The notes under the pieces were generated by a model. That model worked only from the letters and a program-made list of their open reading frames with translations, did no database searches and was not told the DNA's origin. A DNA stretch of 64,000 nt from an uncultured Ignavibacteriales bacterium. GTDB lineage: Bacteria; Bacteroidota; Ignavibacteria; Ignavibacteriales; Ignavibacteriaceae. The stretch spans positions 499,129 through 563,128 of the forward strand of contig OY970271.1 of assembly GCA_963715745.1 (NCBI GenBank). Direction: 5' to 3'. Position numbers and translations under genes: made by a program. Positions 1 through 64,000 of this stretch are shown one piece after another (position 1 is the first letter of the stretch; each line of letters begins with the position of its first letter).

Positions 1-693
1 AATTATTTCATATCCTTCAAAAGCTATGAATGTTAATCCCATTGCACTTAAAATACCTGGGAAGCCCTTAGGGGAAAAATTTTGGAATTTTTGAAAGAAT
101 GCAGGATGTGATACTATTGCCCATATTCCGCTTACAATAAAGATAATTAAGATTACAACTTTTGCCATCGTAACTATATTTCCGGCTAAGCCGGTTTCGG
201 AAACTCCCTTATAATTTATTGCAACGAATGTGAGTATTATAATTACAGTAATTAACTTGTTAAGCATCTCACCGTGCAAACCGAATATTGAAATATTAAA
301 GTTATTGAGCACCAGGACGAAATAAGCTCCGAATCCCATCGCATAAAGACTGCCTGCAACAGCATGTGCAAACCAGCTCATCCATCCGGCTTGAAACGCA
401 TTTGGTCCGGGCAGTCCTTCTTTCACCCATAAATATCCTCCGCCAGCTTCCGGAATTGCGGATCCAAGTTCCGCGTAAACCATAGCGGTAAATACAGTCA
501 CTATTCCGTTAAGAGCAAACGATAGCAGTAATGCCGGTCCGGCAGTACCTGCTGCTATTCCGGTAAGCACAAATATTCCGGCGCCAATCATCGCGCCTAC
601 GCCGATCATAGTAATATCGAACAGCGAAAGGTCACGGCTTAATCCGACTTCAAATTGCCCGTTGCTTTTCACACTATTAGTATTGTTCGCCAC
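1..693 (-). CDS. APC-family amino acid permease, N-terminal part (gene continues past window start)
   Basis: Not in ORF track because there is no stop in the window. Reverse translation from GTG 693-691 gives VANNTNSVKSNGQFEVGLSRDLSLFDITMIGVGAMIGAGIFVLTGIAAGTAGPALLLSFALNGIVTVFTAMVYAELGSAIPEAGGGYLW, a typical APC transporter N-terminus. An in-frame TAA lies just upstream of the GTG. Confidence 0.8.
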   Translation of the reverse strand, partial: MANNTNSVKSNGQFEVGLSRDLSLFDITMIGVGAMIGAGIFVLTGIAAGTAGPALLLSFALNGIVTVFTAMVYAELGSAIPEAGGGYLWVKEGLPGPNAFQAGWMSWFAHAVAGSLYAMGFGAYFVLVLNNFNISIFGLHGEMLNKLITVIIILTFVAINYKGVSETGLAGNIVTMAKVVILIIFIVSGIWAIVSHPAFFQKFQNFSPKGFPGILSAMGLTFIAFEGYEII

Positions 694-973
694 GTATTAT
701 CCCGTATATTGTTTTTGGTAAAAAAAATATAATATCAATTTATACCACTTAATAGAATAGTTATTATTCAATTAAATCGTAAAACTACAGTAAGAAATTG
801 AAAATACTTATTTACTAAATTAATTAACACCCTTTCATAATGGAAATTAAGCCTGCCGAAATTAAAAGGTTTTAATCTGAAAAATTAATAAAATAACGTT
901 TATTTGAATTAGCAGCTATTTTGGTATAAATACGAAAATATTTAATACAAACATTAAAAGATTAATTAAAGCC

Positions 974-1780
974 ATGAAAACTCCGAATAAAATTTTTGAC
1001 TTTTCAAAAGAGAAGCAATATTTCTTTTCAACTATAATACTTTTTTCTTTATTACAATACTTTATAACGTTCAAAACACAATTGGCTATGAAACAGTTTC
1101 GATAATACTGCTTCTTATTCTATTCCTGCTTCCGCTGCTTCAATTCAGTAGAGGACCGATAATTTTACAAGCAGTGATAAGTGCCCTCGCATGGGATTAT
1201 TATTTTATCCCCCCTCATTTTACAATGTATATAGCAAAAACTGAAGACGTGTTAATGCTGCTTATGTTTTTTGTCGTTGCGGTTACTAACGGTGTTTTAA
1301 CTTCAAAATTAAAAAAGCAACAGAAATTTATGACTGAGAAGGAAAGGCAATCAAATGCATTGTTTAATCTCCTAAAAGATTTTTCATCAGCAAAAGATTT
1401 AAACGATATTCTAAATAAATCGGTTAAGCACATTCTAGATGTTTTCGGATTTGAATCGGTAATATTTTTTCCTGCTGATGGAAATAAATTGAGCAGAACC
1501 CCTCACCAAGCAAGCAATTTTGTTCCGGATGAAATGGAATGGCTGGCGGCAGAAATTTGTTATAAGGATAAAATAGAATCTGGCAATTCCACCAGTATTA
1601 TGCAAGGTGCATCAGCAAAATACTTTCCAATTGTTATTAATAGGTCTGAAATTTTTATTATCGGCATTAAAATAAATGATGAGATAAAATCCAATAAAAA
1701 CAGAAATGGAATTTTTAATGTCCTTCTTAAAAGAATTTGCCCCTTTTGTACAAAAATATTATTCTTACTCTAACCCGTAA
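974..1780 (+). pseudogene. KdpD-like sensor remnant (DUF4118 membrane domain plus GAF-like region), frameshifted and lacking a kinase core
   Basis: The ATG-974 frame (MKTPNKIFDFSKEKQYFFSTIILFSLLQYFITFKTQ) stops at 1103-1105. The continuation IGYETVSIILLLILFLLPLLQFSRGPIILQAVISALAWDYYFIPPHFTMYIAKTEDVLML is in another frame (track ORF 1174..1773), switching at the A-run 1073-1076. A second shift at the A-run 1694-1699 gives TEMEFLMSFLKEFAPFVQKYYSYSNP* ending at 1780. The FIPPHFT motif is typical of DUF4118. No HisKA/HATPase sequence follows. Confidence 0.6.
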
Positions 1781-3102
1781 GCCTGCAATTTCCTATATAA
1801 GGTTGTTAATCCTATTCCTAATTTTTTGGCTGCTTTAGTTTTGTTCCCGTTTTCGCTTTTTAAAATCTGCAGAATATGATTCTTTTCCACTTCATACAGT
1901 TTTTCAAAATTTTCATTCAATTGATTTGAAATGGGATTAAATTCTTTAGGAAGAGTTTTTTCGGTCAACATCCCGTTTTCAGATAATATTATTGCCCGTT
2001 CAATTACATTTCTCAGCTCTCTTATGTTTCCGGGAAATTCATAGTGCTTTAATTTTTCTATAAAGCTTCCCGGAACAATATTAATTTTCTTTCCCAGTTT
2101 CCTGCTGAATAAATCAATAAAAAATTCAGCTAAAAAAGGTATATCTTCTGTTCTTTCTCTTAATGATGGGAGTTCTATTTTCATTACGCTTATTCTGTAA
2201 AATAGATCTGAACGGAAGTTGCCTTTTTTAATTTCGTCTTCAATGTCCCTGTTTGTAGCTGCAATAATCCTTACATCGGTTTTTGTAGGTTTCGTATCTC
2301 CCAGCTTAATAAAATCATTAGTCTCAAGTACTCTTAAAAACTTGGCTTGCAAAGAAAGATCAAGTTCACCTATCTCATCTAAAAACAAAGTCCCTGAATT
2401 AGCCTCTTCGAATAATCCTTTTTTGTTTTTTACTGCACCAGTAAAGGCTCCTGCTTTATAACCGAACATTTCCGATTCAAGCAAATCTTTTGCAATTGCG
2501 CTGCAGTTCACCGCAACAAAGGGATTATTCTTTCTTTTACCTGAATAATGTATTGCCTGTGCAAATAATTCTTTACCCGTTCCGGTTTCTCCCAGAAGCA
2601 AAACCGGTGTATCAGTATCAGCAACCTTGCGGGCAATATCCTGAGCTTGTTTAATTCCGGCTGATTGACCTGTGATATTATCGAAGCTGAATTTTTCGCC
2701 GACCTGCTTTTCAAGTTGCACAATCCTTTGACGCATTAAAACTTTTTCCATTGCACTTTTAACTACCGGAACAATTTTATTATCCTCATCGCCTTTGGTT
2801 ATGTAATCAAAGGCACCTTCTTTGATTGCCCGAACACCGTCCTCAATAGTACCATAAGCTGTTAAAACGATTACCTCGCTGAAAGGATTGATTTTTTTTA
2901 TTTCCCCCATGATACTAAGACCATTAATGTCAGGTAATCTTACATCAGTTATTACAATAGCTTGTTCTTCCTTATTGAATAGAGCTATACCTTCTTTTCC
3001 GGTACTTGCTGTATCAATTTTATACCCTTCAAGTCTGAGCAATTTTGCAAGCAGGTCCCTGAGTTCTTCTTCATCATCAATTATTAAAATTGTGTCTTTC
3101 AT
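1765..3102 (-). CDS. sigma54-dependent response regulator (REC + AAA+ sigma54-interaction + Fis-type HTH; NtrC family)
   Basis: 445 aa. Has an N-terminal receiver (ILIIDDEEELRDLL...TDVRLPD), Walker A GETGTGKELFAQAIH, the GAFTGA loop (GYKAGAFTGA), and a C-terminal HTH KAAKKLGIGLTTLYRKL. Confidence 0.95.
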   Translation of the reverse strand: MKDTILIIDDEEELRDLLAKLLRLEGYKIDTASTGKEGIALFNKEEQAIVITDVRLPDINGLSIMGEIKKINPFSEVIVLTAYGTIEDGVRAIKEGAFDYITKGDEDNKIVPVVKSAMEKVLMRQRIVQLEKQVGEKFSFDNITGQSAGIKQAQDIARKVADTDTPVLLLGETGTGKELFAQAIHYSGKRKNNPFVAVNCSAIAKDLLESEMFGYKAGAFTGAVKNKKGLFEEANSGTLFLDEIGELDLSLQAKFLRVLETNDFIKLGDTKPTKTDVRIIAATNRDIEDEIKKGNFRSDLFYRISVMKIELPSLRERTEDIPFLAEFFIDLFSRKLGKKINIVPGSFIEKLKHYEFPGNIRELRNVIERAIILSENGMLTEKTLPKEFNPISNQLNENFEKLYEVEKNHILQILKSENGNKTKAAKKLGIGLTTLYRKLQAYGLE

Positions 3103-3200
3103 TTTTGTTATAATGTCCGGAAACTAAATTAATTGTTCATATTAATTTATTCTTTTGTTGTTTAAAATACTTGTTGAAAAATGAGTGCGGAAACTGATCT

Positions 3201-3650
3201 TTATGTCAGAATGCTGATGAACCTTTTATTTTTATTTGAATTGAATCCGTTTCTTTCATAAAAATGTTCTGCGTTTTTGTGTTTTTCTTTTACTTCTAAA
3301 TGTAAAGCTTTAATTCCTGTTGTTCTTGCATACTTACAGATATAATCTAAAACTTCGCTGCCTATTTTTTTATTTCGGGATTCTTTCCTGATAAAGAATT
3401 CATCTATAAAAGCATCCCGACCGCCGTATTCAAGACTGAATCCAAAACACAAAATTGCATAGCCGATGAATTCATTAGATTGTTTGATCAAAAAAACTGA
3501 TCCATACTTGGGGTGGGCAAGTAATTCTGCTAATGTGCTCTTAAGTTTTTCAGATTGGGGGTGCTCCGCCGTTAATTCATGAAACTCAAGAATAAGAGAA
3601 TGGATTTCGTTTTTATATTCAATCCCGCATTTTAATATTTCTGTTTTCAT
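3201..3650 (-). CDS. GNAT family N-acetyltransferase
   Basis: 149 aa with the acetyl-CoA binding pattern FIRKESRNKKIGSEVLDYICKYAR and a C-terminal FYERNGF. Confidence 0.85.
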   Translation of the reverse strand: MKTEILKCGIEYKNEIHSLILEFHELTAEHPQSEKLKSTLAELLAHPKYGSVFLIKQSNEFIGYAILCFGFSLEYGGRDAFIDEFFIRKESRNKKIGSEVLDYICKYARTTGIKALHLEVKEKHKNAEHFYERNGFNSNKNKRFISILT

Positions 3651-3742
3651 ACAAACCTGCCCTGTTTAAAATTCTGTAACCGTTTAATTTGAATTTAAGA
3701 ATAACTAAGTTACCTGACTAATTAAATGCAAAATTTTCCGGA

Positions 3743-5617
3743 ATGAAGACACAAAAAAGCATAGGGCTATATTTCAGAATTTTGTCCTACCTGAAACCAT
3801 ATTTCAGGAAACTGGCAATTGTTATTCTCTGTAATTTCGGTTTTATTTTGTTCAGCACACTTTCTATGTGGCTGATTGCGCCAGTAATTACAGTAATGTT
3901 CGAAAGTGCACAGCAGCAGCAGACTGTTGAAAGCAGCCAGCAACCTCAAATGCAGGATATTCCCGACACAAGCTTCCTTAACCTGAACGAATGGCTGAAA
4001 GAAAATATTCAGTCTCTTCTTCCGAAGGATGATCCGCTCCATACTTTGCAGTGGTTATGTATAGTAATTTTTCTTGCTTTCCTTCTTAAAAATATTTTTT
4101 CGTTTATCGAATTTTATGTGATGACTTACATAGAACAAAGCGTTGTGCGGGATCTTAGAGAACAGGTTTATGAAAAAACGATTTTCCAGTCGCTGGGGTT
4201 TTTTCACAAGCATAAAACCGGGGATTTGATTTCCAACATTACTAATGACATCAATTCTGTCAACGTTGCAGTTAACAGAAGCTTTACAAAAATTATCCGC
4301 GATCCTATTTTGATAATTGTTTATGTGATGATCCTTTTTAACATAAGCTGGCAGCTTACACTTGTTGCGATTATTGTTTTGCCGCTTACAACATTTATAG
4401 TGAGGAAAATCGGGAATAGCTTAAGACGAAGAAGCATACGTGTCCAGGAAAAAATAGCTGACATAACCTCAGTTCTGCAGGAAACAATCTCGGGGATAAA
4501 AGTTGTTAAAGCTTTTGCGATGGAAAATTATGAAAACACAAAGTTCCGCGAACGGACAAGAGACCATTTCCGTGCTGTGATAAGACAAATAAGAACTTTA
4601 CGACTTGCAAACCCTATTTCTGAAACAGTTGGAATTGCAGTTATGGTTGGGGTTATTCTTTACGGTGGTGTTTTGGTGCTGGAAGGTAACACTCTTCACG
4701 CAGAAGATTTTATGAGATTTCTATTTATACTTTTTGCAATTCTCGATCCGCTTAAAAGTTTAACCGAAGTAAATAACAATGTTCAGATTGCGCTTGCTTC
4801 CGGTAAAAGAATTTTTGACCTTATCGATGAACCGATAAAAGTTGTGGAAAAAGAAAATGCAATTACAGTCAGCGGATTTATTAGCTCAATCAAATATGAA
4901 AATGTAAGTTTCAGATACAATCCGGACAGCGAACTTGTTTTGGAGAATATAAACCTTGAAGTAAAGAAAAATCAGAAAGTTGCGCTGGTTGGCAGCAGCG
5001 GGTCCGGGAAAACAACCTTGCTTAATCTTCTGCCACGTTTTTATGATGTTGAAACCGGCTCAATAAAAATTGACGGAACAGATATCCGTGAGTTTTCCCT
5101 TTCAAGTCTGAGAAATTTGATGGGAATAGTTACTCAGGAAGTTATTCTATTTAATGACACTGTAAAAAATAATATTGCTTACGGAGTTGAAAACTTCAGT
5201 CAGGAACAAATTGAAGAAGCTGCTGCGCAGGCAAATGCATCACAGTTTATTAAAGAACTTCCTAAAGGATTCGATACAATAATCGGTGAGCGCGGAATGT
5301 TTCTTTCAGGCGGGCAGCGGCAAAGGATTTCAATAGCAAGAGCAATTCTTAAAAACCCGCCGATACTTATTTTTGACGAAGCAACTTCTTCGCTTGATTC
5401 AGAATCAGAACTACTGATCCAGGAAGCAATTGAAAACCTTGTTAAAGACAGGACAGTTTTGGTAATTGCACATCGTCTATCATCAATTTTAAATTCCGAT
5501 AAAATTGTCTTGTTGGAAAATGGTGAAATTATTGATGAAGGAGTTAACAGTGAATTATTGAAACGTTCGGGAAGATACAGACAGTTATATGAACTTCAAT
5601 TCAACAATGGCAATTAA
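3743..5617 (+). CDS. ABC exporter, fused permease/ATPase (MsbA-like lipid exporter)
   Basis: 624 aa with 6 predicted TM segments followed by an NBD: Walker A GSSGSGKTT, signature LSGGQRQRISIARA, Walker B ILIFDEATSSLD. It is followed by a GT9 gene. Confidence 0.9.
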   Translation: MKTQKSIGLYFRILSYLKPYFRKLAIVILCNFGFILFSTLSMWLIAPVITVMFESAQQQQTVESSQQPQMQDIPDTSFLNLNEWLKENIQSLLPKDDPLHTLQWLCIVIFLAFLLKNIFSFIEFYVMTYIEQSVVRDLREQVYEKTIFQSLGFFHKHKTGDLISNITNDINSVNVAVNRSFTKIIRDPILIIVYVMILFNISWQLTLVAIIVLPLTTFIVRKIGNSLRRRSIRVQEKIADITSVLQETISGIKVVKAFAMENYENTKFRERTRDHFRAVIRQIRTLRLANPISETVGIAVMVGVILYGGVLVLEGNTLHAEDFMRFLFILFAILDPLKSLTEVNNNVQIALASGKRIFDLIDEPIKVVEKENAITVSGFISSIKYENVSFRYNPDSELVLENINLEVKKNQKVALVGSSGSGKTTLLNLLPRFYDVETGSIKIDGTDIREFSLSSLRNLMGIVTQEVILFNDTVKNNIAYGVENFSQEQIEEAAAQANASQFIKELPKGFDTIIGERGMFLSGGQRQRISIARAILKNPPILIFDEATSSLDSESELLIQEAIENLVKDRTVLVIAHRLSSILNSDKIVLLENGEIIDEGVNSELLKRSGRYRQLYELQFNNGN

Positions 5618-5635
5618 TTTACACTTCTGAATAAT

Positions 5636-6748
5636 GTGAAACTGCTCAAGTCAATTGAAAAAAATATCAAGCATATTCTTTCCGGGACACTTCGTTTCTT
5701 TCTTGAACAGCTTGCAAGGAAACCCGACCAACCTGTAAATAAAGTTTTGTTTATCCGTTACGGCGGAATTGGAGATATGATTCTTTCGATTCCTGTTTTT
5801 AAACAATTAAAAACAGAGCATCCCAAAACAGAAATTGATGTATTATGCGATAAAAAAAATGTTAGTCCAATTGAGGGGGCTAACGTTACAAACAATATAT
5901 TTTTTTACGAAAAGAATATTTCCCAAACAATTTCATTAATCAGAAAACTTCAAAGAAGAAAATATGATTACATAATTAATCTGGTAGTTTATCCCACTTT
6001 TACCTTTAGTTTAATAGCAAGACTTGCCGGAAAAAATTCTGTGAGAGTTGCAGCCGATCAGGAAGAATTCAGCTTTTATTATAACAGGATTTTGAATTTA
6101 CCTCCCAAACGTGAAATTCACATGCTTGAAAGACTTTTTCTTTTAGCTGGGGACTTGATTCAGAATAAGGAAATAAAATCAGAAACTCCATGGATTGATT
6201 ACAACTCTGAAATTAAATTAGAAGCAAAAAAGATTTACGAAAATCTTTGTTCACATTTATCTGTGAATTCAAGCGAATCAAAAATTGTTGCAATAAATTT
6301 ATCTGCAGGTTTAAAAAGAAGGGAATGGTCTGTTGAGAAGTATAAAAAGTTTTTAGGAAGTGTGATTCCGAAATATTCAGGAGCAATTAATGGCTGGGTT
6401 ATTTTTACTGATCCTAAAAAATCTGACGAAAGCAAAGGCCTGATTAATTCTATAAATCAAAAATCAGTCATCCAAATTCCGGCAATAAATGATTTCAGAA
6501 TTATTATTGAACTGATAAGGAAATTTTATCTTTTAGTAACTCCGGACACCTCAATTCTACATGCCGCTTCTTCAGTGGGAACACCCACACTTGCTTTAAT
6601 AATCGGGGAAAACGCGAAGACCTGGTCACCCGTTGGAATTATAAATGAAGTTGTCGTTTCTAAAGATCGGTTAAGTTTAAGCGAGCTACAGGTTGAAGAA
6701 GTTATTAAAGGATTTGATTCTTTAATGAAAAAACTTCAAACCAAATAA
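5636..6748 (+). CDS. glycosyltransferase family 9 (heptosyltransferase-like)
   Basis: 370 aa with the N-terminal RYGGIGDMILSIPVFKQLK motif and C-terminal PDTSILHAASSVGTPT, both typical of GT9. GTG start. Confidence 0.8.
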   Translation: MKLLKSIEKNIKHILSGTLRFFLEQLARKPDQPVNKVLFIRYGGIGDMILSIPVFKQLKTEHPKTEIDVLCDKKNVSPIEGANVTNNIFFYEKNISQTISLIRKLQRRKYDYIINLVVYPTFTFSLIARLAGKNSVRVAADQEEFSFYYNRILNLPPKREIHMLERLFLLAGDLIQNKEIKSETPWIDYNSEIKLEAKKIYENLCSHLSVNSSESKIVAINLSAGLKRREWSVEKYKKFLGSVIPKYSGAINGWVIFTDPKKSDESKGLINSINQKSVIQIPAINDFRIIIELIRKFYLLVTPDTSILHAASSVGTPTLALIIGENAKTWSPVGIINEVVVSKDRLSLSELQVEEVIKGFDSLMKKLQTK

Positions 6749-6749
6749 T

Positions 6750-7394
6750 TCATTCTCTGTTTTTATTTATCCAGTAACCCCATAGAACAATCAGCCATTG
6801 TGCATTACCAACAATCCCGATTGCTTCAGTAGAATCTGGTGGCGGACCGAACAAGTTTGCAATGTAAATAGCAACAAGGAAGATAACCAATCCCCAAAGA
6901 GCAAAAGAGCCGGTTTTATTTTTTGCTTTTGTTGATTTCAGGTAAATAAAGAGTCCGCCCATAAAAATTAATCCTTCAACAAGAATAGTTCCTATTAGAC
7001 TGTTCCATAAACCAAGACCAACTTTTAAATTGACCCCAAAAATAATCGGCAAGTCAGGCCGGTGGACAATCAAATCGAGGAACCAATGACTGATAACTAA
7101 TAAACCTAAAACAAAAGCAGCTTTGATATTTTTTTTGAACAGGAAATAAACCAATCCGAAAAGCAAAGCCCAGAAAATTACACCGATAAGACTGTGTGTA
7201 AAAGGATAATATATAAAATCTAGGGGTGTTGTCGTAGTACTGCCCGGCTCGATTACAACTTTTTCTATCCCAAGTAAAAGCATTATTGGCCAGAGAAGAT
7301 CAACAAACTGGGCAGCCATAAAATACGTACCAAGAGAAGGATTTTTATCAAACTTTTTCCCGGTAAACCCTGCCCCGAAGTGACCGATGAACAT
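6750..7394 (-). CDS. multi-pass membrane protein (possible membrane-bound metal-dependent hydrolase, YdjM/DUF457-like)
   Basis: 214 aa and hydrophobic throughout, with His-containing motifs MFIGHFG, FTHSL and SHWFLDLIVHRPD. The functional assignment is weak. Confidence 0.6.
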   Translation of the reverse strand: MFIGHFGAGFTGKKFDKNPSLGTYFMAAQFVDLLWPIMLLLGIEKVVIEPGSTTTTPLDFIYYPFTHSLIGVIFWALLFGLVYFLFKKNIKAAFVLGLLVISHWFLDLIVHRPDLPIIFGVNLKVGLGLWNSLIGTILVEGLIFMGGLFIYLKSTKAKNKTGSFALWGLVIFLVAIYIANLFGPPPDSTEAIGIVGNAQWLIVLWGYWINKNRE

Positions 7395-7544
7395 ATCGTT
7401 AAGTAATTAATTTTTTAAAAAAAATATTATTGTGTAATTAACATAAAATGTTAATAGTTATATGTTCGTGATTAATATCAATTATTCAAATAATTCTTTG
7501 CATCATTTATTATATTACAACGATTGTAATAATATTGAAAAGGA

Positions 7545-8474
7545 TTGATTATGCAAACTATTTTAGGATCAACAGGAGTAATAGGCAAAGAGCTTGCTAA
7601 AGCTTTACCTCAATACACAAATAAAATAAGATTGGTAAGCCGTAATCCGAAAAAAGTTAATGACAGCGACGAACTGGTCAGTGCAAATTTGTTGAACTCA
7701 GAAGAAATTCTAAAAGCAGTTGAAGGCTCGGAGGTAGTTTATTTAACTGCTGGAATACAGTATGATATTAATATTTGGAGAAGAGATTGGCCGGTAATAA
7801 TGAAAAATGTTATTGAGGCATGTAAGAAAAACAAAAGCAAATTTGTTTTCTTTGATAATGTTTATTCGTACGGAAGAGTTGACGGCTGGATGACGGAAGA
7901 ATCCCCGATAAAACCTGACAGCGAAAAAGGAAAAGTAAGAGCTGAGCTTACAAAAATGATTATGAATGAAATTGAACAGGGAAACCTGAAAGCTATTATT
8001 GCAAAAGCAGCAGATTTTTATGGACCGGAAACACCATTGAGCTTTGTAAACATTATGGTGTTTGAGAATTTTAAGAAGGGGAAAAAGGCTCAATGGTTTA
8101 TTGATGTGAATAAAAAACATTCATTTACTTATACACCAGATGCAGCAAAAGGAACAGCTATTCTTGGAAATACTGAATCAGCATACAATCAGGTTTGGCA
8201 TTTGCCAACAAACAAAAATGTATTAACCGGAAAAGAATTTATAGAACTTTCTGCAAAGGCAATGGGTGTTAAACCGGAATATATGGTTGTAAAAAAATGG
8301 ATGACCCAAATGCTTGGATTGTTTAACAAAGTAATTAAAGAAAGTGTAGAAATGCTTTACCAGAATGAATTCGATTATCTTTTTGACAGCACCAAATTTG
8401 AAAAAGCTTTTAATTACCAACCTGTCAGTTATGAAGAAGGAATAATTGAAACTGCAAAATCAATGAAGAACTAG
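7545..8474 (+). CDS. NAD-dependent epimerase/dehydratase family (extended SDR) protein
   Basis: 309 aa with the Rossmann motif ILGSTGVIGKEL. The true start is probably ATG 7551. Confidence 0.85.
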   Translation: MIMQTILGSTGVIGKELAKALPQYTNKIRLVSRNPKKVNDSDELVSANLLNSEEILKAVEGSEVVYLTAGIQYDINIWRRDWPVIMKNVIEACKKNKSKFVFFDNVYSYGRVDGWMTEESPIKPDSEKGKVRAELTKMIMNEIEQGNLKAIIAKAADFYGPETPLSFVNIMVFENFKKGKKAQWFIDVNKKHSFTYTPDAAKGTAILGNTESAYNQVWHLPTNKNVLTGKEFIELSAKAMGVKPEYMVVKKWMTQMLGLFNKVIKESVEMLYQNEFDYLFDSTKFEKAFNYQPVSYEEGIIETAKSMKN

Positions 8475-8476
8475 TT

Positions 8477-8965
8477 TCATTTTTTGAATATCTGGTTGCT
8501 GAAAGGTGGCGTATCCGGAATTTTAACCTTGTTGAATTCATAATTCACTGCATGATGACAGGCGTTGCAGGTGTTAGTGAGCGTGCTAAAACTGTTTTTG
8601 AATGAGGAAAGGTTTTTATTTTTTACTGCAACCTTGACACTGTCGAGCGGAGCTTCAATAATCGGCAGCACATTTAATTCTTCTCTTTCAGATTCATACT
8701 TTTTTATATCTTCAATGGTTTCTGATATTTCATCAATTTCAAACTCAGCTAGTTTCCAGTTTTTATTTATTCCGGCAAACCAGAGTTTTGCATGATGGAT
8801 CTGAATGTTGCTCATAAATTCTCCGAATCCAGGTTTATATGAATTGTCAACTTTCTTTTGAAGTTCTGCTACTTTTGATTGCAGTTCAGATATCTGTGTT
8901 GAATTATCATTACAAGAAGAGAACATCAATACAATAAATAAAGCAAAAATTATATTTCTCATCAT
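8477..8965 (-). CDS. lipoprotein with a single C-terminal CXXCH heme-c motif (class II cytochrome c / cytochrome c'-like)
   Basis: 162 aa. Has a lipobox (LMFSSC), a helical and charged body, and CNACH about 25 residues from the C-terminus. Confidence 0.5.
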   Translation of the reverse strand: MMRNIIFALFIVLMFSSCNDNSTQISELQSKVAELQKKVDNSYKPGFGEFMSNIQIHHAKLWFAGINKNWKLAEFEIDEISETIEDIKKYESEREELNVLPIIEAPLDSVKVAVKNKNLSSFKNSFSTLTNTCNACHHAVNYEFNKVKIPDTPPFSNQIFKK

Positions 8966-9121
8966 TTCCTCTCTAATTAACCAATAAGTTAAAACTAAAA
9001 AGTAATTTGAATATAGGAAACTAAATTAAAAAGGTGGAGGTTATAAGAACTGACTATACTAACAATGATTTCCGCAGCATTAAGGTCTAATAAAAAATTA
9101 ACTACAGAGATGACGGATAAA

Positions 9122-9151
9122 TATAAAACAGAGAGCGGGACTAACCCGCTC
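9122..9151 (-). terminator. hairpin terminator after the peroxiredoxin gene
   Basis: On the minus strand, gagcgggttagtcccgctc is followed by tctgttttatat. Confidence 0.6.
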
Positions 9152-9163
9152 CCTCTGAAACGT

Positions 9164-9907
9164 TTAGTTTAGCTCCGGAACAACATTCTCTTTCTTCTTC
9201 AGTATAGTTTCGAGAACTTTATTTTTATCTATTTCTTTTGTACAGAAAAACCAGTCGTAGCATTTCATATCTTCTTTGCCTTCCATCCGGTTTTTAGCTG
9301 TCCCGCAGGAACCTGCAGTAGGAACAATAACATCGTCTCCCGGTCTCCAATCTGCAGGAGTTGCAACATTGAATTCATCTGCTGTTTGAAGAGCAATTAG
9401 TACACGATATAGTTCATCAAAGTTTCTGCCGAGACTTAACGGATAATAAATTATTGCTCTGATAATTCCTTTCGGATCAATAAAGAAAACTGCGCGAACT
9501 GCTTTTGTTGTGCTCTCCCCCGGTTGAAGCATTCCATAAGTTTTTGCAACATTCATTGTAATATCTTCAATCAAAGGAAAGTTCACTTCAACGTTTTTCA
9601 TTCCTTTATATTCAATTTTTTCTTTGATTGTTCTAAGCCACGCAATATGACTGTAAAGCCCATCTACAGAAAGCCCGACTAACTGGCAGTTAGCTTCATT
9701 GAATTGTTTTTCCAATGTGGCAAAAGTCATAAACTCCGATGTACATACAGGAGTAAAATCTGCCGGATGACTGAATAGAATTACCCAGCTTCCTGAATAA
9801 TCCTGTGGAAAATTTATATCGCCCTGGGTTGTAACAGCTTTAAAAGACGGTGCTTTATCGCCTATCCGTGGCATTGGTGTAACTTCATTTTTTATTGTTT
9901 CTTCCAT
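9164..9907 (-). CDS. peroxiredoxin (Prx6/1-Cys-like with Cys-containing C-terminal extension)
   Basis: 247 aa with the active site HPADFTPVCTSEF and a C-terminal GSCGTAKNRMEG...KCYDWFFC resembling archaeal-type Prx tails. Confidence 0.9.
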   Translation of the reverse strand: MEETIKNEVTPMPRIGDKAPSFKAVTTQGDINFPQDYSGSWVILFSHPADFTPVCTSEFMTFATLEKQFNEANCQLVGLSVDGLYSHIAWLRTIKEKIEYKGMKNVEVNFPLIEDITMNVAKTYGMLQPGESTTKAVRAVFFIDPKGIIRAIIYYPLSLGRNFDELYRVLIALQTADEFNVATPADWRPGDDVIVPTAGSCGTAKNRMEGKEDMKCYDWFFCTKEIDKNKVLETILKKKENVVPELN

Positions 9908-9981
9908 TGTGGGAGTCTCCTCTGTTTAAATATATTATTGTGTGTTAGTATGATGTAAACGGAATAAATTAGTTCCCCGAA

Positions 9982-10398
9982 TTAATGATGATCGCAGACC
10001 AGGTCCGTTTCATTCTTCAGTTTTCCTTTAATAAACCTGTTCACAGCATCATCAATCATTTCAACATCTGTAAAGAGTGTTGCTATGTTATATTGTTTTA
10101 AATCTTCAACCACTCTCCATCTCCCGCCGGAAGATATAAGATACTTACAATCCCTTAATCCATTTATTAAATTTTCATGGCTGTGTCTTCCTTGCACTTC
10201 GCCATGATGTTGATAATGCTTTCCATCACTTCTGTGATTTGTAAAATTATTTTCTCTTAATTCGTTGCTAACAATTCTATCGCCATCAATCTCATAAACC
10301 ATAAACGCTCTGCATCTGCCAATGTGTCCTGTAACTCTTTTCTGATCGTTTGTTGCAATTGCTATTTTACCATTGAAGTTATTTGTTTGGTTGTTCAT
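9982..10398 (-). CDS. NifB/NifX-family (dinitrogenase FeMo-cofactor-binding fold) protein with His-rich insert
   Basis: 138 aa. IAIATNDQKRVTGHIGRCRAFMVYEI is typical of the NifX/NifB C-terminal domain. The insert is HRSDGKHYQHHGEVQGRHSHE. Confidence 0.7.
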   Translation of the reverse strand: MNNQTNNFNGKIAIATNDQKRVTGHIGRCRAFMVYEIDGDRIVSNELRENNFTNHRSDGKHYQHHGEVQGRHSHENLINGLRDCKYLISSGGRWRVVEDLKQYNIATLFTDVEMIDDAVNRFIKGKLKNETDLVCDHH

Positions 10399-10443
10399 TG
10401 TATTATTTCCGTATTTATTTGGAATTTTGTGTTTGGTTTTTAT

Positions 10444-10725
10444 CTAATAATTTTCATTTATTCTAATTGCTTTACCGTTTAAGATACCATCAGAAACTTT
10501 TTTCCTGGCAATCTCCAAAATCCGGCCGAAGGTTGCCCGCGAAATTTTCATTTCCTTTGCTGCCTTTTCGTGAGTGTAAGCAAGTAAATCAGCAAGACGC
10601 AGAGACTCAAGTTCGTCGTGATCAAGGATAATCTCTTGTAATTCGTTCATCGGTATTCCCCGCGGTTTGAAATAATAAGCCGAAGGATTACAGCAGATTC
10701 TTCGATGTTTTCTTGGTCTTGGCAT
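10444..10725 (-). CDS. DUF134 (UPF0251) putative DNA-binding protein
   Basis: The N-terminus MPRPRKHRRICCNPSAYYFKPRGIP is the DUF134 signature. The C-terminal half is sigma-region-4/HTH-like (HEKAAKEMKISRATFGRIL). The track ORF starts 9 nt earlier at a GTG; ATG 10725 is preferred. Confidence 0.85.
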   Translation of the reverse strand: MPRPRKHRRICCNPSAYYFKPRGIPMNELQEIILDHDELESLRLADLLAYTHEKAAKEMKISRATFGRILEIARKKVSDGILNGKAIRINENY

Positions 10726-10747
10726 TTGTTGCACGTCTTATTAATAA

Positions 10748-10767
10748 TTATGAGCATATGCTCATAA
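10748..10767. promoter_or_regulatory. perfect 20-bp palindrome upstream of the DUF134 gene (candidate operator)
   Basis: TTATGAGCATATGCTCATAA lies 23 nt upstream of ATG 10725. Confidence 0.5.
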
Positions 10768-10834
10768 CAAAAATACGTAATCCGGAGTAGTAAATCAAAT
10801 CTTAACTGATAATGTTCAGAAGGGGTGTGTAATC

Positions 10835-11923
10835 TTAATTTAAACGAGATTTAATTGTATTCACTACATATTCAGCATCTCTTTCAGCCCCGTGTATCAT
10901 TGCAGAAGAAAGTGAATAAAGAAAATGCATCCCAACAAAATATAATCCGGGTTCATTTTTAACTACACCACGATCCTGCATTGGTTCTCTGTTTTTAAAG
11001 ATGGGAAGATCAATCCATGAAAAAGCAGGATAAAAGCCTGTGCACCAGATTATATTTTTTACATCAATCACTTGCTGATTTTCATCAACGGGAAGTCCGT
11101 CTTTCACGGCCACAATTTTTGGAGTGCGCTTTATCCCATAATTGACGAAATCTTTAGGTTTATTCCTAATAAGAGGGCCGCCCTGGGAAGTAACTTTTGG
11201 TCTGACCTTTCTTCCTATTGGTGTACCGGTAGTAAGAATTCTGTGGAATAAAAATCTTATTACCAATCTTACCATAATTAACTTTGCAAGTGTTCCTTCA
11301 ATATTAAAGGGTATGTGCCCGGTGTCTCTCCCTGCAAGCCAGACTTCGCGGTTATTTCTCGCGGCTTCCAATGCTAGTTCAGAACCCGAGTTACCGGCAC
11401 CAACAACGAGCACTGCACCTTCCTGAAGTTGAGATAGATCGCGGTAATCGAAAGAATGAATTTGTACAATTTCCGGATTAATATCTTTAGCGAAGCTTGG
11501 AATTTTAGGATTCTGATAATTTGACATTGCAATTACAACATGCTCAGCTACAAATTGTTGATCGCCTGCAGAAATACAATACCTGTTTCCTTCTCTTGAA
11601 AGTCCATCTACCTTAACTTTATTTTTTACAGGCAGATTAAAATGTTGTGCATAGTTTTCAAGATAATCTCCCATTTCATCCTTTGTTGGGAAATAATTAG
11701 GATCAGAGGGGAAAGGCATACCGGAAAGCCCATCAAATTTCGCCGGAGTAAAAAGTCGGAGTGAATCCCAGCGGTTACGCCAGGAATCTCCTACTCGTTC
11801 ACTAGCATCAAGAATGAGAAAGTCGATATTATTCTTTTTCAGGAAATAGCCGGCAGACAATCCTGCCTGCCCGGCACCGATAATAATTACTTTGTGTTTT
11901 TCGAAATTCGATTTATTGTTCAT
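10835..11923 (-). CDS. FAD/NAD(P)-binding oxidoreductase (flavin-containing monooxygenase / CzcO-like)
   Basis: 362 aa with two dinucleotide motifs, IIIGAGQAGLSAG and VVGAGNSGSELA. Confidence 0.85.
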   Translation of the reverse strand: MNNKSNFEKHKVIIIGAGQAGLSAGYFLKKNNIDFLILDASERVGDSWRNRWDSLRLFTPAKFDGLSGMPFPSDPNYFPTKDEMGDYLENYAQHFNLPVKNKVKVDGLSREGNRYCISAGDQQFVAEHVVIAMSNYQNPKIPSFAKDINPEIVQIHSFDYRDLSQLQEGAVLVVGAGNSGSELALEAARNNREVWLAGRDTGHIPFNIEGTLAKLIMVRLVIRFLFHRILTTGTPIGRKVRPKVTSQGGPLIRNKPKDFVNYGIKRTPKIVAVKDGLPVDENQQVIDVKNIIWCTGFYPAFSWIDLPIFKNREPMQDRGVVKNEPGLYFVGMHFLYSLSSAMIHGAERDAEYVVNTIKSRLN

Positions 11924-11958
11924 TTGATTTTAAATCCTTCTAATAATTTATTTTTCTA

Positions 11959-12414
11959 TTATTGTTTGGGAACTACACCAAGCTGCTGCATTAATCCCAA
12001 TTCATCAACATTTGTCCAGCACTCGACAAATTTTCCATCTGATATTTTATCAATATCCATTGCAGTAAATATAACTGTTTTACCGGTTGCAGGAATACCC
12101 TTAAATTCACCTTTGTGTGTACCGGTAGCAGTCCAATGAGTAACAATTTTATCATCTTCAGCAATCTGATCTATAATTTTAAAATGAATATCCGGAAATG
12201 CATTTCTAAGATTTGTATAAAATCTTTTAACATCTTCCGGACCTTTTAGATCTTCACCGGCTCTGGGAAAATGTATAACAAAGTCTTCTGTTACCAAATC
12301 CCCGAGAATATCAAAATTTCCCCCATTCCAGATTTCTTCAACAGCTTTCCGAAGAAGTTCCTTATTCTGCTCTATAACAGAATTCTCTTTTTCGTTAATA
12401 ACTGTGCTCATCAT
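11959..12414 (-). CDS. SnoaL-like ester cyclase (NTF2 fold)
   Basis: 151 aa with the pattern EEIWNGGNFDILGDLVTEDFVIH...THKGEFKGIPATGK, typical of the ester cyclase family. Confidence 0.75.
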   Translation of the reverse strand: MMSTVINEKENSVIEQNKELLRKAVEEIWNGGNFDILGDLVTEDFVIHFPRAGEDLKGPEDVKRFYTNLRNAFPDIHFKIIDQIAEDDKIVTHWTATGTHKGEFKGIPATGKTVIFTAMDIDKISDGKFVECWTNVDELGLMQQLGVVPKQ

Positions 12415-12531
12415 TTTCTCCTTTCTTATTGTTAATAATTCTAATTGCTGACGAAAACTTAATATTTGCAGAGAGGTAATAAATCAGGGGTACTACGTAT
12501 TTGAAGTTGTTTTAACACGTAATCTTTGTTG

Positions 12532-12657
12532 AGATTCTTCGCTATCGCTCAGAATGACGAGGAAGTCTGGATCGTCATTCTGAATGAAGCAAAGCGGAAT
12601 GAAGAATCTTTGGAACAGGTTTAAAGATTCTTCGTCCCTTCAGGACTCATAATGACA
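12532..12657. repeat. intergenic hairpin repeat, family A (GTCATTCTGA...GAAGAATC type)
   Basis: The arm gattcttcgctatcgctcagaatgacg pairs with cgtcattctgaatgaagcaaagcggaatgaagaatc. A third half-copy, gattcttcgtcccttcaggactcataatgac, follows. Confidence 0.8.
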
Positions 12658-12665
12658 ATGGATCG

Positions 12666-14336
12666 CTAGGTGAGAATCAAATTATGCTTTATTGCATATG
12701 AAGCCACATATGCTCTGGCAGATTTTCCGGAAACACCTAATTTGCTGTAGATATTAGTAAGATGTTTTTCAACTGTGCGGATGCTTAAAAAAAGTTTTTC
12801 TGCTATTTCTTCGTTGTTCTTACCTTCCGAAATAAGTCTTAATATTTCCAATTCCCTCCCGGTAAATTCATATTTGTTTTTCGCTGAATCAATTAAATTA
12901 TCTTTGTATAAATTCTTCAAAATAAATTTCGCTTTTTCATAATCTTTTTCCGCCCCCAGCTCTTTAAATTTTGTTATTGCTAAATTTAATTCTCCCTCAG
13001 CCTGGGCGGGCCTTTCAAGTTTAATTAAGACTTCTGCAAGACTTATTCTGTTTCTCGATGATTCAAAAGGCAGCTTTATTTTCTCAAAAATATCAATTGC
13101 ATCTTCAAGATTGTATCTAGCCTGCTCATAATTTTTTTGTTCGGAATATAAGTTTCCTTCTGCACTTAGAACGGCTGCTTTGATCGGCAAAGTATTAATT
13201 GATTTTGATATCTCTTTCAATTCATTCAATAAACTTTCTGCTTTTTCTAGTTTTCCAAGTTTGAGGTTTATTCTTATAAGCAGTTCTGACACGACCGTTC
13301 GTTCAGCTTTCTCGATTTCGGAAAATCTTCGCAGATATCTTTCGGCAAGATCAAGTGCCTTTTCGTATTCTCCTTTATCAAAAAATAGAAAAGCCGAATA
13401 CAATTGTTTAAGGGGATGTGATTCTACTTTGTTCAATAACTCTTCCGCTTCAGCCCACTTTCCCTGTCTTCGTTTTAAATCTGCTAGACGTACGGTACAG
13501 GCATTAACCTGAATTGGTCTGAACTCCTGAAGTTCATTAGCTGCCGAGAGGAGTTCCTCTTCAGCTTCGTTCCAATCCCCTTTCCATATTAATAACCCTG
13601 CGTGCTTCATTCTGCAGTTTGCAAACATTGCTTTATATCGCCACTTCTTGCAGAGTTCTTTAACATTATCGCACCATTGTGTTGCACGTTCATAATCTCT
13701 TATTCTTTCGCAGGCATCAATCAGGTAACAGCAGGTTATGGTTGTGAATTTAATATCGCTTTGATCAGAATTAACGGCGAGCAAAGTTGCATCGTCAAGT
13801 AACGGCATTCCTTCAGAAATATTTCCTTCAACAACAAGTATGAATCCTTTTAAAGCTTCGGCGAGCATTTCACCGTCAATGTTTTTAAGAGACTTGCTCA
13901 TCTGTAAACTTTCATCGAGCAGCTTAAAAGCAAGTTCAGAATTTTTATCGACCTGGAAGGTCCATCTTGCTTTTAAAATCTTGAACATGCATAATTCAGT
14001 GGAAGACGGCAATCCTTCAAGAAGATTCTCTGCTCTTTTGAACCACCCACTTGCGACAGCAAACTCGCCTTTGAATTCTATATAATCTACACCAAGCCAG
14101 CAGGCATTTCGAGCCGCACCAAGCTTGTCTTCGTTTTCTAAAGATAGATTATAAGCTTTCGTACGATATTCAAAAACAGATTGCGCATCATTTAACCACC
14201 AGTTAGCCCATCCGAGCTCTTCATAAACTTCGGGTGATTCTTCCTGATTCAGCGCATCGACCAGAAAATCTTTGGCTTTTTCCCATTCGCCAACGGATAA
14301 TGCAGCGCGTCCTTTATTTAATAATTCGTCAGTCAT
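12666..14336 (-). CDS. LuxR-family transcriptional regulator with long N-terminal TPR-like region
   Basis: 556 aa with a C-terminal LuxR HTH (FTGRELEILRLISEGKNNEEIAEKLFLSIRTVEKHLTNIYSKLGV). The N-terminus is a repetitive helical TPR-like region. Confidence 0.9.
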   Translation of the reverse strand: MTDELLNKGRAALSVGEWEKAKDFLVDALNQEESPEVYEELGWANWWLNDAQSVFEYRTKAYNLSLENEDKLGAARNACWLGVDYIEFKGEFAVASGWFKRAENLLEGLPSSTELCMFKILKARWTFQVDKNSELAFKLLDESLQMSKSLKNIDGEMLAEALKGFILVVEGNISEGMPLLDDATLLAVNSDQSDIKFTTITCCYLIDACERIRDYERATQWCDNVKELCKKWRYKAMFANCRMKHAGLLIWKGDWNEAEEELLSAANELQEFRPIQVNACTVRLADLKRRQGKWAEAEELLNKVESHPLKQLYSAFLFFDKGEYEKALDLAERYLRRFSEIEKAERTVVSELLIRINLKLGKLEKAESLLNELKEISKSINTLPIKAAVLSAEGNLYSEQKNYEQARYNLEDAIDIFEKIKLPFESSRNRISLAEVLIKLERPAQAEGELNLAITKFKELGAEKDYEKAKFILKNLYKDNLIDSAKNKYEFTGRELEILRLISEGKNNEEIAEKLFLSIRTVEKHLTNIYSKLGVSGKSARAYVASYAIKHNLILT

Positions 14337-14695
14337 AATTCATTTAACCTTAATCCATACTAACCGGGTATCTTCAAAATATTAAAATAATCGGTTAACA
14401 TAAAGAAAAATAAATGATAAAATTAAGTTTAAAGAACAATGTGAATCTGTAGCATAATTTTCCCCGGATTCCTAAAATAGAATCCAACTATAAGTATTTT
14501 CTGCAATTATTTAGCTCATAGCAAAGCTTTTAAAAAGTTCAAGGCCAATGATTTTTTATCATGGAACATAAATGCTTTGATGAGGAATATTCCAAAGAAT
14601 ACAATAACTTCGTCAGTTTTTATCCTAAATGGAATATGCTGTAGAAATCCTGTAGTTGAACCGAGTGAGATTTAAAAAATTTAAATTTTCAGTTT

Positions 14696-15196
14696 TTATT
14701 TAATGCTCTTTTCAACATTATCTATCTTTTTCATCACATTAGAACTAAGTTCCTCTTTATAAGAAATCATTTTCTTTCTGAGCTTTTTATCATTAACAGA
14801 AAGAATTTGAACAGCCAGTAGTCCCGCGTTTTTTGCATTATTTAATGCAACAGTCGCAACTGGTACACCTCCCGGCATTTGCAAAATTGAAAGAACTGAA
14901 TCCCATCCATCAAGGGAGTTGGAAGACTTGATCGGGACTCCGATCACTGGCAGTGGAGAAATAGCGGCAACCATTCCCGGCAAGTGTGCAGCACCGCCCG
15001 CGCCTGCAATTACTACTTGGACTCCTCTTTCGTGTGCCTTCTCTGCAAACTCAAATAATCTTTTTGGTGTTCGATGTGCAGACACAATAGTTATTTCAAA
15101 CGGAACTTTAAACTCCTTTAATATTTTCCCTGCTTCCTGCATAACATTTAAGTCTGAATCAGAACCCATTATTATGCTGACTAATGGTTTTTCCAT
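14696..15196 (-). CDS. purE: N5-carboxyaminoimidazole ribonucleotide mutase
   Basis: 166 aa with the motifs IMGSDSD, SAHRTP and GGAAHLPGM. Confidence 0.95.
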
Positions 15197-16347
15197 GACA
15201 CAACCTTCATTTTTTGTTTAACAAAATCTGCTTTACTTTTTGCCTCATCTATTGTTGATGCCAAAACAGTTACGTGCCCCATTTTCCTGTATGGCTTTGT
15301 AATCTTTTTTCCATAAAGATGAATTTTAACTCCTTCGATTGCCAAACACTCGGTGAGACCTTCATATTTCACTTTTCCTTCGAAACCTGGTTCGCCCAAA
15401 AGATTTATCATAACAGCGGGTAATTTTAGATGTGTACTTCCAAGAGGTAAATTAAAAATTGCTCTAAGCTGTTGTTCAAACTGTGATGTTATTGCACTCT
15501 CGATTGTATGATGACCACTGTTGTGTGTGCGCGGTGCAATTTCATTAATCCAGATTTTACTATTCTTATCAACAAACATTTCAACTGCAAGCAGTCCATA
15601 AAGATTAAGCCCGGTAATGATTTTTATTGCCATGTCTCCGGCTTCTTTTTCAATTTCAGAAGGTAAGGTGGATGGACAAATTAGTTTTTCAACAAGATTA
15701 GCTTTGGGATTAAATTCCATTTCTACTGTGGGATGACATTTAACTTCCCCTCGTTCGTTTCTTGCAACTATAGCAGAAATTTCCTTGTCTATGTCAATAT
15801 GTTCTTCAACTTCCGATGCACCATCGAGAAGAATTTCTAAATCATCTTTTGAATGAATGATCGCAACACCTTTTCCATCGTAACCACCTTTGCGTAACTT
15901 TTGAACAAACGGATACGAAAGCTTTCTGCTATTAATTGAATTAATTATTTCCTGCTTGTCATTGTAGAATTTGAATGATGAAGAGGGAACACCTAACTTT
16001 TCAAAAAACTGTTTTTGTAATCCCTTATCCTGAATTATTGCAAGTTTATCCGGATCAGGGAAAATCCTTTTCCCTTCTTGCTTTAATTTTTTCAATGCTT
16101 CTATGTTTACATTCTCAAGTTCAAGAGTAAGAACATCAACAAGATGCCCAAACTCATAAACATCATCAAAATTCAGAGGATCACCTTTAAAGAAAACAGT
16201 GCAGGATGATGATGCAGGACAATGTTCATCTTTATCGAGAATATATGTATTCACATTCCAGTTGCTTGCCGCCAGAACTAGCATTTTCCCTAATTGTCCT
16301 CCGGCAATAATACCCAGTTTTATTTCAGATGTAACAAGTTTTTCCAT
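15181..16347 (-). CDS. purK: N5-carboxyaminoimidazole ribonucleotide synthase (ATP-grasp)
   Basis: 388 aa with [12 protein letters not shown] and an ATP-grasp core. It overlaps purE by 16 nt. Confidence 0.95.
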
Positions 16348-17016
16348 TCAATTAAAAATATTTATGAGAGTTTATAAATATAGTAATTATAGTTTTTGGA
16401 GATAAATTTCCGCAGCGGTTAAGAGTTTTTGTTTTTCCTTTTCCACATTTTTTCAAATGTTTTAATCAGCATTCCGAGTCTGGGATTTGAAAGAAAAAAT
16501 TCTCTGTGCTTATTCATAGATCTCCAGAATAATCCATCCCAGATTGTTTACCATTCGCCTTTTTAAAAGTTGCTCATTTTCATTAAATAATTACTTCTGC
16601 TGATATTCGGCTTTGTCTTTTGATAATGCCGGATGCTTTTCAATTAGTTGATGAGGAAAAATTAAAATTGCAGACTTAATTTTGGATAATCATTTAAAAT
16701 GGAGAATAGAAAATCACAGACATCAATGTTTTTCATATTCTTTTTAATTTATAGTAGAAACAAAGAATACTGAAAAATTGTTCCGTTTTTAATTCAAAAT
16801 AAATAAAACCATAAAAGTCGAAATTATTTTTTCTATTATGAAGTTTAAGTAGATATAACTATTAATTTTCAAAAGAGGCAATAATTCATTTTAAGGAGTT
16901 TAATTTAGAAGAAGGATTCAAATCAGGAAAGAAGATCGGCGAGTACGCTTTTCAAAATTTTTTAATGCCGGTGGATAAAGGGATAGAATAAAAATAATAG
17001 CAAAGGTAATCTGGTT

Positions 17017-17913
17017 TTAAATTCCTAAAAGCCTCATAATCAAAAAGATTATAATCCCTGTTATCGATCCAAGATAAATCCGGCGTATATATTTTCTTCC
17101 TTCTTCATTTTTGGATTTCAATAACATCAACGCCGGGAAAGCGATGGCTATATCCATTATTCCAATGGGCGCCAGGTAAATAATTGCAAACCAATTGATT
17201 ATAAATGGAATAAATGACAACAGGATAACAAAAAAGAAAATGATTACACTTGTTTTGATTGCAGTTGATTTACCAAACTTTATTGCCAATGAATTAGAAT
17301 TTATAAGCTTGTCGCCTTTAATATCCATTGCATCGGCAGCGATCTCTTCTCCAAGATCTATTAACGCAGCTATCAACCCAAAGAACAGAACTATTTTGTG
17401 AAATGGCAATCCCACACTTGCACCGCCGTAAATGAAAGTCATACCAACAGAAAAGCTAACCATCAGATTTCCAGGCAAGCCACTCTTTTTGAAATAACGG
17501 TTGTAAAGAAATCCAATTGCCGCCAAAACAATTGAAATGAAAAGCACGGTAATGTTGATTAAATAAGCGAGTAGAGTTCCTGTGAATAAAAGAAGCAGTG
17601 AAAAGTTTAAAGCTTCATTTGCTGTTACGAGTTTTGAGGGGATTGGACGAAGTGGTGAATTTATTTTATCTGTCTCTACATCGAAATAATCATTCATTAC
17701 TAATATTGATGCGGAAATTAAAAACACAGAAACAAAACCCAAAATTGTAACAACAACAGAGGTAAATTCTCCAAGCGCTAACATCTGCCCCATCACAACA
17801 CACACTCCAGCAGAAAAGGGAAGTTCGAAACGTATAAGTTTGAGAAGACCTTTAATTTTGTTCATACTATTTTCACGACTGAAACAATTACACTGTGGCA
17901 GAGAATATTCCAT
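17017..17913 (-). CDS. UbiA-family prenyltransferase, archaeal DGGGP-synthase-like
   Basis: 298 aa with about 8 TM segments, the Asp-rich motif NDYFDVETDKINSPLRPIPS and a second motif DIKGD. The likely true start is MNKIKG at 17865. Confidence 0.85.
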   Translation of the reverse strand: MEYSLPQCNCFSRENSMNKIKGLLKLIRFELPFSAGVCVVMGQMLALGEFTSVVVTILGFVSVFLISASILVMNDYFDVETDKINSPLRPIPSKLVTANEALNFSLLLLFTGTLLAYLINITVLFISIVLAAIGFLYNRYFKKSGLPGNLMVSFSVGMTFIYGGASVGLPFHKIVLFFGLIAALIDLGEEIAADAMDIKGDKLINSNSLAIKFGKSTAIKTSVIIFFFVILLSFIPFIINWFAIIYLAPIGIMDIAIAFPALMLLKSKNEEGRKYIRRIYLGSITGIIIFLIMRLLGI

Positions 17914-17964
17914 TCATCACAATACGACTTAAGTTGGATGGGTTCGCTTGACGTTCCTGGAATA

Positions 17965-19038
17965 TTATCTCCCTTTAAATTTCTTCACATCTTTCATAGC
18001 TGAATGAAAGAACTTGCCCCACTTTTTATCCTTCTTTCTCTTTTCAACATAAGACATTTCATTGTACTGCGACTCTTTATAAATCTTAATGTAATTGTTA
18101 TAACGCTCTTCAGATATTTTCCCCTTTGCCACCGCTTCCAGAACTGCACAGCCGGCTTCGACAGTGTGAGTGCAGTCTTTGTATTTACATTGATCTGCAA
18201 GTTCATCAATTTCATTGAACGTATCACCAAGTCCCAACTCATTTGAGATAACGCCGAGCTCTCTCATTCCCGGGTTGTCAATTATTATTGCACCGTTTTG
18301 CAGAACGATAAGTTCGCGGCGAGTAGTAGTGTGTTTTCCTCTTCCGTCTTTTTCTCTTATCGGCTGAGTTTTGTAGAGGTCCTGATGAATTAGATTATTA
18401 AGCAAAGTTGTTTTGCCAACTCCCGATGAACCAAGCAAACAGTAAGTCTTAAATGGTTCAAAAAGGGTTTTAATATTTTCTATATCACTTTGGTTGTTGT
18501 TGCTGAAAGAAGCAATCGTAACATCAGGCAGGATTTTGCGAATGTCATTTTTCTTTTGCTCAATTTCTTCTACACTGATAAGATCGCTTTTACTTAAGAA
18601 TATTGCCGGAGTTATTTTGCCTTCGTTTATCATTACCAGGTAGCGTTCGAGTCTTCTTAAATTAAAATTGGAATCCAGCGACTGCATAATGATTGCAGTA
18701 TCTATGTTTGCAGCAATAAGCTGGTAATCAACTTTTTTGCCGGAAGCTTTTCTTTTCAGTAATGATTTACGTGGAAGGACGTCGTGAATAATTGCAAGCT
18801 CATCATCATCGAAGAGCTGAGCATAAACAAAATCGCCGACAGCGGGCAGATCGAACGAGTCCTCAGAATTAAATAAAAACTTTCCTGTCAGCTCTGCATA
18901 AATATCTTTTACGCCGTTGGAAACAACAAAGCTGTTCTTGTTTACGCTTATTACTCTTACAATGTTGAAATCAGTTTTAGATAAATCAACTTTATCTTGA
19001 AACCAGTTTTTGAAGCCGAGGTTTTGTAGGTTGTTCAT
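17965..19038 (-). CDS. rsgA: ribosome small-subunit-dependent GTPase A
   Basis: 357 aa with an OB-fold N-terminus, circularly permuted GTPase motifs (GSSGVGKTTLLNNL, DGRGKHTTT) and a Zn knuckle CKYKDCTHTVEAGCAV. Confidence 0.95.
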   Translation of the reverse strand: MNNLQNLGFKNWFQDKVDLSKTDFNIVRVISVNKNSFVVSNGVKDIYAELTGKFLFNSEDSFDLPAVGDFVYAQLFDDDELAIIHDVLPRKSLLKRKASGKKVDYQLIAANIDTAIIMQSLDSNFNLRRLERYLVMINEGKITPAIFLSKSDLISVEEIEQKKNDIRKILPDVTIASFSNNNQSDIENIKTLFEPFKTYCLLGSSGVGKTTLLNNLIHQDLYKTQPIREKDGRGKHTTTRRELIVLQNGAIIIDNPGMRELGVISNELGLGDTFNEIDELADQCKYKDCTHTVEAGCAVLEAVAKGKISEERYNNYIKIYKESQYNEMSYVEKRKKDKKWGKFFHSAMKDVKKFKGR

Positions 19039-19199
19039 AAAAAATTTTCGATTAGAACATTTTTTAATTGATTTTTCGCGTTAAAGCTCTAACAAACTAA
19101 TTGAATACGTAATATTTCACTTGCATACTTAACCAACAACCCTTATGTTTGTAGTGAACCACTGAAAATGCGAATGCATCGTAGGTGGTGTTAGAATTT

Positions 19200-19229
19200 A
19201 AGGCGATCTGTTCAGGTCGCCTTTTTTAT
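19200..19229 (+). terminator. hairpin plus T-run; canonical on the plus strand, and also directly downstream of the minus-strand DUF3800 stop
   Basis: The hairpin aaggcgatctgttcaggtcgcctt is followed by ttttttattt on the plus strand. On the minus strand it follows the TAA stop at 19228-19226 but has only a weak T tail. Confidence 0.5.
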
Positions 19230-20017
19230 TTCGGATGATAAACAATTCCATATTCATTGCTTCTGGTAGCTTTCAGATTAAAAACTGGTATCAAAATATC
19301 CAGCCAACTTCTTATCTCTGAAAACTCAGTAAAATCTTTTAAGCGATTTGGCAATTCTCCCAGATCAAAGTTTTTAATCGTATAAAGAGTAACTAAGTAT
19401 GAGATTAAATCTGATATTTGAATGAAATACGATTGTTTTGAGTCTTTTGGTAATGGATCCTCTATCAGGTATTTAATTTCTTTTCTATAATGCGAAGTCG
19501 AGTATTTTGAAGGAATGAAATTAATTCTTTGAATTTTTCTTGTTGTTTTCATCATTTTCCCGACACGACCGGGATCAGTTATTATCATAAATCTATCATT
19601 TGGATTTGAGCTTGTTTCAAGATCATTATCAATTCTTTGAATTGAATATGTTAGAGCCGTATCAAGCACTTCAAATTTGGGATTACTTAATCTTTCTTTA
19701 ACTATTACAGTGTTAATAATCTTGAGATCTAACCTTGAAATTAATTGACAAAAAAAGGAAATGATTTCTTTTTTATCATCATTGCTAATTTTTAAATCTT
19801 TGTAGGGATTTTTATCTAGCAAAAAATACTTGGTGTGAAATTCGATTTTAACCGGGAAATTGAATTCATTTTTTAATCTTCTTCTAAAATCCAAAACGGC
19901 TTCATAATTTTCTTTCCAACTTAAATAATGCATATATGTTGCTGTTAAACAAAATAATGGAGAGGAATAAACCGGAAATCCGTCGTCCCCGGATTCGTCA
20001 TAATAAACAATTCTCAT
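19226..20017 (-). CDS. DUF3800 family protein
   Basis: 263 aa. The N-terminal MRIVYYDESGDDG (DESG motif) and overall length fit DUF3800. Confidence 0.7.
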   Translation of the reverse strand: MRIVYYDESGDDGFPVYSSPLFCLTATYMHYLSWKENYEAVLDFRRRLKNEFNFPVKIEFHTKYFLLDKNPYKDLKISNDDKKEIISFFCQLISRLDLKIINTVIVKERLSNPKFEVLDTALTYSIQRIDNDLETSSNPNDRFMIITDPGRVGKMMKTTRKIQRINFIPSKYSTSHYRKEIKYLIEDPLPKDSKQSYFIQISDLISYLVTLYTIKNFDLGELPNRLKDFTEFSEIRSWLDILIPVFNLKATRSNEYGIVYHPK

Positions 20018-20110
20018 AATGTAGTATTATTAAATAATAGAATAATAATTTCTCGTCTTAAGTTAATTTTATTTTCAGGGCAAACACAATGGTACCATGG
20101 CAGATATCTT

Positions 20111-20222
20111 AACTGTTTTTGTTTACGCTTATTAGTCTTACAATAAGGAAGTCGTGGGTTTTAGCTAAATCAACTTCATCCTTAAACCAATTATCGAAGC
20201 AGAGGTTTTGTAGGTTGTACAT
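20111..20222 (-). repeat. decayed copy of rsgA codons 1-37 (copy 2)
   Basis: Translates to MYNLQNLCFDNWFKDEVDLAKTHDFLIVRLISVNKNS*, against the rsgA N-terminus MNNLQNLGFKNWFQDKVDLSKTDFNIVRVISVNKNSF. It aligns at the nucleotide level to 18931-19038 with one 3-nt indel. Confidence 0.9.
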
Positions 20223-20224
20223 TT

Positions 20225-20884
20225 TTAGTCTATTGCTCGGGAATCAATTGAACCTTTTAGTGCTGCCCGTATCAACAAAATAACTACACCTAAATACCAC
20301 AATCCTGTAAACATTCCAACGTGTGGAAAACCATGAACGTAAGGCGGATCGGGGAAATAGTATATGTTAGCTCCAAGCAGGGGAACAATCGCGACAAAAA
20401 TTCCTGTCCAGCCGATAATTCTTCCAAAACGTGAATCGCGGATTAAGTTAATAGCAAAAAATAATGTTCCAAGCCCAATAAAAATATCGAACGCAACGTC
20501 AAGTCCAAGGACTACATCCCAGATTCGTTGTCTCACTATTGAATTTAATTGTTCATCACCTGAAGGAGCTGTTGAGTAATTGATAGCCAGCTGGACAATT
20601 ATCATAGCAGTAACCAAAGCACCGGCTAATGAGTTAAGAATAGCTGCCAGCTTAATCGTGGGTGAATTACGACGAGTCAACAGAATATGAGCAAGTGATA
20701 TACTCGCTATTGCGAGAGCGGGACCAAAACTTCCACCTAAAATTAATTGAGGTATTCGAGGGACAGCGACTAATATCAGGACAGGATAAACACAGCAAGC
20801 GACAATACCTGCAACTATTCCAATTTTCACCCAGCTTCTTATATTCTCCTCGTGAGGATTACTTATAATTGTTTTTTCTATCAT
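20225..20884 (-). CDS. multi-pass membrane protein, unknown function
   Basis: 219 aa with about 6 hydrophobic segments. The stop codon lies 2 nt upstream of the ATG of rsgA-fragment copy 2. Confidence 0.7.
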   Translation of the reverse strand: MIEKTIISNPHEENIRSWVKIGIVAGIVACCVYPVLILVAVPRIPQLILGGSFGPALAIASISLAHILLTRRNSPTIKLAAILNSLAGALVTAMIIVQLAINYSTAPSGDEQLNSIVRQRIWDVVLGLDVAFDIFIGLGTLFFAINLIRDSRFGRIIGWTGIFVAIVPLLGANIYYFPDPPYVHGFPHVGMFTGLWYLGVVILLIRAALKGSIDSRAID

Positions 20885-20947
20885 AATAGGTTCCTTATAA
20901 CTAAATAAAAATTAAAGTTGATTCTGTAACTTTTTGCGAATAATTAC

Positions 20948-20996
20948 AAAACTTTTGAACACCAATTATCGAAGCCGGGTTTTGTATGTTATTCAT
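20948..20996 (-). repeat. decayed copy of the rsgA 5' end (copy 3)
   Basis: The minus strand reads atgaataacatacaaaacccggcttcgataattggtgttcaaaag, against rsgA atgaacaacctacaaaacctcggcttcaaaaactggtttcaag. It carries a 1-nt deletion that shifts the frame. Confidence 0.75.
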
Positions 20997-21016
20997 TGTG
21001 ATATCATTAATCCGGG

Positions 21017-21511
21017 TTAATATCTAATCAATTTATGCCCAAGTTTGAACAAGGGTTTTAATAATGAAAGTATAATAACTGTAAAAGCCAGAATAGCTAT
21101 TATCAAATAATAAACATTAATTCCCGCATCTATATACCGCGAAATAATTATTATTGATAAAGGCAGGTTTAATAAAAGTGCTGTTATCAATCCGGGTGCG
21201 TATTTTTTTAATAAAATAGTTGCGGCTAAGTGAGGAATTATGGTGTTTAAGCCCATCATTCCTATAAAGCCAAGATATATATAACTAAAAGCACTACCAT
21301 TAGTGTTGTCAATTATTTCGGCAACCGTAACAAGATAACCAATAATAGTAACAACTATAACTGCAAATATAAATTGGTTTCTCTCAACGGGTTGATGGAA
21401 TTTTTTTGCGTGCTTCGACCATTCAGGCAGCCAGACAGATTCTTCAATATTGTGAATTGTAAAACCTAAAAGGAAAATAAATTTTAGTGCCAGGGCAATA
21501 CTATCATTCAT
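21017..21511 (-). CDS. HXXEE domain-containing membrane protein
   Basis: 164 aa with the FTIHNIEESVWLPEW motif and 4-5 TM segments. Confidence 0.75.
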   Translation of the reverse strand: MNDSIALALKFIFLLGFTIHNIEESVWLPEWSKHAKKFHQPVERNQFIFAVIVVTIIGYLVTVAEIIDNTNGSAFSYIYLGFIGMMGLNTIIPHLAATILLKKYAPGLITALLLNLPLSIIIISRYIDAGINVYYLIIAILAFTVIILSLLKPLFKLGHKLIRY

Positions 21512-21560
21512 ATGTTATCTTTTAACCAATTGTTAATCCGAGGAATTGCGGATTGTTCAT
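21511..21560 (-). repeat. decayed copy of the rsgA 5' end (copy 4)
   Basis: The minus strand reads atgaacaatccgcaattcctcggattaacaattggttaaaagataacat (MNNPQFLGLTIG*). It aligns to rsgA atgaacaacctacaaaacctcggcttcaaaaactggtttcaagataaagt. Confidence 0.7.
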
Positions 21561-21576
21561 ATTTTTTCATCCAAAC

Positions 21577-21605
21577 TTCCCAATTCTTCCCAAAGAAAAC
21601 AACGG
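21577..21605. repeat. 29-bp direct repeat, copy A (ttcccaattcttcccaaagaaaacaacgg)
   Basis: Identical to copy C (23262-23290) and 27/29 identical to copy B. Confidence 0.9.
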
Positions 21606-21625
21606 GGAGATTTAAAAATCGTGCT

Positions 21626-22100
21626 ATCCCCTCTTGGGAGGGGCGAGGGGTGGGTCGGATAGATTGTAAAGAAAAAAATTATTATGTTACTGACAAATGA
21701 AGAGAAGGAAAATCATTCCATATAATCCAAAGCTAAAAGAATACGCTAGGAAACTCAGGAATAACAGTACTTATACAGAAGTTCAGCTATGGAATTATAT
21801 GAAGAAAAAACAACTTCGTGGTTATGACATTGACCGGCAGAAACCAATAGACAATTATATTGTGGATTTCTATTGCAAGGATCTTATGCTGGCAATTGAG
21901 ATTGATGGTGAAAGTCACTATGGAAACACTGATAAAGACAAAAAGAAAGATAAGAGACTTAATGAACTTGGTGTTACCGTTCTCAGGTTTGATGATTTGG
22001 ATATTATATATAAACTGGATAAAGTGCTTGAGAAGATAGAGGAATGGATTGATGCAAATGAGAAGTTGACCCACCCCTAAATCCCCTCCAAGGAGGGGAC
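21626..22100 (+). mobile_element. DUF559 endonuclease gene bounded by about 31-bp G-rich terminal inverted repeats
   Basis: The left end is atcccctcttgggaggggcgaggggtgggtc (21626-21656). The reverse complement of the right end (22068-22100) is gtcccctccttggaggggatttaggggtgggtc. The DUF559 stop codon lies inside the right repeat. Confidence 0.6.
21697..22080 (+). CDS. DUF559 endonuclease-domain protein (Vsr/restriction-endonuclease-like fold)
   Basis: 127 aa with YIVDFYCKDLMLAIEIDGESH and VTVLRFDD, typical of DUF559. Confidence 0.85.
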   Translation: MKRRKIIPYNPKLKEYARKLRNNSTYTEVQLWNYMKKKQLRGYDIDRQKPIDNYIVDFYCKDLMLAIEIDGESHYGNTDKDKKKDKRLNELGVTVLRFDDLDIIYKLDKVLEKIEEWIDANEKLTHP

Positions 22101-22127
22101 TATAAGTGAAAGATTTGTTCAACTAAG

Positions 22128-22156
22128 TTCCCATTTCTTTCCAAAGAAAACAACGG
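22128..22156. repeat. 29-bp direct repeat, copy B
   Basis: Reads ttcccatttctttccaaagaaaacaacgg, with 2 mismatches to copies A and C. Confidence 0.85.
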
Positions 22157-22163
22157 TGAGTGT

Positions 22164-23135
22164 TTAATCCTTCTCTTGGTGTTCATTTACTTCTCCGTTG
22201 TAAGAAAGCTTCCCATCTTTGAAGTTGCCTTTCACAATGAGTTCTCCATCAATCCCCTGTCCGAATATTATTTTTCCTTCAACATCACCACCGGCTTTAA
22301 CATCTGCTGTGTAAGTAAGCTTTCCGGACGCTGGTGAGCCGTCAACAGTTCCGTTGAATGATCCAAAACCTATCCATTCTTCCTTGTAAGTTCCGGGAGG
22401 TTCACCGCAAGGACCATAAACCAGAATACGGAAATCTATTTCAAGTTTTCCTGTTAATGTTCCGGTAATATTATAAGGTTGTTTTATTTCCACAATGCAG
22501 ACTTTCCCAATTTCATTCCTTACCGGTGTCCCTAAAGGTGGGCCAACTGGTTGAAAAGTTCCTTCAACCTCCATTTCAGGTTTATCAATGTTTCGGATAA
22601 TTTGATCCTCTTTGGTTGGCAATCCAAGCATTGCGGTGATGAGCCAGTTGCCATTCTGCTTAAGCATTACCCACGTACCGCGTGCTTTCCTAGTATGAAG
22701 TTTTATTCCCAGTGTGTCTTGTCCCCCGGTTGTTGTCTCGACGTTGACTACCGCAACATCTTCAGCTATAAATCTGACTGAATTCAGAACGAACGTCCCC
22801 CTTCGTCCCGGTTCCTGCTTATTGAAAGAACTCTGCCAATAAGCCCGCCACCAGTTTTCGATGGCTTCCCTTCCTTGTAACCTGGGCAAATTGAACATTA
22901 CGAAATCGGCATCTTCAGTGAAGAATGCCGCAAGAGTTTCAGGGTTATGGGTGTTAAATGTACGTTGATACTCTTCGATCCGTGTGAATACTGCAGCAGA
23001 ATCACTATCTGTCTGTGCCACCGCCATACTGGAATACACAGTGTTGAAAGTAATTAAAGTTATAATCAGCACAGTCATATTTACGAAATTTACCAGGTTG
23101 AGCGTCGATGACAGCCTACTAATTTTTACATTCAT
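22164..23135 (-). CDS. secreted two-domain protein: NTF2-like (DUF4440/SgcJ-EcaC type) N-domain plus unassigned beta-rich C-domain
   Basis: Has a signal-like N-terminus and the NTF2-like pattern AAFFTEDADFVMFNLPRLQGREAIENWW...GTWVMLKQNGNWLITAM. The C-terminal 130 aa are Gly/Lys/beta-rich. ATG 23135 is preceded by aggaaggag; the track ORF starts 27 nt earlier. Confidence 0.7.
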   Translation of the reverse strand: MNVKISRLSSTLNLVNFVNMTVLIITLITFNTVYSSMAVAQTDSDSAAVFTRIEEYQRTFNTHNPETLAAFFTEDADFVMFNLPRLQGREAIENWWRAYWQSSFNKQEPGRRGTFVLNSVRFIAEDVAVVNVETTTGGQDTLGIKLHTRKARGTWVMLKQNGNWLITAMLGLPTKEDQIIRNIDKPEMEVEGTFQPVGPPLGTPVRNEIGKVCIVEIKQPYNITGTLTGKLEIDFRILVYGPCGEPPGTYKEEWIGFGSFNGTVDGSPASGKLTYTADVKAGGDVEGKIIFGQGIDGELIVKGNFKDGKLSYNGEVNEHQEKD

Positions 23136-23261
23136 TTTTTTCTCCTTCCTGAAATAAAACAAATGTCGTTATCAACCGAACTCCTTACCTGCATAATGAT
23201 ATTATAACTAAACCAACCAGAGCAAACGGGTGATAAAGGATATTAATTTTCTGTGATGAAT

Positions 23262-23290
23262 TTCCCAATTCTTCCCAAAGAAAACAACGG
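23262..23290. repeat. 29-bp direct repeat, copy C
   Basis: Reads ttcccaattcttcccaaagaaaacaacgg and sits immediately downstream (minus sense) of the aldo/keto reductase terminator. Confidence 0.9.
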
Positions 23291-23293
23291 TTT

Positions 23294-23329
23294 AAAACAA
23301 AAAAACCGCAGAAGTTTTCTCCTGCGGTT
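23294..23329 (-). terminator. rho-independent terminator of the aldo/keto reductase gene
   Basis: On the minus strand, the hairpin aaccgcaggagaaaacttctgcggtt is followed by tttttttgtttt. Confidence 0.8.
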
Positions 23330-23445
23330 AAATAATATTTATAGTGTTGTTTCCCCAAACAGAAAAGATCCTGAAACCCTCCATAGGCGGGCAGGTAAGT
23401 TCAGGGGGAAACATCGGTATTACAATTTATTATTGTATCATTTCA

Positions 23446-24450
<1,005 letters not shown>

Positions 24451-24488
24451 TCATCTTTTTCTATTTTGGAATTGTCATTATAAATTAC

Positions 24489-24773
24489 TCAGGACAAAAC
24501 ATCTCTTATTTTTTCCATCTTATCAAAAACAGATTTTGCAAACGGACACAACGGAATTATTTTGATTTTATTTTCACGCGCATATTTAACCACTTCCATT
24601 AAAATTTTTTTACCGATGTTTTGTCCACGGTAAGCATCATCTACTTCTGTATGATCAAGTATCATCCTGGTTTCACCAGCAAATGTATAACTCATTCTGC
24701 CAGCTTCTTTATCATCATCAAATGCACCAAAGTAACCTTTTGTGCCGGAATCAATTTGTTTTATTTCGATCAT
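24489..24773 (-). CDS. small GNAT-family N-acetyltransferase (YjdJ-like)
   Basis: 94 aa with LDHTEVDDAYRGQNIGKKILMEVVKYARENKIKIIPLCPF. Confidence 0.8.
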   Translation of the reverse strand: MIEIKQIDSGTKGYFGAFDDDKEAGRMSYTFAGETRMILDHTEVDDAYRGQNIGKKILMEVVKYARENKIKIIPLCPFAKSVFDKMEKIRDVLS

Positions 24774-24774
24774 A

Positions 24775-24984
24775 TTACTTTTCTTTTATGCTGAGTGCGC
24801 CGGAAGGACATTTAGCTACCTGGCTGATAAGTTCTTCTGTTGTTGCATTTTCAGGTTTAATCCACGGATGCACTTTTGTATTATAAACTTTCGGCAGAGT
24901 TTTTACACATATACCTGAATGCTGACACAATTTCGGCTGCCAAACTATTGTTATCTCGCCGTTAGGATATTCTTTGCGTTCCAT
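24775..24984 (-). CDS. small Cys-containing protein, divergent 4Fe-4S mono-cluster-like
   Basis: 69 aa with the pattern CQHSGIC...CPSGAL. Confidence 0.5.
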   Translation of the reverse strand: MERKEYPNGEITIVWQPKLCQHSGICVKTLPKVYNTKVHPWIKPENATTEELISQVAKCPSGALSIKEK

Positions 24985-25026
24985 TTATATCTCCTTTAAA
25001 CTTAATTAATAATCAAGTTTGATTTT

Positions 25027-25862
25027 TTAATGCTTCCCAATTTTAACTGACATCATTGTCAGTGAGCCGCCCACAGCTTTATCATTGAACAAACTTACTT
25101 CTTCATTCTCTTCTTTCAAAGCTAGAGCATAGATCAATGGCAGATAATGTTCAGGTGTTGGAACAGCCAGATTAATTTCCTTTCCCTGTGATTGATAATT
25201 AATGAGCTGCTTGTGATCGCCGGACAGAATAAATTTTTTCATCTTTTCACTTACTTCACTTGCGCCCAGTCGTAACTATAGTTTACTTCGTTCAATCTTG
25301 TCCAGTCAACCATACGAAGATTGTGAACCATATTTCCGCTGCCGATTATAAGCACACCTTTTTTACGTAATGAGCCATGCTCCCTTGCTAATTCATAATG
25401 GTAATGCGGTGATTGAGTATAATCAAGACTCAGTTCAATTACAGGAACATCGGCATCAGGGTAAAGATGTTTTACAACAGACCACGCCCCGTGATCAAGT
25501 CCCCAATTTAAGTCCAGTCCCACTTCAGTTTTTTTAATTATACTTTTTGTTTGCTTTGCAAGTTCGGGACTTCCCGGGGCAGGATATTGAACTTCGTACA
25601 ACTCTTTCGGAAACCCTCCGAAGTCGTGAATGGTTTGGGGCTTCTCCATCGCGGTAACAAAAGTTCCTTTAGTTTCCCAGTGAGCAGATACAACTAAAAC
25701 AGCATTTGGTTTTGGAATTTCTTTCCCGATTTTTCTAAAGCCTTGCACAAATTCATTTTCCTCAATCGCATTCATCGGGCTTCCGTGTCCAAGAAACAGC
25801 ACGGGCATTTTCTCCGTGCTGTTAAATGGTTCTGTTATTTTATTTAATTCATTTAGTTTCAT
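25027..25862 (-). pseudogene. 4,5-DOPA dioxygenase extradiol (YgiD/LigB family) with an internal frameshift
   Basis: Track ORFs 25251..25862 (...NYSYDWAQVK*) and 25027..25242 (MKKFILSGDHKQLINY...PTPEHYLPLIYALA) are two halves of one family. The frame of the downstream ORF reads ...GASEVSEKMKKFILSGDH back to 25265. Two extra nt (gc, 25264-25265) separate TGG(W) from that frame. Confidence 0.65.
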
Positions 25863-25890
25863 TAAAAGTCATGACGTTGTTTCATATTAT

Positions 25891-26643
25891 TTATACAGCA
25901 GTATATCCGCCATCAACAGTATAATAAGATCCTGTCACAAAAGAAGATTTTGAAGAAGCCAGCCATAAAGCCAGTTCTGCAACTTCTTCTGATTTACCCA
26001 AACGACCTATGGGATGTTTGGTCTCTAAGAATTTTAAGGTTTCCTTATCCAGGTTTTTATCAAGCATCGGAGTTGAAATAAAACCGGGACCAATTGAATT
26101 TACCCGTACATTTTTTGTTGCATATTCAACTGCAGCATTTTTTGTTAAACCAACAACACCATGTTTTGCAGCAACGTATGCTGATGAATTTGCAAAGCCC
26201 ACTGATCCAAGAATAGAAGCCATATTAATAATACTTCCTTCTCCACTTTTTAACATTGCGGGAATTTGATACCGCATTCCATAAAATACGCCTGATAAGT
26301 TAATTGCAATAACTTTATCCCATCCATCAACAGGATATTCACCAACCGGAGCGCTTGGTCCGCCGATGCCGGCATTATTGACTGCAATGTGCAACCTACC
26401 ATAATGTTTGACTGTCTGATCAACAAGCTGCTTATTCTCTTCCGGTTTAGAAGAGTCAGCTTTTATAAAAATCGCGTCGCCTTCTTTTGATTTTATTTCA
26501 GAGACGGTTTCATTTCCACCCTTTTCATCAATATCGGAGACAACAACTTTAGCACCTTCCGTAGCGTAAAGTATTGCTGTTGCTCTTCCAATTCCGGAAC
26601 CAGCTCCTGTGACTATTGCAACTTTGTTTTCTAACACTTTCAT
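25891..26643 (-). CDS. short-chain dehydrogenase/reductase (classical SDR)
   Basis: 250 aa with TGAGSGIGRA, NNAG and YVAAKHG. Confidence 0.95.
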   Translation of the reverse strand: MKVLENKVAIVTGAGSGIGRATAILYATEGAKVVVSDIDEKGGNETVSEIKSKEGDAIFIKADSSKPEENKQLVDQTVKHYGRLHIAVNNAGIGGPSAPVGEYPVDGWDKVIAINLSGVFYGMRYQIPAMLKSGEGSIINMASILGSVGFANSSAYVAAKHGVVGLTKNAAVEYATKNVRVNSIGPGFISTPMLDKNLDKETLKFLETKHPIGRLGKSEEVAELALWLASSKSSFVTGSYYTVDGGYTAV

Positions 26644-26725
26644 AATTTCACCTTTTTAAAACGATAGTTAAACAATTTCCATTTAATAGAATGTACAATA
26701 ATAAAAATTGAAATCAACATTTTAT

Positions 26726-27271
26726 TTATGCAGCCTGTGATGCCGCCTGAACTTTGTTGAATTCAGCAAGGATTTCAATTTTAACTTCATTGCCTACAAC
26801 AACACCGCCGGCTTCGGTTAATGCATTCCACTTCAAACCAAAATCGAAACGATTAATTTTTGCGGAAATTTCAAAACCTGCAACTTCGCTTCTGCCCAGT
26901 CCTTCAACAATTCCATTATAGATAACATCAAGAGTAATTTCTTTTGTTATATTACGTATCGTAAGGTTACCTTTTACCTTAAGTTCGTGATCAGATATTT
27001 TCTTCACAGAAGTAGATGTGAAAGAGATCTTATCAAAATTCTCAGCATCAAAGAAGTCAGGTGATTTTAAGTGAGCATCACGATCATTATTTCTGGTATT
27101 GATGCTGTTTGTCTCTGTTTCGAATTTAATCACTGCATCACTAAAGTCTTCTTTATTTGTTTCTATGGATGCATCAAATTTATCAAAGTTACCTCTTACA
27201 GTTGAAACCACAAGGTGTTTTACTTTAAAATTTACTTCAGAATGTGTTGGGTCAATTTTCCATGTTGTCAT
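26726..27271 (-). CDS. YceI family polyisoprenoid-binding protein
   Basis: 181 aa with WKIDPTHSEVNFKVKHLVVSTVRGNFDKF. Confidence 0.9.
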   Translation of the reverse strand: MTTWKIDPTHSEVNFKVKHLVVSTVRGNFDKFDASIETNKEDFSDAVIKFETETNSINTRNNDRDAHLKSPDFFDAENFDKISFTSTSVKKISDHELKVKGNLTIRNITKEITLDVIYNGIVEGLGRSEVAGFEISAKINRFDFGLKWNALTEAGGVVVGNEVKIEILAEFNKVQAASQAA

Positions 27272-27492
27272 TGTCTTGTTCCTTTATTTTTGTCTGATAT
27301 TATTTTGTTTAATTACTACTCAAACATAACTTGAAAGGACCCTCTTGTGCATTCACATAGGGTAAATAAAAAGTTACCATAGGGTAATCAATAGAAACGC
27401 TATGTAATGCTGAACTCGTTTCAGCATCTGTTTTAAGTATCGAGATTCCGAAATAATTCGCTGCGGCGTACAGAATGACTTTAAACAAGCAA

Positions 27493-28071
27493 TTACTTTT
27501 GTGAAAGCTCTTTTCTTATTCTGCTTAAAGATTGCGGGGTAATACCGAGATATGATGCAATATGATTTTGCGGTACCTGTTCTAAAAGTTTCGGATAAGT
27601 TTTAATAAATTTAAGGTATCTTTCTTCTGCCGAAGCACTAAGTGAATCAGCAATTCTTTGTTGCGTGGCTATATGATTAGCCTCAATTAGAAGGCGAAAG
27701 AAGCGCTCCATTTTCGGACAGTTATCGAGCAATCCTTCTCTTGCAGATCTTTCAAGCAAAAGAACTTCGGAATCCTCAAGAGCATCGATATTGTAATTTG
27801 ATGGTAAACCGGAAAGGAAACTATTTAAATCAGAAACCCACCAGTCTTCAATCGCGAATTGAAGTATGTGCTCTGTTCCCTTGCTATCAATTTCATATTC
27901 CCGCAGACAGCCTGAGTTTACAAATCCAACATATCTGCATACATCACCTTCGTTTAAAAGGAATTGGTGTTTTTTCAACTTCTTAGAAACAAAATACTTC
28001 GTACAGATATTAAACTCTTCATCTGTAAGATGGACTCTTTTTTCGATATGTGTTCGCAGTAATGAAAACAT
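27493..28071 (-). CDS. Crp/Fnr family transcriptional regulator
   Basis: 192 aa with a cNMP-binding-like N-domain and the C-terminal HTH IASYLGITPQSLSRIRKEL. Confidence 0.9.
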   Translation of the reverse strand: MFSLLRTHIEKRVHLTDEEFNICTKYFVSKKLKKHQFLLNEGDVCRYVGFVNSGCLREYEIDSKGTEHILQFAIEDWWVSDLNSFLSGLPSNYNIDALEDSEVLLLERSAREGLLDNCPKMERFFRLLIEANHIATQQRIADSLSASAEERYLKFIKTYPKLLEQVPQNHIASYLGITPQSLSRIRKELSQK

Positions 28072-28215
28072 TTATACAAACTTAAAATAATGTAAGGTTG
28101 TAAAAAATAGCTTAACGCAAAGCGAAGAATACCATTGTCGTTTCGAAAGAACAAAGTGACTGCCTGTCCACCGAAGCTTCAACGTAAGTGGGAATCTTTT
28201 TTATGCGTGCGGGTA

Positions 28216-28242
28216 AACTAAAAAGGGGCACTTAGTGCCCCT
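28216..28242 (-). terminator. rho-independent terminator after the BNR/T9SS gene
   Basis: On the minus strand, the hairpin aggggcactaagtgcccct is followed by ttttt. Confidence 0.8.
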
Positions 28243-28258
28243 GGATATTAATGCTTCC

Positions 28259-29731
28259 TTATTTCATCAGAACCATCTTTTTTGTTTCTGTATTTTTACC
28301 TGTAAAGATGCTGTAAAAGTAAACACCGCTTTGAAGCTTACTCCCATCAAATTCAATTTGGTATATTCCGGCAGACTTTTCTTCATTTAACAATGTTTCG
28401 ATTTCATTACCCAGTATATCATAAACCCTTATCTGAACTTCTGATGATTGAGGGATAGAGTATTTTATTATTGTTTTTGGATTAAAAGGATTGGGATAAT
28501 TCTGATCAAGCATAAATGTATTAGCAGGGATATTTATATCATTAATATTTGTAACCATACCACCGGAATTATCGGTAAATAAAACAAGCCCGGTTTGAAT
28601 GAGATACGATCCCGGTATGTACCATCTCGATTTGTTCACTAGCTTTGCATCCCTGAAAATGTAATTAAAAAGCTTGGGGTGCAGAGTGTAATCCCAGTTG
28701 TTCCCGCCATCCAGGGAAATTTCAATGAAAGGAGTATTATCAATAATCGGCTGATGAAAACCGTAAACCAGTACAACCCCGGAGTCACGGAGAGCTTCCA
28801 TTCCCGCAATTATGTGCTGGACCGTGTATGTGTGCAATTCATTCCAGCTTATTCCCAGGTCAGTCGATTTATAAATAAATGCATTATCGGAAAGAGTAAA
28901 TCCCTCAATTAAAATATTATTTAAATCAACACAGGTAACACGGGAAACAGAGTAGGTGCCGCCGACAAAACTTTTTACCCAGGTTTCACCTGCATCAGTT
29001 GTTCTCAGAACTATTCCATTCCCGGAATCTTCACCTACAGCAATACCGGTTTGATTATCAATAAAATCAATGTCATTTATCAGCAGGTTCAAAGTGAACG
29101 GGTAAACGTAATACCAGTTGTTTCCCCCGTCTGTTGTTTTTAATATGCAGTAACTGTTGCCTGTGGGAGAAATGCCAGTAACGCAACCTGTCTGATGGTC
29201 AATAAAAGACATTCCGACCAAAGCATGGACAGTATCATCAAATGAACCTTTCGGGTGCCACGATAATCCTCCGTCAGTTGTTTCAATAAAGTAGCCTGTG
29301 AATTCTCCCTGACGCAAAGATTCGTTCACAAAATCTTCAGGGTTATTTTGAATGTCAGGTTTATCCGGGAGAGGATGCTGTGTATTTGTTGTTGTCCAGG
29401 TGACGGATTTATTATATGCCCCTGTACCATAAGCTAGTGAATCGTTGAACATCTGAACTTTTTCCAATATTCTCATTGAGTCAGGTATTGATGATTCAAG
29501 CCAGGTGTCCCCGCCGTTGTTCGTATAATAAACAGAACCGTAAAACTGTTGTGTGGCAACATAACCATAAAAGCCGCCAGTTATTCCGTGATCAGGGTTG
29601 TTAAAATCAATACTCAACATTACGTGCATATCACCCGGCACACCCGGTAATGTTTGCTGCATCCATTGCGGTTTTAAGTTTGTAGCAAATGTAAAAAAGA
29701 GAATTGCGATAAAGTAAATCATCTTTTTCAT
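28259..29731 (-). CDS. BNR/Asp-box repeat beta-propeller protein with T9SS C-terminal sorting domain
   Basis: 490 aa with a signal peptide and repeated Asp-boxes (TTDGGLSWH, TTDGGNNWYY, TTDAGETWVK, STDLGISWNE, SLDGGNNWDY). The C-terminus reads NYPNPFNP...VYFYSI...KKMVLMK. Confidence 0.85.
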   Translation of the reverse strand: MKKMIYFIAILFFTFATNLKPQWMQQTLPGVPGDMHVMLSIDFNNPDHGITGGFYGYVATQQFYGSVYYTNNGGDTWLESSIPDSMRILEKVQMFNDSLAYGTGAYNKSVTWTTTNTQHPLPDKPDIQNNPEDFVNESLRQGEFTGYFIETTDGGLSWHPKGSFDDTVHALVGMSFIDHQTGCVTGISPTGNSYCILKTTDGGNNWYYVYPFTLNLLINDIDFIDNQTGIAVGEDSGNGIVLRTTDAGETWVKSFVGGTYSVSRVTCVDLNNILIEGFTLSDNAFIYKSTDLGISWNELHTYTVQHIIAGMEALRDSGVVLVYGFHQPIIDNTPFIEISLDGGNNWDYTLHPKLFNYIFRDAKLVNKSRWYIPGSYLIQTGLVLFTDNSGGMVTNINDINIPANTFMLDQNYPNPFNPKTIIKYSIPQSSEVQIRVYDILGNEIETLLNEEKSAGIYQIEFDGSKLQSGVYFYSIFTGKNTETKKMVLMK

Positions 29732-29917
29732 ATTAATATTTTTTTATTCGATTGATGTTTCTATGAAGTAACTTTTCCGGAATTAGTCTAAGACGGTTTC
29801 AAATTACAAAGTTTTAAAGGAATAAGAAAATGTGAGGAGAACCCATCCCTTTCCATAGGAATCCCTTTGTGAAAATCCCTCGTGGAGTCCGATTGACTCG
29901 CCGAAGGACTTTCTGAT

Positions 29918-32533
29918 TTATTTATTAAACTTCAGTTTTCCCTTTTCACCAACGGTAATTTTAATCGTATCACCATCGCCGAAGTTACCTGCAAGCAGTT
30001 CCTGTGCAAGAGGGTTTGCAACGTACTTTTGTATTGTGCGTTTCAAAGGTCTTGCACCAAAAGTTACATCGTAACCAATGTTCACAAGCCAGTCTTTTGT
30101 TTCATCACCAATAATTAATTTAATATCTCTTGACTTCAGCATTTGGGCTACGCGGTTCAGCTGTATCTCAACAATCTGCCGTATTTCTTTATGAGTTAAC
30201 GGCTTGAAGAGAACAATCTCGTCAATCCTGTTCAGGAATTCCGGTCGTATGCTTTGCCTGAGCAGATCGCCAAGCTGTTCACGAAGCTTGCCCATTACAA
30301 TTTCAATCTGCGCATCATCAACACTGAACAAACTTTCCTGCAGCAAATGCGAACCGATGTTTGAAGTCATTATAATTATAGTATTCTTAAAGTTAACAGT
30401 TCGTCCCTGGTTGTCTGTAAGTCTTCCATCATCCAGAACCTGCAGCAGAACATTGAAAACATCCAGATGAGCTTTTTCAATTTCATCAAGAAGCACAACC
30501 GAGTAAGGTCTCCTGCGCACGGATTCGGTAAGCTGTCCGCCTTCTTCATAACCAACGTATCCCGGCGGTGCACCGATCAGCCGCGAAACAGAAAACTTTT
30601 CCATATACTCACTCATATCAATCCGTATCAATGCGTGCTCGTCATCGAATAAAAATTCTGCGAGTGCACGTGCAAGTTCGGTTTTGCCAACGCCAGTAGT
30701 TCCTAGAAATATAAACGAACCTACCGGTCTATCGGCATCCTGCATACCTGTCCGTGCTCTGCGGATTGCATTTGCAACTGCGGAAACAGCTTCATCCTGT
30801 CCGATAACTCTTTTGTGAAGTTCGTCCTCGAGTCTGAGCAGCTTGCTTCTTTCACTTTCCAGCATCCTGCTTACAGGAATGCCGGTCCACTTTGCAACTA
30901 CTTCTGCAATATCTTCCGCATCAACTTCTTCCTTAAGCATTTTTTTATCTTTTTGAATTTTTGCAAGCTCCTGCGTTTCAACTTTCAAATACTTTTCAAG
31001 CTCCGATATTTTTCCATAACGGAGCTCTGCAACCTTGCCAAGGTTCCCTTCCCTTTCGTATTTTTCTGCGAGAGTTTTTGCATTTTCAATTTCACTTTTC
31101 ATCGAGCGAATTTTCTGGATTCTTTCTTTTTCAAGATTCCAGTGTCCTTTTAATACTGTTCTTTGCTCATTTAAATCACTCAATTCTTTTTTCAATTCAT
31201 CAAGTCGTTTTTTGGAAGCATCATCTTTTTCACGCTTCAAAGCTTCGCGTTCAATTTCAAGCTGCTTAACTTTTCGTTCAAGTGCATCCAGCTCTTCCGG
31301 CATTGAATCAATTTCAATCCTTAGTTTTGAAGCCGCTTCGTCGATAAGATCGATTGCTTTATCGGGAAGAAATCGATCGGTGATGTATCTTTCCGAAAGT
31401 TGAGATGCAGCCACAATTGCACCGTCGGTTATTCTCACTCCGTGATGAACTTCATAGCGTTCCTTCAATCCTCTTAAAATAGAAATGGTATCTTCTTCGG
31501 AAGGTTCACTCACGAGCACAGGCTGGAATCTTCTTTCGAGCGCAGCATCTTTTTCAATGTATTTTCTGTATTCATCAAGTGTTGTAGCGCCAATAGTGTG
31601 AAGCTCGCCTCTTGCAAGTGCAGGCTTTAAAATGTTTGCGGCATCCATTGAACCCTGAGTTGAACCAGCGCCAACAACTAAGTGAAGCTCATCAATAAAT
31701 AATATTATTTCGCCATTTGATTCGGTTACTTCTTTAACAACGGCTTTCATTCTCTCTTCAAACTGTCCGCGAAACTGAGTTCCGGCAACAAGCGCACCCA
31801 TATCGAGCGCAACAATTCTTTTTGTCTTTAAAGTTTCAGGAACGTCACCGGAAACAATTCGGTGTGCGATACCTTCAGCGATTGCGGTTTTCCCTACTCC
31901 CGGCTCTCCAATTAATACAGGATTATTTTTTGTTCTTCTCGATAAAACCTGCAAGACTCTTCGTATCTCTTCATCTCTTCCAATCACCGGGTCAAGCTTC
32001 CCGATGCGTGCCATTTCATTTAAATCTCTTCCGTATTTTTTTAGTGATTGATAAGTGTCTTCAGGATTTTGAGAAGTTACTTTTTGTGTTCCTCTTACTT
32101 CTTTCAATGCCGTAAGAACTGCATTTCTTGAAATACCGTTATCGCGGAGAAGCTGTCCGGCTTTTCCTTTGTCTTCACTTAATGCAATTAAAAGGTGTTC
32201 GGTTGAGACGTACTCATCCTGTAACTTTTTAGCTTCATCTGCGGCTGTGTCAAGAAGTTTTGCAGTATTCTGCGACATCTGCTGGTTACCTACTCCTGCA
32301 CCTGAAACTTTCGACAGTGTCTCGAGCATTTCATTTGCTTTCAACTTTATTGAATTAGTATTGCCGCCGGCTTTTTTCATAATTGTGTCGGCAAGTCCGC
32401 CGTTTTCCTGTATAAGCGAAGCGAGCAGATGTTCCGGCTCGATTATTTGGTTGTTATAATTCTGTGCAATCTCAATTGCAGATTGAAATGCTTCCTGAGC
32501 TTTTACCGTTAGTTTATTAAAATTAAATGTCAT
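29918..32533 (-). CDS. clpB: ATP-dependent chaperone/disaggregase ClpB
   Basis: 871 aa with two AAA+ modules ([18 protein letters not shown]) and a long middle coiled coil. Confidence 0.97.
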
Positions 32534-32600
32534 TTTATTTATTCACTTCCTTTGTGTCCTGTTATTTCGATCCAGAAAGATCGAGAAATTCCCCGCATTT

Positions 32601-32676
32601 GTCATTTCGAGCGAAGCGAGAAATCTTGCGTATTTTGTTTTAGGATTTCTCAGTCGTTTCACTCCTTCGAAATGAC
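32601..32676. repeat. intergenic hairpin repeat, family A
   Basis: The arm gtcatttcgagcgaagcgagaaatc pairs with gatttctcagtcgtttcactccttcgaaatgac. An additional small hairpin lies at 32563-32590. Confidence 0.8.
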
Positions 32677-32685
32677 AAGTATTAT

Positions 32686-34596
32686 TTAATACTCCTTCAC
32701 CTTAACATACCAGTCGCTGGATTCTTCAAGCATCTTATTCAATCTATTTATTAATTTATGCGGATCATCAAGATTACCTTCCAGCAGTAAAGCAGATTCG
32801 TATAATTGTTCCGTTACATTTTTAATGTAATCATCCCCCTCTGATTTTTTATAAACTTTCAACAGGTTCCTAACCAGTTTATGATCTTTATTTATTTCAA
32901 ATATTTTCTTCTGATCGCCAAAGCTTTGGTTTGTCATTTTCAAAATCTTCTGCATCGAGGCTGAAATTCCTTCTTCATCACTTACAAGACAAGAAGGACT
33001 GCCGGTTAATCTCTTCGATTCTTTTACATCTTTTACCCTGTCGCCCAAAATATCTTTCATTTTTGCGACCAGGCTGTCAAAGTGCAGAAGATCATCTTTT
33101 GAAAGCTCTTCAAGTTCAGATGATTTTTTATCAACACTTTCAAGCTTATCAAGCTTTTTAAGATCGGCTGTGTCAACCGATTTGAAATCATAATCTTTGA
33201 ATTTCCCGATTGAGCTAATAACAAACTCATCAACCGGATCAAAAAGATAGAGAACTTCAAGACCTTTGCTCTTGAATATTTCAAGATGCGGATCGAGAGA
33301 AATTGCGTCACGGCTCGGTCCGATTGCAAAGTAAATTTCCTTTTGGTCTTTTTTCATTCTGCCTGCATAATCTTCCAGCGAAACAAGTTCTTCAACGGAT
33401 TTTGCTTCAGAAGAATTAAATCTCAGCAGCGAAAGGAACTTTTCCCTGTTTGTAAAATCCATATAGCCGAGCTTGAAAACTTTACCGTGCTCTTTCCAGA
33501 ATTCAGCATATCGCTCGGGAGAATCTTTTGCAATTTTCTGCAGATGATTTAAAACCTGTGAAGTAACACTATTTGCAATTTTTGTGAAGATTATATTTTC
33601 CTGCAAAGTTTCGCGCGAGATGTTCAACGGTAAATCTTCGGAATCGACTACGCCGGTTACAAAACTTAAAAACTCGGGAAGCAAGTCTTTATTTTTATGC
33701 TGAATCAAAACTCTTCGAACATATAAATCCAGTCCGTAGTCTTCCCTGCCGAATCTCCAGAATTCATAGCTCTTTTTCGGAATGAACATCAAACTATTAA
33801 ACTGGATCGGCGCATCAACTGCAACATGAATTGTTTCAAATGGTTCTTCCGAATCATAGCTCAGTGATTTATAAAACTCATCGTACTGCTCTTTCTTCAA
33901 ATTAGATTTCGGTTCTCTCCAGATTGCAGCAATTGTATTAATTTTTTCATCTTTAACAAAAATCGGGAAACTGATAAACCGTGAGTGCTTTTTGACTGTC
34001 GATTCAATTTTGTATTTCTCTGCAAAATCTTTTGCATCATCTTTTAAATGAATTTCGATTGTTGTTCCGCGTTTTTTATCTTCATTTAATTCAGAAATCT
34101 CGTACTCCCCTGTTCCGTCGGATTTCCACAGAACAGCGGGCTCATCTTTTTTGAACGACTTTGTTTTGATAACGACATTTTCCGCTACCATAAAAACCGA
34201 GTAAAAACCTACACCAAACTTTCCTATTATGTTATTCGCATCCTGCTTATTGTCTTTTATCTGTTTCAGAAATTCAGCAGAGCCTGATTTTGCAATCGTT
34301 CCTATATTATTAATTAATTCGTCTCTTGTCATCCCGATTCCTGAATCGGAAATATTTAAAAGTTTTTTCTTCTCATCAAAATCAATTCTTATTTCAAGCG
34401 GCAGATCTTTATCAACCAGTTCTGTTCCTTTTGTCGATTCAAATCTTAATTTATCCAGGGCATCGGACGAATTCGAAATTAATTCGCGCAGAAAAATTTC
34501 CCTGCTTGTGTAAAGTGAATGAACGAGAATATCAAGCAGTTGCTTTATCTCAGCCTTAAATTCAATCTTTGTCGATGTAGATTTTTTATCAGCCAT
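32686..34596 (-). CDS. htpG: molecular chaperone HtpG (Hsp90)
   Basis: 636 aa with ELISNSSDALDKLRF and GKFGVGFYS. Confidence 0.97.
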   Translation of the reverse strand: MADKKSTSTKIEFKAEIKQLLDILVHSLYTSREIFLRELISNSSDALDKLRFESTKGTELVDKDLPLEIRIDFDEKKKLLNISDSGIGMTRDELINNIGTIAKSGSAEFLKQIKDNKQDANNIIGKFGVGFYSVFMVAENVVIKTKSFKKDEPAVLWKSDGTGEYEISELNEDKKRGTTIEIHLKDDAKDFAEKYKIESTVKKHSRFISFPIFVKDEKINTIAAIWREPKSNLKKEQYDEFYKSLSYDSEEPFETIHVAVDAPIQFNSLMFIPKKSYEFWRFGREDYGLDLYVRRVLIQHKNKDLLPEFLSFVTGVVDSEDLPLNISRETLQENIIFTKIANSVTSQVLNHLQKIAKDSPERYAEFWKEHGKVFKLGYMDFTNREKFLSLLRFNSSEAKSVEELVSLEDYAGRMKKDQKEIYFAIGPSRDAISLDPHLEIFKSKGLEVLYLFDPVDEFVISSIGKFKDYDFKSVDTADLKKLDKLESVDKKSSELEELSKDDLLHFDSLVAKMKDILGDRVKDVKESKRLTGSPSCLVSDEEGISASMQKILKMTNQSFGDQKKIFEINKDHKLVRNLLKVYKKSEGDDYIKNVTEQLYESALLLEGNLDDPHKLINRLNKMLEESSDWYVKVKEY

Positions 34597-34629
34597 ATTT
34601 ATAGTCTCCTTAAAAGATTTAATACAATT

Positions 34630-35556
34630 TTATTTTCTTATCCCAGATAAAGTTTTGAATAATTTTTTTTCTTCAGCATTCAGGTTTTTCGGAAGTTCAA
34701 CTTTTATCCTGATTATCAAATCACCAAATCGGTTTGAGTTTTCTTCAAGTGGATAACCCATTCCTTTTATTCTGAATAATTGTCCGTTGTCTGTCCCGGG
34801 GGGAATAGTCAGGTTAATATTTTTACCGCTTAAAGTTTTGAACTTCTTTTTATCACCCAGAACAGCAGAATACAAATCAATTGACAAATCGTAAATCAGG
34901 TTTGTTCCGTCAAATTCGTAGAACGGATGCTTCTGAATTTTTATTGTTAAATAAAGATCGCCTCTTTCGCCGCCGCTTTGTGAAGCTGCACCTTGCTTTG
35001 ATAATCTTAATCTTTTTCCGTCTTTGGTTCCGGGATTGATTTTAAGTCTTAGTTTTTTCCCTTCGATTGAAATCTCTTTAGTCGTTCCTGAAAATGCTTC
35101 TTCAAGCATTATGTATAGTGTTGCTTCATAGTCCGCACCTTTTGCAGTTCTACGAGATTTAAATTGATCACCACCAAAAGCACCACCGCCAAAGAAACTT
35201 TCGAAGAAATCAGAAAAGCCACTCATGTTTCCAAACATATCTTCAAAATTTCCTGAACCCCTGTATTGTCTTCCACCACCTCTACCAAATTGTGAAAAGA
35301 TATCGGAGAAGTCCTGTCCACCGGTTTGATATTGTTTCCAGTTTGAACCAAGCTGATCATACTTTTTTCTTTTTTCAGGATCGCTCAGAACTTCGTGAGC
35401 CTCACTGATTTCTTTAAACTTTTCTTCGGCTGATTTATCATCAGGATTCCTGTCCGGATGATATTTCATAGCAAGCTTGCGGTAAGCTTTTTTTATTTCA
35501 TCTGTTGAAGCATTCTTATCAACGCCAAGTATTTTATAATAATCTTTGAATTCCAT
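34630..35556 (-). CDS. cbpA: J-domain co-chaperone without zinc finger (CbpA-like, class B DnaJ)
   Basis: 308 aa with the J domain DYYKILGV...[10 protein letters not shown], a G/F-rich linker and no CXXCXGXG repeats. Confidence 0.85.
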
Positions 35557-35603
35557 TTTTAAAAATTTTTATCTAAATTCTCTAAATCCAAATATCTAAA
35601 ATT

Positions 35604-35639
35604 CAAATAAAAAGGGTGGCTAACAAAGTTAGACACCCT
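35604..35639 (-). terminator. rho-independent terminator after hsp20
   Basis: On the minus strand, agggtgtctaactttgttagccaccct (10/11 bp stem) is followed by ttttatttg. Confidence 0.8.
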
Positions 35640-35664
35640 CATATTTCTTTAAATCAGAGATTTT

Positions 35665-36129
35665 TTAGTTAACAGAAATTTCAATCTCTTTTGGTTTTAC
35701 TTCATCAGCTTTTGGAATAGTGATGGTTAATTGTCCATCTTTGAAATCTGCTTTAATCTTATCTGCTTTAATTTCTTTTGGAAGAGTGAATGATCTGAAG
35801 TATTTTCCAAAAGTTCTTTCAATGCGATGAGATCTTGCATCTTTGTTTTCTGTTTCCTGAACTCTTTCGCCGCTGATGCTGAGTTCACCATTTGAGAAAG
35901 AAATCTTAACATCTTTCTTGCTAATTCCTGGAAGGTCAGCTTTAATTAGATAATTATCTTTGTCTTCAAAAATATCTGTCAACGGCATCCATACAGCATT
36001 TTCGTATCCGTTATCTTCTTTATTCTCAGCAGGGAAGCCGAACCTGTTTTCAAAATCTCTGAATACTCTGTTGAATTCTCGTTCAACATTGAAAAGATCT
36101 TTTACCGGATTCCATCTTACTAGTGTCAT
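35665..36129 (-). CDS. Hsp20/alpha-crystallin small heat-shock protein
   Basis: 154 aa with an alpha-crystallin domain (ADLPGISKKDVKISFSNGELSISGER...FGKYFRSFTLP). A strong GGAGG lies upstream of the ATG. Confidence 0.95.
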   Translation of the reverse strand: MTLVRWNPVKDLFNVEREFNRVFRDFENRFGFPAENKEDNGYENAVWMPLTDIFEDKDNYLIKADLPGISKKDVKISFSNGELSISGERVQETENKDARSHRIERTFGKYFRSFTLPKEIKADKIKADFKDGQLTITIPKADEVKPKEIEISVN

Positions 36130-36170
36130 TTTATTACCTCCTTTTTTTGTTTTTGTGATTTTGAAAATAT

Positions 36171-36190
36171 ATTTGCCATAATAATGCCAA
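36171..36190 (-). promoter_or_regulatory. candidate sigma54 (-24/-12) promoter for hsp20
   Basis: The minus strand reads TTGGCATTATTATGGCAAAT. It has GG-N10-GC spacing as in the consensus TGGCAC-N5-TTGCW and lies about 45 nt upstream of the hsp20 ATG. Confidence 0.4.
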
Positions 36191-36417
36191 AACGAAAATA
36201 GCTGTAACTAATTATAATTAAATAGGTTAAAGTAATTTATAAGATTCACATATATATGCCACAATGGCAATTATGTTGTCGCATTTAATTAAACCTGAAA
36301 TTAATAGGCAAAATTTCTGTCAAATTTTCATTTTTGGGATATAATTTAGAAACGGATTTAATAATTGTTAATCAAAGGTGGTTTAGTTAATTTTGCGCTC
36401 TGATTTTAAGATAAGTT

Positions 36418-37767
36418 ATGAGTATTAAAGAAGATACAATTGCTGCAGTTATTACACCTTCTGGAATAGGAGCAGTTTCGGTTATACGGTTGAGTGGAAT
36501 TGAAGCGTTTGCAATTACGGATTCCATTTTCAAGGGAAAATCGCTTATTTCTGAAGCAAAAAGCCATACGATCCACTATGGCAAAATTCAGAAAAAAAGT
36601 GAAGAAATTGATGACGTACTTGTATCAATATTTAAAAGTCCCAATTCTTATACCGGGGAAGACGTTGTGGAAATCAGCTTTCATGGAAGTCCATATATTT
36701 CCAAAAGAATTATGGAATTTCTGCTTGCAGGAGGTGCCAGAAATTCTGAGCCTGGTGAATTTACAAAAAGAGCATTTCTGAATAATAGAATTGATCTTGC
36801 CCAGGCTGAAGCTGTCGCAGATTTAATTGCCTCCCGGACTGAAGTTTCGCACAGAGGTGCCAGAAATCAGCTTGATGGGCTGCTTTCATCCAAGATTGAA
36901 AAATTGAGAGAGGAATTGACTAATTTAGCCTCTTTTGTGGAAATTGAGCTGGACTTTGCGGAAGAAGACATAGAATTTGTTCAGAAAGATGTTTTATTGA
37001 AGAGAATAGGGAATATTGCAGAGGAAATGGAAAATCTACTGAAAAGCTACAATTTTGGAAGAGTTTTAAAGGATGGAGTAAATGTGGCTCTGGTTGGGGC
37101 CCCAAATGTCGGAAAATCCTCATTAATGAACTATATATTAAAGGAATCCCGTGCAATCGTTAGCAAAATTCCTGGAACTACAAGAGATGTAATCAGAGAA
37201 GAAGTTTCAATAAATGGAATTTTATTTAAGCTTTTTGACACAGCAGGAATTCGGGTTTCTGAAGATGAAATAGAAAAAGAAGGAGTACTCCGCTCAAAAG
37301 AGGCAGTTAAGAATGCAGACTTGATCCTGTTTATCGGAGATACAGAACAGGGCTTTTCCGAGGAAATTCAAAATGTACTGGATAAAATTTCTGGAAAAAA
37401 TGTAATTAGTGTTTTGAATAAAATTGATCTTATGGATAAAGTTGATAAAGATTCAGATATTCAAATTTCAGCCTTGACTGGTAAAGGGATTAACGAATTA
37501 TTTGATAGAATGATTTCCTCTGTTTTTGACCAAGAAACTTACTCTGAGCAGGATATTGTTGTTTCAAATACACGTCATTATAATTGCCTTAAGAATGCGA
37601 AAAGTGCATTAGATGAGGCTTTTCATTCAGTGGAAAAGCAAATGAGCGGGGAGTTTATTTCTACTGACATAAGATCAGCAATTGATCATTTAAGTGAGAT
37701 TGTTGGAAAAATTTCCTCTGAGGATATACTAAATAACATTTTTTCAAAATTTTGTATTGGGAAATGA
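36418..37767 (+). CDS. mnmE: tRNA uridine-5-carboxymethylaminomethyl modification GTPase
   Basis: 449 aa with GAPNVGKSSL, DTAGIR and the C-terminal FCIGK. Confidence 0.97.
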   Translation: MSIKEDTIAAVITPSGIGAVSVIRLSGIEAFAITDSIFKGKSLISEAKSHTIHYGKIQKKSEEIDDVLVSIFKSPNSYTGEDVVEISFHGSPYISKRIMEFLLAGGARNSEPGEFTKRAFLNNRIDLAQAEAVADLIASRTEVSHRGARNQLDGLLSSKIEKLREELTNLASFVEIELDFAEEDIEFVQKDVLLKRIGNIAEEMENLLKSYNFGRVLKDGVNVALVGAPNVGKSSLMNYILKESRAIVSKIPGTTRDVIREEVSINGILFKLFDTAGIRVSEDEIEKEGVLRSKEAVKNADLILFIGDTEQGFSEEIQNVLDKISGKNVISVLNKIDLMDKVDKDSDIQISALTGKGINELFDRMISSVFDQETYSEQDIVVSNTRHYNCLKNAKSALDEAFHSVEKQMSGEFISTDIRSAIDHLSEIVGKISSEDILNNIFSKFCIGK

Positions 37768-37768
37768 T

Positions 37769-37784
37769 TGTTTCACGTGAAACC
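37769..37784. promoter_or_regulatory. parS (ParB-binding centromere-like site) 1
   Basis: TGTTTCACGTGAAACC matches the 16-bp parS consensus TGTTNCACGTGAAACA at 15/16 positions. Confidence 0.8.
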
Positions 37785-37813
37785 AGGGAAATGATGGTTG
37801 AACAGATAAATTC

Positions 37814-37829
37814 TGTTCCACGTGAAACG
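37814..37829. promoter_or_regulatory. parS site 2
   Basis: TGTTCCACGTGAAACG matches the consensus at 15/16 positions. Confidence 0.8.
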
Positions 37830-37843
37830 GAAACATTTGATAA

Positions 37844-39721
37844 ATGAAAATATTTGACGTTTTAGTAATAGGTGGCGGACATGCAGGGATTGAAGCATCA
37901 GTCTCTGCTGCTAGTATGGGATGCTCAGTTGGACTGATTACTATGGATAAATCAGCAATTGGAAGAATGTCCTGCAATCCTGCAATTGGAGGGACTGCAA
38001 AAGGGCATCTCGTACGGGAGATTGATGCACTTGGAGGAGTTATGGGAATAATTGCTGATCATACCGGAATCCAGTTCAGGATGCTAAATAAGTCAAAAGG
38101 GCCTGCTGTTTGGTCCCCCCGATGTCAATCTGATAGAAAATTATATTCCGCAAAAGCAATCGAAATAATTGAGCAGACTCAGAACCTTGAAATAGTTGAA
38201 GAGGCTGTGACTGAAATAGTCATAGAAAGTGACCAGGTAAGGGGCGTGAAGTGTTCTGACGGAAGTGTAATTGAATCCAAAGCTGTTGTTTTATCTTCCG
38301 GCACATTCCTTAATGCTCAAATGCACACAGGTTTAAAAGCAACGCAGGGTGGAAGATTTGGAGAAAGGCACTCAACAGGAATTACAGAGTCCTTAATCAA
38401 ATTAGGTTTTGAAACCGGCAGACTTAAAACCGGAACTCCACCGAGACTTGCAAAAGATTCCATTGATTGGTCTGTTTTAGAAGAGCAGCCGGGAGATAAA
38501 AACCCTCAACCATTTTCTTTTCGCACAGAAAAAAGCATGTTTCCTTTTCTTCCGCAGGTCTCCTGTCATATCACCCACACTGATCAGGAAGTGCATTCAA
38601 TTCTTGAAAGAGGTTTCCACGAATCTCCAATGTTCACTGGGTTAATTTCTGGTGTAGGACCGAGATATTGTCCGTCGATTGAAGATAAAATTGTAAGGTT
38701 TTCAGAAAAGAAAAGTCATCAGCTTTTCCTTGAGCCTGAAGGTTTGGACAGCGATCTAATTTATTTAAATGGTTTTTCAACTTCTCTTCCAGCAGATATT
38801 CAGTTGGAAGCAATGCAAAAAATTAAAGGTCTGGAAAATGTTGAAATGATCAGACCAGGTTACGCGGTTGAATACGATTTTTTCCCTCCACACCAGGTTG
38901 ATAATACTCTGGAAACAAAAAATATTCAGGGGCTTTATTTTGCCGGACAGGTAAATGGAACTTCAGGGTATGAAGAAGCTGCCGCTCAGGGACTTATTGC
39001 AGGAATTAATGCAGCTCTGAAAATTCAGGGCAGGGAAGCTTTCGTTTTAAAAAGAAGTGAAGCTTACATTGGTGTTCTGATTGATGATCTGGTAACTAAA
39101 TCAACTGATGAACCTTACAGGATGTTTACTTCAAGAGCAGAACATAGGTTGTTACTTCGGCAGGATAATGCCGATCAAAGGCTAATGTATTACGGAAAGG
39201 AATTTGGACTGATTGAAAAAAACATTGCTAATGTTGTAGCAAAAAGAAAATCACTAATTTCATTTTATGTTGAAAAAAGTAATAACACTAAACTTCATGC
39301 ACGAGATATAAATTCACGATTAGAAGAACTCGGATCTTCATCAATCGATTCGACTGAAACTATTTCAAGGCTTTGCAAGCGTCCGGAGATTAGTTTGAAA
39401 GATCTTTTGAACTTCAATGGCAATGTGAAAGACAAAGATTTTTCGGAGCTATTAAAAGATGAACAACTTCTATATCAAGTCGAAATAGAACTAAAGTATG
39501 AAGGATATATTAACAGGCAATTTCAGATGGTTGAGAAATTAGAAAGATATGAAGAAACACAAATCCCTTTAACATTAAACTATTTAAACTTCAAATCTTT
39601 ATCAACTGAAGCAAGAGAAAAACTCTCCAGGATAAAACCTCGCTCTATTGGTCAGGCATCAAGAATTTCAGGAGTTACACCTTCTGATATTTCCATTTTA
39701 TTGGTATATTTAAAGAAGTAA
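37844..39721 (+). CDS. mnmG: tRNA uridine 5-carboxymethylaminomethyl modification enzyme
   Basis: 625 aa with VIGGGHAGIEA and GPRYCPSIEDK. Confidence 0.97.
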   Translation: MKIFDVLVIGGGHAGIEASVSAASMGCSVGLITMDKSAIGRMSCNPAIGGTAKGHLVREIDALGGVMGIIADHTGIQFRMLNKSKGPAVWSPRCQSDRKLYSAKAIEIIEQTQNLEIVEEAVTEIVIESDQVRGVKCSDGSVIESKAVVLSSGTFLNAQMHTGLKATQGGRFGERHSTGITESLIKLGFETGRLKTGTPPRLAKDSIDWSVLEEQPGDKNPQPFSFRTEKSMFPFLPQVSCHITHTDQEVHSILERGFHESPMFTGLISGVGPRYCPSIEDKIVRFSEKKSHQLFLEPEGLDSDLIYLNGFSTSLPADIQLEAMQKIKGLENVEMIRPGYAVEYDFFPPHQVDNTLETKNIQGLYFAGQVNGTSGYEEAAAQGLIAGINAALKIQGREAFVLKRSEAYIGVLIDDLVTKSTDEPYRMFTSRAEHRLLLRQDNADQRLMYYGKEFGLIEKNIANVVAKRKSLISFYVEKSNNTKLHARDINSRLEELGSSSIDSTETISRLCKRPEISLKDLLNFNGNVKDKDFSELLKDEQLLYQVEIELKYEGYINRQFQMVEKLERYEETQIPLTLNYLNFKSLSTEAREKLSRIKPRSIGQASRISGVTPSDISILLVYLKK

Positions 39722-39734
39722 TTTTTATTTTTTT

Positions 39735-40418
39735 ATGTCTGATAAACAAGAAGAGTACTTAAAAGAGCTCAAGATGTACTGTTGGGAAAACGGATTTAAT
39801 CCTGAACCAACAAGAACTGAAAGACTTGCCTATTTTTCCCAATTAGTTGCTGATAAGAACAAAAAGCTCAATCTTATTTCCAAGCGTGATGTTGATGCAA
39901 TAGTTGAAAAACATGTTTTTATTTCAGCCTATATCACTAAATATCTTCCTGAAAAAGTGACAAAATTCCTTGATATTGGTACAGGCGGAGGGTTTCCGGG
40001 AATTCCTTTGGCTGTTATGAGACCTGATTTAAGAGGCATACTTGTTGACTCAACTGGAAAGAAGATTCAGGCAGTGCAGGAATTTATCGATAAGCTCAAG
40101 CTGAGCAATATAGTCGCTGAAAGTGATCGAGTTGAAAGTGAAGAATTTATTTCACGACATGGGAATTCATTTGACCTTGTTGTAAGTCGTGCAACTGTAC
40201 CATTGATAATTCTTTTCCGCTATGCTATTCCGTTAATAAAAGAAAAAGCATATTTGATGGCTATCAAAGGTGGTGATCTTACTGAGGAATTCAAAAAAGC
40301 CGAGATGAAGTATAAATCGTATATTCGTAAATCCACTGTCTATGAATTATATTATAAACCAACAAACGTGCGAAACAAAAAAGGAAAGAAACTTGTTTTG
40401 CTTGAGCTTCACAAATAG
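39735..40418 (+). CDS. rsmG: 16S rRNA (guanine527-N7)-methyltransferase
   Basis: 227 aa with the SAM motif DIGTGGGFPGIPLA. It sits directly downstream of mnmG. Confidence 0.9.
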   Translation: MSDKQEEYLKELKMYCWENGFNPEPTRTERLAYFSQLVADKNKKLNLISKRDVDAIVEKHVFISAYITKYLPEKVTKFLDIGTGGGFPGIPLAVMRPDLRGILVDSTGKKIQAVQEFIDKLKLSNIVAESDRVESEEFISRHGNSFDLVVSRATVPLIILFRYAIPLIKEKAYLMAIKGGDLTEEFKKAEMKYKSYIRKSTVYELYYKPTNVRNKKGKKLVLLELHK

Positions 40419-40446
40419 CAGGTGATTTTAAAAATAATTTTAACTT

Positions 40447-40478
40447 AAGGGTTCAAATTTCTGAACCCTTTTTTATTT
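40447..40478 (+). terminator. rho-independent terminator after rsmG
   Basis: The hairpin aagggttcaaatttctgaaccctt is followed by ttttattttc. Confidence 0.8.
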
Positions 40479-40486
40479 TCTGAATT

Positions 40487-43400
40487 ATGAATTCCGGTAT
40501 TCTGCAGAAGCTTATTAAATCTAAAGATTTTTTTGATTCAGTTTTAAATGAAACTGAAGACATAAAAAATCTACAGGGACAAATCTATCTATCTCCGCTG
40601 GCAGGTTCTTCAAAATCATTTTCAATTAAAGAGCTTTTTGAAAATAATAAGCAGATTCTCATCCTTCTGCCTGATGTTAAGACTGTTTCTGAATCACAGG
40701 TTGAGCTAAGCATAATCGGGCTTTCAGAATATTTAGTTTCCATTGAAGAACTTTCACCTGATCAACTTCAGCAAAAACTTACAGAGCTACTCAACAAAAA
40801 TTCAAAAATAGTTTTAAGCACTTATAATCTGCTTCATAAGCAATTTCCCAATCCTGAATCATTACAGAACTCAATCACAAGAATTAATTCAGGAGATGAA
40901 TTTGGCTATGAAAATTTGATTGAATATTTAAATCAGTTAAACTACCAGAAAGAAAAATTTGTTGAAGCACAGGGAGATTATTCACAACGTGGCTCGCTGA
41001 TTGATTTTTGGTCCTACTCGGAACCAAATCCTGTAAGACTGGAATTTGATGGGGATTTATTGGAATCAATCAGATTGTTTGATTCAGAAAGCCAAAGATC
41101 ATTTGAAAAAACTGAAACGGTTACTCTTGCTGCCTCAATTAATTCAGAAGAAAAATCGGAAGACACAGTAAATATTTTTAATTACTTGCAAAGCCCTGTT
41201 GTTCTTGCTTCATCTTTTGAACTGGAAAACCTGAATAACCTACGAAAAGAAACTCAAAACAAAACAAAAACCGTTTCTCCAAAAATTGATCCGGAAGAAG
41301 ATGAAAAAGAGAATCCGGGAGAAGTTAAAACCGAAAATGTCTATGAAATTGTTACAGGGACCTACACTCTAACATTAAACGATTTATTTTCTCAGCAAGC
41401 TATCTGGCTTATTGAAGATGAACTATCATCTAAAAAAGATTTAGTAAACTTAGGACTTAAAGAAGCCCCATCAATCAATTCCAACTTCGAGATTCTGTTT
41501 AATGTTTTAAAAGATTATGCTGACCAAAACTTTGATGTGATTCTGACAAGTGAAAACGAACTACAAACAAACAGGCTTCGCAACCTTCTTTCTGATTTTA
41601 AAGACGAGCTTTCTGAATTAATTGAATCCGGGAAAATTAAACTTGAAACGCTAGCACTTAAAGAAGGTTTTCTTCACAAAGAAAAAAAGTTTCTTCTGCT
41701 TACTGATTACCAGATTTTTAATAAACCATACAGAAGCAAACTTCCGAAAAAAAGTAAATCTGTTAAATCAAAATCAAAATCTTTTGCTTCAATTAAAAGA
41801 GGGGACTTTGTTGTTCACGAAAATTATGGGATAGGGAAGTATGCCGGACTTGAAACTATAAATATCGGCGAGAGTAAACAGGAGTCGATGAAGCTTTTAT
41901 ATAATGAAGGCGGAATTGTGTATGTAAATCTTAACTATCTCCATCTCGTGAAAAGATATTCGTCAAACGCGACACTTGTGCCAACACTTTCAACTCTCGG
42001 CACTTCTGAATGGGATAGAACAAAAAAACGCACAAAGAAAAAGATAAAAGAAGCTGCACGAGAACTGATTGAGCTTTATGCAAAAAGAAAAACAAGCAAA
42101 GGATTCAGTTTCAGTCCCGATTCCATCTGGCAAAATGAGCTTGAAGCGTCTTTCTTTTACGAAGATACTCCCGACCAGGAAAAAGTAACCGAAGAAGTAA
42201 AAGTTGATATGCAGGCTGAAAGTCCGATGGACAGACTTGTTTGCGGTGATGTTGGTTTTGGAAAAACAGAAATTGCTGTGCGTGCTGCTTTCAAATCAGT
42301 ACAGGATGGGAAGCAGGTTGCATTGCTTGTCCCGACTACAATTCTTGCCGAACAGCATTTTAATACCTTTCGAGACAGACTTACAAACTTCCCTGTTCGG
42401 GTTGCAGCTCTTTCAAGATTTCAGACTAAAAAAGAGCAGAATGAAACTCTGAAAAAACTAAAAGCCGGCGAAGTTGATGTAATTGTCGGAACCCACCGAC
42501 TTCTTTCAAAAGATGTTGAGTTTAAGGATATTGGGCTTTTAATTATAGATGAGGAACACCGGTTTGGGGTTTCTGCAAAGGAAAAACTTCGTTCGATAAA
42601 AATTAATGTTGATACACTAACTCTAACCGCAACTCCTATTCCCAGAACTTTGAATCTCTCACTGCTTGGCGCAAGAGATCTTTCGATTATTTCAACGCCA
42701 CCGCCAAACCGCCAGCCTATTTATACAACCGTTTCAACTTTTGATATTTTGAAAATCAGAGAATGGATATTGAATGAAGTAAAGCGAAACGGGCAGGTTT
42801 ATTTTGTGCACGACAGAATTCAAAGTATTGATAAGCTAAATGGATATCTTCAAAAATATGTTCCGGAAGTAAAAGTCGGTGTAGCACACGGTCAAATGAA
42901 ACCATCGCAGCTTGAAGATGTAATTCATAAATTTCTAAACAAACAGTATGATGTTCTTTTATCAACAAAAATTATTGAATCCGGAATTGACATACCTAAT
43001 GTGAACACGATAATTGTGAACCGTGCTGACAGATTCGGACTTGCCGAGCTTCATCAGTTAAGAGGAAGAGTTGGCAGATCAACAAGGCAGGCTTATGCAT
43101 ATTTTATTGTTCCTTCACTCAGCGGAATTACAAAAAAGGCTTTGAGGAGATTGCAGGCTATTGAAGAATATACAGAAATTGGTTCGGGTTTCAATCTTTC
43201 AATGCGCGATCTGGAAATAAGAGGTGCTGGAAATCTTCTTGGCAAAGAGCAGTCTGGGTTTATAAATGAAATTGGTTTTGATCTTTATTTAAAAATGATT
43301 GATGAAGCCGTTGACGAATTGAAATACCAGGAATTTACAGAGTTGTTCAAATCATTGCCGAAACAAGAAGACAGAACCGAACCTACAATTGACTGTTATT

Positions 43401-43879
43401 TTGAACTCGGCATCCCTGAAACTTATATGCCCGAGCAAATGGACAGGCTAAATTTTTACACAGCACTTTACTCAATTAAAAATCTTGATGAAATGAATGA
43501 GCTAGTTGAAGAAATGAAAGACAGGTTTGGACCAGTACCGCCAACTGTTAATCGCTTGCTGCTTGCTGCCCAGTTAAAACTTGCTGCATCGTATGCTTTG
43601 TTTGAAAGAATTATTATGCAGAGAAAAGATGTGTTTATTATTCTACCCAAAGGACAGAAAGAAGAGTATTACAAATTTAAATTTGTTGAGCTTATGAGAT
43701 TTATACTTGATGAACACAAAGACAAAATAAAGTTCGAGCAGAAAAATGATATGATGAAACTAAATATTAAAAATAATTTTGATACGCCGGAAAAACTTTT
43801 GGAGTTTTTAATTTCGTTTAGCAGTGATATAAAAAAATTATTTCAAAACCCGGGTTCAAAAGAAATGTCGAATAAATAG
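40487..43879 (+). CDS. mfd: transcription-repair coupling factor
   Basis: 1130 aa with a CarD-like domain (GDFVVHENYGIGKY) and SF2 helicase motifs GDVGFGKTE and DEEHRFGV. Confidence 0.95.
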   Translation: MNSGILQKLIKSKDFFDSVLNETEDIKNLQGQIYLSPLAGSSKSFSIKELFENNKQILILLPDVKTVSESQVELSIIGLSEYLVSIEELSPDQLQQKLTELLNKNSKIVLSTYNLLHKQFPNPESLQNSITRINSGDEFGYENLIEYLNQLNYQKEKFVEAQGDYSQRGSLIDFWSYSEPNPVRLEFDGDLLESIRLFDSESQRSFEKTETVTLAASINSEEKSEDTVNIFNYLQSPVVLASSFELENLNNLRKETQNKTKTVSPKIDPEEDEKENPGEVKTENVYEIVTGTYTLTLNDLFSQQAIWLIEDELSSKKDLVNLGLKEAPSINSNFEILFNVLKDYADQNFDVILTSENELQTNRLRNLLSDFKDELSELIESGKIKLETLALKEGFLHKEKKFLLLTDYQIFNKPYRSKLPKKSKSVKSKSKSFASIKRGDFVVHENYGIGKYAGLETINIGESKQESMKLLYNEGGIVYVNLNYLHLVKRYSSNATLVPTLSTLGTSEWDRTKKRTKKKIKEAARELIELYAKRKTSKGFSFSPDSIWQNELEASFFYEDTPDQEKVTEEVKVDMQAESPMDRLVCGDVGFGKTEIAVRAAFKSVQDGKQVALLVPTTILAEQHFNTFRDRLTNFPVRVAALSRFQTKKEQNETLKKLKAGEVDVIVGTHRLLSKDVEFKDIGLLIIDEEHRFGVSAKEKLRSIKINVDTLTLTATPIPRTLNLSLLGARDLSIISTPPPNRQPIYTTVSTFDILKIREWILNEVKRNGQVYFVHDRIQSIDKLNGYLQKYVPEVKVGVAHGQMKPSQLEDVIHKFLNKQYDVLLSTKIIESGIDIPNVNTIIVNRADRFGLAELHQLRGRVGRSTRQAYAYFIVPSLSGITKKALRRLQAIEEYTEIGSGFNLSMRDLEIRGAGNLLGKEQSGFINEIGFDLYLKMIDEAVDELKYQEFTELFKSLPKQEDRTEPTIDCYFELGIPETYMPEQMDRLNFYTALYSIKNLDEMNELVEEMKDRFGPVPPTVNRLLLAAQLKLAASYALFERIIMQRKDVFIILPKGQKEEYYKFKFVELMRFILDEHKDKIKFEQKNDMMKLNIKNNFDTPEKLLEFLISFSSDIKKLFQNPGSKEMSNK

Positions 43880-43916
43880 AATCAAAATAATCTCTGCTTT
43901 TGGGAGCTTAAAAAAC

Positions 43917-44267
43917 TCATTTTTTATTATAAAAACTAATACCATCACCTTTTAGTTTTTCAACCCACATTTCTTCGAGGGCTTTTAATTCTTTTCTCAA
44001 ATCCTTGTCGGATTCATCTTTAATTTCTATTTCATCTAGAACAAAAATTTCAAACTGATTCTTGCCAAGTTTTTTATAATCATTAGCAAGATTTTGAAAA
44101 GCATGACTGCCTTGCTCAAGTTCAAAAGTAACACCTATTAGTTTTGCAGGAAGATTAAGCGAAATACCGATGAACATTTTATTGTCTGGTTTGTTCTTAA
44201 CCGCGAACAATCCCGCAGGTTGTTTCTGATTTTTGTATTCTTTTCTTATTTCTTTTTTATCAATCAT
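43917..44267 (-). CDS. small GIY-YIG-like nuclease-family protein (degenerate motif)
   Basis: 116 aa. PAGLFAVKNKPDNKMFIGISLNL...IFVLDEIE...LEEMWVEKL follows the GIY-YIG layout weakly. Confidence 0.45.
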   Translation of the reverse strand: MIDKKEIRKEYKNQKQPAGLFAVKNKPDNKMFIGISLNLPAKLIGVTFELEQGSHAFQNLANDYKKLGKNQFEIFVLDEIEIKDESDKDLRKELKALEEMWVEKLKGDGISFYNKK

Positions 44268-44383
44268 TTTATCTTCTGAAATATTTTTACAAATTATGAT
44301 ACAACTTAGCCGAAAACCGAATGATCATCAATGAACTTAATGACTATAAATATTTATATTTGTGAATAAAACCGGAGAAAGTT

Positions 44384-44881
44384 ATGGCAAAAAATTCTTC
44401 ATTTGATATTGTTTCTGAAATTGACCTGCAGGAAGTTGACAACGCACTTAACCAGGCAATTAAAGAAATCCACCAGAGGTATGATTTAAAAGATTCGCAC
44501 ACCGAGCTTGAGCTGAACAAAAAAGACAAGCTGATAAATCTGAACACAAAAGACGATTACTCCCGCAAGCAGTCAATAGATATTCTGCAGACAAAATTCA
44601 TAAAGCGCGGCTTATCAATTAAAGCAATGAAAATGGATGAACCCGAAACCGCCGCCGGTGGAAGACTGAAGCAAAAAATTTCTTTGCAAAGCGGAATTTC
44701 CAAAGACAACGCAAAGATTATTACAAAGATGATTAAAGATATGAGCGTAAAGGTTAACACACAGATAATGGATGAAAAGATACGCGTGCAGGGTGCAAAA
44801 AAAGATGACCTGCAGGAAGTAATTAAAGCAGTTAAAGAAGCCGATCTGAGTTTTCCTGTTCAGTTTACGAATTACCAATAA
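44384..44881 (+). CDS. yajQ: YajQ family (UPF0234) nucleotide/c-di-GMP-binding protein
   Basis: 165 aa with SSFDIVSEIDLQEVDNALNQAIKEIHQRYDLKDS. Confidence 0.9.
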   Translation: MAKNSSFDIVSEIDLQEVDNALNQAIKEIHQRYDLKDSHTELELNKKDKLINLNTKDDYSRKQSIDILQTKFIKRGLSIKAMKMDEPETAAGGRLKQKISLQSGISKDNAKIITKMIKDMSVKVNTQIMDEKIRVQGAKKDDLQEVIKAVKEADLSFPVQFTNYQ

Positions 44882-45035
44882 TCTTCTGTTGCTTTTCCTT
44901 TCTTAAGAACTAATTTCATTATTTTTTTTACTCAGAATAATTGTGCGGAATCTAACCAAATACTTTGATTAATTACTTGTAAATGCCAGTTTGAATAATT
45001 ACTTTATTGAACCAACAAACAATGCGAGGGAGTAT

Positions 45036-45860
45036 ATGCGATTTATTGATGTTCATACTCATTTAAATAATTACGATGAAAATAAAAGCGTAACTATTGA
45101 TGAATCATTAGAAAATTTACTTTCAGTGATGGATAAGAACGGGATTATGCATTCGATGATACTCACATCATACAAAGTAAATGAAAACCGTCCTTCTTTA
45201 AGTGATGTAATTAAAGTTACGAGGGAACATAAAAATTTATCAGTCGTAGCTGGCATCAGTTTTTTGAATTACAAGGAAAAAGATCTTCGTGAGATTGCTG
45301 ATTACCTTGAGGATGGCCTTGTAAAAGGATTAAAACTTTATCCTGGTTACGAACCTTTTTATCCTTATGATAAAAGATGCCAGGTTATTTATGATCTGGC
45401 AGCAGAATTTAAAGTTCCTGTGATGATTCATTCGGGGGATACTTACACTCCAAAAGGGAAAGTTAGGTATGCACATCCACTTGCAATTGATGATGTAGCA
45501 GTTGATAACCCTGATGTAAAATTTGTGATTTGTCATGTAGGAAATCCATGGATCAGAGATTGTATGGAGGTTGTTTACAAGAATAAGAATGCATATGCAG
45601 ATATTTCCGGACTTGTGTTAGGAAACTTTTCTTCGGATTTTGAAAAATTTATGAAGAAGCAATTGCAGGAAATGATAATTTATGCCGGTGAGCCGCGTTA
45701 TCTACTGTATGGAACTGACTGGCCTATCTCAAGCATGGAATCATACGTAAAATTCGTTCATGATCTGAATATTCCGGATGAGAGAAAGGAAAAAATAGCG
45801 TGGAAGAATGCCTCTGAATTATTTAGAATCCCAGTATCGGAGACAGTGAATTCAGTTTAA
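45036..45860 (+). CDS. amidohydrolase-family (TIM-barrel metal-dependent hydrolase) protein
   Basis: MRFIDVHTHLN supplies the metal ligands, with further motifs VMIHSGD and VICHVGNPW. The track ORF begins at an upstream TTG at 44991. Confidence 0.8.
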   Translation: MRFIDVHTHLNNYDENKSVTIDESLENLLSVMDKNGIMHSMILTSYKVNENRPSLSDVIKVTREHKNLSVVAGISFLNYKEKDLREIADYLEDGLVKGLKLYPGYEPFYPYDKRCQVIYDLAAEFKVPVMIHSGDTYTPKGKVRYAHPLAIDDVAVDNPDVKFVICHVGNPWIRDCMEVVYKNKNAYADISGLVLGNFSSDFEKFMKKQLQEMIIYAGEPRYLLYGTDWPISSMESYVKFVHDLNIPDERKEKIAWKNASELFRIPVSETVNSV

Positions 45861-46012
45861 TTCAAAGTTTGTGATCTGCTCAATATAGAGTAACCTTGAT
45901 TTTATATTATATATTGTTTCGTGATTATTTGGTGATAGATAAAATTTATTTTAACACTGTTTAATTCAATGGAACTATTATAGGTAATCTCAATGTTTTT
46001 AAGGTAGGTAAA

Positions 46013-47104
46013 ATGAGAAAGTTAATTTTAATAAATATTGTGTTTCTTTTTGCTCTGTTTTCAACAGCCTGCTCTGAACCGGAAAACAAGACAACTTCTG
46101 AAAGTCCGGAGATGGAAAAACAGGTCACTCAAATGAACGGGCACTACGAAACTGCAACTTTAGCCGGGGGTTGTTTCTGGTGTATGGAAGCTTCCTTCGA
46201 AAAAGTTGACGGAGTAGTAAAAGTAATTTCCGGTTACGGCGGCGGAACAGAAAAAGATCCGACTTACAGTCAGGTATCGAGTGGTAAAACCGGCTACCGT
46301 GAATCGATTCAGGTTTATTATGATCCTGATGTGATCAGCTATCCTGAAATTCTTGAAGTTTACTGGAGATCATTTGATCCGACGGATGCCGGAGGCTCTT
46401 TTCACGACCGCGGACATCAGTATACTTCTGCAATCTTTTATATGAATGATGAACAGAAGAAAATTGCAGAGAAATCTAAAAAAGAACTTGACAAATCCGG
46501 TGTTTTTAATAAACCTGTCGTAACACCGATAATAAAATTCACTACATTTTATCCTGCTGAAGAATATCACCAGGATTTTTATAAAAAAGATCCCGAAAGG
46601 TACTACAGTTACCGAAAAGGATCAGGAAGGGATGAGTTCATTATGACGCACTGGGGCGATAAAAATAATTACACAAAACTTTCCGATGCTGAGCTGAAGA
46701 AAAAGCTGAATGATCTTCAGTATAAAGTTACTCAGCACGAAGGGACTGAACGCGCATTTAACAACGAGTACTGGGATAACCACAAAGCCGGTATTTATGT
46801 TGATATAGTTTCAGGTGAGCCACTCTTCAGCTCAAAAGATAAATTTGAATCAGGTACAGGATGGCCAAGTTTTACAAAGCCTATTGATCCGGAATTCATA
46901 AAAAAGAATACCGATATGAAACTTGGAATGAAAAGAGTAGAAGTAAGAAGCAAGCATGGTGATTCACATTTAGGACATGTCTTTGACGATGGACCCGAGC
47001 CAACTGGCTTACGTTACTGTATGAATTCTGCAGCAATGAGATTTATTCCCAAAGAAAAAATGAAAGAAGAAGGTTACGGAGAATATCTGTGGCTTGTTGA
47101 ATAA
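46013..47104 (+). CDS. msrAB: bifunctional methionine sulfoxide reductase MsrA/MsrB, lipoprotein/secreted form
   Basis: 363 aa with a signal and lipobox (LFSTAC), MsrA motif GGCFWCME, and MsrB motifs GTGWPSF and [11 protein letters not shown]. Confidence 0.95.
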
Positions 47105-47110
47105 AAAATT

Positions 47111-47148
47111 AAGGATGTCACTGTGTGATCAGTGCCATCCTTGCTTTT
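47111..47148 (+). terminator. hairpin terminator after msrAB
   Basis: aaggatgtcactg pairs with cagtgccatcctt (1 mismatch), followed by gcttttc. Confidence 0.6.
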
Positions 47149-47184
47149 CACATACAAATAAATGTGTTTATTCATTTGATCTTG

Positions 47185-47210
47185 AATGTCACGAACTACT
47201 TCGTGACATT
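47185..47210. repeat. hairpin repeat, family B (TGTCACG-loop-CGTGACA)
   Basis: The sequence aatgtcacgaactacttcgtgacatt is followed by a T-run. Confidence 0.75.
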
Positions 47211-47445
47211 TTTATTTGTTAATCGGCAAGTTATACAGTCCCACCCATCACAAATCAATTGAATCTCTTTCCAGCTTAGATTATTTTAATATAGTATTTT
47301 CTACCGTTTGAGTCAGCTATGAAAAACATATTCTCTTACGGTTATTTCTCTTCCAAATCTCCAAACAGACTTCGCATCTTTATATCTCATTTTCAAAGGA
47401 TAATTAAACAGAATTACTTTTATAAATTTTTAAAGGGGAATTATT

Positions 47446-47901
47446 ATGAAAAAGAAAACATTCCTTTTTTCTTTAATATTTCTGGTATGTTTTATTTTTG
47501 TTGAAACTTCAGCACAGGACATAACTGTTCAGACTCTTATAGGAAAATCACAAAGTGAAGTGATTAAAAAGTATGGAAAACCGGTTCACCAGGACAACAG
47601 CAACCCCGCAATGATTTGCATGTTTTACCAGGATAAAATTACCCGGATGATTTTTGTTTCTGATAAAAGTGGAGTTTATCAATCGGAAGCAACAGTAACT
47701 TACAACACAGAAACTTCAGCAAGAAATGCAATTGATAAGTTCATTGTCAATTCTGTTGCGGATGGTTTTGATGTCGATACAGTTACAACTAACGATTTTG
47801 AAGTTCATAAAAAAGGAGTAAAAACAGATCTGCAGTTAAATGAAAACAAAATCACTCAAAATTTTGTAGTAAGTGTTAAAGCAAGAAGATCAGAAGATTG
47901 A
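47446..47901 (+). CDS. secreted hypothetical protein
   Basis: 151 aa with a signal peptide (MKKKTFLFSLIFLVCFIFVETSAQ). No recognisable domain. Confidence 0.6.
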   Translation: MKKKTFLFSLIFLVCFIFVETSAQDITVQTLIGKSQSEVIKKYGKPVHQDNSNPAMICMFYQDKITRMIFVSDKSGVYQSEATVTYNTETSARNAIDKFIVNSVADGFDVDTVTTNDFEVHKKGVKTDLQLNENKITQNFVVSVKARRSED

Positions 47902-47919
47902 ACAATTATTTGTTATCAG

Positions 47920-48633
47920 TCAGCGTATCTCTAGTTTTTTAGAATTGTTTTCTCCGCCTGTAAAAGTTCTCATATTTTCAGGGATGTGTCCGTAATCGCT
48001 GAAAGTATCAAGCTTCATAGTTCTGTCAGGAAATACTCTGATAATTGTTAAACTGCAATTTGATATGCTCATCTGCAGCCACGACATTGTATCAACTTTC
48101 AAAACTTTCGTAACAAAATACCGGATAACATTTCCGTGGCAGACAATAATATCATTCCGGCTTTCTTTATCAGGTGAAGAAATAAAATATTTTTGAAATG
48201 CCTCTTCTAGATTTTTAACACAATTCTCTCTTTCGGTTGTATCAACTCCTTCCATTACATCTTTCCGCCAGGAAGGCGGCGTACATTCTCTTATTAAGTC
48301 AGATTGTTCTAATTCTAACTCTGGAAAATCTTCATTTATTATCATAGCAGTCTGCTTTGCTCTCATCATTGTGCTGCTAATGAGAGAATTGAATTTGATA
48401 TTCATTGATTTCAATCTTGAAGAAACCAGCCTTGCCTGTGCTATTCCAAGCGGAGTTAGCCTGTTCAATGAATCGGGAATGTTGTCGTCCGCTGGTGCAT
48501 ATTCTCCATGGCGGATAAGGTAGATTGTTCGGATTCCCGTTGAATTATCCTGAGCATATATATTTATGCAGAGGAATAATAAAATTGCAGAGGCAAAAAT
48601 TTTTGAAAGAGTTACATTAAAATAAAATTTCAT
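47920..48633 (-). CDS. histidine phosphatase (phosphoglycerate mutase-like) family protein, secreted
   Basis: 237 aa with the RHG motif (IYLIRHGEY) and a distal His (VCHGNVIR). Confidence 0.85.
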   Translation of the reverse strand: MKFYFNVTLSKIFASAILLFLCINIYAQDNSTGIRTIYLIRHGEYAPADDNIPDSLNRLTPLGIAQARLVSSRLKSMNIKFNSLISSTMMRAKQTAMIINEDFPELELEQSDLIRECTPPSWRKDVMEGVDTTERENCVKNLEEAFQKYFISSPDKESRNDIIVCHGNVIRYFVTKVLKVDTMSWLQMSISNCSLTIIRVFPDRTMKLDTFSDYGHIPENMRTFTGGENNSKKLEIR

Positions 48634-48769
48634 TTTTCACATTATTGTTATTCGGTTTTCAAAACTATGAAATTTTTTCTATTGTTTTGGTAAATATTGA
48701 TAATGAGTTAAAACAACATTATTTTACATAGTAACTATAATATAAATATAAACTATATAATATATAGTA

Positions 48770-49105
48770 ATGCAGAAAATTGAATTAAAAAAGAAAAATT
48801 TTAATAATTATGTTGAATTGGTTTTTGACATAATAGGAGGAAAATGGAAAATTTTAATTGTCTGGGAATTAAGAGAAAGTGAAAAAAGATTTAGAGAGCT
48901 TCAAATAGCTGTTGGTAAAATAACAGACAAAATGCTTACACAACAGCTTAGAGAACTTGAAGAAGCGGAGCTTGTTTCGAGAAAAGCTTATCCGGAAGTC
49001 CCGCCCCGTGTTGAATACAGCCTTACTTTACTCGGTAAATCGTTACTGCCTGTTTTGGAAATGCTTGAAGAATGGGGAAAGCAGTACCACAGTGTTTTTA
49101 AATAA
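48770..49105 (+). CDS. HxlR-family winged-helix transcriptional regulator
   Basis: 111 aa with GGKWKILIVWEL...RFRELQ...ITDKMLTQQLRELEEAELVSRKAYPEVPPRVEYSLT. Confidence 0.9.
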   Translation: MQKIELKKKNFNNYVELVFDIIGGKWKILIVWELRESEKRFRELQIAVGKITDKMLTQQLRELEEAELVSRKAYPEVPPRVEYSLTLLGKSLLPVLEMLEEWGKQYHSVFK

Positions 49106-49229
49106 GTAGAATCAAATTTCATTTCTGAACAAAATTGTTTTTTCCGGCGTCTTAATCGGGAAGTTATTTTTATACTTCTGATGGAATGATTATTTTGCCT
49201 TCCGGTAAAAATAACAGTTGGAGGCTTTT

Positions 49230-49463
49230 ATGTCTTCTTACAGGGATCAACAAAAATATCTTGATGAATTAAAAAAGTATGAAAGACAATTCACTTCAAA
49301 AGAAGCAGAAGATTATAAACTGTTTGTAAAACGCCAGAAAGATGATGAGGATTTTGATACTGTTTCAATGAACCGTCTGAAGGAATTGTACAATAAATAT
49401 CATAAACCGGTCGATAAATCAAAATATGATCATTTCTTTAAGAAAAATACTGACTCCGATTAG
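49230..49463 (+). CDS. small charged hypothetical protein
   Basis: 77 aa counted from ATG 49230, which is preceded by ggagg. The protein is helical and highly charged, with no recognisable domain. Confidence 0.5.
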   Translation: MSSYRDQQKYLDELKKYERQFTSKEAEDYKLFVKRQKDDEDFDTVSMNRLKELYNKYHKPVDKSKYDHFFKKNTDSD

Positions 49464-49542
49464 GACTAATTCAATTCTAATTTTCATTGCTAATAACTAC
49501 CTTACTAAGTAATTTTGTTTTTCTTTTTATTCAGAGGAATTA

Positions 49543-52539
49543 ATGAACACTAAGCTACTCCACCGGATATTTGCGGCTGTAGTTTTTGTAATTACGTTAA
49601 TTGTTTACCTGTCCACCGTCCAGCCATCGGTATCTTTTTGGGACTGCGGAGAGTTTATTGCGTCAAGCTACTATATCCAGGTTCCGCATCCGCCGGGAAC
49701 ACCGTTCTTTTTACTACTTGGCAACCTGCTTTCCAAAATACCTATTGTTGATAATATAGGCTTACGCGTTAACTTAATTTCAGTTCTATCAAGCGCACTT
49801 GCTTGCCTGTTTTTATATCTTTCTGCAGTTAAGCTTATAAACAATTACAAAGGAAGAAAACCGGAAACTTTATTTGAAGGATTCACAACTTACCTGGCTG
49901 CAGCTATCGGCGCTTTGTCATTTTGCTTCAGCGATACTTTCTGGTTTAATGGCGTAGAGGCTGAAGTTTATGCTTTCAGTACAATGCTTGTTGCTGCAAT
50001 TACTTACCTTATTTTAAGATGGAATGAAAGAGCAGAGAATAAAGACAGCGAAAAATATATTTTGATGATCGCATACCTGGTTGGTTTATCAACCGGTGTT
50101 CACCTTATGAGTGTTTTAACCATTGTTCCTGTTGCAATGATAATTATCTTTCGGAAATATATGGAAGATGAAGAAGTTCTTAAAAAGACAGGTTGGATAT
50201 TTTTAGCTCATGCAGGGATTCTGATCGTTATAAGTCTAATCTGGTGGGCAGGTGAACATACCGCTTCGCCCCCAACTCCTGATCAGTACAAAGATTTTGA
50301 TACAAAGTTTAAAATAATGGCATTAATTGTCAGTATGCTGATAATGGGAATATTCTGGAAAAAAGTTTTTTCAAAAAATTCTTTTTATTTCCCGCTTATT
50401 GTTGGAGGTGTTGCTCTATTTGCAACTTATCCCGGTGTGGTTAAGTATGTTCCTAAAATTATCACAGGGGTTGCGGGTGATGATTTAACAATGGAAATTA
50501 CTGTCTTAATCCTGATGTTTGGTCTGCTGGGTTACGGGGTTTATTATGCAGTTAAAAATAATAAACCAACCCTTCATATGATTTCAATGTCGGCAATTTT
50601 TATTTTGATCGGCTTCACTACTTTTGCAATGGTTATAATCCGTGCAAACCAGAATCCCCCAATGAATGAAAATGAGCCTAAGACATTCCCGGAACTTGAA
50701 AGATATCTTAACAGGGAACAGTACGGAGATTTTCCGACATTCAAAAGGCGCTATGCTACCGAGCCCAACCAGAGGGGAGTTTATACAAATTATTCTTCCG
50801 ACCTTGACTTCTTTTACGTTTACCAGATGAATCATATGATGACCAGGTACTGGCTATGGAATTATGCCGGACGCGAAGGCTGGGTTCAGGATGATGGGGC
50901 AAATATTGCTCCTTTTAATGATATCGGAAACATTTTTGGGGCACTTATTGCAGTTAAGTTTAACGGTGATGTTAAAGATTCCTTATTTGGTATTCCGTTT
51001 TTAATTGGTCTGCTTGGAATTTATTTCCATTTCAAAAAAGACTGGAAGATGGCTTCGATATTTATGGTAATGTTTATACTTATGGGCTACCTGACGGCAT
51101 TTTACCAGAACCAGCAGCAGCCTCAGCCGAGGGAAAGAGATTACTTTTATGTGGGAGCGTTTTTTGTTTTTTCAATATGGATTGGAATTGGTGTAAGAGG
51201 TTTAGCAGATTATTTTCAGAACACATTGAAGAAAAAATCTACAAAAAATGCTGCTGTCATTGCAGTACTGATTTTCTCTTTTATACTTGTTCCGTTCAGA
51301 ATGATGCAGGCAAATTATTTCACCCACGACAGATCAAAAAACTGGGTGCCATGGGATTATTCTTATAATATTTTACAAAGCTGTGCACCACATGCAGTTT
51401 TATTTACTAATGGCGATAATGATACTTTCCCTTTATGGTATCTGCAGGATGTTGAAGGAGTGCGGCGTGATGTAAAAATAGTTAACCTTAGTCTATTAAA
51501 TACTCCATGGTATGTAAACCAGCTGAAACATAATGACCCTTATGGAGTTGGCACTGTTAAAATGAGGATTCCGGATGCCCGGATAAATGATGAAGATTTG
51601 AGACCTGTCCAATTGCCGAATCCAATTACAGTAACTATTCCGGTGCCTAAAGCAAATACTCAAGCCCAGCTTGATTCAATATATAAAGAATACGCAATTC
51701 AGGATTCTTTAATAATGAAAGCCGGAAGTCTTTCGTGGACAATGACTAATACTTTAACAGTCGGCACTATAAAAGCAATTCGTGTGCAGGATATTATGGT
51801 CAGGGAAATTGTTGAGGCAAATAACTGGGAAAGACCGATTTATTTTGCTGTTACATGTTCAGATGATAGCCGCATAGGTCTTGGAGATTATTTAAAGATG
51901 GAAGGTATGGCATTCAGGCTTGTTCCTGAAAAACGAAATGCCGCAAGAGAATTTATAAATAAAGCAGTAGTTGAAAAACAAATAATTGAAAATCCCGGAT
52001 ACAGCAAAACATACGAGCCCGGCTTTAAATTCAGAGGATTAAACAATCCGGATATTTTCTTTGATGATAATCAAAAGCGGATGGTGCAGAATTACAGAAA
52101 TACATTTTTAAGGCTTGCAGTTTATTACAGAACTGAAAATGAAAAAGACAAAGTTGTTAAGGTAATGGATGAAATGAACAAGAAACTGCCATACAAAGTT
52201 TTAGGAATAGACAACGGTCTGCTCTATGAAATAAGCAACCTTTACTACGAAGCAGGTGAAATTGAAAAATACAGAAAACTTGCTGCCGATGTTGAAAAAA
52301 CAGCATTGATGGAAATTGAAACAAATCCGAATGATGTTAGTTCATACCATAATCCTTACAGGTTGCTTATAGAGATTTATGAAAACCTGCACGAGTATAA
52401 TAAATTGCTTGGTATTTGGGAAAAACTGGAAACATTATTCCCGAATGATCCGACTGTTAAGAGTAATCTTGCCCGGTTAAGGAACCTTGTACAGCAGCAG
52501 GATTCGACAAAAATTATGGAACCTGATTCTATTAAATAA
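49543..52539 (+). CDS. DUF2723 (TMEM260-like, GT-C fold) membrane glycosyltransferase-like protein
   Basis: 998 aa with VSFWDCGEFIASSYYIQVPHPPGTPFF, many TM segments and a C-terminal TPR-like region. Confidence 0.85.
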   Translation: MNTKLLHRIFAAVVFVITLIVYLSTVQPSVSFWDCGEFIASSYYIQVPHPPGTPFFLLLGNLLSKIPIVDNIGLRVNLISVLSSALACLFLYLSAVKLINNYKGRKPETLFEGFTTYLAAAIGALSFCFSDTFWFNGVEAEVYAFSTMLVAAITYLILRWNERAENKDSEKYILMIAYLVGLSTGVHLMSVLTIVPVAMIIIFRKYMEDEEVLKKTGWIFLAHAGILIVISLIWWAGEHTASPPTPDQYKDFDTKFKIMALIVSMLIMGIFWKKVFSKNSFYFPLIVGGVALFATYPGVVKYVPKIITGVAGDDLTMEITVLILMFGLLGYGVYYAVKNNKPTLHMISMSAIFILIGFTTFAMVIIRANQNPPMNENEPKTFPELERYLNREQYGDFPTFKRRYATEPNQRGVYTNYSSDLDFFYVYQMNHMMTRYWLWNYAGREGWVQDDGANIAPFNDIGNIFGALIAVKFNGDVKDSLFGIPFLIGLLGIYFHFKKDWKMASIFMVMFILMGYLTAFYQNQQQPQPRERDYFYVGAFFVFSIWIGIGVRGLADYFQNTLKKKSTKNAAVIAVLIFSFILVPFRMMQANYFTHDRSKNWVPWDYSYNILQSCAPHAVLFTNGDNDTFPLWYLQDVEGVRRDVKIVNLSLLNTPWYVNQLKHNDPYGVGTVKMRIPDARINDEDLRPVQLPNPITVTIPVPKANTQAQLDSIYKEYAIQDSLIMKAGSLSWTMTNTLTVGTIKAIRVQDIMVREIVEANNWERPIYFAVTCSDDSRIGLGDYLKMEGMAFRLVPEKRNAAREFINKAVVEKQIIENPGYSKTYEPGFKFRGLNNPDIFFDDNQKRMVQNYRNTFLRLAVYYRTENEKDKVVKVMDEMNKKLPYKVLGIDNGLLYEISNLYYEAGEIEKYRKLAADVEKTALMEIETNPNDVSSYHNPYRLLIEIYENLHEYNKLLGIWEKLETLFPNDPTVKSNLARLRNLVQQQDSTKIMEPDSIK

Positions 52540-52563
52540 ATATAAATTATTGATTTAACTTTT

Positions 52564-52589
52564 AATCCCGCTTCGGCGGGATTTTTTTT
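52564..52589 (+). terminator. rho-independent terminator after the DUF2723 gene
   Basis: The hairpin aatcccgcttcggcgggatt is followed by tttttt. Confidence 0.9.
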
Positions 52590-52600
52590 AATTTTACAAT

Positions 52601-53656
52601 ATGAAAATACTTGTGCTCGCACTTTCGGGAATTGGTGATGCCTTAATGTTTTCTCCTGCACTTCAGTTGATGAAAAAATCAATGCCTGAATTGCATGTTG
52701 AGGTGTTGGTCATGTTTAAAGGTTCAGAAGAAGTTTGTAAAAACAATCCGAACATAAATAATCTCAGACGTTTTGATTTTTTAAAAGAGGGGATATTCAA
52801 CTCACTGAAGTTTATCTATTCTCTGAGAAATAAATATGATGCGACTATTAATGTTTATCCATCGAACAGGAGAGAATACAATGTTATTAGTTTTCTAATA
52901 GGCGCAAAAAAAAGAGTTGCAGTTAAATACAAAAGAAAAAATTTTTCAAGCTTCGGATTTCTAAATAACGTAACAATTGATGAAGATGATTCGGTTCATA
53001 ATGTGCAGACAAATATTAAACTTTGTGAAAAGCTGTTAAATAAAAAGTTTGATAATGAACCCGGGCTCGAATTTATTTTAAATCGAAAAGATCTTGATTT
53101 TGCAGAATCATATTTAAAAGAGAAAAATATTTCATCTGAAAATTTGGTAATTGGTTTTCATCCCGGTTGTGCAGTTTTGAAAAACCATATCAAACGGAGG
53201 TGGGAACCAGAAAAGTTTGCAGAGTTAGCCAAAAAACTGATAAATGATTATAATGCAAAAATTCTGTTATTTGGTGGACCTGATGAGCAGGAATTAAAAG
53301 AAAATATTTTACGCCGGATTAATTCTGACAATGTTTTTATTGTGAGTACAGAGTCATTAACTCAGAGCTCAGCAATAATGAAAAGATGTAATGTATTTGT
53401 AACAAACGATTCGAGCCAGATGCACATAGCTTCAGCATTAAGATTAAAAACCGTAGCAATTATTGGCCCTACAAATCCGGCATACATTCATCCTTGGAAA
53501 ACAGATCACAAAATTGTAACTCTGGAACTTGAATGTGCGCCTTGTTTCTTTTACTCACCCAAACCATTAATTTGCCACAGAACAGATATGAAATTCAAAT
53601 GCATAAAAGAGTTGACTGTTGATATGGTTTTTAAAGCGGTAAAAAATTATTTATAA
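52601..53656 (+). CDS. glycosyltransferase family 9 (heptosyltransferase-like)
   Basis: 351 aa with LSGIGDALMFSPALQLMK and NDSSQMHIASAL. Confidence 0.85.
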   Translation: MKILVLALSGIGDALMFSPALQLMKKSMPELHVEVLVMFKGSEEVCKNNPNINNLRRFDFLKEGIFNSLKFIYSLRNKYDATINVYPSNRREYNVISFLIGAKKRVAVKYKRKNFSSFGFLNNVTIDEDDSVHNVQTNIKLCEKLLNKKFDNEPGLEFILNRKDLDFAESYLKEKNISSENLVIGFHPGCAVLKNHIKRRWEPEKFAELAKKLINDYNAKILLFGGPDEQELKENILRRINSDNVFIVSTESLTQSSAIMKRCNVFVTNDSSQMHIASALRLKTVAIIGPTNPAYIHPWKTDHKIVTLELECAPCFFYSPKPLICHRTDMKFKCIKELTVDMVFKAVKNYL

Positions 53657-53675
53657 CAAATCGAAAGGGGAAACA

Positions 53676-54128
53676 ATGACATCAAAAACTTTGGTTGAAG
53701 ATTTCTTAAATCAAAAAAAAATTGCAATTGTTGGAGTATCGCATAACAAAAGAAAATTTGGCAATTCGATTTATAGTGAGTTAAAAAAGAATGGATATAG
53801 AATCTTTCCTGTAAATCCTCAAATGAATGAGATCGATGGAGATAAATGCTATCCTTCACTTTCATCTCTGCCTGAAGAAATAGATTCATTAATCATTAGT
53901 GTCGCACCTGACAAGACAATGACAGTTGTTAAAGAAGCAAAAAATGCAGGCATGAAAAAAATCTGGATACAGCGTGGATCACAATCTCAGGAAGCTGTTC
54001 AATATTGTAATGAAAATAACATTAGTTTCGTTTCGGGTGAATGTATTTTAATGTTTGCTGAGCCGGCAATGTTCATTCACCGGGCTCATAGATGGATAAA
54101 TAAAATATCCGGGAAGCTTCCGGTTTAA
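53676..54128 (+). CDS. CoA-binding domain protein
   Basis: 150 aa with KKIAIVGVSHNKRKFGNSIYSELKKNGYRIFPVNP. Confidence 0.85.
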   Translation: MTSKTLVEDFLNQKKIAIVGVSHNKRKFGNSIYSELKKNGYRIFPVNPQMNEIDGDKCYPSLSSLPEEIDSLIISVAPDKTMTVVKEAKNAGMKKIWIQRGSQSQEAVQYCNENNISFVSGECILMFAEPAMFIHRAHRWINKISGKLPV

Positions 54129-54129
54129 A

Positions 54130-55317
54130 ATGCCGTCAGTAAAATTAAAATCATCCCGCGATAAAATTATTCACAATAAACATCCCTGGATTTTTTCCGG
54201 CGCAGTTGATTCCATTTCCGGAAATCCTTCTAACGGCGAAACGGTTGAAATTCTAAGATCGAATGGGGAAATAGTTGGAAGAGGAAGCTATTCATCGAAT
54301 TCGCAAATCAGGGTTAGAGTTTTATCGTTCAATCCAGACGAAAAAATTGATGAAGATTTTTTGAGAAAAAAGATTATTAATTCAATTAGTCAAAAACTTC
54401 AGCTTATCGATTCAGAAAATACTAATGCTTTCAGAATAATTAATGCCGAAAGTGATGGATTGCCCGGTGTTATAGTTGATAAATATAATGATCATCTTGT
54501 TTGTCAGTTTTTATCCGCGGGATCTGAATACCTGAAAAAAGAAATTGTAAAAATATTAGCCGAAGAAATAAAGCCGAATGGAATTTATGAAAGATCAGAC
54601 GTTGATGTAAGAGAAAAAGAAAAGCTTGAACCATCTAAAGGATTATTATTCGGAACTGAACCTGATGATCTGATTGAAATAAAAGAAAACGGAATTAAGT
54701 TTTTAGTAGATATTAAAGAAGGACACAAAACCGGTTTTTATCTGGATCAAAGTGAAAACAGAAAAATATTCTCAGATTTTGTAAAAGATAAAAATGTGCT
54801 GAATTGCTTCTCCTACACTGGCGGTTTTTCTGTTTATGCATTAAAAGCTGGTGCAAGTAGAGTTACTAATGTTGAGACTTCTGAATCTGCAAATGATCTT
54901 GCATTAAAAAATATCATGTTGAATAATCTTGATGTAAACAAGATAGAATTTATTAATGAAGATGTTTTTAAAGTACTCAGAAAATTCAGAGATGAAGGAA
55001 AGAGTTTTGATGTTATTGTTCTAGATCCTCCAAAGTTTGCAGAATCAGTTTCACAAATTCAAAAAGCAGGCAAGGGCTATAAAGATATTAATTTACTGGC
55101 AATAAAATTACTCAATCCCGGCGGAGTACTTTTTACATTTTCCTGTTCCGGTCATATCACCCCGGAATTGTTTCAGAAAATTGTTGCCGGTGCAGCTATA
55201 GATTCCGGAAGAAATGTAAAAATTATTAAGCAGCTTTCACAATCTCCCGATCACCCGGTTGCATTAAACTTTCCCGAAGGACATTATTTAAAAGGTCTGG
55301 TTTGCCATGTTTATTAA
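54130..55317 (+). CDS. rlmI: 23S rRNA (cytosine-C5)-methyltransferase RlmI-like (PUA + class I SAM MTase)
   Basis: 395 aa with HPWIFSGAV, VLNCFSYTGGFSVYA and VLDPPKFA. Confidence 0.85.
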   Translation: MPSVKLKSSRDKIIHNKHPWIFSGAVDSISGNPSNGETVEILRSNGEIVGRGSYSSNSQIRVRVLSFNPDEKIDEDFLRKKIINSISQKLQLIDSENTNAFRIINAESDGLPGVIVDKYNDHLVCQFLSAGSEYLKKEIVKILAEEIKPNGIYERSDVDVREKEKLEPSKGLLFGTEPDDLIEIKENGIKFLVDIKEGHKTGFYLDQSENRKIFSDFVKDKNVLNCFSYTGGFSVYALKAGASRVTNVETSESANDLALKNIMLNNLDVNKIEFINEDVFKVLRKFRDEGKSFDVIVLDPPKFAESVSQIQKAGKGYKDINLLAIKLLNPGGVLFTFSCSGHITPELFQKIVAGAAIDSGRNVKIIKQLSQSPDHPVALNFPEGHYLKGLVCHVY

Positions 55318-55406
55318 TGTTATTGCTTTGTTGAGCATTAACTCATCAATTTAATCCAACCAAAAATTCATTTAATTTTGTCGTACCAAAAATTTAATTT
55401 AAGCTT

Positions 55407-55961
55407 ATGAATATCTGGTTACTTGGAATAATAGTTTTTCTTGCCCGAATTGTTGATGTATCAATGGGTACATTACGAACAATCAGCATTGTGCAGGGGA
55501 GAACTAAAATAGCATTCTTCCTTGCAATAATAGAAATCAGTGTCTGGCTGTTGGTGCTTAGTGCAGTTTTACCAAAAGTAATGGAAACACCTTTCCTTGG
55601 TGTTTTCTATGCAATCGGTTTTGCAACTGGAAATGTTGTCGGAATTCTTTTTGAGAAAAGACTTGCGATGGGCTATGCCAACTTCAGAATTATAACAACA
55701 CTTTTTGCGCAAGAAATAACAAAAGCTTTAAGGGAAAAAGGTTTTGCAGTTACAACTTTTGAAGGGGAAGGAAAAGATGGAAAAGTAACAGAAGTTTATG
55801 TTGCTTGTGAAAGAAAAGAATTGCCCGGATTAATTAGGGTTGTTAAAGAAATTGAACCGGATGCCTTCTACATTGCCGAGCAGGCAGGTTTTGTCAGCAA
55901 GATTCGAAGACCAACTATGGTTCCCTCAACAGGCTGGAGAGCTGTTCAAAAAAAGAAATGA
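55407..55961 (+). CDS. UPF0316 family membrane protein (DUF5698 + DUF2179)
   Basis: 184 aa with ARIVDVSMGTLRTISIVQGRTKIAFF followed by a soluble DUF2179-like C-domain. Confidence 0.8.
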   Translation: MNIWLLGIIVFLARIVDVSMGTLRTISIVQGRTKIAFFLAIIEISVWLLVLSAVLPKVMETPFLGVFYAIGFATGNVVGILFEKRLAMGYANFRIITTLFAQEITKALREKGFAVTTFEGEGKDGKVTEVYVACERKELPGLIRVVKEIEPDAFYIAEQAGFVSKIRRPTMVPSTGWRAVQKKK

Positions 55962-56021
55962 CGTTCGGAATTTGGTTTCTGACCTAATAAAGATTTTATT
56001 TATTCATCTCTCAATAATATT

Positions 56022-56864
56022 TTGATTTATATGACTTACCTCTCATCCAAATTCGATGCTAATGATCCGGATATCGTTTCAATAATCGATGAACTTCCTC
56101 ATTGGTCAGCCCCATTCGGGTTAAAACTGCTCGATGCAATTAAATTGAAGAAATACATCAAAGTACTCGATATCGGAAGCGGCCTTGGATTTCCTCTAAT
56201 TGAAATTGCAATGAGATTGGGAGAAACTTGTGAGGTTTTCGGAATTGATCCCTGGAAGGCTGCAAGAGAAAGAGTTGAACAAAAAATAAAGATAATCGGT
56301 CTAAAGAATGTTAAAATAATAAATGCTGTCGCTGAAAATATTCCATTTGAGAATGAAGAGTTTGATCTTATTATTTCAAATAACGGAATCAATAATGTTC
56401 AGAATTTTGAAAAGAGTCTGAATGAAATTTCAAGAGTTGCAAAAAAGAATGCAGATTTTGTTTTTACTGTTAATCTTGAGGAAACGATGACTGAATTTTA
56501 TGATGAATACCGGAATGTTTTAAAAGAAAAGGAAATGATTAGTGAAGTTGCGAAACTCAATCAGCACATTTATGAAAAAAGAAAACCGGTTGATGAAATA
56601 AAAACGTTAGTTAACAAATCAGGTTTTGAAATTAATAAAGTAAGTTTGGACAAATTTTATCTCCGTTACACGGATGGTACGACTATGTTGAATCATTTTT
56701 TAATTAAGCTTGCTTTTATTGAATCGTGGAAGAAAATTCTTTCAGAAGACAGGCAAGCTGAAATCTTTAATGAAATTGAAAACAGGTTAAATAACATTTC
56801 AAAAAGTGAAGGGGAGCTGAAATTAACCGTTCCTTTTGCTTTATTTGAATGTAGAAAAAGTTAA
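56022..56864 (+). CDS. class I SAM-dependent methyltransferase
   Basis: 280 aa with VLDIGSGLGFPLIE and FDLIISNNG. The probable start is ATG 56031. Confidence 0.85.
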   Translation: MIYMTYLSSKFDANDPDIVSIIDELPHWSAPFGLKLLDAIKLKKYIKVLDIGSGLGFPLIEIAMRLGETCEVFGIDPWKAARERVEQKIKIIGLKNVKIINAVAENIPFENEEFDLIISNNGINNVQNFEKSLNEISRVAKKNADFVFTVNLEETMTEFYDEYRNVLKEKEMISEVAKLNQHIYEKRKPVDEIKTLVNKSGFEINKVSLDKFYLRYTDGTTMLNHFLIKLAFIESWKKILSEDRQAEIFNEIENRLNNISKSEGELKLTVPFALFECRKS

Positions 56865-56896
56865 ATTGATTTATAAAATTTTTATTAGGAACTAAA

Positions 56897-58885
56897 ATGA
56901 AAAACCTTATTACTGTTTTTATTCTGGTACTTTCTTTTCTTGGCACTACTTCTGCACAATGGTCTTCTGATCCTTCAATAAATTTACAGGTTTGTGATGT
57001 TACGGGTGCCCAGGCGTTGCCTAAAATTGCTTCTACATCTGACGGTGGTTGTTACATATCCTGGTTTGATAACCGAAACGGAAATTATGCAGTTTACCTG
57101 CAAAGACTTGATGCAATGGGAAATAAGCTATGGGCAGCTGATGGACTTCTTATCAGCAACAATCCTCAGAATTCATCTCTTGTAGATTGGGCAATAGCAT
57201 CAGACATTCACGGCAACGCTATTGTGACCTTTACTGATACAAGAGATAATGATAGCTTACATGCTTTTGCTTATCTTATTGATTCAACAGGAAGTTTTCT
57301 TTGGGGTGCAAATGGAATCAGGTTATCAGGTAATGGTGATTTTCAACCTAACCCTGTTGCAACTCACACATCTGACGGCAATTATGTTTTCGCGTGGATT
57401 GTTACAAGTTCACCACAGGTTATTGCTTTACAAAAAATTTCATTGGCAGGACAAAAAATGTGGGGAACAGATCCTATTATTTACTCAAGCGGCACAACAG
57501 AAAATTATACTTACCCGGCAATTATTCCTTCCGATAATGGAAGCGTAATTCTTGAGCATTCAGGTTATTCAGGTGGATTTACAGCACCCTATAAAATATA
57601 TGCTCAGAAATTTGATACGAATGGAAACCCGGTTTGGGGAGCTGGAGGTGTTTCTGTTCAAAATACGGGAATTCCTTTCTATGAACACCCACTGGTAATA
57701 AGTGATAACAATAACGGTGCTTTTATAAGCTGGTATGATGACAGGGATAATAATAATCTTTTCAGCTCTTTTGTGCAGCACGTTACTTCCACTGGCACAG
57801 TTTCATTCCCTGCTAATGGCGCAGAGGTTTCTACGAATGGTACGATGCATCATTTATATCCCACAATGGCTTATTTACCAAATACAGATGAATTGTTTTG
57901 TTTTTGGATTGAAGAACCTTCTTTGCAGGATCAGTTTGCAGTTTACGGACAGAAATTTGATGCTGCTGGAACAAGGCAATGGGCAGCAAATGGTATAGCT
58001 TTTACCACAATGACTTCAAATACTATCTTTGGTCCTTATGCACAACCAACAGATACATCTGCTTATGTTATTTATCTTCAGGGAAATGCTTCCGGACTTA
58101 ACCAGGGAATAAGTGCTTTTATGGTAAACTCTGATGGAAACTTTAGCTGGACTCCAAACTTTGTTAATATGTCGGATCCTACTAACCAAAAATTGCACTC
58201 TGTTACAACAATCTCAACTGATCACGTTGCAAAGATTGCATGGGAAGATACCAGAAATGATGGCGGCGGAATTTATGCACAGAATATTAATCCCGATGGA
58301 ACTCTTGGTTATGTACCTGTTCCGGTTGAGTTAAATTCATTTACCGGAATTCTTGATGGAAATAATGTAATATTAAAATGGCAGACAGCAACGGAAATTA
58401 ATAACCTTGGTTTTGATATTGAGAGAACGGCATCAGCAAAGAATAATAGCTGGAAAAAAATAGGATTTGTTGAGGGAAATGGAACGACAACTAACCAACA
58501 TTCATATTCTTTTTCAGATGAAAACATTAATTCGGGAATTTACAGTTATCGATTAAAACAAATAGACAATAATGGAACTTACAAATACATCAACCTTGAT
58601 AAAAGTTTTACCATTCAGCCTGTTGCGTATAGTCTTTCTCAAAATTATCCGAATCCGTTTAATCCGGCTACGGTTATAAAGTACTCAATTCCTGTTGCAA
58701 GTCGTGTTTCAATTAAAATTTATAATGTGATCGGAAAAGAAGTTGCAACATTGGTTAACGAAGAGAAACCAGCAGGAAATTATGAAGTTAATTTTAATGC
58801 TTCTGAATTTTCAAGCGGAGTTTATTATTACACGATTTCTGCTGGTAATTTTAGAGAAACTAAGAAAATGATCCTCCTTCGTTAA
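56897..58885 (+). CDS. secreted repeat-rich protein with T9SS C-terminal sorting domain
   Basis: 662 aa with a signal peptide. The C-terminus reads NYPNPFNPATVIKYSIPVASRVSIKIYNVIGKEVATLVNEEKPAGNYEVNFNAS...KKMILLR. Confidence 0.85.
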   Translation: MKNLITVFILVLSFLGTTSAQWSSDPSINLQVCDVTGAQALPKIASTSDGGCYISWFDNRNGNYAVYLQRLDAMGNKLWAADGLLISNNPQNSSLVDWAIASDIHGNAIVTFTDTRDNDSLHAFAYLIDSTGSFLWGANGIRLSGNGDFQPNPVATHTSDGNYVFAWIVTSSPQVIALQKISLAGQKMWGTDPIIYSSGTTENYTYPAIIPSDNGSVILEHSGYSGGFTAPYKIYAQKFDTNGNPVWGAGGVSVQNTGIPFYEHPLVISDNNNGAFISWYDDRDNNNLFSSFVQHVTSTGTVSFPANGAEVSTNGTMHHLYPTMAYLPNTDELFCFWIEEPSLQDQFAVYGQKFDAAGTRQWAANGIAFTTMTSNTIFGPYAQPTDTSAYVIYLQGNASGLNQGISAFMVNSDGNFSWTPNFVNMSDPTNQKLHSVTTISTDHVAKIAWEDTRNDGGGIYAQNINPDGTLGYVPVPVELNSFTGILDGNNVILKWQTATEINNLGFDIERTASAKNNSWKKIGFVEGNGTTTNQHSYSFSDENINSGIYSYRLKQIDNNGTYKYINLDKSFTIQPVAYSLSQNYPNPFNPATVIKYSIPVASRVSIKIYNVIGKEVATLVNEEKPAGNYEVNFNASEFSSGVYYYTISAGNFRETKKMILLR

Positions 58886-58930
58886 TACTTCGGAGGACAG
58901 GTTCTGATTAAATAAATTAGTTTACTATAA

Positions 58931-60625
58931 ATGTTTAATGAAAGAATGAGATTTTTTAAAACCATATTAATTTTAATCTTACTGCAGGTAGTATTATTCG
59001 GACAGGATCATCATAGCTGGACATATAATAAGGTTATTTATGAAGTGAATGTCCGGCAATATACTAATTCAGGAACATTTGCTGAATTTGAAACACATCT
59101 GAACAGGTTAAAAGATCTCGGAGCCGGAATTATTTGGTTTATGCCGATTCACCCGATCGGTATCGTGAACAGGCTTGGTACTCTTGGCAGCTATTATTCT
59201 GTGAAAGATTATTATGGTGTCAATGCTGAATTCGGAACACTTGATGATTTCAAAGCACTCGTAGATTCAATTCACGCAAAGGGAATGTATGTATTAATGG
59301 ACTGGGTTGCGAATCATACTTCATGGGACAATAACTTAACAGTTACTCATCCCGAATGGTATGTTACAGATAGCCAGGGACATTTTATTCCACCGCCGGG
59401 AACGAACTGGACAGATGTGATTCAACTGGATTATAGCCAGCAGGGATTAAGAGATTATATGATTGATGCGATGAAGTACTGGATTAATGAAGCGGATATT
59501 GACGGATTCCGCTGTGATGCAGTTAGTTTTATGCCTCTCGATTTCTGGACGGAGGCAATAGCTGAATTGAAAAGTTTAAAGCCCGATATTTTTATGCTTG
59601 CTGAGGATGATGGTGCACAATACCAGTCCGCAGGTTTTGATATGACGTATGCCTGGGGCTATCATGGATTTGGAAACGGGATACTGAATAAAATAGTTGC
59701 CGGGACAAATAACGCAAATAACTTAAACGGTTATATTAATAACGAGAACTTATACTATTCGTCATCCCATTACAGGATGTATTTTACTTCTAATCATGAT
59801 GAAAATTCCTGGTATGGTACTGACTTCGAGCAATTTGGTGATGCCACTGAAGAATTTATTGTTCTTACTTCCAGCTTCAGAAGTATGCCGCTTATTTACA
59901 ACGGTGAAGAAGCGGGACTAAATCACAGACTATTATTTTTTGATAAGGATGAAATTATCTGGCAGCCTCATCCTTTTGCAAATATATATTCAGCATTATT
60001 TAATCTTAAAAAAGTTAATAAAGCTTTGTGGAATGGAGACGATGGCGGACAGTTGCGGCGGATTTTAACATCGAATAATCCTTCAATATTTGCTTTCATA
60101 AGAGAAAAAGAAAACTGCAGGGTGTTCGAAATGTTTAACCTGACAAGTGCTGAACAGACATTTACTCTGGAAGGGAATTCCTACTCCGGCAATTATAGGA
60201 ATGCTTTTGGAAGCGATTCAGTTTATTTCAGTGAGAATAATGAAATCACACTTCCCGCGTGGGGTTACAAAGTTTATGAATACGGAAGCGGAATAACTTC
60301 AGTTGAAGATGAAAAAGAAGTTCCAAAACCATCCACATTTATTTTATTCCAGAACTATCCCAACCCGTTTAACCCAACAACAAAAATAAGATACTCGGTT
60401 CCATCTTCGGATAATCCCCTCCTGGGAGGGGCGAGGGGTGGGTTTGTTACTATAAAAGTTTATGATGTTTTAGGAAAAGAAGTGGCAACTCTGGTTAACG
60501 AAGAGAAACCAACCGGAAATTATGAAGTTGATTTTAATGCAGTAGGATTAGCAAGCGGAATATATTTTTATAAACTAACTGCCGGAACTTTCAATCAAAC
60601 AAAGAAGATGATTTTATTGAGATAA
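58931..60625 (+). CDS. GH13 alpha-amylase family enzyme with T9SS C-terminal sorting domain
   Basis: 564 aa with GH13 regions DWVANHTS, GFRCDAV, MLAED and FTSNHDE. The C-terminus NYPNPFNPTTKIRYSVP...KKMILLR carries a 12-aa repeat-derived insert. Confidence 0.9.
   Translation: MFNERMRFFKTILILILLQVVLFGQDHHSWTYNKVIYEVNVRQYTNSGTFAEFETHLNRLKDLGAGIIWFMPIHPIGIVNRLGTLGSYYSVKDYYGVNAEFGTLDDFKALVDSIHAKGMYVLMDWVANHTSWDNNLTVTHPEWYVTDSQGHFIPPPGTNWTDVIQLDYSQQGLRDYMIDAMKYWINEADIDGFRCDAVSFMPLDFWTEAIAELKSLKPDIFMLAEDDGAQYQSAGFDMTYAWGYHGFGNGILNKIVAGTNNANNLNGYINNENLYYSSSHYRMYFTSNHDENSWYGTDFEQFGDATEEFIVLTSSFRSMPLIYNGEEAGLNHRLLFFDKDEIIWQPHPFANIYSALFNLKKVNKALWNGDDGGQLRRILTSNNPSIFAFIREKENCRVFEMFNLTSAEQTFTLEGNSYSGNYRNAFGSDSVYFSENNEITLPAWGYKVYEYGSGITSVEDEKEVPKPSTFILFQNYPNPFNPTTKIRYSVPSSDNPLLGGARGGFVTIKVYDVLGKEVATLVNEEKPTGNYEVDFNAVGLASGIYFYKLTAGTFNQTKKMILLR
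60414..60443 (+). repeat. solo copy of the DUF559-element terminal repeat, in-frame inside the amylase CDS
   Basis: atcccctcctgggaggggcgaggggtgggt matches 21626-21655 with a 1-nt difference. It encodes NPLLGGARGG. Confidence 0.85.
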
Positions 60626-60630
60626 AAAAT

Positions 60631-61836
60631 TCACTCCAGCTTTATTGTTCTAAGGACTAACAAACTAAGCAAAGAAACTGCACTCATAATTAAAAAGGCG
60701 GCGGGATAACTGAATGAAGAAACAGTTAAGCCTGCTGCCCACACTGCCCCTGCCTCACAGCCGTTTGTTGCTGCCATATAAGTGCTGAACTGCGTTCCGC
60801 CGATTTTAGGATTTGTAAGGTCCATATAAAGCGCATAGGAGGAAGCGGTAAACAATCCCACAAACAAATACATTAAAGTAAATGCAGAAAGCAATAAAGT
60901 TGAATCCACAGCTTTGTTGAAATGAGCATATCCCGATATATAAATTATTGGAATAACAAAACCGGCAAGAAAAACAGCGACTGCATTTTTCCTTTTAATC
61001 TTATCAGAAACATAACCACCTACAAGACTCCCGGTAAACATTGCCAGAACCACCGGCACTGCGAAGAAAAATCCGATTGTTTCCTGGTCTACTTTCAAAT
61101 CAGTTAAGAATGGTCCTGCTAATCCTCCGGCTGCTTCAAATGCTGCTGCAGAAGTTAATGCAAATAATATTGCAATCCAGGTATTCTTTTTACTAAAACT
61201 TAAAACAAAATTCTTTTTAAATATTTCAAATCGGTTTTCCGAATCCTTGATTAACACAGGTTCTTCAACTAATAACAGAAGCAGCATGGTCGAAATGATT
61301 ACAAGTACAAGCAATGCAATCATATAATTTAATCCAAGAGAGTAAGCAATTATTAATGTCCCGCCTCCGAAAATGCTCCTGCCGATTAGCATACCTGCAT
61401 TCATAAAACCGTTGAGCTTTCCTCTTTCATTTTTTGCTATAACATTTATTACCATTGCATCGATTGAGACATCCTGTGTTGCCGCTGCCATTGAATGAAT
61501 AAAAAGAAAAATTCCCCAGATCAAAAAATTATTTTGTGGTGGAATAAATATTAAAGGAAGCAAAGCCAGACCCATTACCGACTGCGAAACAAATATCCAG
61601 AACCTGTAACCTCTTCTTTCATTTCTTAATGAATCTATTAAAGGAGCCCACAGGAATTTAAATATCCACGGGAATACAAGCAGTGCGACCAGTGAAGTGA
61701 TCGATTCGATTGAAACATTTTGTCTGCGAAGTAAAGTCGGCATTGCCCACCAGATAAAACCAATCGGCGCTCCTTCTGTAAGATAGAGCAGAGTTACTAA
61801 AGTTGTTCTTCCAGATTTTGTGCTGAGCAGATTCAC
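60631..61836 (-). CDS. MFS transporter, AmpG-like
   Basis: 401 aa with about 12 TM segments and LLYLTEGAPIGFIWWAMPTLLR. GTG start. Confidence 0.85.
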   Translation of the reverse strand: MNLLSTKSGRTTLVTLLYLTEGAPIGFIWWAMPTLLRRQNVSIESITSLVALLVFPWIFKFLWAPLIDSLRNERRGYRFWIFVSQSVMGLALLPLIFIPPQNNFLIWGIFLFIHSMAAATQDVSIDAMVINVIAKNERGKLNGFMNAGMLIGRSIFGGGTLIIAYSLGLNYMIALLVLVIISTMLLLLLVEEPVLIKDSENRFEIFKKNFVLSFSKKNTWIAILFALTSAAAFEAAGGLAGPFLTDLKVDQETIGFFFAVPVVLAMFTGSLVGGYVSDKIKRKNAVAVFLAGFVIPIIYISGYAHFNKAVDSTLLLSAFTLMYLFVGLFTASSYALYMDLTNPKIGGTQFSTYMAATNGCEAGAVWAAGLTVSSFSYPAAFLIMSAVSLLSLLVLRTIKLE

Positions 61837-62011
61837 ATTAATAATTTATGGATACAAATTGACATATGCTTCAATTTATAGTCATTATTAATTAGATGAA
61901 CACAACTATTTACGTATGTTAACTAAAACTTATTTATGGATAAGAATTTGATTTAAGAAATCCCTATTTTAATTACAGGCATAATCCAATTATCAGCGCA
62001 GGAAGGCTGAA

Positions 62012-62401
62012 ATGAAAAAGATATTTGTGTGGTTTCTTCTTGTGTCTTTTGTGAATCTTACCGGTTGTTATTCTTCTGAACTGCTTGCCCCGGCATCTTA
62101 TAAGTTTGATGAGAAGAAAGATATCAGAATCATTACCAGGGATACTACTTACAAATTCAGAGGATATCAATATCTTCTTGTAAATGACACACTATCGGCT
62201 ACCGGTGAAAATATCCGCATTACAGAAACAACTCCGGTTGAATCAACTATAAAAATACCTGTTGAAGATATGCAGATTGTTGAGGTAACTAAAGCAGAAT
62301 CGGGCAAAACAATTCTTGCAATTGCAGGGGGAGCTGCTGTTGTGGTTTTGTTGATTGGTTTTATATCACTGTCTAATTCTCACTGGGCGATAACTTTTTA
62401 G
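62012..62401 (+). CDS. lipoprotein with C-terminal TM segment, unknown function
   Basis: 129 aa with the lipobox NLTGC and a C-terminal hydrophobic segment AIAGGAAVVVLLIGFI. Confidence 0.6.
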   Translation: MKKIFVWFLLVSFVNLTGCYSSELLAPASYKFDEKKDIRIITRDTTYKFRGYQYLLVNDTLSATGENIRITETTPVESTIKIPVEDMQIVEVTKAESGKTILAIAGGAAVVVLLIGFISLSNSHWAITF

Positions 62402-62498
62402 GTAAACAGTGAGTCGCAGTTTTTTCCCTTAGTGAAAGATTCCTCCCGTCATAGACGAGGCAAGCATTGCATTCGGAATGACACTGCGTTTTAAAAGG

Positions 62499-62550
62499 AT
62501 GTCACGGACCATTCCGTGACATTACGTTCTGTCACGGTACGACCGTGACA
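62499..62550. repeat. two tandem family-B hairpins (TGTCACGG-loop-CCGTGACA)
   Basis: The hairpins are atgtcacggaccattccgtgacat (62499-62522) and tgtcacggtacgaccgtgaca (62530-62550). Confidence 0.8.
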
Positions 62551-62606
62551 GCCTCCGAAAAAATTAAGACTTACATCAGCAAAAAATGTGTCTTCCAGTA
62601 GTTGTA

Positions 62607-62757
62607 AGCAGTTCACACTTGCATTTTTCTACTACTCACAAGCACCTTTATTTTACTCACAGGCACTTTAAAAGTGCGCATTAGCATTTTAACTTTACTC
62701 ACAAACACTTGAAAAATACGCACAAGCATTTTAAACTAATTCACAGCCATTTTAATT
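62607..62757 (+). repeat. seven phased 19-23 bp direct repeats (iteron-like array), core TCACA(A/G)GCA(C/T)TTT
   Basis: Cores start at 62613, 62636, 62657, 62676, 62699, 62720 and 62741, giving spacings of 23, 21, 19, 23, 21 and 21. All are in the same orientation. Confidence 0.8.
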
Positions 62758-63171
62758 ATTGAACTGGTGAGCTGGGTTCTTCTTCCGTTAAGCTGTAAAA
62801 CTGGTAAACAAGCTAGTCTATTTCTTTATCAAGTCTTTCGTATTTACGGTGGAGATAGTTTTTGTATCTATCAGTTTTTGCTGAAAAAGATTAGTAATAC
62901 TGATATGTGACACCGGGAAAAAGGATTTTTTCGGAAAAAGAATATAGAATACTGAACAAGGAATATTGAATTTTGAATAATTTGATTTATATAATAATTA
63001 ATTCACATTTATTTCTTTCCCACATCCAAGAAAACCTCTTCATTTGCTTTCCTTTAATTGAAAAGAAAAGGCTTTAAACAGCTAAAAAACAGGCAATTTA
63101 GTGCGTAATTGTAATTAATTGTTATGGAATATTATTTGTCCTGTACAGACAAATTTCACAAGCAGGCATTA

Positions 63172-64000
63172 ATGTTCAATTCAATTGTACTTGTAAAACA
63201 GGTTCCCGATACTGCAAATATTCACGGGAAAGTTATGAAAGATGACGGCACTGTAAACCGTTCAAAGCTGCCTGCAATTTTTAACCATGAAGATAAACTT
63301 GCTCTTGAGTTAGCCCTCAGGATAAAAGAAACCTACGGAGGTAAAGTTACTGCAATAACAATGGGACCTCCGAGAGCCTCCGACGTTCTGCGCGAATGTC
63401 TGTTTATGGGCGCAGATGAAACCTACCTTATAAGTGACCGCAAGTTTGCCGGTGCTGATACCCTTGCTACTTCTTATGTGCTAAGCGAAGCAATTAAAAA
63501 AATCGGCAGCTTCCATTTAGTTTTTGCAGGCCGGCAGGCAATAGATGGGGACACAGCGCAGGTCGGCCCGCAAACTGCTGAAAAGTTAAATGTTCCACAG
63601 GTTACTTACGTTGAAGAAATTCTCGATCTCAATTCTGACAAGATAAAAATTAAAAAGAAAATTGATGGCGGGTACGAAGTTGTTGAAAGTACACTGCCTG
63701 TTTTGTTAACGGTGATGAAAGATGTTGCAGTCCCGCGTCCTTACAGTGCAAAGAGAGTAATGGCTTACAAGAATGCCAAATCACTTATGGATCTTGAAAA
63801 GCTTACAGAGGAGAACTCTCTGTTGTACATTGACAAGCTTGTTCACGAATACAAAGAGCGCGGGCTTCTTATTAATACATTAACAATGGACGATCTTCAG
63901 CTTGACCAGGAACGCTGTGGTTTGAAAGGATCGCCAACAAAAGTTTTTAAAGTTGAGTCTGTTGTCCTTGCAGGTGGAGGACACAAAAAAATTGAATCTT
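63172..64000 (+). CDS. etfB: electron transfer flavoprotein beta subunit (partial; runs off window end)
   Basis: Not in ORF track because there is no stop in the window. ATG 63172 gives MFNSIVLVKQVPDTANIHGKVMKDDGTVNRSKLPAIFNHEDKLALELALRIKETYGGKVTAITMGPP...FAGRQAIDGDTAQVGPQTAEKLNVPQVTYV. Confidence 0.9.
   Translation, partial: MFNSIVLVKQVPDTANIHGKVMKDDGTVNRSKLPAIFNHEDKLALELALRIKETYGGKVTAITMGPPRASDVLRECLFMGADETYLISDRKFAGADTLATSYVLSEAIKKIGSFHLVFAGRQAIDGDTAQVGPQTAEKLNVPQVTYVEEILDLNSDKIKIKKKIDGGYEVVESTLPVLLTVMKDVAVPRPYSAKRVMAYKNAKSLMDLEKLTEENSLLYIDKLVHEYKERGLLINTLTMDDLQLDQERCGLKGSPTKVFKVESVVLAGGGHKKIES

Follow-up and report, generated by a model that had tools for sequence, protein, structure and literature searches.

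Organization of the region upstream of rsgA

The 64-kb stretch of DNA analyzed here (the window) carries an intact rsgA gene whose product shares 70-92% amino acid identity with RsgA of 60+ Ignavibacteriaceae MAGs. A variable stretch of unrelated genes and repeats separates it from clpB, and the intact rsgA is both the conserved right border and the homology anchor of this array. The features are listed below; loci used for comparison carry an L number.

17965..19038, minus strand: intact rsgA, 357 aa (Pfam RsgA_GTPase, E 5e-49)
19039..19225, minus strand: spacer between DUF3800 and rsgA, its upstream ~100 nt being a hairpin plus 'acaccacctacgatgcattcgcattttcagtggttcactacaaa'
19226..20017, minus strand: cassette gene DUF3800 (Pfam PF12686)
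20110..20222, minus strand: rsgA 5' fragment 2, model positions 1-113, 37 codons and then a stop (nhmmer 86.3 bits, E 1e-25)
20225..20884, minus strand: cassette gene for a 6-TM membrane protein with a weak DUF4386 match (Pfam)
20959..20996, minus strand: rsgA 5' fragment 3, model positions 1-39, with a 1-nt deletion (nhmmer 16.6 bits)
21017..21511, minus strand: cassette gene HXXEE (Pfam PF13787)
21512..21560, minus strand: rsgA 5' fragment 4, model positions 1-50, 12 codons and then a stop (nhmmer 12.6 bits)
21561..21609, minus strand: copy c of the D2 repeat (core 21572-21605) with a short 5' leader, the native rsgA promoter-like element
21626..22100, plus strand: DUF559 unit, with its gene (21697-22080) on the strand opposite to rsgA (Pfam PF04480)
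22113..22160, minus strand: D2 copy b (core 22123-22156) plus leader, ending exactly at the would-be ATG (49 nt, 84% identical to 21561-21609)
22164..23135, minus strand: cassette gene, SnoaL/DUF4440-like, start taken at the ATG at 23135 (Pfam)
23257..23329, minus strand: clpB-type terminator hairpin (23305-23329) and then D2 copy a (23257-23290), after the AKR gene
23446..29731, minus strand: older section of the variable stretch, conserved in part, with every gene on the strand of rsgA (Pfam)
29918..32533, minus strand: clpB, the conserved left border, preceded by htpG, dnaJ-like and hsp20 genes (Pfam)

Read from clpB, the older part encodes a BNR protein with a T9SS tail, a Crp-like regulator, YceI, an SDR protein, LigB, a small ORF, Fer4_19, GNAT and AKR. 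The gene order in L020 resembles it (Crp-like, YceI, LigB-like, GNAT and AKR included), and shorter subsets of the order occur in L007, L036, L040 and L050. The clpB-type terminator past the AKR gene marks the far end of the array. Pfam confirmed the labels DUF3800, 6-TM, HXXEE and rsgA given in an earlier note made from the sequence alone, the 6-TM protein being weakly DUF4386-like. The DUF559 unit is bounded by ~30-nt GC-rich inverted repeats (21626-21656 and 22068-22100), and a solo copy of this repeat was seen at 60414-60443. The independent Logan assembly of run ERR11571143 (L068, 7745 bp), in which the SnoaL/DUF4440-like gene was called as 323 aa, was 99.99% identical to the window over 17095-24840, indicating that the locus is not an assembly artefact.

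Repeated copies of the rsgA 5' end

An nhmmer profile covering the initial 120 nt of the gene, made from about 55 relatives, was run against the window. The rsgA 5' end was found four times on the minus strand, each time from an ATG (19038, 20222, 20996 and 21560). The intact gene (19038-18922) scored 102 bits, while the best match other than these copies reached 3.7 bits. When the whole window was shuffled 200 times with dinucleotides preserved, the top score was 12.4 bits and no shuffle attained the 12.6 bits of the weakest fragment, so that the four copies claimed in the earlier note were borne out. The copy that it had placed at 20948-20996 and described as frameshifted does carry a 1-nt deletion, and the real similarity is therefore about 10 nt shorter than that interval. 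As it had also described, the stop of the 6-TM gene lies 2 nt ahead of the fragment 2 ATG and that of HXXEE 20 nt ahead of the next fragment ATG.

Fragment 2 was 82% identical to the live rsgA, as against 87% to that of L002. More generally, fragments 2-4 resembled the rsgA genes of other genomes more closely than the live copy, and the nearest neighbours of the first 113 nt of the live gene were unlike those of its remainder, a weak signal. Fragment 4 is still joined to the native rsgA promoter region, and its junction with HXXEE recurs in L008 and, in decayed form, in L014. Judged by its alignment with the intact junctions of L008, L014 and L029, fragment 3 is a truncated remnant of the native HXXEE-rsgA junction.

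A promoter-like repeat accompanies the cassettes

A second repeat family of 34 nt, D2, had been overlooked in the earlier note. The three copies listed above are the only ones in the 64 kb. Since D2 is triplicated further upstream, the array also takes in the DUF559 and SnoaL-like units and is larger than previously described. Across about 1.9 Mb of flanks and the window we found 235 distinct D2 copies, every one on the rsgA strand and located between clpB and rsgA wherever either gene was on the contig. D2 lies 11-30 nt ahead of the intact rsgA ATG in L006, L020, L026 and L050. The sequence 'aaccgcagg..ctgcggttttttgttttaaa' followed by D2 also occurs after clpB in L006 and L014, and elsewhere after other cassette genes. 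Beside the decayed rsgA fragment of the same unit (L014 and window copy 4), D2 retained 31 of 34 consensus positions.

Sigma-A promoters of the FCB group (Bacteroidota type) have TTG or TTTG at -33 and TAnnTTTG at -7, about 19-21 nt apart, upstream of the start codon. D2 has TTG at positions 4-6 and GAAGTTT(G/A) at positions 27-34 with a spacing of 20 nt, and it is placed after the T-runs of terminators, 11-150 nt ahead of start codons. It differs from the FCB promoter in that its -7 box begins with G and its spacer is unusually conserved. From this sequence and placement D2 is a putative promoter, and each cassette of the array seems to have its own promoter and terminator.

The array is a hotspot throughout the family

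The comparative set comprised about 190 array loci (about 1.9 Mb), and the array upstream of rsgA is a family-wide hotspot, not an oddity of a single genome. The rsgA 5' fragments recovered number 47 and fall into 26 junction classes; each is on the strand of rsgA and starts at the ATG (model positions 1-7). Their end points ranged from +40 to +296, in agreement with the variable ends inside rsgA that had been noted in the window, and were mildly clustered, with 8 of the 26 classes ending between +54 and +61 and several between +40 and +47. The displaced copy in L127 is full length: the joint is at the rsgA stop, and the incoming left end lies inside a gene. Duplicated backbone pieces occur in several registers (terminator plus D2, D2 alone, D2 plus leader, and ATG to +N), and L027 has a 3' fragment of clpB with the terminator and D2. 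Behind the last cassette there is always an intact rsgA. Most units hold a single gene and measure 0.4-1.4 kb, and the great majority of array genes share the strand of rsgA. Their cargo is miscellaneous (methyltransferases, DUF4440, NmrA, SDR, beta-lactamase, Pirin and others), and the left end of incoming DNA usually falls a short way ahead of a start codon.

States before and after insertion were both present. HXXEE followed by 20 nt and an intact rsgA was found in L008, L014 and L029, and this junction has been cut by different cargo at +39 in the window and at +65 in L018. By synteny and flanks, L008, L014, L018 and L029 all have HXXEE immediately ahead of rsgA or an rsgA fragment. The junction of a fragment (1-57) with cassette c26 was found in 11 loci with differing neighbours, and the left junctions of HXXEE, c59, c33 and DUF3800 were the same or different between genomes. 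In other genomes, too, the same cassettes adjoin rsgA or fragments of it. A homologue of DUF3800 with 86% identity is part of another rsgA array (L070/L071), flanked by D2 to the left and by an rsgA fragment (1-57) to the right. The ~100-nt 3' module of the spacer was kept downstream of DUF3800 homologues (69-86% amino acid identity) in L069, L070, L072 and L073; this module travels with DUF3800, which, as the cassette nearest rsgA, is presumably the newest.

clpB was located upstream of rsgA in 23 genome loci and 18 metagenome contigs. The two genes lie 416 bp apart in L006, their spacing is 667-697 bp in L012 and L014, and the range extends to the 10,880 bp of the window. The empty, ancestral state is clpB, terminator, D2, a short leader and rsgA, as exemplified by L006. 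The earlier note had expected AKR directly followed by rsgA as the empty site, which was wrong: AKR belongs to the variable stretch, and 1-4 predicted genes separate it from rsgA in the loci that have it.

Proposed mechanism

Homology-facilitated illegitimate recombination (HFIR) combines one homologous crossover with one joint at 3-10 nt of microhomology, and requires recA and DNA uptake. We consider it somewhat more probable than the contrary that the clpB-rsgA interval, as a hotspot of recombination, grows through sequential 5' displacement, in which homology-anchored illegitimate recombination is followed by spread through homologous recombination. HFIR would be the pathway, with an unrecognised site-specific system as the other candidate. 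DNA from a relative whose array ends in gene X and rsgA would enter the cell and pair with the resident rsgA as the homologous anchor; because the upstream genes differ, homology would begin at the ATG. The non-homologous left end would then be joined illegitimately to the resident backbone, at a position that could vary from immediately behind D2 to past the rsgA stop, so that the resident promoter and 5' piece would remain upstream as a stump, followed by X and by a complete rsgA whose start came in with X. Two homology arms would now be available, one being the stump, whether D2 or an rsgA fragment, and the other the body of rsgA, and through them ordinary homologous recombination could carry the cassette into any related genome, and arrays would consequently stack with the newest cassette beside rsgA. 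Redundant rsgA pieces would decay through mutation and deletion, while D2 copies most likely stay intact because each drives the cassette behind it. The idea in the earlier note of repeated insertion anchored by homology, with the old 5' end left behind, thus survives at its core, given the junction series, the recurring cassettes, the variable ends and the lack of an integrase; the extent given for the array and the predicted empty site do not.

Several observations weigh against displacement. HFIR is rare in experiments (PMC5361080), yet this hotspot is very active. The mild clustering of end points could hint at a preferred cut site, and left ends near start codons call for selection or later deletion. 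The strong conservation of D2 and its confinement to the array, as seen in about 1.9 Mb of flanks and the 64-kb window, would also fit a recombination site.

The clustered end points and the conservation and confinement of D2 also suit a different reading, in which a dedicated site-specific recombinase, its gene lying at another place in the genome, would use D2 and, in second line, the rsgA 5' end for attachment. Cassettes would excise as circles and re-insert at D2 in the manner of an integron, though with another site and an unlinked enzyme. The layout is suggestive: as many as 6 copies of D2 lie within 4 kb, the median spacing from one D2 to the next is 748 nt, and each unit has one small gene, all in one orientation. 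D2 is sharp-edged, and a non-coding unit of ~195 nt bounded by D2 occurs at several positions, twice in L003. On the other hand, Pfam detected no integrase or transposase among 134 array proteins and 10 large candidates, and a phmmer and motif screen of six-frame ORFs over 1.9 Mb and about 190 loci returned only one 72-aa remnant. The absence of an integrase from the window had been noted before and was upheld; no tyrosine recombinase matched there, and the left neighbours are hsp20, dnaJ-like, htpG and clpB. D2 is most variable at its centre (positions 15-17 and 24-26), which suits an operator or promoter more than a crossover core, as does its placement close ahead of rsgA and after terminators. 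The attC sites of integrons are imperfect palindromes (R''-L''...L'-R') that form single-stranded hairpins at each cassette boundary, and a complete integron has an IntI tyrosine recombinase beside its array. When 25 boundary regions (D2 -30 to +70) were folded as DNA, no attC-like hairpin was found, just a 5-bp TTCTT/AAGAA stem (mean z -1.3). Moreover, the duplicated segments vary in register and length, unlike the product of a fixed crossover. We therefore regard an unlinked recombinase as unlikely.

Tandem accretion of integrase-borne elements, which would target the rsgA 5' end, supply a replacement 5' end and later shrink to cargo-only remnants like cis-mobilizable elements (CIMEs), is decidedly improbable. 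It would explain the direct repeats of the rsgA 5' end around cargo of one orientation and the restored live gene, and the remnant mentioned above, the C-terminal 72 aa of an Xer/IntI-like tyrosine recombinase 257 nt upstream of rsgA in L023, is in its favour. However, no intact integrase was present in the window or any of the ~190 loci, the units are too often single genes, and the repeat is inconstant in length and register. Phage and viral contigs contained no D2 and gave only chance matches to the rsgA 5' motif.

A purely local origin, with tandem duplication of the rsgA promoter and 5' end by unequal sister-chromosome exchange, subsequent divergence and independent insertion of cargo, we hold to be highly improbable. 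The repeats are indeed direct and local, and L127 has a 757-nt tandem repeat containing rsgA, but its copies are just 94% identical. The fragments of the window resemble alleles of other genomes more than the live copy, and the cargo genes are mutually unrelated and found in other genomes in other contexts. The tight native junctions (stop, 2-20 nt, ATG) show that each cargo gene came in with the rsgA start behind it. A classical integron or CALIN array can hardly account for the locus: the genes are small and in one orientation, and integrons have been reported in Ignavibacteriae (PMC9024848), but the boundary repeats stem from the host clpB-rsgA backbone, and Rfam gave no match.

Comparison with known systems

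Sequential displacement at rsgA has its closest counterpart in the orphan arrays formed by C-terminal displacement at Rhs, CDI and T6SS effector-immunity loci (Jackson 2009, PMC2935791; Kirchberger 2017, PMC5361080), where arrays with stumps of the conserved gene have been attributed to successive displacement, perhaps by HFIR (PMC5361080). In both cases, if the displacement reading holds, a conserved gene segment is the homology anchor, an incoming module displaces the previous variable part, and the displaced part is kept in tandem with a stump of the conserved gene in one orientation. Both also exchange modules horizontally into differing contexts (here c26, HXXEE, c59, c33 and DUF3800) and lack a dedicated recombinase. 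The geometry at rsgA is mirrored, in that displacement would affect the conserved gene at its promoter and 5' end and not at its 3' end. The anchor, RsgA, is a housekeeping GTPase and no polymorphic toxin. The cargo genes are unrelated and independent of one another instead of being toxin tips and immunity genes, and every unit retains a duplicate of a promoter-like element. HFIR of naturally transformable bacteria (de Vries & Wackernagel 2002, PMC122324; Prudhomme 2002, PMC122325; both cited in PMC5361080) likewise pairs a one-sided homologous anchor with an illegitimate joint, giving a fixed edge at the start of homology and a variable other edge. Unlike in those bacteria, the joint at rsgA would lie inside or downstream of the anchored region, which would produce duplication instead of deletion.

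Integrons and CALINs share with the rsgA array small, mostly single-gene cassettes in one orientation, a short element recurring between them and growth at one end, but here IntI and the attC structure are absent and the recurring element is a host promoter region or gene start. Elements with dusA-specific integrases target the 5' end of the gene and restore it, and tandem accretion with CIMEs occurs at fda in Streptococcus thermophilus. They resemble the rsgA array in their direct repeats of the end of the target gene around cargo, the reconstituted live gene and the tandem units; unlike it, they have an integrase and a constant att core, whereas the repeat at rsgA varies in length. The minimal mobile elements of Neisseria and core-gene integration hotspots hold variable content between two conserved genes, exchanged through recombination in the flanks, and like the rsgA array they carry no genes for self-mobility. 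In those systems no duplicated pieces of flanking gene or promoter build up between cassettes, whereas the clpB-rsgA interval of Ignavibacteriaceae would gather foreign single genes serially, each leaving behind a copy of the rsgA promoter region or first codons.

Extra rsgA starts and D2 repeats in the window

The first codons of rsgA were found four times on the minus strand, each copy beginning at the ATG (19038, 20222, 20996 and 21560). A search with an nhmmer profile of the first 120 nt of rsgA from ~55 relatives gave the three extra copies scores of 86.3 bits (model positions 1-113), 16.6 bits (1-39) and 12.6 bits (1-50), and the next best match in the window scored 3.7 bits. All three exceeded the top score of 12.4 bits obtained with 200 dinucleotide-preserving shuffles of the whole window, which rules out chance similarity as their source and indicates that the rsgA fragments reported in an earlier note on this DNA are real. 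Pfam agreed with the gene labels of that note (RsgA, DUF3800, HXXEE and a weak DUF4386-like match for the 6-TM protein), and the gaps of 2 and 20 nt that it gave between a stop codon and the next ATG were confirmed. Window positions 17095-24840 were 99.99% identical in L068, an independent Logan assembly from another sequencing run (ERR11571143), which excludes a chimeric assembly; since the architecture also recurs in dozens of genomes, an assembly artefact is ruled out.

Fragments 2-4 were 87%, 92% and 85% identical to rsgA of other genomes and 82%, 85% and 77% identical to the live copy. The first 113 nt of live rsgA were nearest to the comparison loci L065 and L053, while the rest of the gene was nearest to L002. 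This is a weak signal, read from sequence similarity, that agrees with the direction predicted if each event had brought in a foreign rsgA start.

The 34-nt promoter-like repeat D2 (CCGTTGTTTTCTTTGGGAAGAATTGGGAAGTTTG) was present three times on the rsgA strand, with no other copy in the 64 kb.

D2 copies in the window
21572-21605, minus strand: copy c, 11 nt ahead of the ATG of fragment 4
22123-22156, minus strand: copy b, with leader to 22113, after the SnoaL/DUF4440-like gene
23257-23290, minus strand: copy a, after the terminator hairpin that follows the AKR gene

In gene sense the order was AKR, terminator and D2, SnoaL-like gene, D2 and leader, DUF559 (opposite strand, with its own inverted repeats), D2 with leader and rsgA positions 1-50, HXXEE, rsgA positions 1-39, 6-TM gene, rsgA positions 1-113, DUF3800 and rsgA. 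The array drawn in the earlier note from the three rsgA fragments therefore stands in that part but is larger, since the D2 repeats bring in the DUF559 and SnoaL-like units.

The DUF559 gene (Vsr-like nuclease fold) lies between ~30-nt GC-rich inverted repeats (21626-21656 and 22068-22100), each holding the palindrome CCCCTCC..GGAGGGG, of which a solo copy occurs 39 kb off at 60414-60443; the arrangement is reminiscent of REP sequences around RAYT genes. Just 3' of DUF3800, a ~100-nt non-coding module (~19120-19222) with a terminator-like hairpin and 'acaccacctacgatgcattcgcattttcagtggttcactacaaa' was kept in L069, L070, L072 and L073, though their DUF3800 genes are only 69-86% identical; the module is possibly a DUF3800-linked regulatory element or cis-acting RNA. 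Elsewhere in the window, the neighboring ORFs 56897-58885 and 58931-60625 share 77% identity over 168 nt at their 3' ends (58705-58872 and 60445-60612), probably in paralogous C-terminal domains.

The native clpB-rsgA backbone

A one-genome-per-species scan yielded 67 loci, nearly all from Ignavibacteriaceae MAGs, with RsgA 70-92% identical. The emptiest loci (L006, L020, L026 and L050) consisted of clpB, a terminator 'aaccgcagg..ctgcggttttttgttttaaa', D2, an 11-30-nt leader and rsgA, an order which indicates that D2 and the terminator are parts of the native backbone and that D2 is putatively the promoter-proximal element of rsgA. Among the 23 loci with both borders, the clpB-rsgA distance was 416 bp with no gene in L006 and 667-697 bp with one gene, and the 10,880 bp of the window was the longest. 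The left-hand context was hsp20, a dnaJ-like gene, htpG and clpB, and the array genes were overwhelmingly on the rsgA strand. An empty site with AKR directly followed by rsgA, as the earlier note had predicted, was not found; wherever AKR was visible, 1-4 predicted genes intervened before rsgA.

The downstream side of rsgA was also variable (L001-L065, for example L002:11075-12300; window 17017-17913). UbiA directly followed rsgA only in the window, L004 and L012, with one to several small genes between them elsewhere, and neither L001-L065 nor the window showed D2 or rsgA fragments on that side of the gene.

rsgA fragments and D2 across the family

Extra rsgA 5' pieces were present upstream of the intact gene in 12 genome loci, and a D2-pattern search of metagenomes returned 120 contigs, many of which also had them. 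None of the 47 fragments was on the opposite strand, and all started at model positions 1-7. Classed by the sequence following the fragment, they formed 26 junction classes with end points at +40 to +47, +54 to +61 (eight classes), +63 to +67 and +74 to +76, and, for longer pieces, at +92, +101, +108, +113 to +131 and +296. The displaced copy in L127 was a full-length ORF of 363 aa whose stop codon was joined to the middle of a small divergent gene, followed by a second rsgA (repeat of 757 nt, 94% identity). Together, these start and end points place the left edge at the ATG and leave the right edge variable.

Small GC-rich hairpin repeats (TGGGAATCC..CCCTTCGGGAAAG) extended live rsgA genes by 8-15 codons through in-frame insertion behind 'AATTGGTTT' in the 5' region (L013:~10040-10084, L010:~10060-10083), and the same repeats were seen in fragments (L008:~825-870, L013:~9540-9585, L021:~1340-1365, L070:~1243-1285, L127:~3599-3622); they look like MITE/REP-type elements, and a related element lies just past the clpB stop in the window (~29835-29912). 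Another, nested-hairpin repeat (..ggacgtcacgg..ccgtgacgtaag..gccacggtgcgaccgtggcagcc..) was found at many junctions, either just ahead of a fragment ATG or directly behind fragments ending at +126 to +131 (L003:~9350-9413, L008:~2640-2703, L028:~8510-8560 and ~9530-9577, L077:7205-, L089:5050-, L151:183-).

All 58 D2 copies in the genome loci (<=7 mismatches) were on the rsgA strand and upstream of rsgA. In the related genomes L022, L024, L031 and L030-L036 the clpB-rsgA interval lacked D2. Metagenome contigs had as many as six copies within 4 kb, with all copies of a contig on one strand; wherever visible, clpB (18 contigs) was always to the left of D2 and rsgA (35 contigs) always to the right. 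Across 235 distinct copies, D2 had near-invariant blocks (TTGTTTTCTTT, AAGAAT and GAAGTTT) with variable positions between them; it was preceded by a T-run and followed by a weak 'AT..AGAAAATTA'. D2 is a marker of cassette boundaries, and the median D2-D2 spacing was 748 nt. Where D2 and an rsgA fragment had been duplicated together (window copy 4 and L014), D2 kept 31-34 of 34 consensus positions beside a decayed fragment, which suggests that D2 is maintained by selection. Its placement and TTG-N20-GAAGTTT(G) layout are similar to those of an FCB-type promoter, and D2 may act as a promoter.

Folding of D2 gave no attC-like hairpin, which rules out attC-like folding, and no Rfam family matched at the array boundaries. 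A phage or provirus origin was rejected, as D2 was absent from 2.9 million viral contigs and the rsgA 5' motif gave two 23-nt matches there, both by chance.

A ~195-nt non-coding unit with no Rfam match was always found between two D2 copies (spacing 228-261 nt; L006:1075-1269, L003:4880-5073 and 8440-8655, L001:7321-7536, L099:1986-2179, L007:~6720-6914). It carries four conserved hairpins (gcccayggattta..tccgtgggt; acggttttaaccgt; aaaccgatgaatcggttt; cccacgactgaagtcgtggg) and is a possible cassette for a small RNA; its sequences were too alike to show covariation.

Cassettes in different arrays

HXXEE stood directly ahead of intact rsgA in L008, L014 and L029. The junction of HXXEE, 20 nt and ATG was cut at +39 in the window, where the 6-TM gene follows, and at +65 in L018, where another gene follows, so that this junction is represented both before and after truncation. 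The left junction, from a fragment of about 45 to HXXEE, was common to the window, L008 and L014 and differed in L018, where the fragment ran to about +107. The junction of fragment 1-57 with cassette c26 occurred in 11 loci with differing left and right neighbours. The DUF3800 gene of L070/L071, 86% identical to that of the window, lay in another array, flanked by D2 on the left (fragment 1-113 in the window) and by an rsgA fragment on the right. The more distant DUF3800 contexts L072 and L073 lacked both D2 and rsgA fragments. The L073 homologue belongs to a long one-orientation array of small genes (AbiEii, Bro-N, RelE/MqsA-like) with unrelated 150-200-nt repeats as separators (6200-6430, 7520-7685 and 9965-10140), which adjoins Mu-like portal genes and is possibly another type of cassette array.

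Search for a recombinase

The absence of an integrase or transposase from the window, claimed in the earlier note, held in our Pfam, phmmer and box-II screens. No such enzyme was among the 25 most frequent Pfam families listed for 134 non-redundant array proteins, which were miscellaneous metabolic and stress families, and Pfam detected no recombinase in ten large, mostly opposite-strand candidates. When all six-frame ORFs of the window and ~1.9 Mb of loci were searched for tyrosine recombinases with phmmer (lambda Int) and the box-II motif, only a remnant in L023 was recovered: a 72-aa ORF (L023:584-802, minus strand), 257 nt upstream of rsgA, with the C-terminal box II region of a Xer/IntI-like enzyme (HWLRHSYATHLLEAG..LLGH..TTEIYTHV). 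No other recombinase trace came up in ~190 loci. For DDE transposases and serine recombinases the screen consisted of Pfam and a weak N-terminal motif, which rare singletons could escape.

Discussion

The repeats comprised terminator and D2, D2 alone, D2 and leader, the ATG to +N (N from 39 to 296) or the whole of rsgA. Common to them was the edge on the downstream side of the cargo, located where homology between a donor 'X-rsgA' and a recipient 'Y-rsgA' begins, which is the ATG or, if the donor too carries D2, D2 itself. That the junctions are tight and look native (stop, 2-20 nt, ATG) indicates joint arrival of X and the rsgA start behind it. With moderate confidence, we favor rsgA-anchored illegitimate joining followed by homologous spread. 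Incoming DNA would be anchored by homology in rsgA while its left end joined the resident backbone illegitimately, at no fixed position, leaving a resident stump upstream of the incoming X-rsgA. The finished stump-X-rsgA unit, homologous on both sides, could then spread through ordinary recombination, which would explain identical stump-cargo junctions in different arrays, and redundant pieces would decay afterwards while D2 was retained.

The chief alternative invokes a dedicated, unlinked recombinase that acts on D2. D2 would then be the site of an unrecognised cassette-capture system with its enzyme encoded off the array, the arrays a second, independently evolved integron-like platform whose site bears a promoter, and the rsgA 5' fragments secondary-site by-products. 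The arrays do look integron-like and their end points cluster mildly; nevertheless, we consider this unlikely, since the D2 center is variable, no linked enzyme accompanies it and the repeats lie in multiple registers, whereas a fixed crossover core would mean one repeat length and one register. If D2 were a recombination site, it would define a new class of cassette platform.

On the favored reading of rsgA-anchored joining, the locus would show a chromosome assembling foreign genes into an ordered, putatively expressed array with no help from mobile-element machinery. The conserved promoter and gene start would serve as a landing pad and, once duplicated, also as portable homology arms. Arrays in nature range from empty through intermediate to long, with hundreds of metagenomic variants, and this series should let the rates and rules of illegitimate versus homologous recombination be measured.

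Our literature search found no description of the clpB-rsgA array locus or of D2. The type of process is already known from displacement arrays, homology-facilitated illegitimate recombination and core-gene hotspots. A published model accounts for orphan immunity arrays and Rhs C-terminal displacement (PMC5361080), and the model proposed here is its mirror image, applying the displacement principle of polymorphic-toxin loci to a housekeeping gene, on its 5' side. Unlike in these known systems, the displaced parts here are a housekeeping gene's promoter and 5' end, a duplicated promoter-like element stays with each cassette, and the scale is that of one bacterial family.

Follow-up and report, generated by a model that had tools for sequence, protein, structure and literature searches.

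A repeated module of about 50 nt, probably a promoter, heads rsgA and unrelated single-gene cassettes in an integron-like array without an integrase in Ignavibacteriaceae

What is a 29-bp sequence that recurs three times among unrelated genes between clpB and an rsgA paralog, and how did its copies come to stand there? In the window (the whole stretch of 64,000 nucleotides of DNA from an uncultured Ignavibacteriales bacterium that was analyzed here), the 29-mer (TTCCCAATTCTTCCCAAAGAAAACAACGG) lies on the + strand at 21577-21605 (no mismatch), 22128-22156 (two mismatches) and 23262-23290 (no mismatch), which agrees with a preliminary description made from the sequence; the number of matches expected by chance in the window was 0.00 (100 dinucleotide-preserving shuffles). 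That description had left to a genome-wide search whether the repeat is locus-specific or dispersed. At up to three mismatches, the whole 3.87-Mb genome contains just these three matches (reversed-pattern control, 0), and an nhmmer search with a profile built from 64 foreign copies returned the same three (E = 1e-14, 8e-13 and 5e-9), with the next-best genome match at E = 0.33. The repeat is locus-specific, and its confinement to one locus in this genome and to one cluster per relative rules out a generic dispersed repeat.

Anatomy of the module and of the clpB-rsgA stretch

The three copies are alike beyond 29 nt, to approximately 50 nt, with more divergence in the 3' part, and the 29-mer is the invariant core of a ~50-nt module of fixed orientation, CCGTTGTTTTCTTTGGRAAGAATTGGGAAGTTTRAT..AGAAAAT. 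The module reads GTTG-N20-GAAGTTT(G/A), its spacer holds a 6-2-6 inverted repeat (TTCTTT-GG-AAAGAA), and a conserved A-rich AGAAAAT follows. The left 17 nt, referred to here as the GTTGTTTTCTTTGG half, are almost invariant whatever the cassette, and a protein may bind the segment TTCTTTGGAAAGAA. The features of the stretch are as follows.

29918-32533, minus strand: clpB, 871 aa, upstream anchor of the variable region
23446-24447, minus strand: aldo/keto reductase (AKR) gene, Pfam PF00248, E = 1e-75
23304-23329, minus strand: intrinsic terminator hairpin AACCGCAGGAGAAAACTTCTGCGGTT with T-run, forming a conserved unit of ~75 nt with the module
23239-23290, minus strand: module copy C (29-mer core 23262-23290), heading the NTF2 cassette
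22164-23135, minus strand: NTF2/SnoaL-like (DUF4440) protein gene, the cassette between copies C and B
22105-22156, minus strand: module copy B (29-mer core 22128-22156, two mismatches), an orphan head
21697-22080, plus strand: DUF559 endonuclease-like gene, within an element (21628-22099) that is a separate insertion
21554-21605, minus strand: module copy A (29-mer core 21577-21605), the original rsgA head
21522-21560, minus strand: rsgA 5' fragment 4, displaced, 13 codons, MNNPQFLGLTIG*
21017-21511, minus strand: HXXEE-family membrane protein cassette, Pfam PF13787
19039-21016, minus strand: older part of the pile-up, comprising the next four features
about 20958-20997, minus strand: rsgA fragment 3
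20225-20884, minus strand: DUF4386-like gene
20112-20222, minus strand: rsgA fragment 2
19226-20017, minus strand: DUF3800 gene
17965-19038, minus strand: intact rsgA paralog, 357 aa, PF03193, NCBIfam TIGR00157, downstream anchor of the array

Variability is not limited to the hotspot of about 4.3 kb first proposed but extends over the entire stretch between the two anchors, 19039-29917 or 10.9 kb. The downstream anchor has orthologs in other Ignavibacteriaceae, mostly at 71-92% identity. Before clpB lie htpG, a cbpA/dnaJ-like gene and hsp20, and the module motif was not found upstream of hsp20, cbpA, htpG or clpB. The stretch is situated a few kb from the replication origin.

Copy C directly follows the AKR terminator, as previously described, at a distance of 13 nt from the hairpin at 23304-23329. 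The unit of terminator and module is 93% identical over 75 nt to that of genome L055, and the same hairpin stands directly before at least one module copy in ~20 mapped loci, where it comes after clpB, AKR, GNAT, c2 or c57. The AKR gene itself is a variable member of the array, its position differing in L049, L051, L057, L069, L090, L098 and G001. The NTF2 ORF was confirmed at 22164-23135 on the minus strand, and its product combines a signal-peptide-like N-terminus with an uncharacterised C-terminal half. A metagenome contig, L123, has the same order of AKR, terminator, module, NTF2 and module, and its NTF2 ortholog (64% protein identity) stands between two module copies; around a further ortholog, in L122, only the downstream copy is intact, the upstream one being degenerate. 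Copy C is the head of the NTF2 cassette.

Copy B starts 7 nt past the NTF2 stop codon. In its 3' part (CTTAGTTGAACAAATC) it agrees with the L123 copy that precedes a SnoaL-like gene (CTTAGATGCAGAAATTAC). The sequence TTGAACAAATC after copy B was considered as a relic of an rsgA start; alignment with L122 and L123 identifies it as the 3' part of the module and rules this out. The DUF559 element between copies B and A is a separate insertion. G-rich REP-like inverted repeats at 21628-21656 and 22068-22099 delimit it and are also present at ~8 other sites in the genome; an 87%-identical element lies directly after clpB in G001, without flanking direct repeats. Its inverted orientation had been recognized correctly, the ORF at 21697-22080 being on the plus strand and its neighbours on the opposite one. 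Of the two repeat-delimited cassettes initially proposed, the C-to-B interval stands as the NTF2 cassette, but the B-to-A interval does not: copy B is the head of a lost SnoaL-like cassette, in whose place the REP-bounded DUF559 element now stands.

In minus sense, copy A is followed by 16 nt (21561-21576) and then by the ATG of rsgA fragment 4 (21560-21558), again as described. The junction of copy A (gtttggatgaaaaaatATGAA) matches those of the empty-site genomes L055 (gtttgatgcaaaaaaATGAA) and L049, and the junction at which ...AATTGG of rsgA fragment 4 meets TTAAAGA is also found before HXXEE in L037. The HXXEE cassette is common to L037, L043, L047 and L058, and the rsgA start always comes ~20 nt after it. 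Copy A is the original head of rsgA, whose first 36 nt the HXXEE insertion later split off.

Distribution of the module across Ignavibacteriaceae

The module is carried by 20 of 151 Ignavibacteriaceae genomes, representing 11 of 56 genera (reversed-pattern control, 0). In every module-bearing genome all copies form one cluster with one orientation; in the mapped loci this cluster lies between clpB and an rsgA paralog, and all 67 copies in rsgA loci are co-oriented with rsgA. The simplest genomes (L055, L049 and L035) show a terminator, the module with a further 15-35 nt and the rsgA ATG, and nothing else. In L055, L049, L035/G008, L033, L079 and G141, the distance from the module start to the rsgA ATG is 44-84 nt, which bears out the earlier suggestion that the repeat is the original rsgA upstream region. 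More complex genomes contain up to ~8 copies, each before a different co-oriented gene, and across many genomes 68 copies (at most five mismatches in the 29-nt core) precede dozens of unrelated gene families. The gene after the module is co-oriented with it in 60 of 67 cases, with a distance from module end to ATG of 75 nt at the median and 15 nt at the minimum, the full range of module-to-start-codon distances being 15 to ~790 nt; array genes overall are co-oriented in 98 cases and opposite in 16. When the cargo was compared among relatives, G001, of the same genus, was found to lack NTF2, HXXEE and rsgA at this place and to carry the DUF559 element elsewhere, and G003, G144 and G141 share none of the cargo. 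A search of plasmids and phages for module or terminator gave one chance-level match, to the terminator half of the unit, and nothing else.

Module positions 17-54 co-vary with the family of the downstream gene (21 pairs excluding rsgA; label-permutation p = 5e-4), and no co-variation was detected with the family of the upstream gene. Copies within a locus differ at 6.44 positions per 33 nt and copies from different loci at 6.35; the former being no more alike than the latter, the copies must be old or imported. A histogram of HSP boundaries around the module gave no information, because the module is itself conserved and every alignment runs through it.

Function of the module and routes of cassette exchange

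Its basal place between a terminator and the rsgA start codon suggests that the module most likely holds the promoter and operator of rsgA. The sigma-A promoter of the FCB group has the form TTG-N17-23-TAnnTTTG, with TTG at -33 and TAnnTTTG at -7 (10.1101/172254). This genome uses promoters of that type: of 44 tRNA genes, 20 have TAnnTTTG upstream in sense and 3 in antisense, and in 15 a TTG lies 17-23 nt before it. The module agrees with this promoter in its spacing, its A and its TTT; it has no leading T, and only about half of the copies end the box with G. Within the window, the GAAGTTTG box of copy A is intact, the -7-like box of copy C has diverged (ATTCATCAC) with the downstream AGAAAATTAAT retained, and copies B and C are without a TTTG box. 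On this sequence evidence a promoter or operator function is the most likely one, before rsgA as well as before the many unrelated single-gene cassettes. The near-invariant left 17 nt exceed the needs of a -33 box and would also suit the binding site of a recombinase or regulator; no regulator candidate for binding the inverted repeat was identified. Promoter-like sites in a scan with the sigma-70 consensus were not above shuffles, the scan being uninformative for this clade; a sigma-54 (-24/-12) reading, assessed by eye, is ruled out by a GG and TTGG that are 2 nt too close; and none of the CIRCE, HAIR, CtsR, CRP/FNR and parS consensus sequences fits the module.

Duplication at this very site, by which the NTF2 and DUF559 insertions would have produced the three copies as fresh target-site or tandem duplications in this genome, is very improbable. 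In its favour, copies A and C do not differ over their 29 nt, and repeats flank inserted genes. Against it, same-context counterparts exist elsewhere (of A in L055 and L043, of C and B in L123), the three copies diverge from one another in their 3' parts, copies within a locus show no greater likeness than those of different loci, and the DUF559 element has inverted repeats of its own and occupies another place in G001 without such direct repeats. The target-site duplications of transposons are short identical direct repeats that flank an element with its own ends, whereas the repeats here measure ~50 nt, diverge towards the 3' end and recur in other genomes. The copies are not products of insertion in this genome but inherited cassette heads. 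We also consider it quite improbable that the module acts in RNA, whether as a conserved leader, as an intercistronic site for processing or stability or as a segment of a small RNA. Such a role would suit a module that is strictly oriented with the genes downstream, that is followed by the conserved A-rich AGAAAAT and that, as NTF2 has no terminator before copy B, is probably transcribed there. In ~20 mapped loci, however, a copy directly follows a strong terminator, so that a transcript would start in or after the module, and the distance to the start codon varies over the wide range given above. Moreover, the module has no Rfam match at E up to 1, and its 68 copies reveal neither a consensus structure nor covariation (alifold, -0.44 kcal/mol), which rules out a known RNA family or a structured RNA.

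Some of the anatomy would suit an att-type site served by a recombinase encoded elsewhere (an integron integrase, a Xer-type or another tyrosine recombinase), a reading that we nonetheless regard as unlikely. On that reading cassettes would leave as circles and enter again at the module, in the manner of integrons or pdif modules. The module is confined to a single locus in fixed orientation and separates co-oriented single-gene cassettes; its left half is near-invariant, and linkage to the downstream gene begins right of about position 17, which places the exchange points in or left of the GTTGTTTTCTTTGG half; it contains an inner inverted repeat, TTCT(T)..(A)AGAA; and among the enzymes encoded by the genome are a true integron integrase (TIGR02249, 417.7 bits) and seven other tyrosine recombinases. 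Yet no recombinase lies in or beside any array. None of the nine tyrosine recombinase matches in the genome is within 290 kb of the locus; the 1055 ORFs of the mapped rsgA/module loci include no full tyrosine recombinase, a 72-aa fragment being the only match; and neither tyrosine nor serine recombinases are among the 25 most recurrent Pfam families of 131 array ORFs. The genome has no serine recombinase gene (PF00239) at all, which rules out such an enzyme acting with a 2-bp centre at TTCTTT-GG-AAAGAA. The sole intI-type gene (1,787,777-1,788,715) is 1.27 Mb from the locus. Integron integrases occur in 12 of 20 genomes with the module versus 58 of 131 without it, which is no clear association; the remaining 8 of the 20 have no intI, and wherever both are on one contig they are at least 1.2 Mb apart. 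With neither linkage nor clear association, the integron integrase was rejected as driver, and the module has no attC-like hairpin and is located at the 5' rather than the 3' end of the cassette. Sites of the dif/pdif type consist of 28 bp, with an 11-bp XerC arm, a 6-bp centre and an 11-bp XerD arm. The host dif candidate (TTTGTCCGATAATCTATATTATGTAAACT) at 2,382,924, close to the GC-skew maximum, does not resemble the module and has no arm in common with it, and module copies are all direct, never alternating; a Xer/dif-like 11-6-11 reading of 28 bases is thereby ruled out. Four other, unrelated conserved blocks of 31-132 nt (with a 378-nt fragment in L037) are also duplicated around insertions, and G014 behaves alike with a different sequence, so one att site cannot explain the duplications. 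The att-like site next to a recombinase elsewhere in the genome that the preliminary description had envisaged was not found, the module copies being three only. Rather improbable, finally, is a platform that is integrase-free or served in trans, on which the 50-nt module would be expression signal and recombination site at once (a 'promoter-first integron') and a host recombinase or an unrecognised enzyme would cut in GTTGTTTTCTTTGG.

The account that we favour, and consider fairly probable, is that a promoter/operator-type cassette head doubles as a portable homology arm, with no dedicated recombinase. In part of the Ignavibacteriaceae the clpB-rsgA stretch is a hypervariable pile of mostly single-gene, co-oriented units, many of which bear their own module copy at the 5' end and many of which end in a terminator. 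The anatomy and distribution of the arrays were observed directly, as were their lack of recombinases and the module's linkage to the gene downstream. The route that we infer is ordinary homologous recombination, by which cassettes would pass between genomes with the module, the terminator and the clpB and rsgA ends as short portable homology arms. A cassette with two flanking module copies could drop into any genome with one copy, and new duplications would arise from occasional illegitimate joins. Conserved blocks other than the module are likewise duplicated around insertions: rsgA 5' ends in at least 11 loci, rsgA 3' ends in L032, L081 and G003, and clpB 3' ends in L090, L083 and L100. In G014, the rsgA upstream region differs from the module and is itself repeated exactly over 44 nt. 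What speaks against homologous exchange is that RecA acts poorly on arms as short and diverged as these (30-50 nt, 80-95% identity) and that we know of no DNA uptake route in these organisms.

Comparison with known systems and implications

The clpB-rsgA stretch has an integron-like layout without an integrase. Like sedentary chromosomal integrons, it gathers diverse, co-oriented and mostly single-gene cassettes at one chromosomal place, with a repeated element per cassette and a (here putative) promoter at the array. Unlike them, it has no adjacent intI. Integrons have a folded attC at the cassette 3' end, whereas the module is unstructured, ~50 nt long and at the 5' end, and the 3' end of NTF2, where an attC would be expected in an integron, lies just 7 nt before the next module. 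Integron cassettes are mostly promoterless, and many of those in this array carry both a terminator and a head that looks like a promoter; in addition, flanking genes have duplicated ends. Putative mobile promoters are closely similar upstream sequences before unrelated genes that are shared between genera and whose way of spread is not known (Matus-Garcia, Nijveen and van Passel 2012; PMC3575422). That class is defined by an identity of 80% or more across ~50 nt before non-homologous genes. The module fits this definition with its 68 copies, at most five mismatches apart from the 29-nt core, before unrelated genes in several genera; it differs in being restricted to one locus per genome and one orientation, in an ordered array between two anchor genes.

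Tycheposon islands at tRNA genes are stacks of integrative elements with leftover att copies; the elements insert at those genes and bring with them tyrosine recombinases and genes for replication (10.1101/2020.12.28.424599). In both systems successive arrivals push older cargo inward and leave partial copies of the target, which here are rsgA 5' ends with the upstream module; the present array differs in that it shows no element-borne recombinase or remnant, that its units are ~0.3-2 kb and that its target is the 5' region of a protein gene. In the displacement arrays of polymorphic toxins (Rhs/CDI orphan modules), homologous recombination in the conserved part introduces a new module and displaces the old end, and the displaced parts are C-terminal toxin tips with their immunity genes. 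Fragments of the anchor gene are left between modules there as here, but in this array a GTPase paralog of housekeeping type has its promoter region and 5' end displaced, and unrelated stress/redox-type genes make up the cargo. Recombination hotspots for horizontal transfer hold variable genes between conserved core genes, and the gene set between clpB and rsgA likewise differs among close relatives; what sets this stretch apart is the internal cassette grammar given by the repeated module and repeated anchor fragments.

The module thus gives the hotspot a grammar of terminator, module and gene, repeated, which would explain how foreign single genes can be inserted and expressed at the same time without mobile-element machinery in the array. 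As a marker, the module would allow a single PCR primer on its invariant half to recover the Ignavibacteriaceae cassette pool from metagenomes, much as attC primers serve for integrons. Should the module prove to be a recombination site, it would represent a second, integron-like mode of cassette capture. If it is a regulated promoter, the array would be a growing regulon of stress/redox-type genes, beside the heat-shock cluster and the replication origin, whose gene content differs between genera.

Repeat copies and neighbouring genes in the window

The 29-mer occurs three times in the window, at 21577-21605 (copy A), 22128-22156 (copy B; 2 mismatches) and 23262-23290 (copy C), where shuffled sequence gives an expectation of 0. 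The window corresponds to C1:499129-563128 of a complete genome of 3.87 Mb, and a search of all 3.87 Mb at ≤3 mismatches returned just these three copies, which sets the 29-mer apart from a generic dispersed repeat. A profile built from 64 foreign copies gave significant E-values in this genome for the three window copies only. The minus strand is the functional sense, common to all neighbouring genes except the DUF559 gene, and is followed in the list below.

Features around the repeat copies, ordered in functional sense
23446-24447, minus strand: aldo/keto reductase (AKR) gene, first in the order
23329-23304, minus strand: terminator, after the AKR gene and before copy C
23135-22164, minus strand: NTF2/SnoaL-like ORF, after copy C; 7 nt, then copy B
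21628-22099, inverted relative to the array: DUF559 element, between copies B and A
16 nt after copy A, minus strand: 13-codon rsgA fragment
after the 13-codon fragment, minus strand: HXXEE membrane protein gene, then a second rsgA fragment
before the DUF3800 gene, minus strand: DUF4386-like gene, then a third rsgA fragment
before the intact rsgA paralog, minus strand: DUF3800 gene
19038-17965, minus strand: intact rsgA paralog, then a UbiA-type prenyltransferase gene

The preliminary description had treated the DUF559 interval as an array cassette. On both sides of the DUF559 gene lie the arms of a G-rich inverted repeat (CCCCTCTTGGGAGGGGCGAGGGGTGGGTC plus complement, at window 21628-21656 and 22068-22099), which is a dispersed, REP-like repeat found at ~8 other places in the genome (559542, 836351, 882034, 1267322-1267410, 2819534, 3402426 and 3417330); at 1,267,322-1,267,410 the two arms lie side by side as a bare pair with no gene. 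In G001, a genome of the same genus, a counterpart with matching ends and 87% identity lies directly after clpB, also inverted. Judging from these ends and this counterpart, the element is not an array cassette: it is a small mobile unit in its own right and landed behind copy B.

The NTF2-like protein (22164-23135) has a C-terminal region of ~150 residues without a Pfam match, and its N-terminus carries a hydrophobic stretch ending MAVAQT, consistent with a signal peptide and kept in the ortholog of contig L122. At 25027-25862, an extradiol dioxygenase-like gene is broken into two reading frames (ORFs 25251-25862 and 25027-25242), suggestive of a frameshift; the ORF at this position is longer in three other loci (L049, L065 and L079; 275-296 aa).

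The module and its arrays across the Ignavibacteriaceae

We collected 67 rsgA loci from other Ignavibacteriaceae, all turned with rsgA on the plus strand. The 29-mer is the core of a module that occurs 1 to ~8 times per locus, each time upstream of rsgA and in the orientation of rsgA; in-register alignment showed conservation over ~50 nt (CCGTTGTTTTCTTTGGRAAGAATTGGGAAGTTTRAT..AGAAAAT), with the first ~33 nt nearly invariant. The module was found in 20 of 151 sampled family genomes (11 of 56 genera), and in each of the 20 all copies belong to a single cluster and share a strand. With the reversed pattern as control, the 151 genomes gave 0, and nothing like the module was found in the plasmids and phages searched.

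Maps of 77 loci revealed a conserved frame of mnmG and mnmE; hsp20, a cbpA/dnaJ-like gene, htpG and clpB; then variable sequence, 0.2 to 10 kb long in the mapped loci; the rsgA paralog; and variable genes. The window keeps this frame, with clpB at 29918-32533, so its variable stretch measures 10.9 kb rather than the 4.3 kb first proposed for the hotspot. At 10-kb resolution, the cumulative GC-skew minimum falls at ~530 kb in the genome, or ~30.9 kb in window coordinates, and gene orientation flips between hsp20 (minus, 35665-36129) and mnmE (plus, 36418). Because the minimum and the switch both fall at window ~30,000-36,500, the array likely lies a few kb from the replication origin, with its genes co-oriented with replication.

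The simplest states are clpB-terminator-module-rsgA (L035/G008, with a 230-nt element in between), clpB-terminator-module-HXXEE-rsgA (L043) and terminator-module-rsgA (L055, L049), in which the module plus 15-35 nt alone fills the interval from a strong terminator to the rsgA ATG. The copy A junction resembles that of L055 nearly base for base, supporting the earlier suggestion that the sequence originally upstream of rsgA is this repeat. In the arrays, the gene next after a module copy is co-oriented with it in 60 of 67 cases, at a median of 75 nt (minimum 15) from the 29-mer end to the ATG, and 98 genes between clpB and rsgA are co-oriented against 16 opposite. An identical terminator hairpin (CCGCAGGAGAAAACTTCTGCGG) with a T-run directly precedes a module copy in ~20 mapped loci, whatever the upstream gene. 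The cargo is very diverse, with 168 Pfam families represented in 131 non-redundant ORFs, and includes many redox/stress-type enzymes, methyltransferases and membrane proteins. One AKR ortholog (L069:8182-9205) lies in two frames (residues 1-214 and 214-333) and is probably a pseudogene or an assembly error.

The intervals of the window are not conserved in all relatives. Missing from the G001 locus are the rsgA paralog and the NTF2 and HXXEE genes, and two module copies there head other genes upstream of AKR; G003, G144, G053 and G141 share clpB and rsgA alone with the window (plus UbiA in G141). HXXEE is common to four other genomes, abutting an rsgA start every time. The 36-nt rsgA fragment junction of L037 is the same as in the window, and L047, like the window, has an additional rsgA fragment and cassette.

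A ~230-nt non-coding element lies between two module copies at L035:1070-1269, L032:4875-5073 and 8435-8655, L030:7316-7536 and L036:6667-6914, with end hairpins CCCACGGATTTATCCGTGGG and CCCACGACTGAAGTCGTGGG; only sub-threshold Rfam matches were obtained. At L079:7002-7665 an IS200-like (Y1 transposase) gene lies between these same ends, and the short form therefore looks like a miniature derivative of such an element.

Cassette heads and duplicated blocks

Metagenome contig L123 carries, in order, the AKR 3' end, terminator, module, an NTF2 ortholog (64% identity), a second module 10 nt past its stop codon and a SnoaL-like gene; contig L122 has the same NTF2-module-SnoaL junction. Copy B is the head of a cassette since lost from this genome, because its 3' part (CTTAGTTGAACAAATCTTTCAC) matches the L123 copy (CTTAGATGCAGAAATTACTTTAC) until the DUF559 element starts. 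Copies within a locus differ as much as copies between loci (6.44 versus 6.35 differences per 33 nt). When copies from different genomes head members of one gene family, they resemble each other more over module positions 17-54 (21 pairs, rsgA excluded; permutation p = 5e-4). Copies sharing an upstream family showed no comparable effect, and conservation of the left 17 nt was equal across all classes. The travelling unit is therefore the module plus its downstream gene, with exchange points in or left of the invariant half. Fresh duplication was rejected as the source of the copies on the L123/L122 counterparts, the equal differences within and between loci and the downstream-gene linkage; the three copies were inherited as heads of cassettes.

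Insertions in the region are also flanked by duplicates, variable in length, of several other conserved blocks that are unrelated to each other. The rsgA 5' end is duplicated in at least 11 loci (24-132 nt; 378 nt for the L037 fragment). The last 60-77 nt of rsgA are repeated downstream of the gene around 0.8-2.3 kb insertions (L032:13349-13416, L081:1962-2028 and G003), so the rsgA 3' end is an insertion point too; at G003:C1:1522186-1522714 (L024) it stands three times in tandem, repeating every 227 nt. The last ~80 nt of clpB recur 0.2-0.7 kb past the intact gene end, flanking small insertions (L090:5544-5625, L083:7586-7676, L100:1137-1248). G014 has no module, yet shows the same behaviour with a different sequence: an exact 44-nt direct repeat (L026, G014:C10, 3613-3656 and 5610-5653) surrounds a 2-kb insertion and consists of the hairpin CCGCAAGAAAACTGCGG and a further 24 nt, taken from the region upstream of this genome's own rsgA, which differs from the module.

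Module function and likeness to known systems

The FCB promoter consensus is TTG-N17-23-TAnnTTTG (as quoted in 10.1101/172254). The genome uses promoters of this type: TAnnTTTG precedes 20 of its 44 tRNA genes in sense versus 3 in antisense, and 15 of these upstream regions have TTG 17-23 nt further upstream. The module reads GTTG-N20-GAAGTTT(G/A), and its spacer holds a 6-2-6 inverted repeat (TTCTTT-GG-AAAGAA) placed as an operator would be. Since it is the sole sequence from terminator to rsgA in the basal state, the rsgA promoter must lie within the module, the alternative being that rsgA depends on read-through transcription. The promoter fit is partial, and the TTTG box is gone from copies B and C; we consider the module probably, though far from certainly, a promoter/operator. 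Action at the RNA level is quite improbable, as the module showed no RNA structure and no Rfam match. That it is a recombination site is unlikely. The array resembles tycheposons (10.1101/2020.12.28.424599), in which stacked integrative elements leave att remnants; unlike these, the array contains no element-borne recombinase. No serine recombinase was found in the genome, and the nearest of its nine tyrosine recombinase matches lies ~295 kb from the locus; as the module occurs only here, the recombinase beside an att-like site elsewhere that had been proposed as a check was not found. When eight of the tyrosine recombinases were searched against the full set of 1055 ORFs from the loci, the one match was a 72-aa fragment. 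A canonical dif-like site (TTTGTCCGATAATCTATATTATGTAAACT at 2,382,924, near the GC-skew maximum) is unlike the module.

One of the tyrosine recombinases is a true integron integrase outside the window (C1:1,787,777-1,788,715; TIGR02249, 417.7 bits; cut-off 265). Integrases of this kind are common in the family, with 70 of 151 genomes carrying one (E ≤ 1e-40; 64 above the cut-off): 12 of 20 with the module versus 58 of 131 without. On contigs that carry both, integrase and array are separated by at least 1.2 Mb. The array layout works like an integron, but with no adjacent intI, no attC and the repeat at the cassette 5' end, it falls outside what defines one. Defined operationally, the module counts as a putative mobile promoter (PMC3575422), but it is confined to one ordered array.

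The repeat array is a real feature. Because unrelated blocks are duplicated at variable lengths, including in G014, a single att site cannot account for the duplications, whereas recombination using whatever donor and recipient share can. A cassette between two copies of a conserved block would enter a one-copy genome by double crossover, and new duplications may arise now and then from illegitimate joins.

Follow-up and report, generated by a model that had tools for sequence, protein, structure and literature searches.

What purpose might a run of seven evenly phased 21-bp repeats serve in the long gap ahead of an electron transfer flavoprotein gene? In the 64-kb stretch of DNA analyzed here (hereafter the window), a plus-strand gene for a 129-aa lipoprotein with no Pfam domain (62012-62401) is separated by 770 bp from etfB, the plus-strand gene for the electron transfer flavoprotein beta subunit (63172-63999, running past the window end; PF01012, E 6e-44). 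The original prediction described this gap as free of open reading frames and as carrying a phased repeat array with an additional copy beside etfB, and proposed either regulation of the etf operon or a role in replication as its function. The lack of coding capacity is borne out, the longest ORF being at most 47 aa, and the genes flanking the gap are those for the lipoprotein, an MFS transporter and etfB.

The array lies on the plus strand at 62612-62758, with units starting at 62612, 62633, 62654, 62675, 62696, 62717 and 62738. As predicted, there are seven head-to-tail units in a single orientation, and the array is well beyond chance. The predicted mean spacing of 21 bp also stands, but the range of 19-23 bp does not, as the measured spacing is exactly 21 bp throughout. 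The units have a mean pairwise identity of 63% and the consensus TACTCACAAGCAYTTTAAAAn, in which C5, A6, C11, A12 and T15 are invariant; the array's 147 bp contain 35 substitutions relative to this consensus and no indels. Lags 21 and 42 stand out in the autocorrelation, at 0.62 and 0.68 respectively as compared to 0.2-0.35 at the remaining lags, and a weak 42-bp higher-order periodicity is present within the array. When the window is scanned with a weight matrix of the seven units, the motif turns up nowhere else (next best score 14.7 versus 16.9 for the weakest unit). The unevenness of conservation from column to column is not significant (p ~0.07), and selection on a core motif within the array is thus not demonstrated. 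This exact array is present in no second genome, and the literature on 21-bp repeats in Ignavibacteria yielded nothing relevant. A 15-bp perfect palindrome, GCACTTTAAAAGTGC, bridges units 3 and 4 (62663-62677) and is not repeated at the other unit junctions.

An exact register that persists at 63% identity without a single indel is what would be expected if helical phase matters. Seven sites at one per two helical turns would all lie on one face of the DNA, where a sequence-specific protein would bind them cooperatively. An iteron-like or cooperative same-face protein-binding array, as originally suggested, therefore stays the best general description, but the two specific proposals attached to it, an etf regulator and a DnaA-dependent or origin element, both fail. 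The reading favored here is that the array consists of seven phased putative binding sites that belong to, or are a remnant of, an accessory cassette, that it is now an orphan, and that it acts neither in etfB control nor as an origin. This reading is tentative, its probability being put slightly short of an even chance.

The array sits in a part of the locus that differs between relatives, as seen when lipoprotein homologues were traced to their own contigs. L038, the closest syntenic relative, has in succession the lipoprotein gene, one GTCACGG...CCGTGAC palindrome, a different array, a gene for an Mrr-family nuclease, a conserved promoter segment and etfB. The L038 array (10570-10762) has a 42-bp unit, which is present in 4.6 copies and contains a TTCCAAAAnTGGAA palindrome, and the Mrr gene follows 118 bp on. 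The same type of array, with 42-44-bp units that each carry the TTCCAAAAnTGGAA palindrome, follows the lipoprotein gene in L042, whose lipoprotein is 85% identical (array 1130-1433), and in L044 (array 4290-4525), in both cases reaching the contig end. More distant homologues of the lipoprotein gene are followed by a PLD-family gene (L043), by an unannotated gene, with an AbiEii gene upstream of the homologue (L045), or directly by an acyl-CoA dehydrogenase gene with the conserved promoter boxes (L040/L041); in some cases nothing follows. The differing arrays and genes at this position indicate that the window array occupies a spacer with turnover and accessory genes. The 400 bp at 62552-62949 of the window have no counterpart among any of the loci compared.

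Two perfect palindromes lie ~60 bp ahead of the array (62499-62551). The first is ATGTCACGGA-ccat-TCCGTGACAT (62499-62522) and the second CTGTCACGGT-acg-ACCGTGACAG (62529-62551). They represent a dispersed intergenic element: the 10-bp-arm palindrome (A/C)TGTCACGG-N3/4-CCGTGACA(T/G) recurs between genes in several Ignavibacteria genomes, for example at L006 10453-10472, L038 10495-10514 and L039 7907-7925, with 0 copies expected by chance in the window. These palindromes are candidate terminators, operators or REP-like elements.

Evidence for an accessory cassette comes from arrays of the same period elsewhere. Metagenome contigs were scanned with a 37-nt degenerate pattern that matches three adjacent pairs of window units and was built without knowledge of any gene. 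Most of the 49 loci recovered are unrelated tandem repeats. In six of the loci, drawn from two unrelated lineages, a long 21-bp array is followed after 127-270 bp by a gene, and each time the gene belongs to the same protein family. Four are low-GC, Ignavibacteria-like contigs (L139, L159, L173 and L174) with units similar to those of the window (for example TACGCACAAGCACTTGTAAATG as compared to TACGCACAAGCATTTTAAACT in the window); in L173, 11 units in one orientation are followed by 5 inverted ones. The other two are high-GC Acidobacteria contigs (L141 and L170), with 21-bp arrays that have the core CTCACACGCATCTGATCG in both orientations. The encoded protein is 125 aa long in the Acidobacteria; its counterparts on the Ignavibacteria-like contigs are internally duplicated and reach 235 aa.

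A protein search with this family returned 28 unannotated relatives, and all three that were traced to contigs have 21-bp arrays upstream: 11.8 units of ATTTTCGCTTCCTGTCATCTC in L187, ~8 units with the core AATGCTNATAYG in L188, and an L173-like array in L189. The units of L187 and L188 are unrelated in sequence to those of the window, with the 21-bp period kept. A fourth traced contig starts 167 bp upstream of the gene and is outside this count. A 21-bp tandem array thus precedes the family gene in every locus with readable upstream DNA, and the gene is absent from the other ~180 loci examined. Representative family genes are located at L170 13251-13628, L173 3868-4575, L174 254-961, L187 3651-4354 and L188 3665-4375 (proteins P0025-P0200). 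Many family members lie on contigs of 1-3 kb, as expected if assemblies break at arrays.

An exhaustive profile search (E <= 0.001) places 1,507 clusters in the family, among 1.84 billion 50%-identity clusters. A typical member is ~237 aa long and has two homologous helical domains with a conserved Y-A/T-P-x-N loop. No significant match was found in Pfam, NCBIfam, PHROGs or a PDB sequence profile, nor in PADLOC, where the sole weak match is to Csn2 (E 0.0019). Confident AlphaFold (AF2) models of family members (pLDDT 87 and 91, pTM 0.80) consist of long helical hairpins or bundles; a Foldseek search of these models against PDB and BFVD yielded no significant match, and no recognizable DNA-binding fold was seen. 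Going by these models, the adjacent helical-bundle protein would not be an obvious candidate for the array binder. Inspection by eye of the DNA between the arrays and their partner genes found no convincing sigma-54 -24/-12 promoter.

One further pattern match, L158, carries ~ten 21-bp units (1040-1240, minus strand), which share the core ACACACTCAT and occur in both orientations. The gene ~200 bp downstream of this array (268-882, minus strand) encodes 204 aa, helical in the N-terminal half and fibronectin-III-like in the C-terminal half; hhalign gives no support to its being a homologue of the family. In a crude dinucleotide wedge model of intrinsic curvature, strong curvature is predicted for the L158 array alone; the window array is not predicted to be curved, its end-to-contour ratio of 0.94 being the same as that of its shuffles.

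Does the window array belong to this class, defined in the present analysis as a cassette of a 21-bp array and a helical-bundle (Y-A/T-P-x-N) protein? The two share an exact period and degenerate, indel-free units, with lag-21 autocorrelation at 0.62 in the window versus 0.61-0.91 in L170, L173, L187 and L188, and the window comes from the same phylum as the Ignavibacteria-like members. In a direct comparison with L173, 31 of 42 positions agree overall and 10 of the 16 that the pattern left free, the best result among the pattern matches. With a matrix of 11 L173 units, the window units rank 2, 20, 57, 81, 227, 253 and 1,173 of 127,960 positions, all in one register and one orientation. Neither comparison is independent of the search pattern, and neither is significant after correction for pattern selection and multiple tests. 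The form of the arrays differs, in that the window has seven units in a single orientation whereas the 10-16 units of L173, L170 and L158 are arranged as two inverted arms. The window also contains no family gene, pseudogene or remnant (tblastn and family HMM, six frames), and it is this absence of the partner family that makes the window array an orphan. The partner gene would be expected in the 191-bp spacer at 62759-62949, which is ORF-free with stops in all frames, is not conserved, contains no remnant of the family and is unlike any relative locus. Taken together, membership of the window array in the class is a roughly even call.

If the window array is of the cassette type, it would correspond to the 21-bp array that elsewhere precedes, by 127-270 bp, a gene encoding an elongated helical-bundle protein, and the partner gene would have been lost or would act from elsewhere in the genome. 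Among the observations counted for this cassette reading are these: a gene-blind pattern search found the rare family in two lineages, members of the family reached independently also have 21-bp arrays, and the locus after the lipoprotein gene is variable. The missing family gene and the array's seven units in a single orientation are among the points counted against it. Possible, and held with distinctly less confidence, is a more specific form, in which the array represents the cis element of an undescribed, fairly widespread cassette, present here without the gene, this element would nucleate a same-face filament, and the orphan would act in trans as a decoy or an extra anchor.

Across the cassettes the period is constant, the unit sequence is free and the orientation flips, which points toward a DNA-level assembly on one face and argues against an RNA or a peptide, a reading with which the folding, Rfam and ORF results agree. 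Such a combination of fixed helical phase and free sequence is a signature of structural protein-DNA assemblies, examples being centromeres, iteron complexes and activator filaments, and by analogy the nearest known behaviors would be those of iterons, ParR-type centromeres and phased activator arrays. ParR binds type II centromeres such as parC of pSK41, with 20-bp repeats, and parC of R1, with 11-bp repeats upstream of parMR. The cassettes resemble these centromeres in that the array lies directly upstream of the accompanying gene and the sequence diverges while the architecture is kept (L170, L173, L187 and L188). They differ from them in that no ParM or ParA NTPase is present and the partner is predicted to be a long helical bundle rather than a ribbon-helix-helix protein; the window array differs further in having no partner gene after it at all. 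The wider lead from this locus is that distant phyla share a 21-bp period ahead of genes from a single unannotated family of helical proteins; if confirmed, this would define a new pair of cis element and gene.

The main rival to the cassette reading is a decaying tandem duplication, that is, a lineage-specific minisatellite in a fast-evolving spacer, without sequence-specific function, whose likeness to the other arrays is coincidental. This explanation is a serious one, even if we consider it improbable on balance. It fits the absence of the array from this locus in every relative examined, the lack of any further copy of the motif in the 64 kb and the statistically unremarkable column conservation, as well as a similarity to L173 that does not survive correction and a pattern scan that also gave many unrelated tandem repeats. 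It accounts poorly for a phase that is exact after 35 substitutions and yet free of indels, for an unusual period that recurs with one gene family in at least four lineages, and for a blind pattern search that met this rare family twice.

Regulation of the etf operon is unlikely. Under this proposal, an activator or repressor would bind the distal array cooperatively and act on an etfB promoter ~200-400 bp downstream, and it is true that every unit faces etfB with no intervening gene. Phased arrays with 22-bp spacing are also known for BvgA at Pptx (PMC7250471), the pertussis toxin promoter, where six dimers of BvgA~P are spaced at 22 bp on one helical face. The resemblance lies in a stretch of ~130-150 bp upstream of a promoter that is covered by weak, degenerate sites, six to seven in number and two turns apart; unlike the BvgA sites, the window array abuts no recognizable promoter, and the orthologues of its downstream gene are arrayless. 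The original prediction had asked for a comparison of the etfB upstream region in relatives, and this comparison speaks against it. Among 36 etfB loci of Ignavibacteria and Calditrichia, drawn from a scan of GTDB species genomes and encoding proteins of 67-85% identity, matrix and TRF scans found neither the array motif nor a comparable tandem repeat upstream of the gene in any (0/36), and the upstream gap is 4-430 bp in these relatives as compared to 770 bp in the window. The array is missing even from L038, the closest syntenic relative, and from L040, although both conserve the proximal promoter boxes.

These boxes belong to a segment outside the array (62950-63171, plus strand) that is conserved in L038, L040/L041, L002 and L004, all of them arrayless. 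The segment matches L038 at 86% over 130 bp, and its boxes are common to L040/L041, L002 and L004. It contains the conserved box GAACAAGGAATATTGAA (62954-62970), a sigma-70-like promoter, TTGAAT-18-TATAAT (62966-62995), the conserved box CTTTCCCACATCCAAGAAAAC (63015-63035), a TTCT-N8-AGAA dyad, and a conserved sigma-54-like box, ATGGAATATTATTTGT (63124-63139; TGG-N8-TTTG(C/T)), for which we infer the spacing of a sigma-54 -24/-12 element. From the end of the array it is 208 bp to the sigma-70-like -35 and 366 bp to the sigma-54-like element, which also speaks against a regulatory role. The AT-rich tract near the array is this conserved etfB promoter region.

The predicted promoter-proximal eighth copy (63155-63170) fares no better, and with it falls another support of the etf proposal. 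The unit matrix fails to recover it, three unrelated places in the window (4204, 25208 and 55802) hold the same 9-mer, TCACAAGCA, and the arrayless L038 conserves the region with a 1-nt insertion in the supposed copy (TTCACTAAGCAGGCATT). The sequence at 63155-63170 falls inside the conserved segment and is etfB leader and RBS sequence downstream of the conserved boxes, not a member of the array.

Two other observations concern this segment. Five loci, upstream of etfB or acyl-CoA dehydrogenase genes, share the boxes at 63015-63035 and 63124-63139 in the forms CTTC(T/C)CACAT..AAGAAAAC and (A/G)TGGAATATT(A/T)TTTG(C/T); the latter is the sigma-54-like box and the former lies ~100 bp upstream of it, a placement that could be that of an enhancer site. 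Out of phase with the main array, two further 21-bp direct repeats (AAAGAATATAGAATACTGAAC and AAGGAATATTGAATTTTGAAT, 62937-62978) overlap the GAACAAGGAATATTGAA box and the sigma-70-like promoter.

It is very unlikely that the array works as a transcript, either as a repeat small RNA (a sponge, or an antitoxin of the type III kind) or as the message of a heptad-repeat micro-protein. In its favor, one 21-bp unit corresponds to 7 codons, several loci have ORFs that run across their arrays, a 38-aa ORF on the minus strand covers 62613-62729, and transcription of the minus strand could terminate at the hairpins (62499-62551). However, at the gathering threshold Rfam has no match in the window or in 8 related loci, folding of the array is no better than that of shuffles on either strand (z = +0.9 and -0.8), the peptides from different arrays are unrelated, and the flips of orientation in L173, L170 and L158 do not suit a coding or single-transcript reading. 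At a permissive threshold, the best sub-threshold Rfam match within 62300-63300 (E 0.024) lies outside the array, and a tRNA scan of the window found none. In type III toxin-antitoxin systems of the ToxIN kind, units of ~34-47 nt in one orientation are followed by a terminator and an endoribonuclease gene. The loci described here share with them a lineage-specific tandem array upstream of a small gene and variable regions with defense-type genes, but have units of 21 bp, an orientation that can flip and a partner modeled as a helical bundle. As a candidate, type III toxin-antitoxin was rejected: no toxin-like gene is present downstream of the array in the window, and the partner family found elsewhere has no significant PADLOC, Pfam or PDB match.

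Least probable of all, to the point that we reject it, is a role in replication, whether as the chromosomal oriC, as a site of DnaA titration or as the iterons of an integrated replicon, given where the origin-proximal point of the window lies. That the window is origin-proximal, as had been predicted, is borne out by mnmE, mnmG and rsmG at 36.4-40.4 kb and by two parS-like sites (37769-37829). These sites, TGTTTCACGTGAAACC (37769-37784) and TGTTCCACGTGAAACG (37814-37829), are near-consensus and fall within the 76 bp that separate mnmE from mnmG, with 0.17 expected by chance; together with the switch in gene strand they mark the window's likely origin-proximal point. Both this minus-to-plus switch and the minimum of the cumulative GC skew, computed over the 64-kb window, fall at ~36.1-36.4 kb, ~26 kb from the array, in a 290-bp AT-rich gap (36130-36417) that lacks a good DnaA box. 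All genes from 36.4 to 60.6 kb are on the plus strand and would therefore be head-on to any fork leaving 62.7 kb.

The likeness of the units to DnaA boxes, also part of the original prediction, holds in that three units contain one-mismatch boxes, but no perfect TTATNCACA box exists at 62400-63200. The array region is the window's densest 500-bp bin for one-mismatch boxes, and the 5' half of the would-be box (four bases) falls in the variable part of the unit. The array does look like an iteron origin. Iteron arrays are typical of theta-replicating plasmids, and the gamma origin of R6K has seven 22-bp iterons. Taking iterons as at least three tandem repeats of ~17-22 bp with ~two-turn spacing, the array has their form, being made of about seven ~21-22-bp direct repeats in one orientation, with a conserved core, degenerate flanks and an AT-rich tract nearby. 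Unlike iteron origins, it is accompanied by no rep gene, plasmid or phage homology or perfect DnaA box. No rep, dnaA or mobile-element gene is found near it, and blastn of the 770 bp against 72,556 plasmids and 50,697 phages gave no match. The array is also not conserved in relatives (36 etfB loci, L038, L040, L042 and L044), and the AT-rich tract belongs to etfB rather than to an origin. In annotating the array, the labels origin, DnaA sink and etf operator should accordingly be avoided.

Scans of viral contigs with both array patterns returned coding repeats only (for example PPAGQAQ), apart from one phage with 24-bp iterons. In this phage contig (L137, IMGVR_UViG_3300012252_000022), four 24-bp repeats, ACAGTTCCAAAAATGGAACGGAGC, lie at 5800-5900 inside a replication-type ORF of 307 aa, an arrangement reminiscent of lambda O, a gene that contains origin iterons. 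The palindrome at the core of these phage repeats resembles the palindrome of the 42-44-bp arrays that follow the lipoprotein gene in the relatives.
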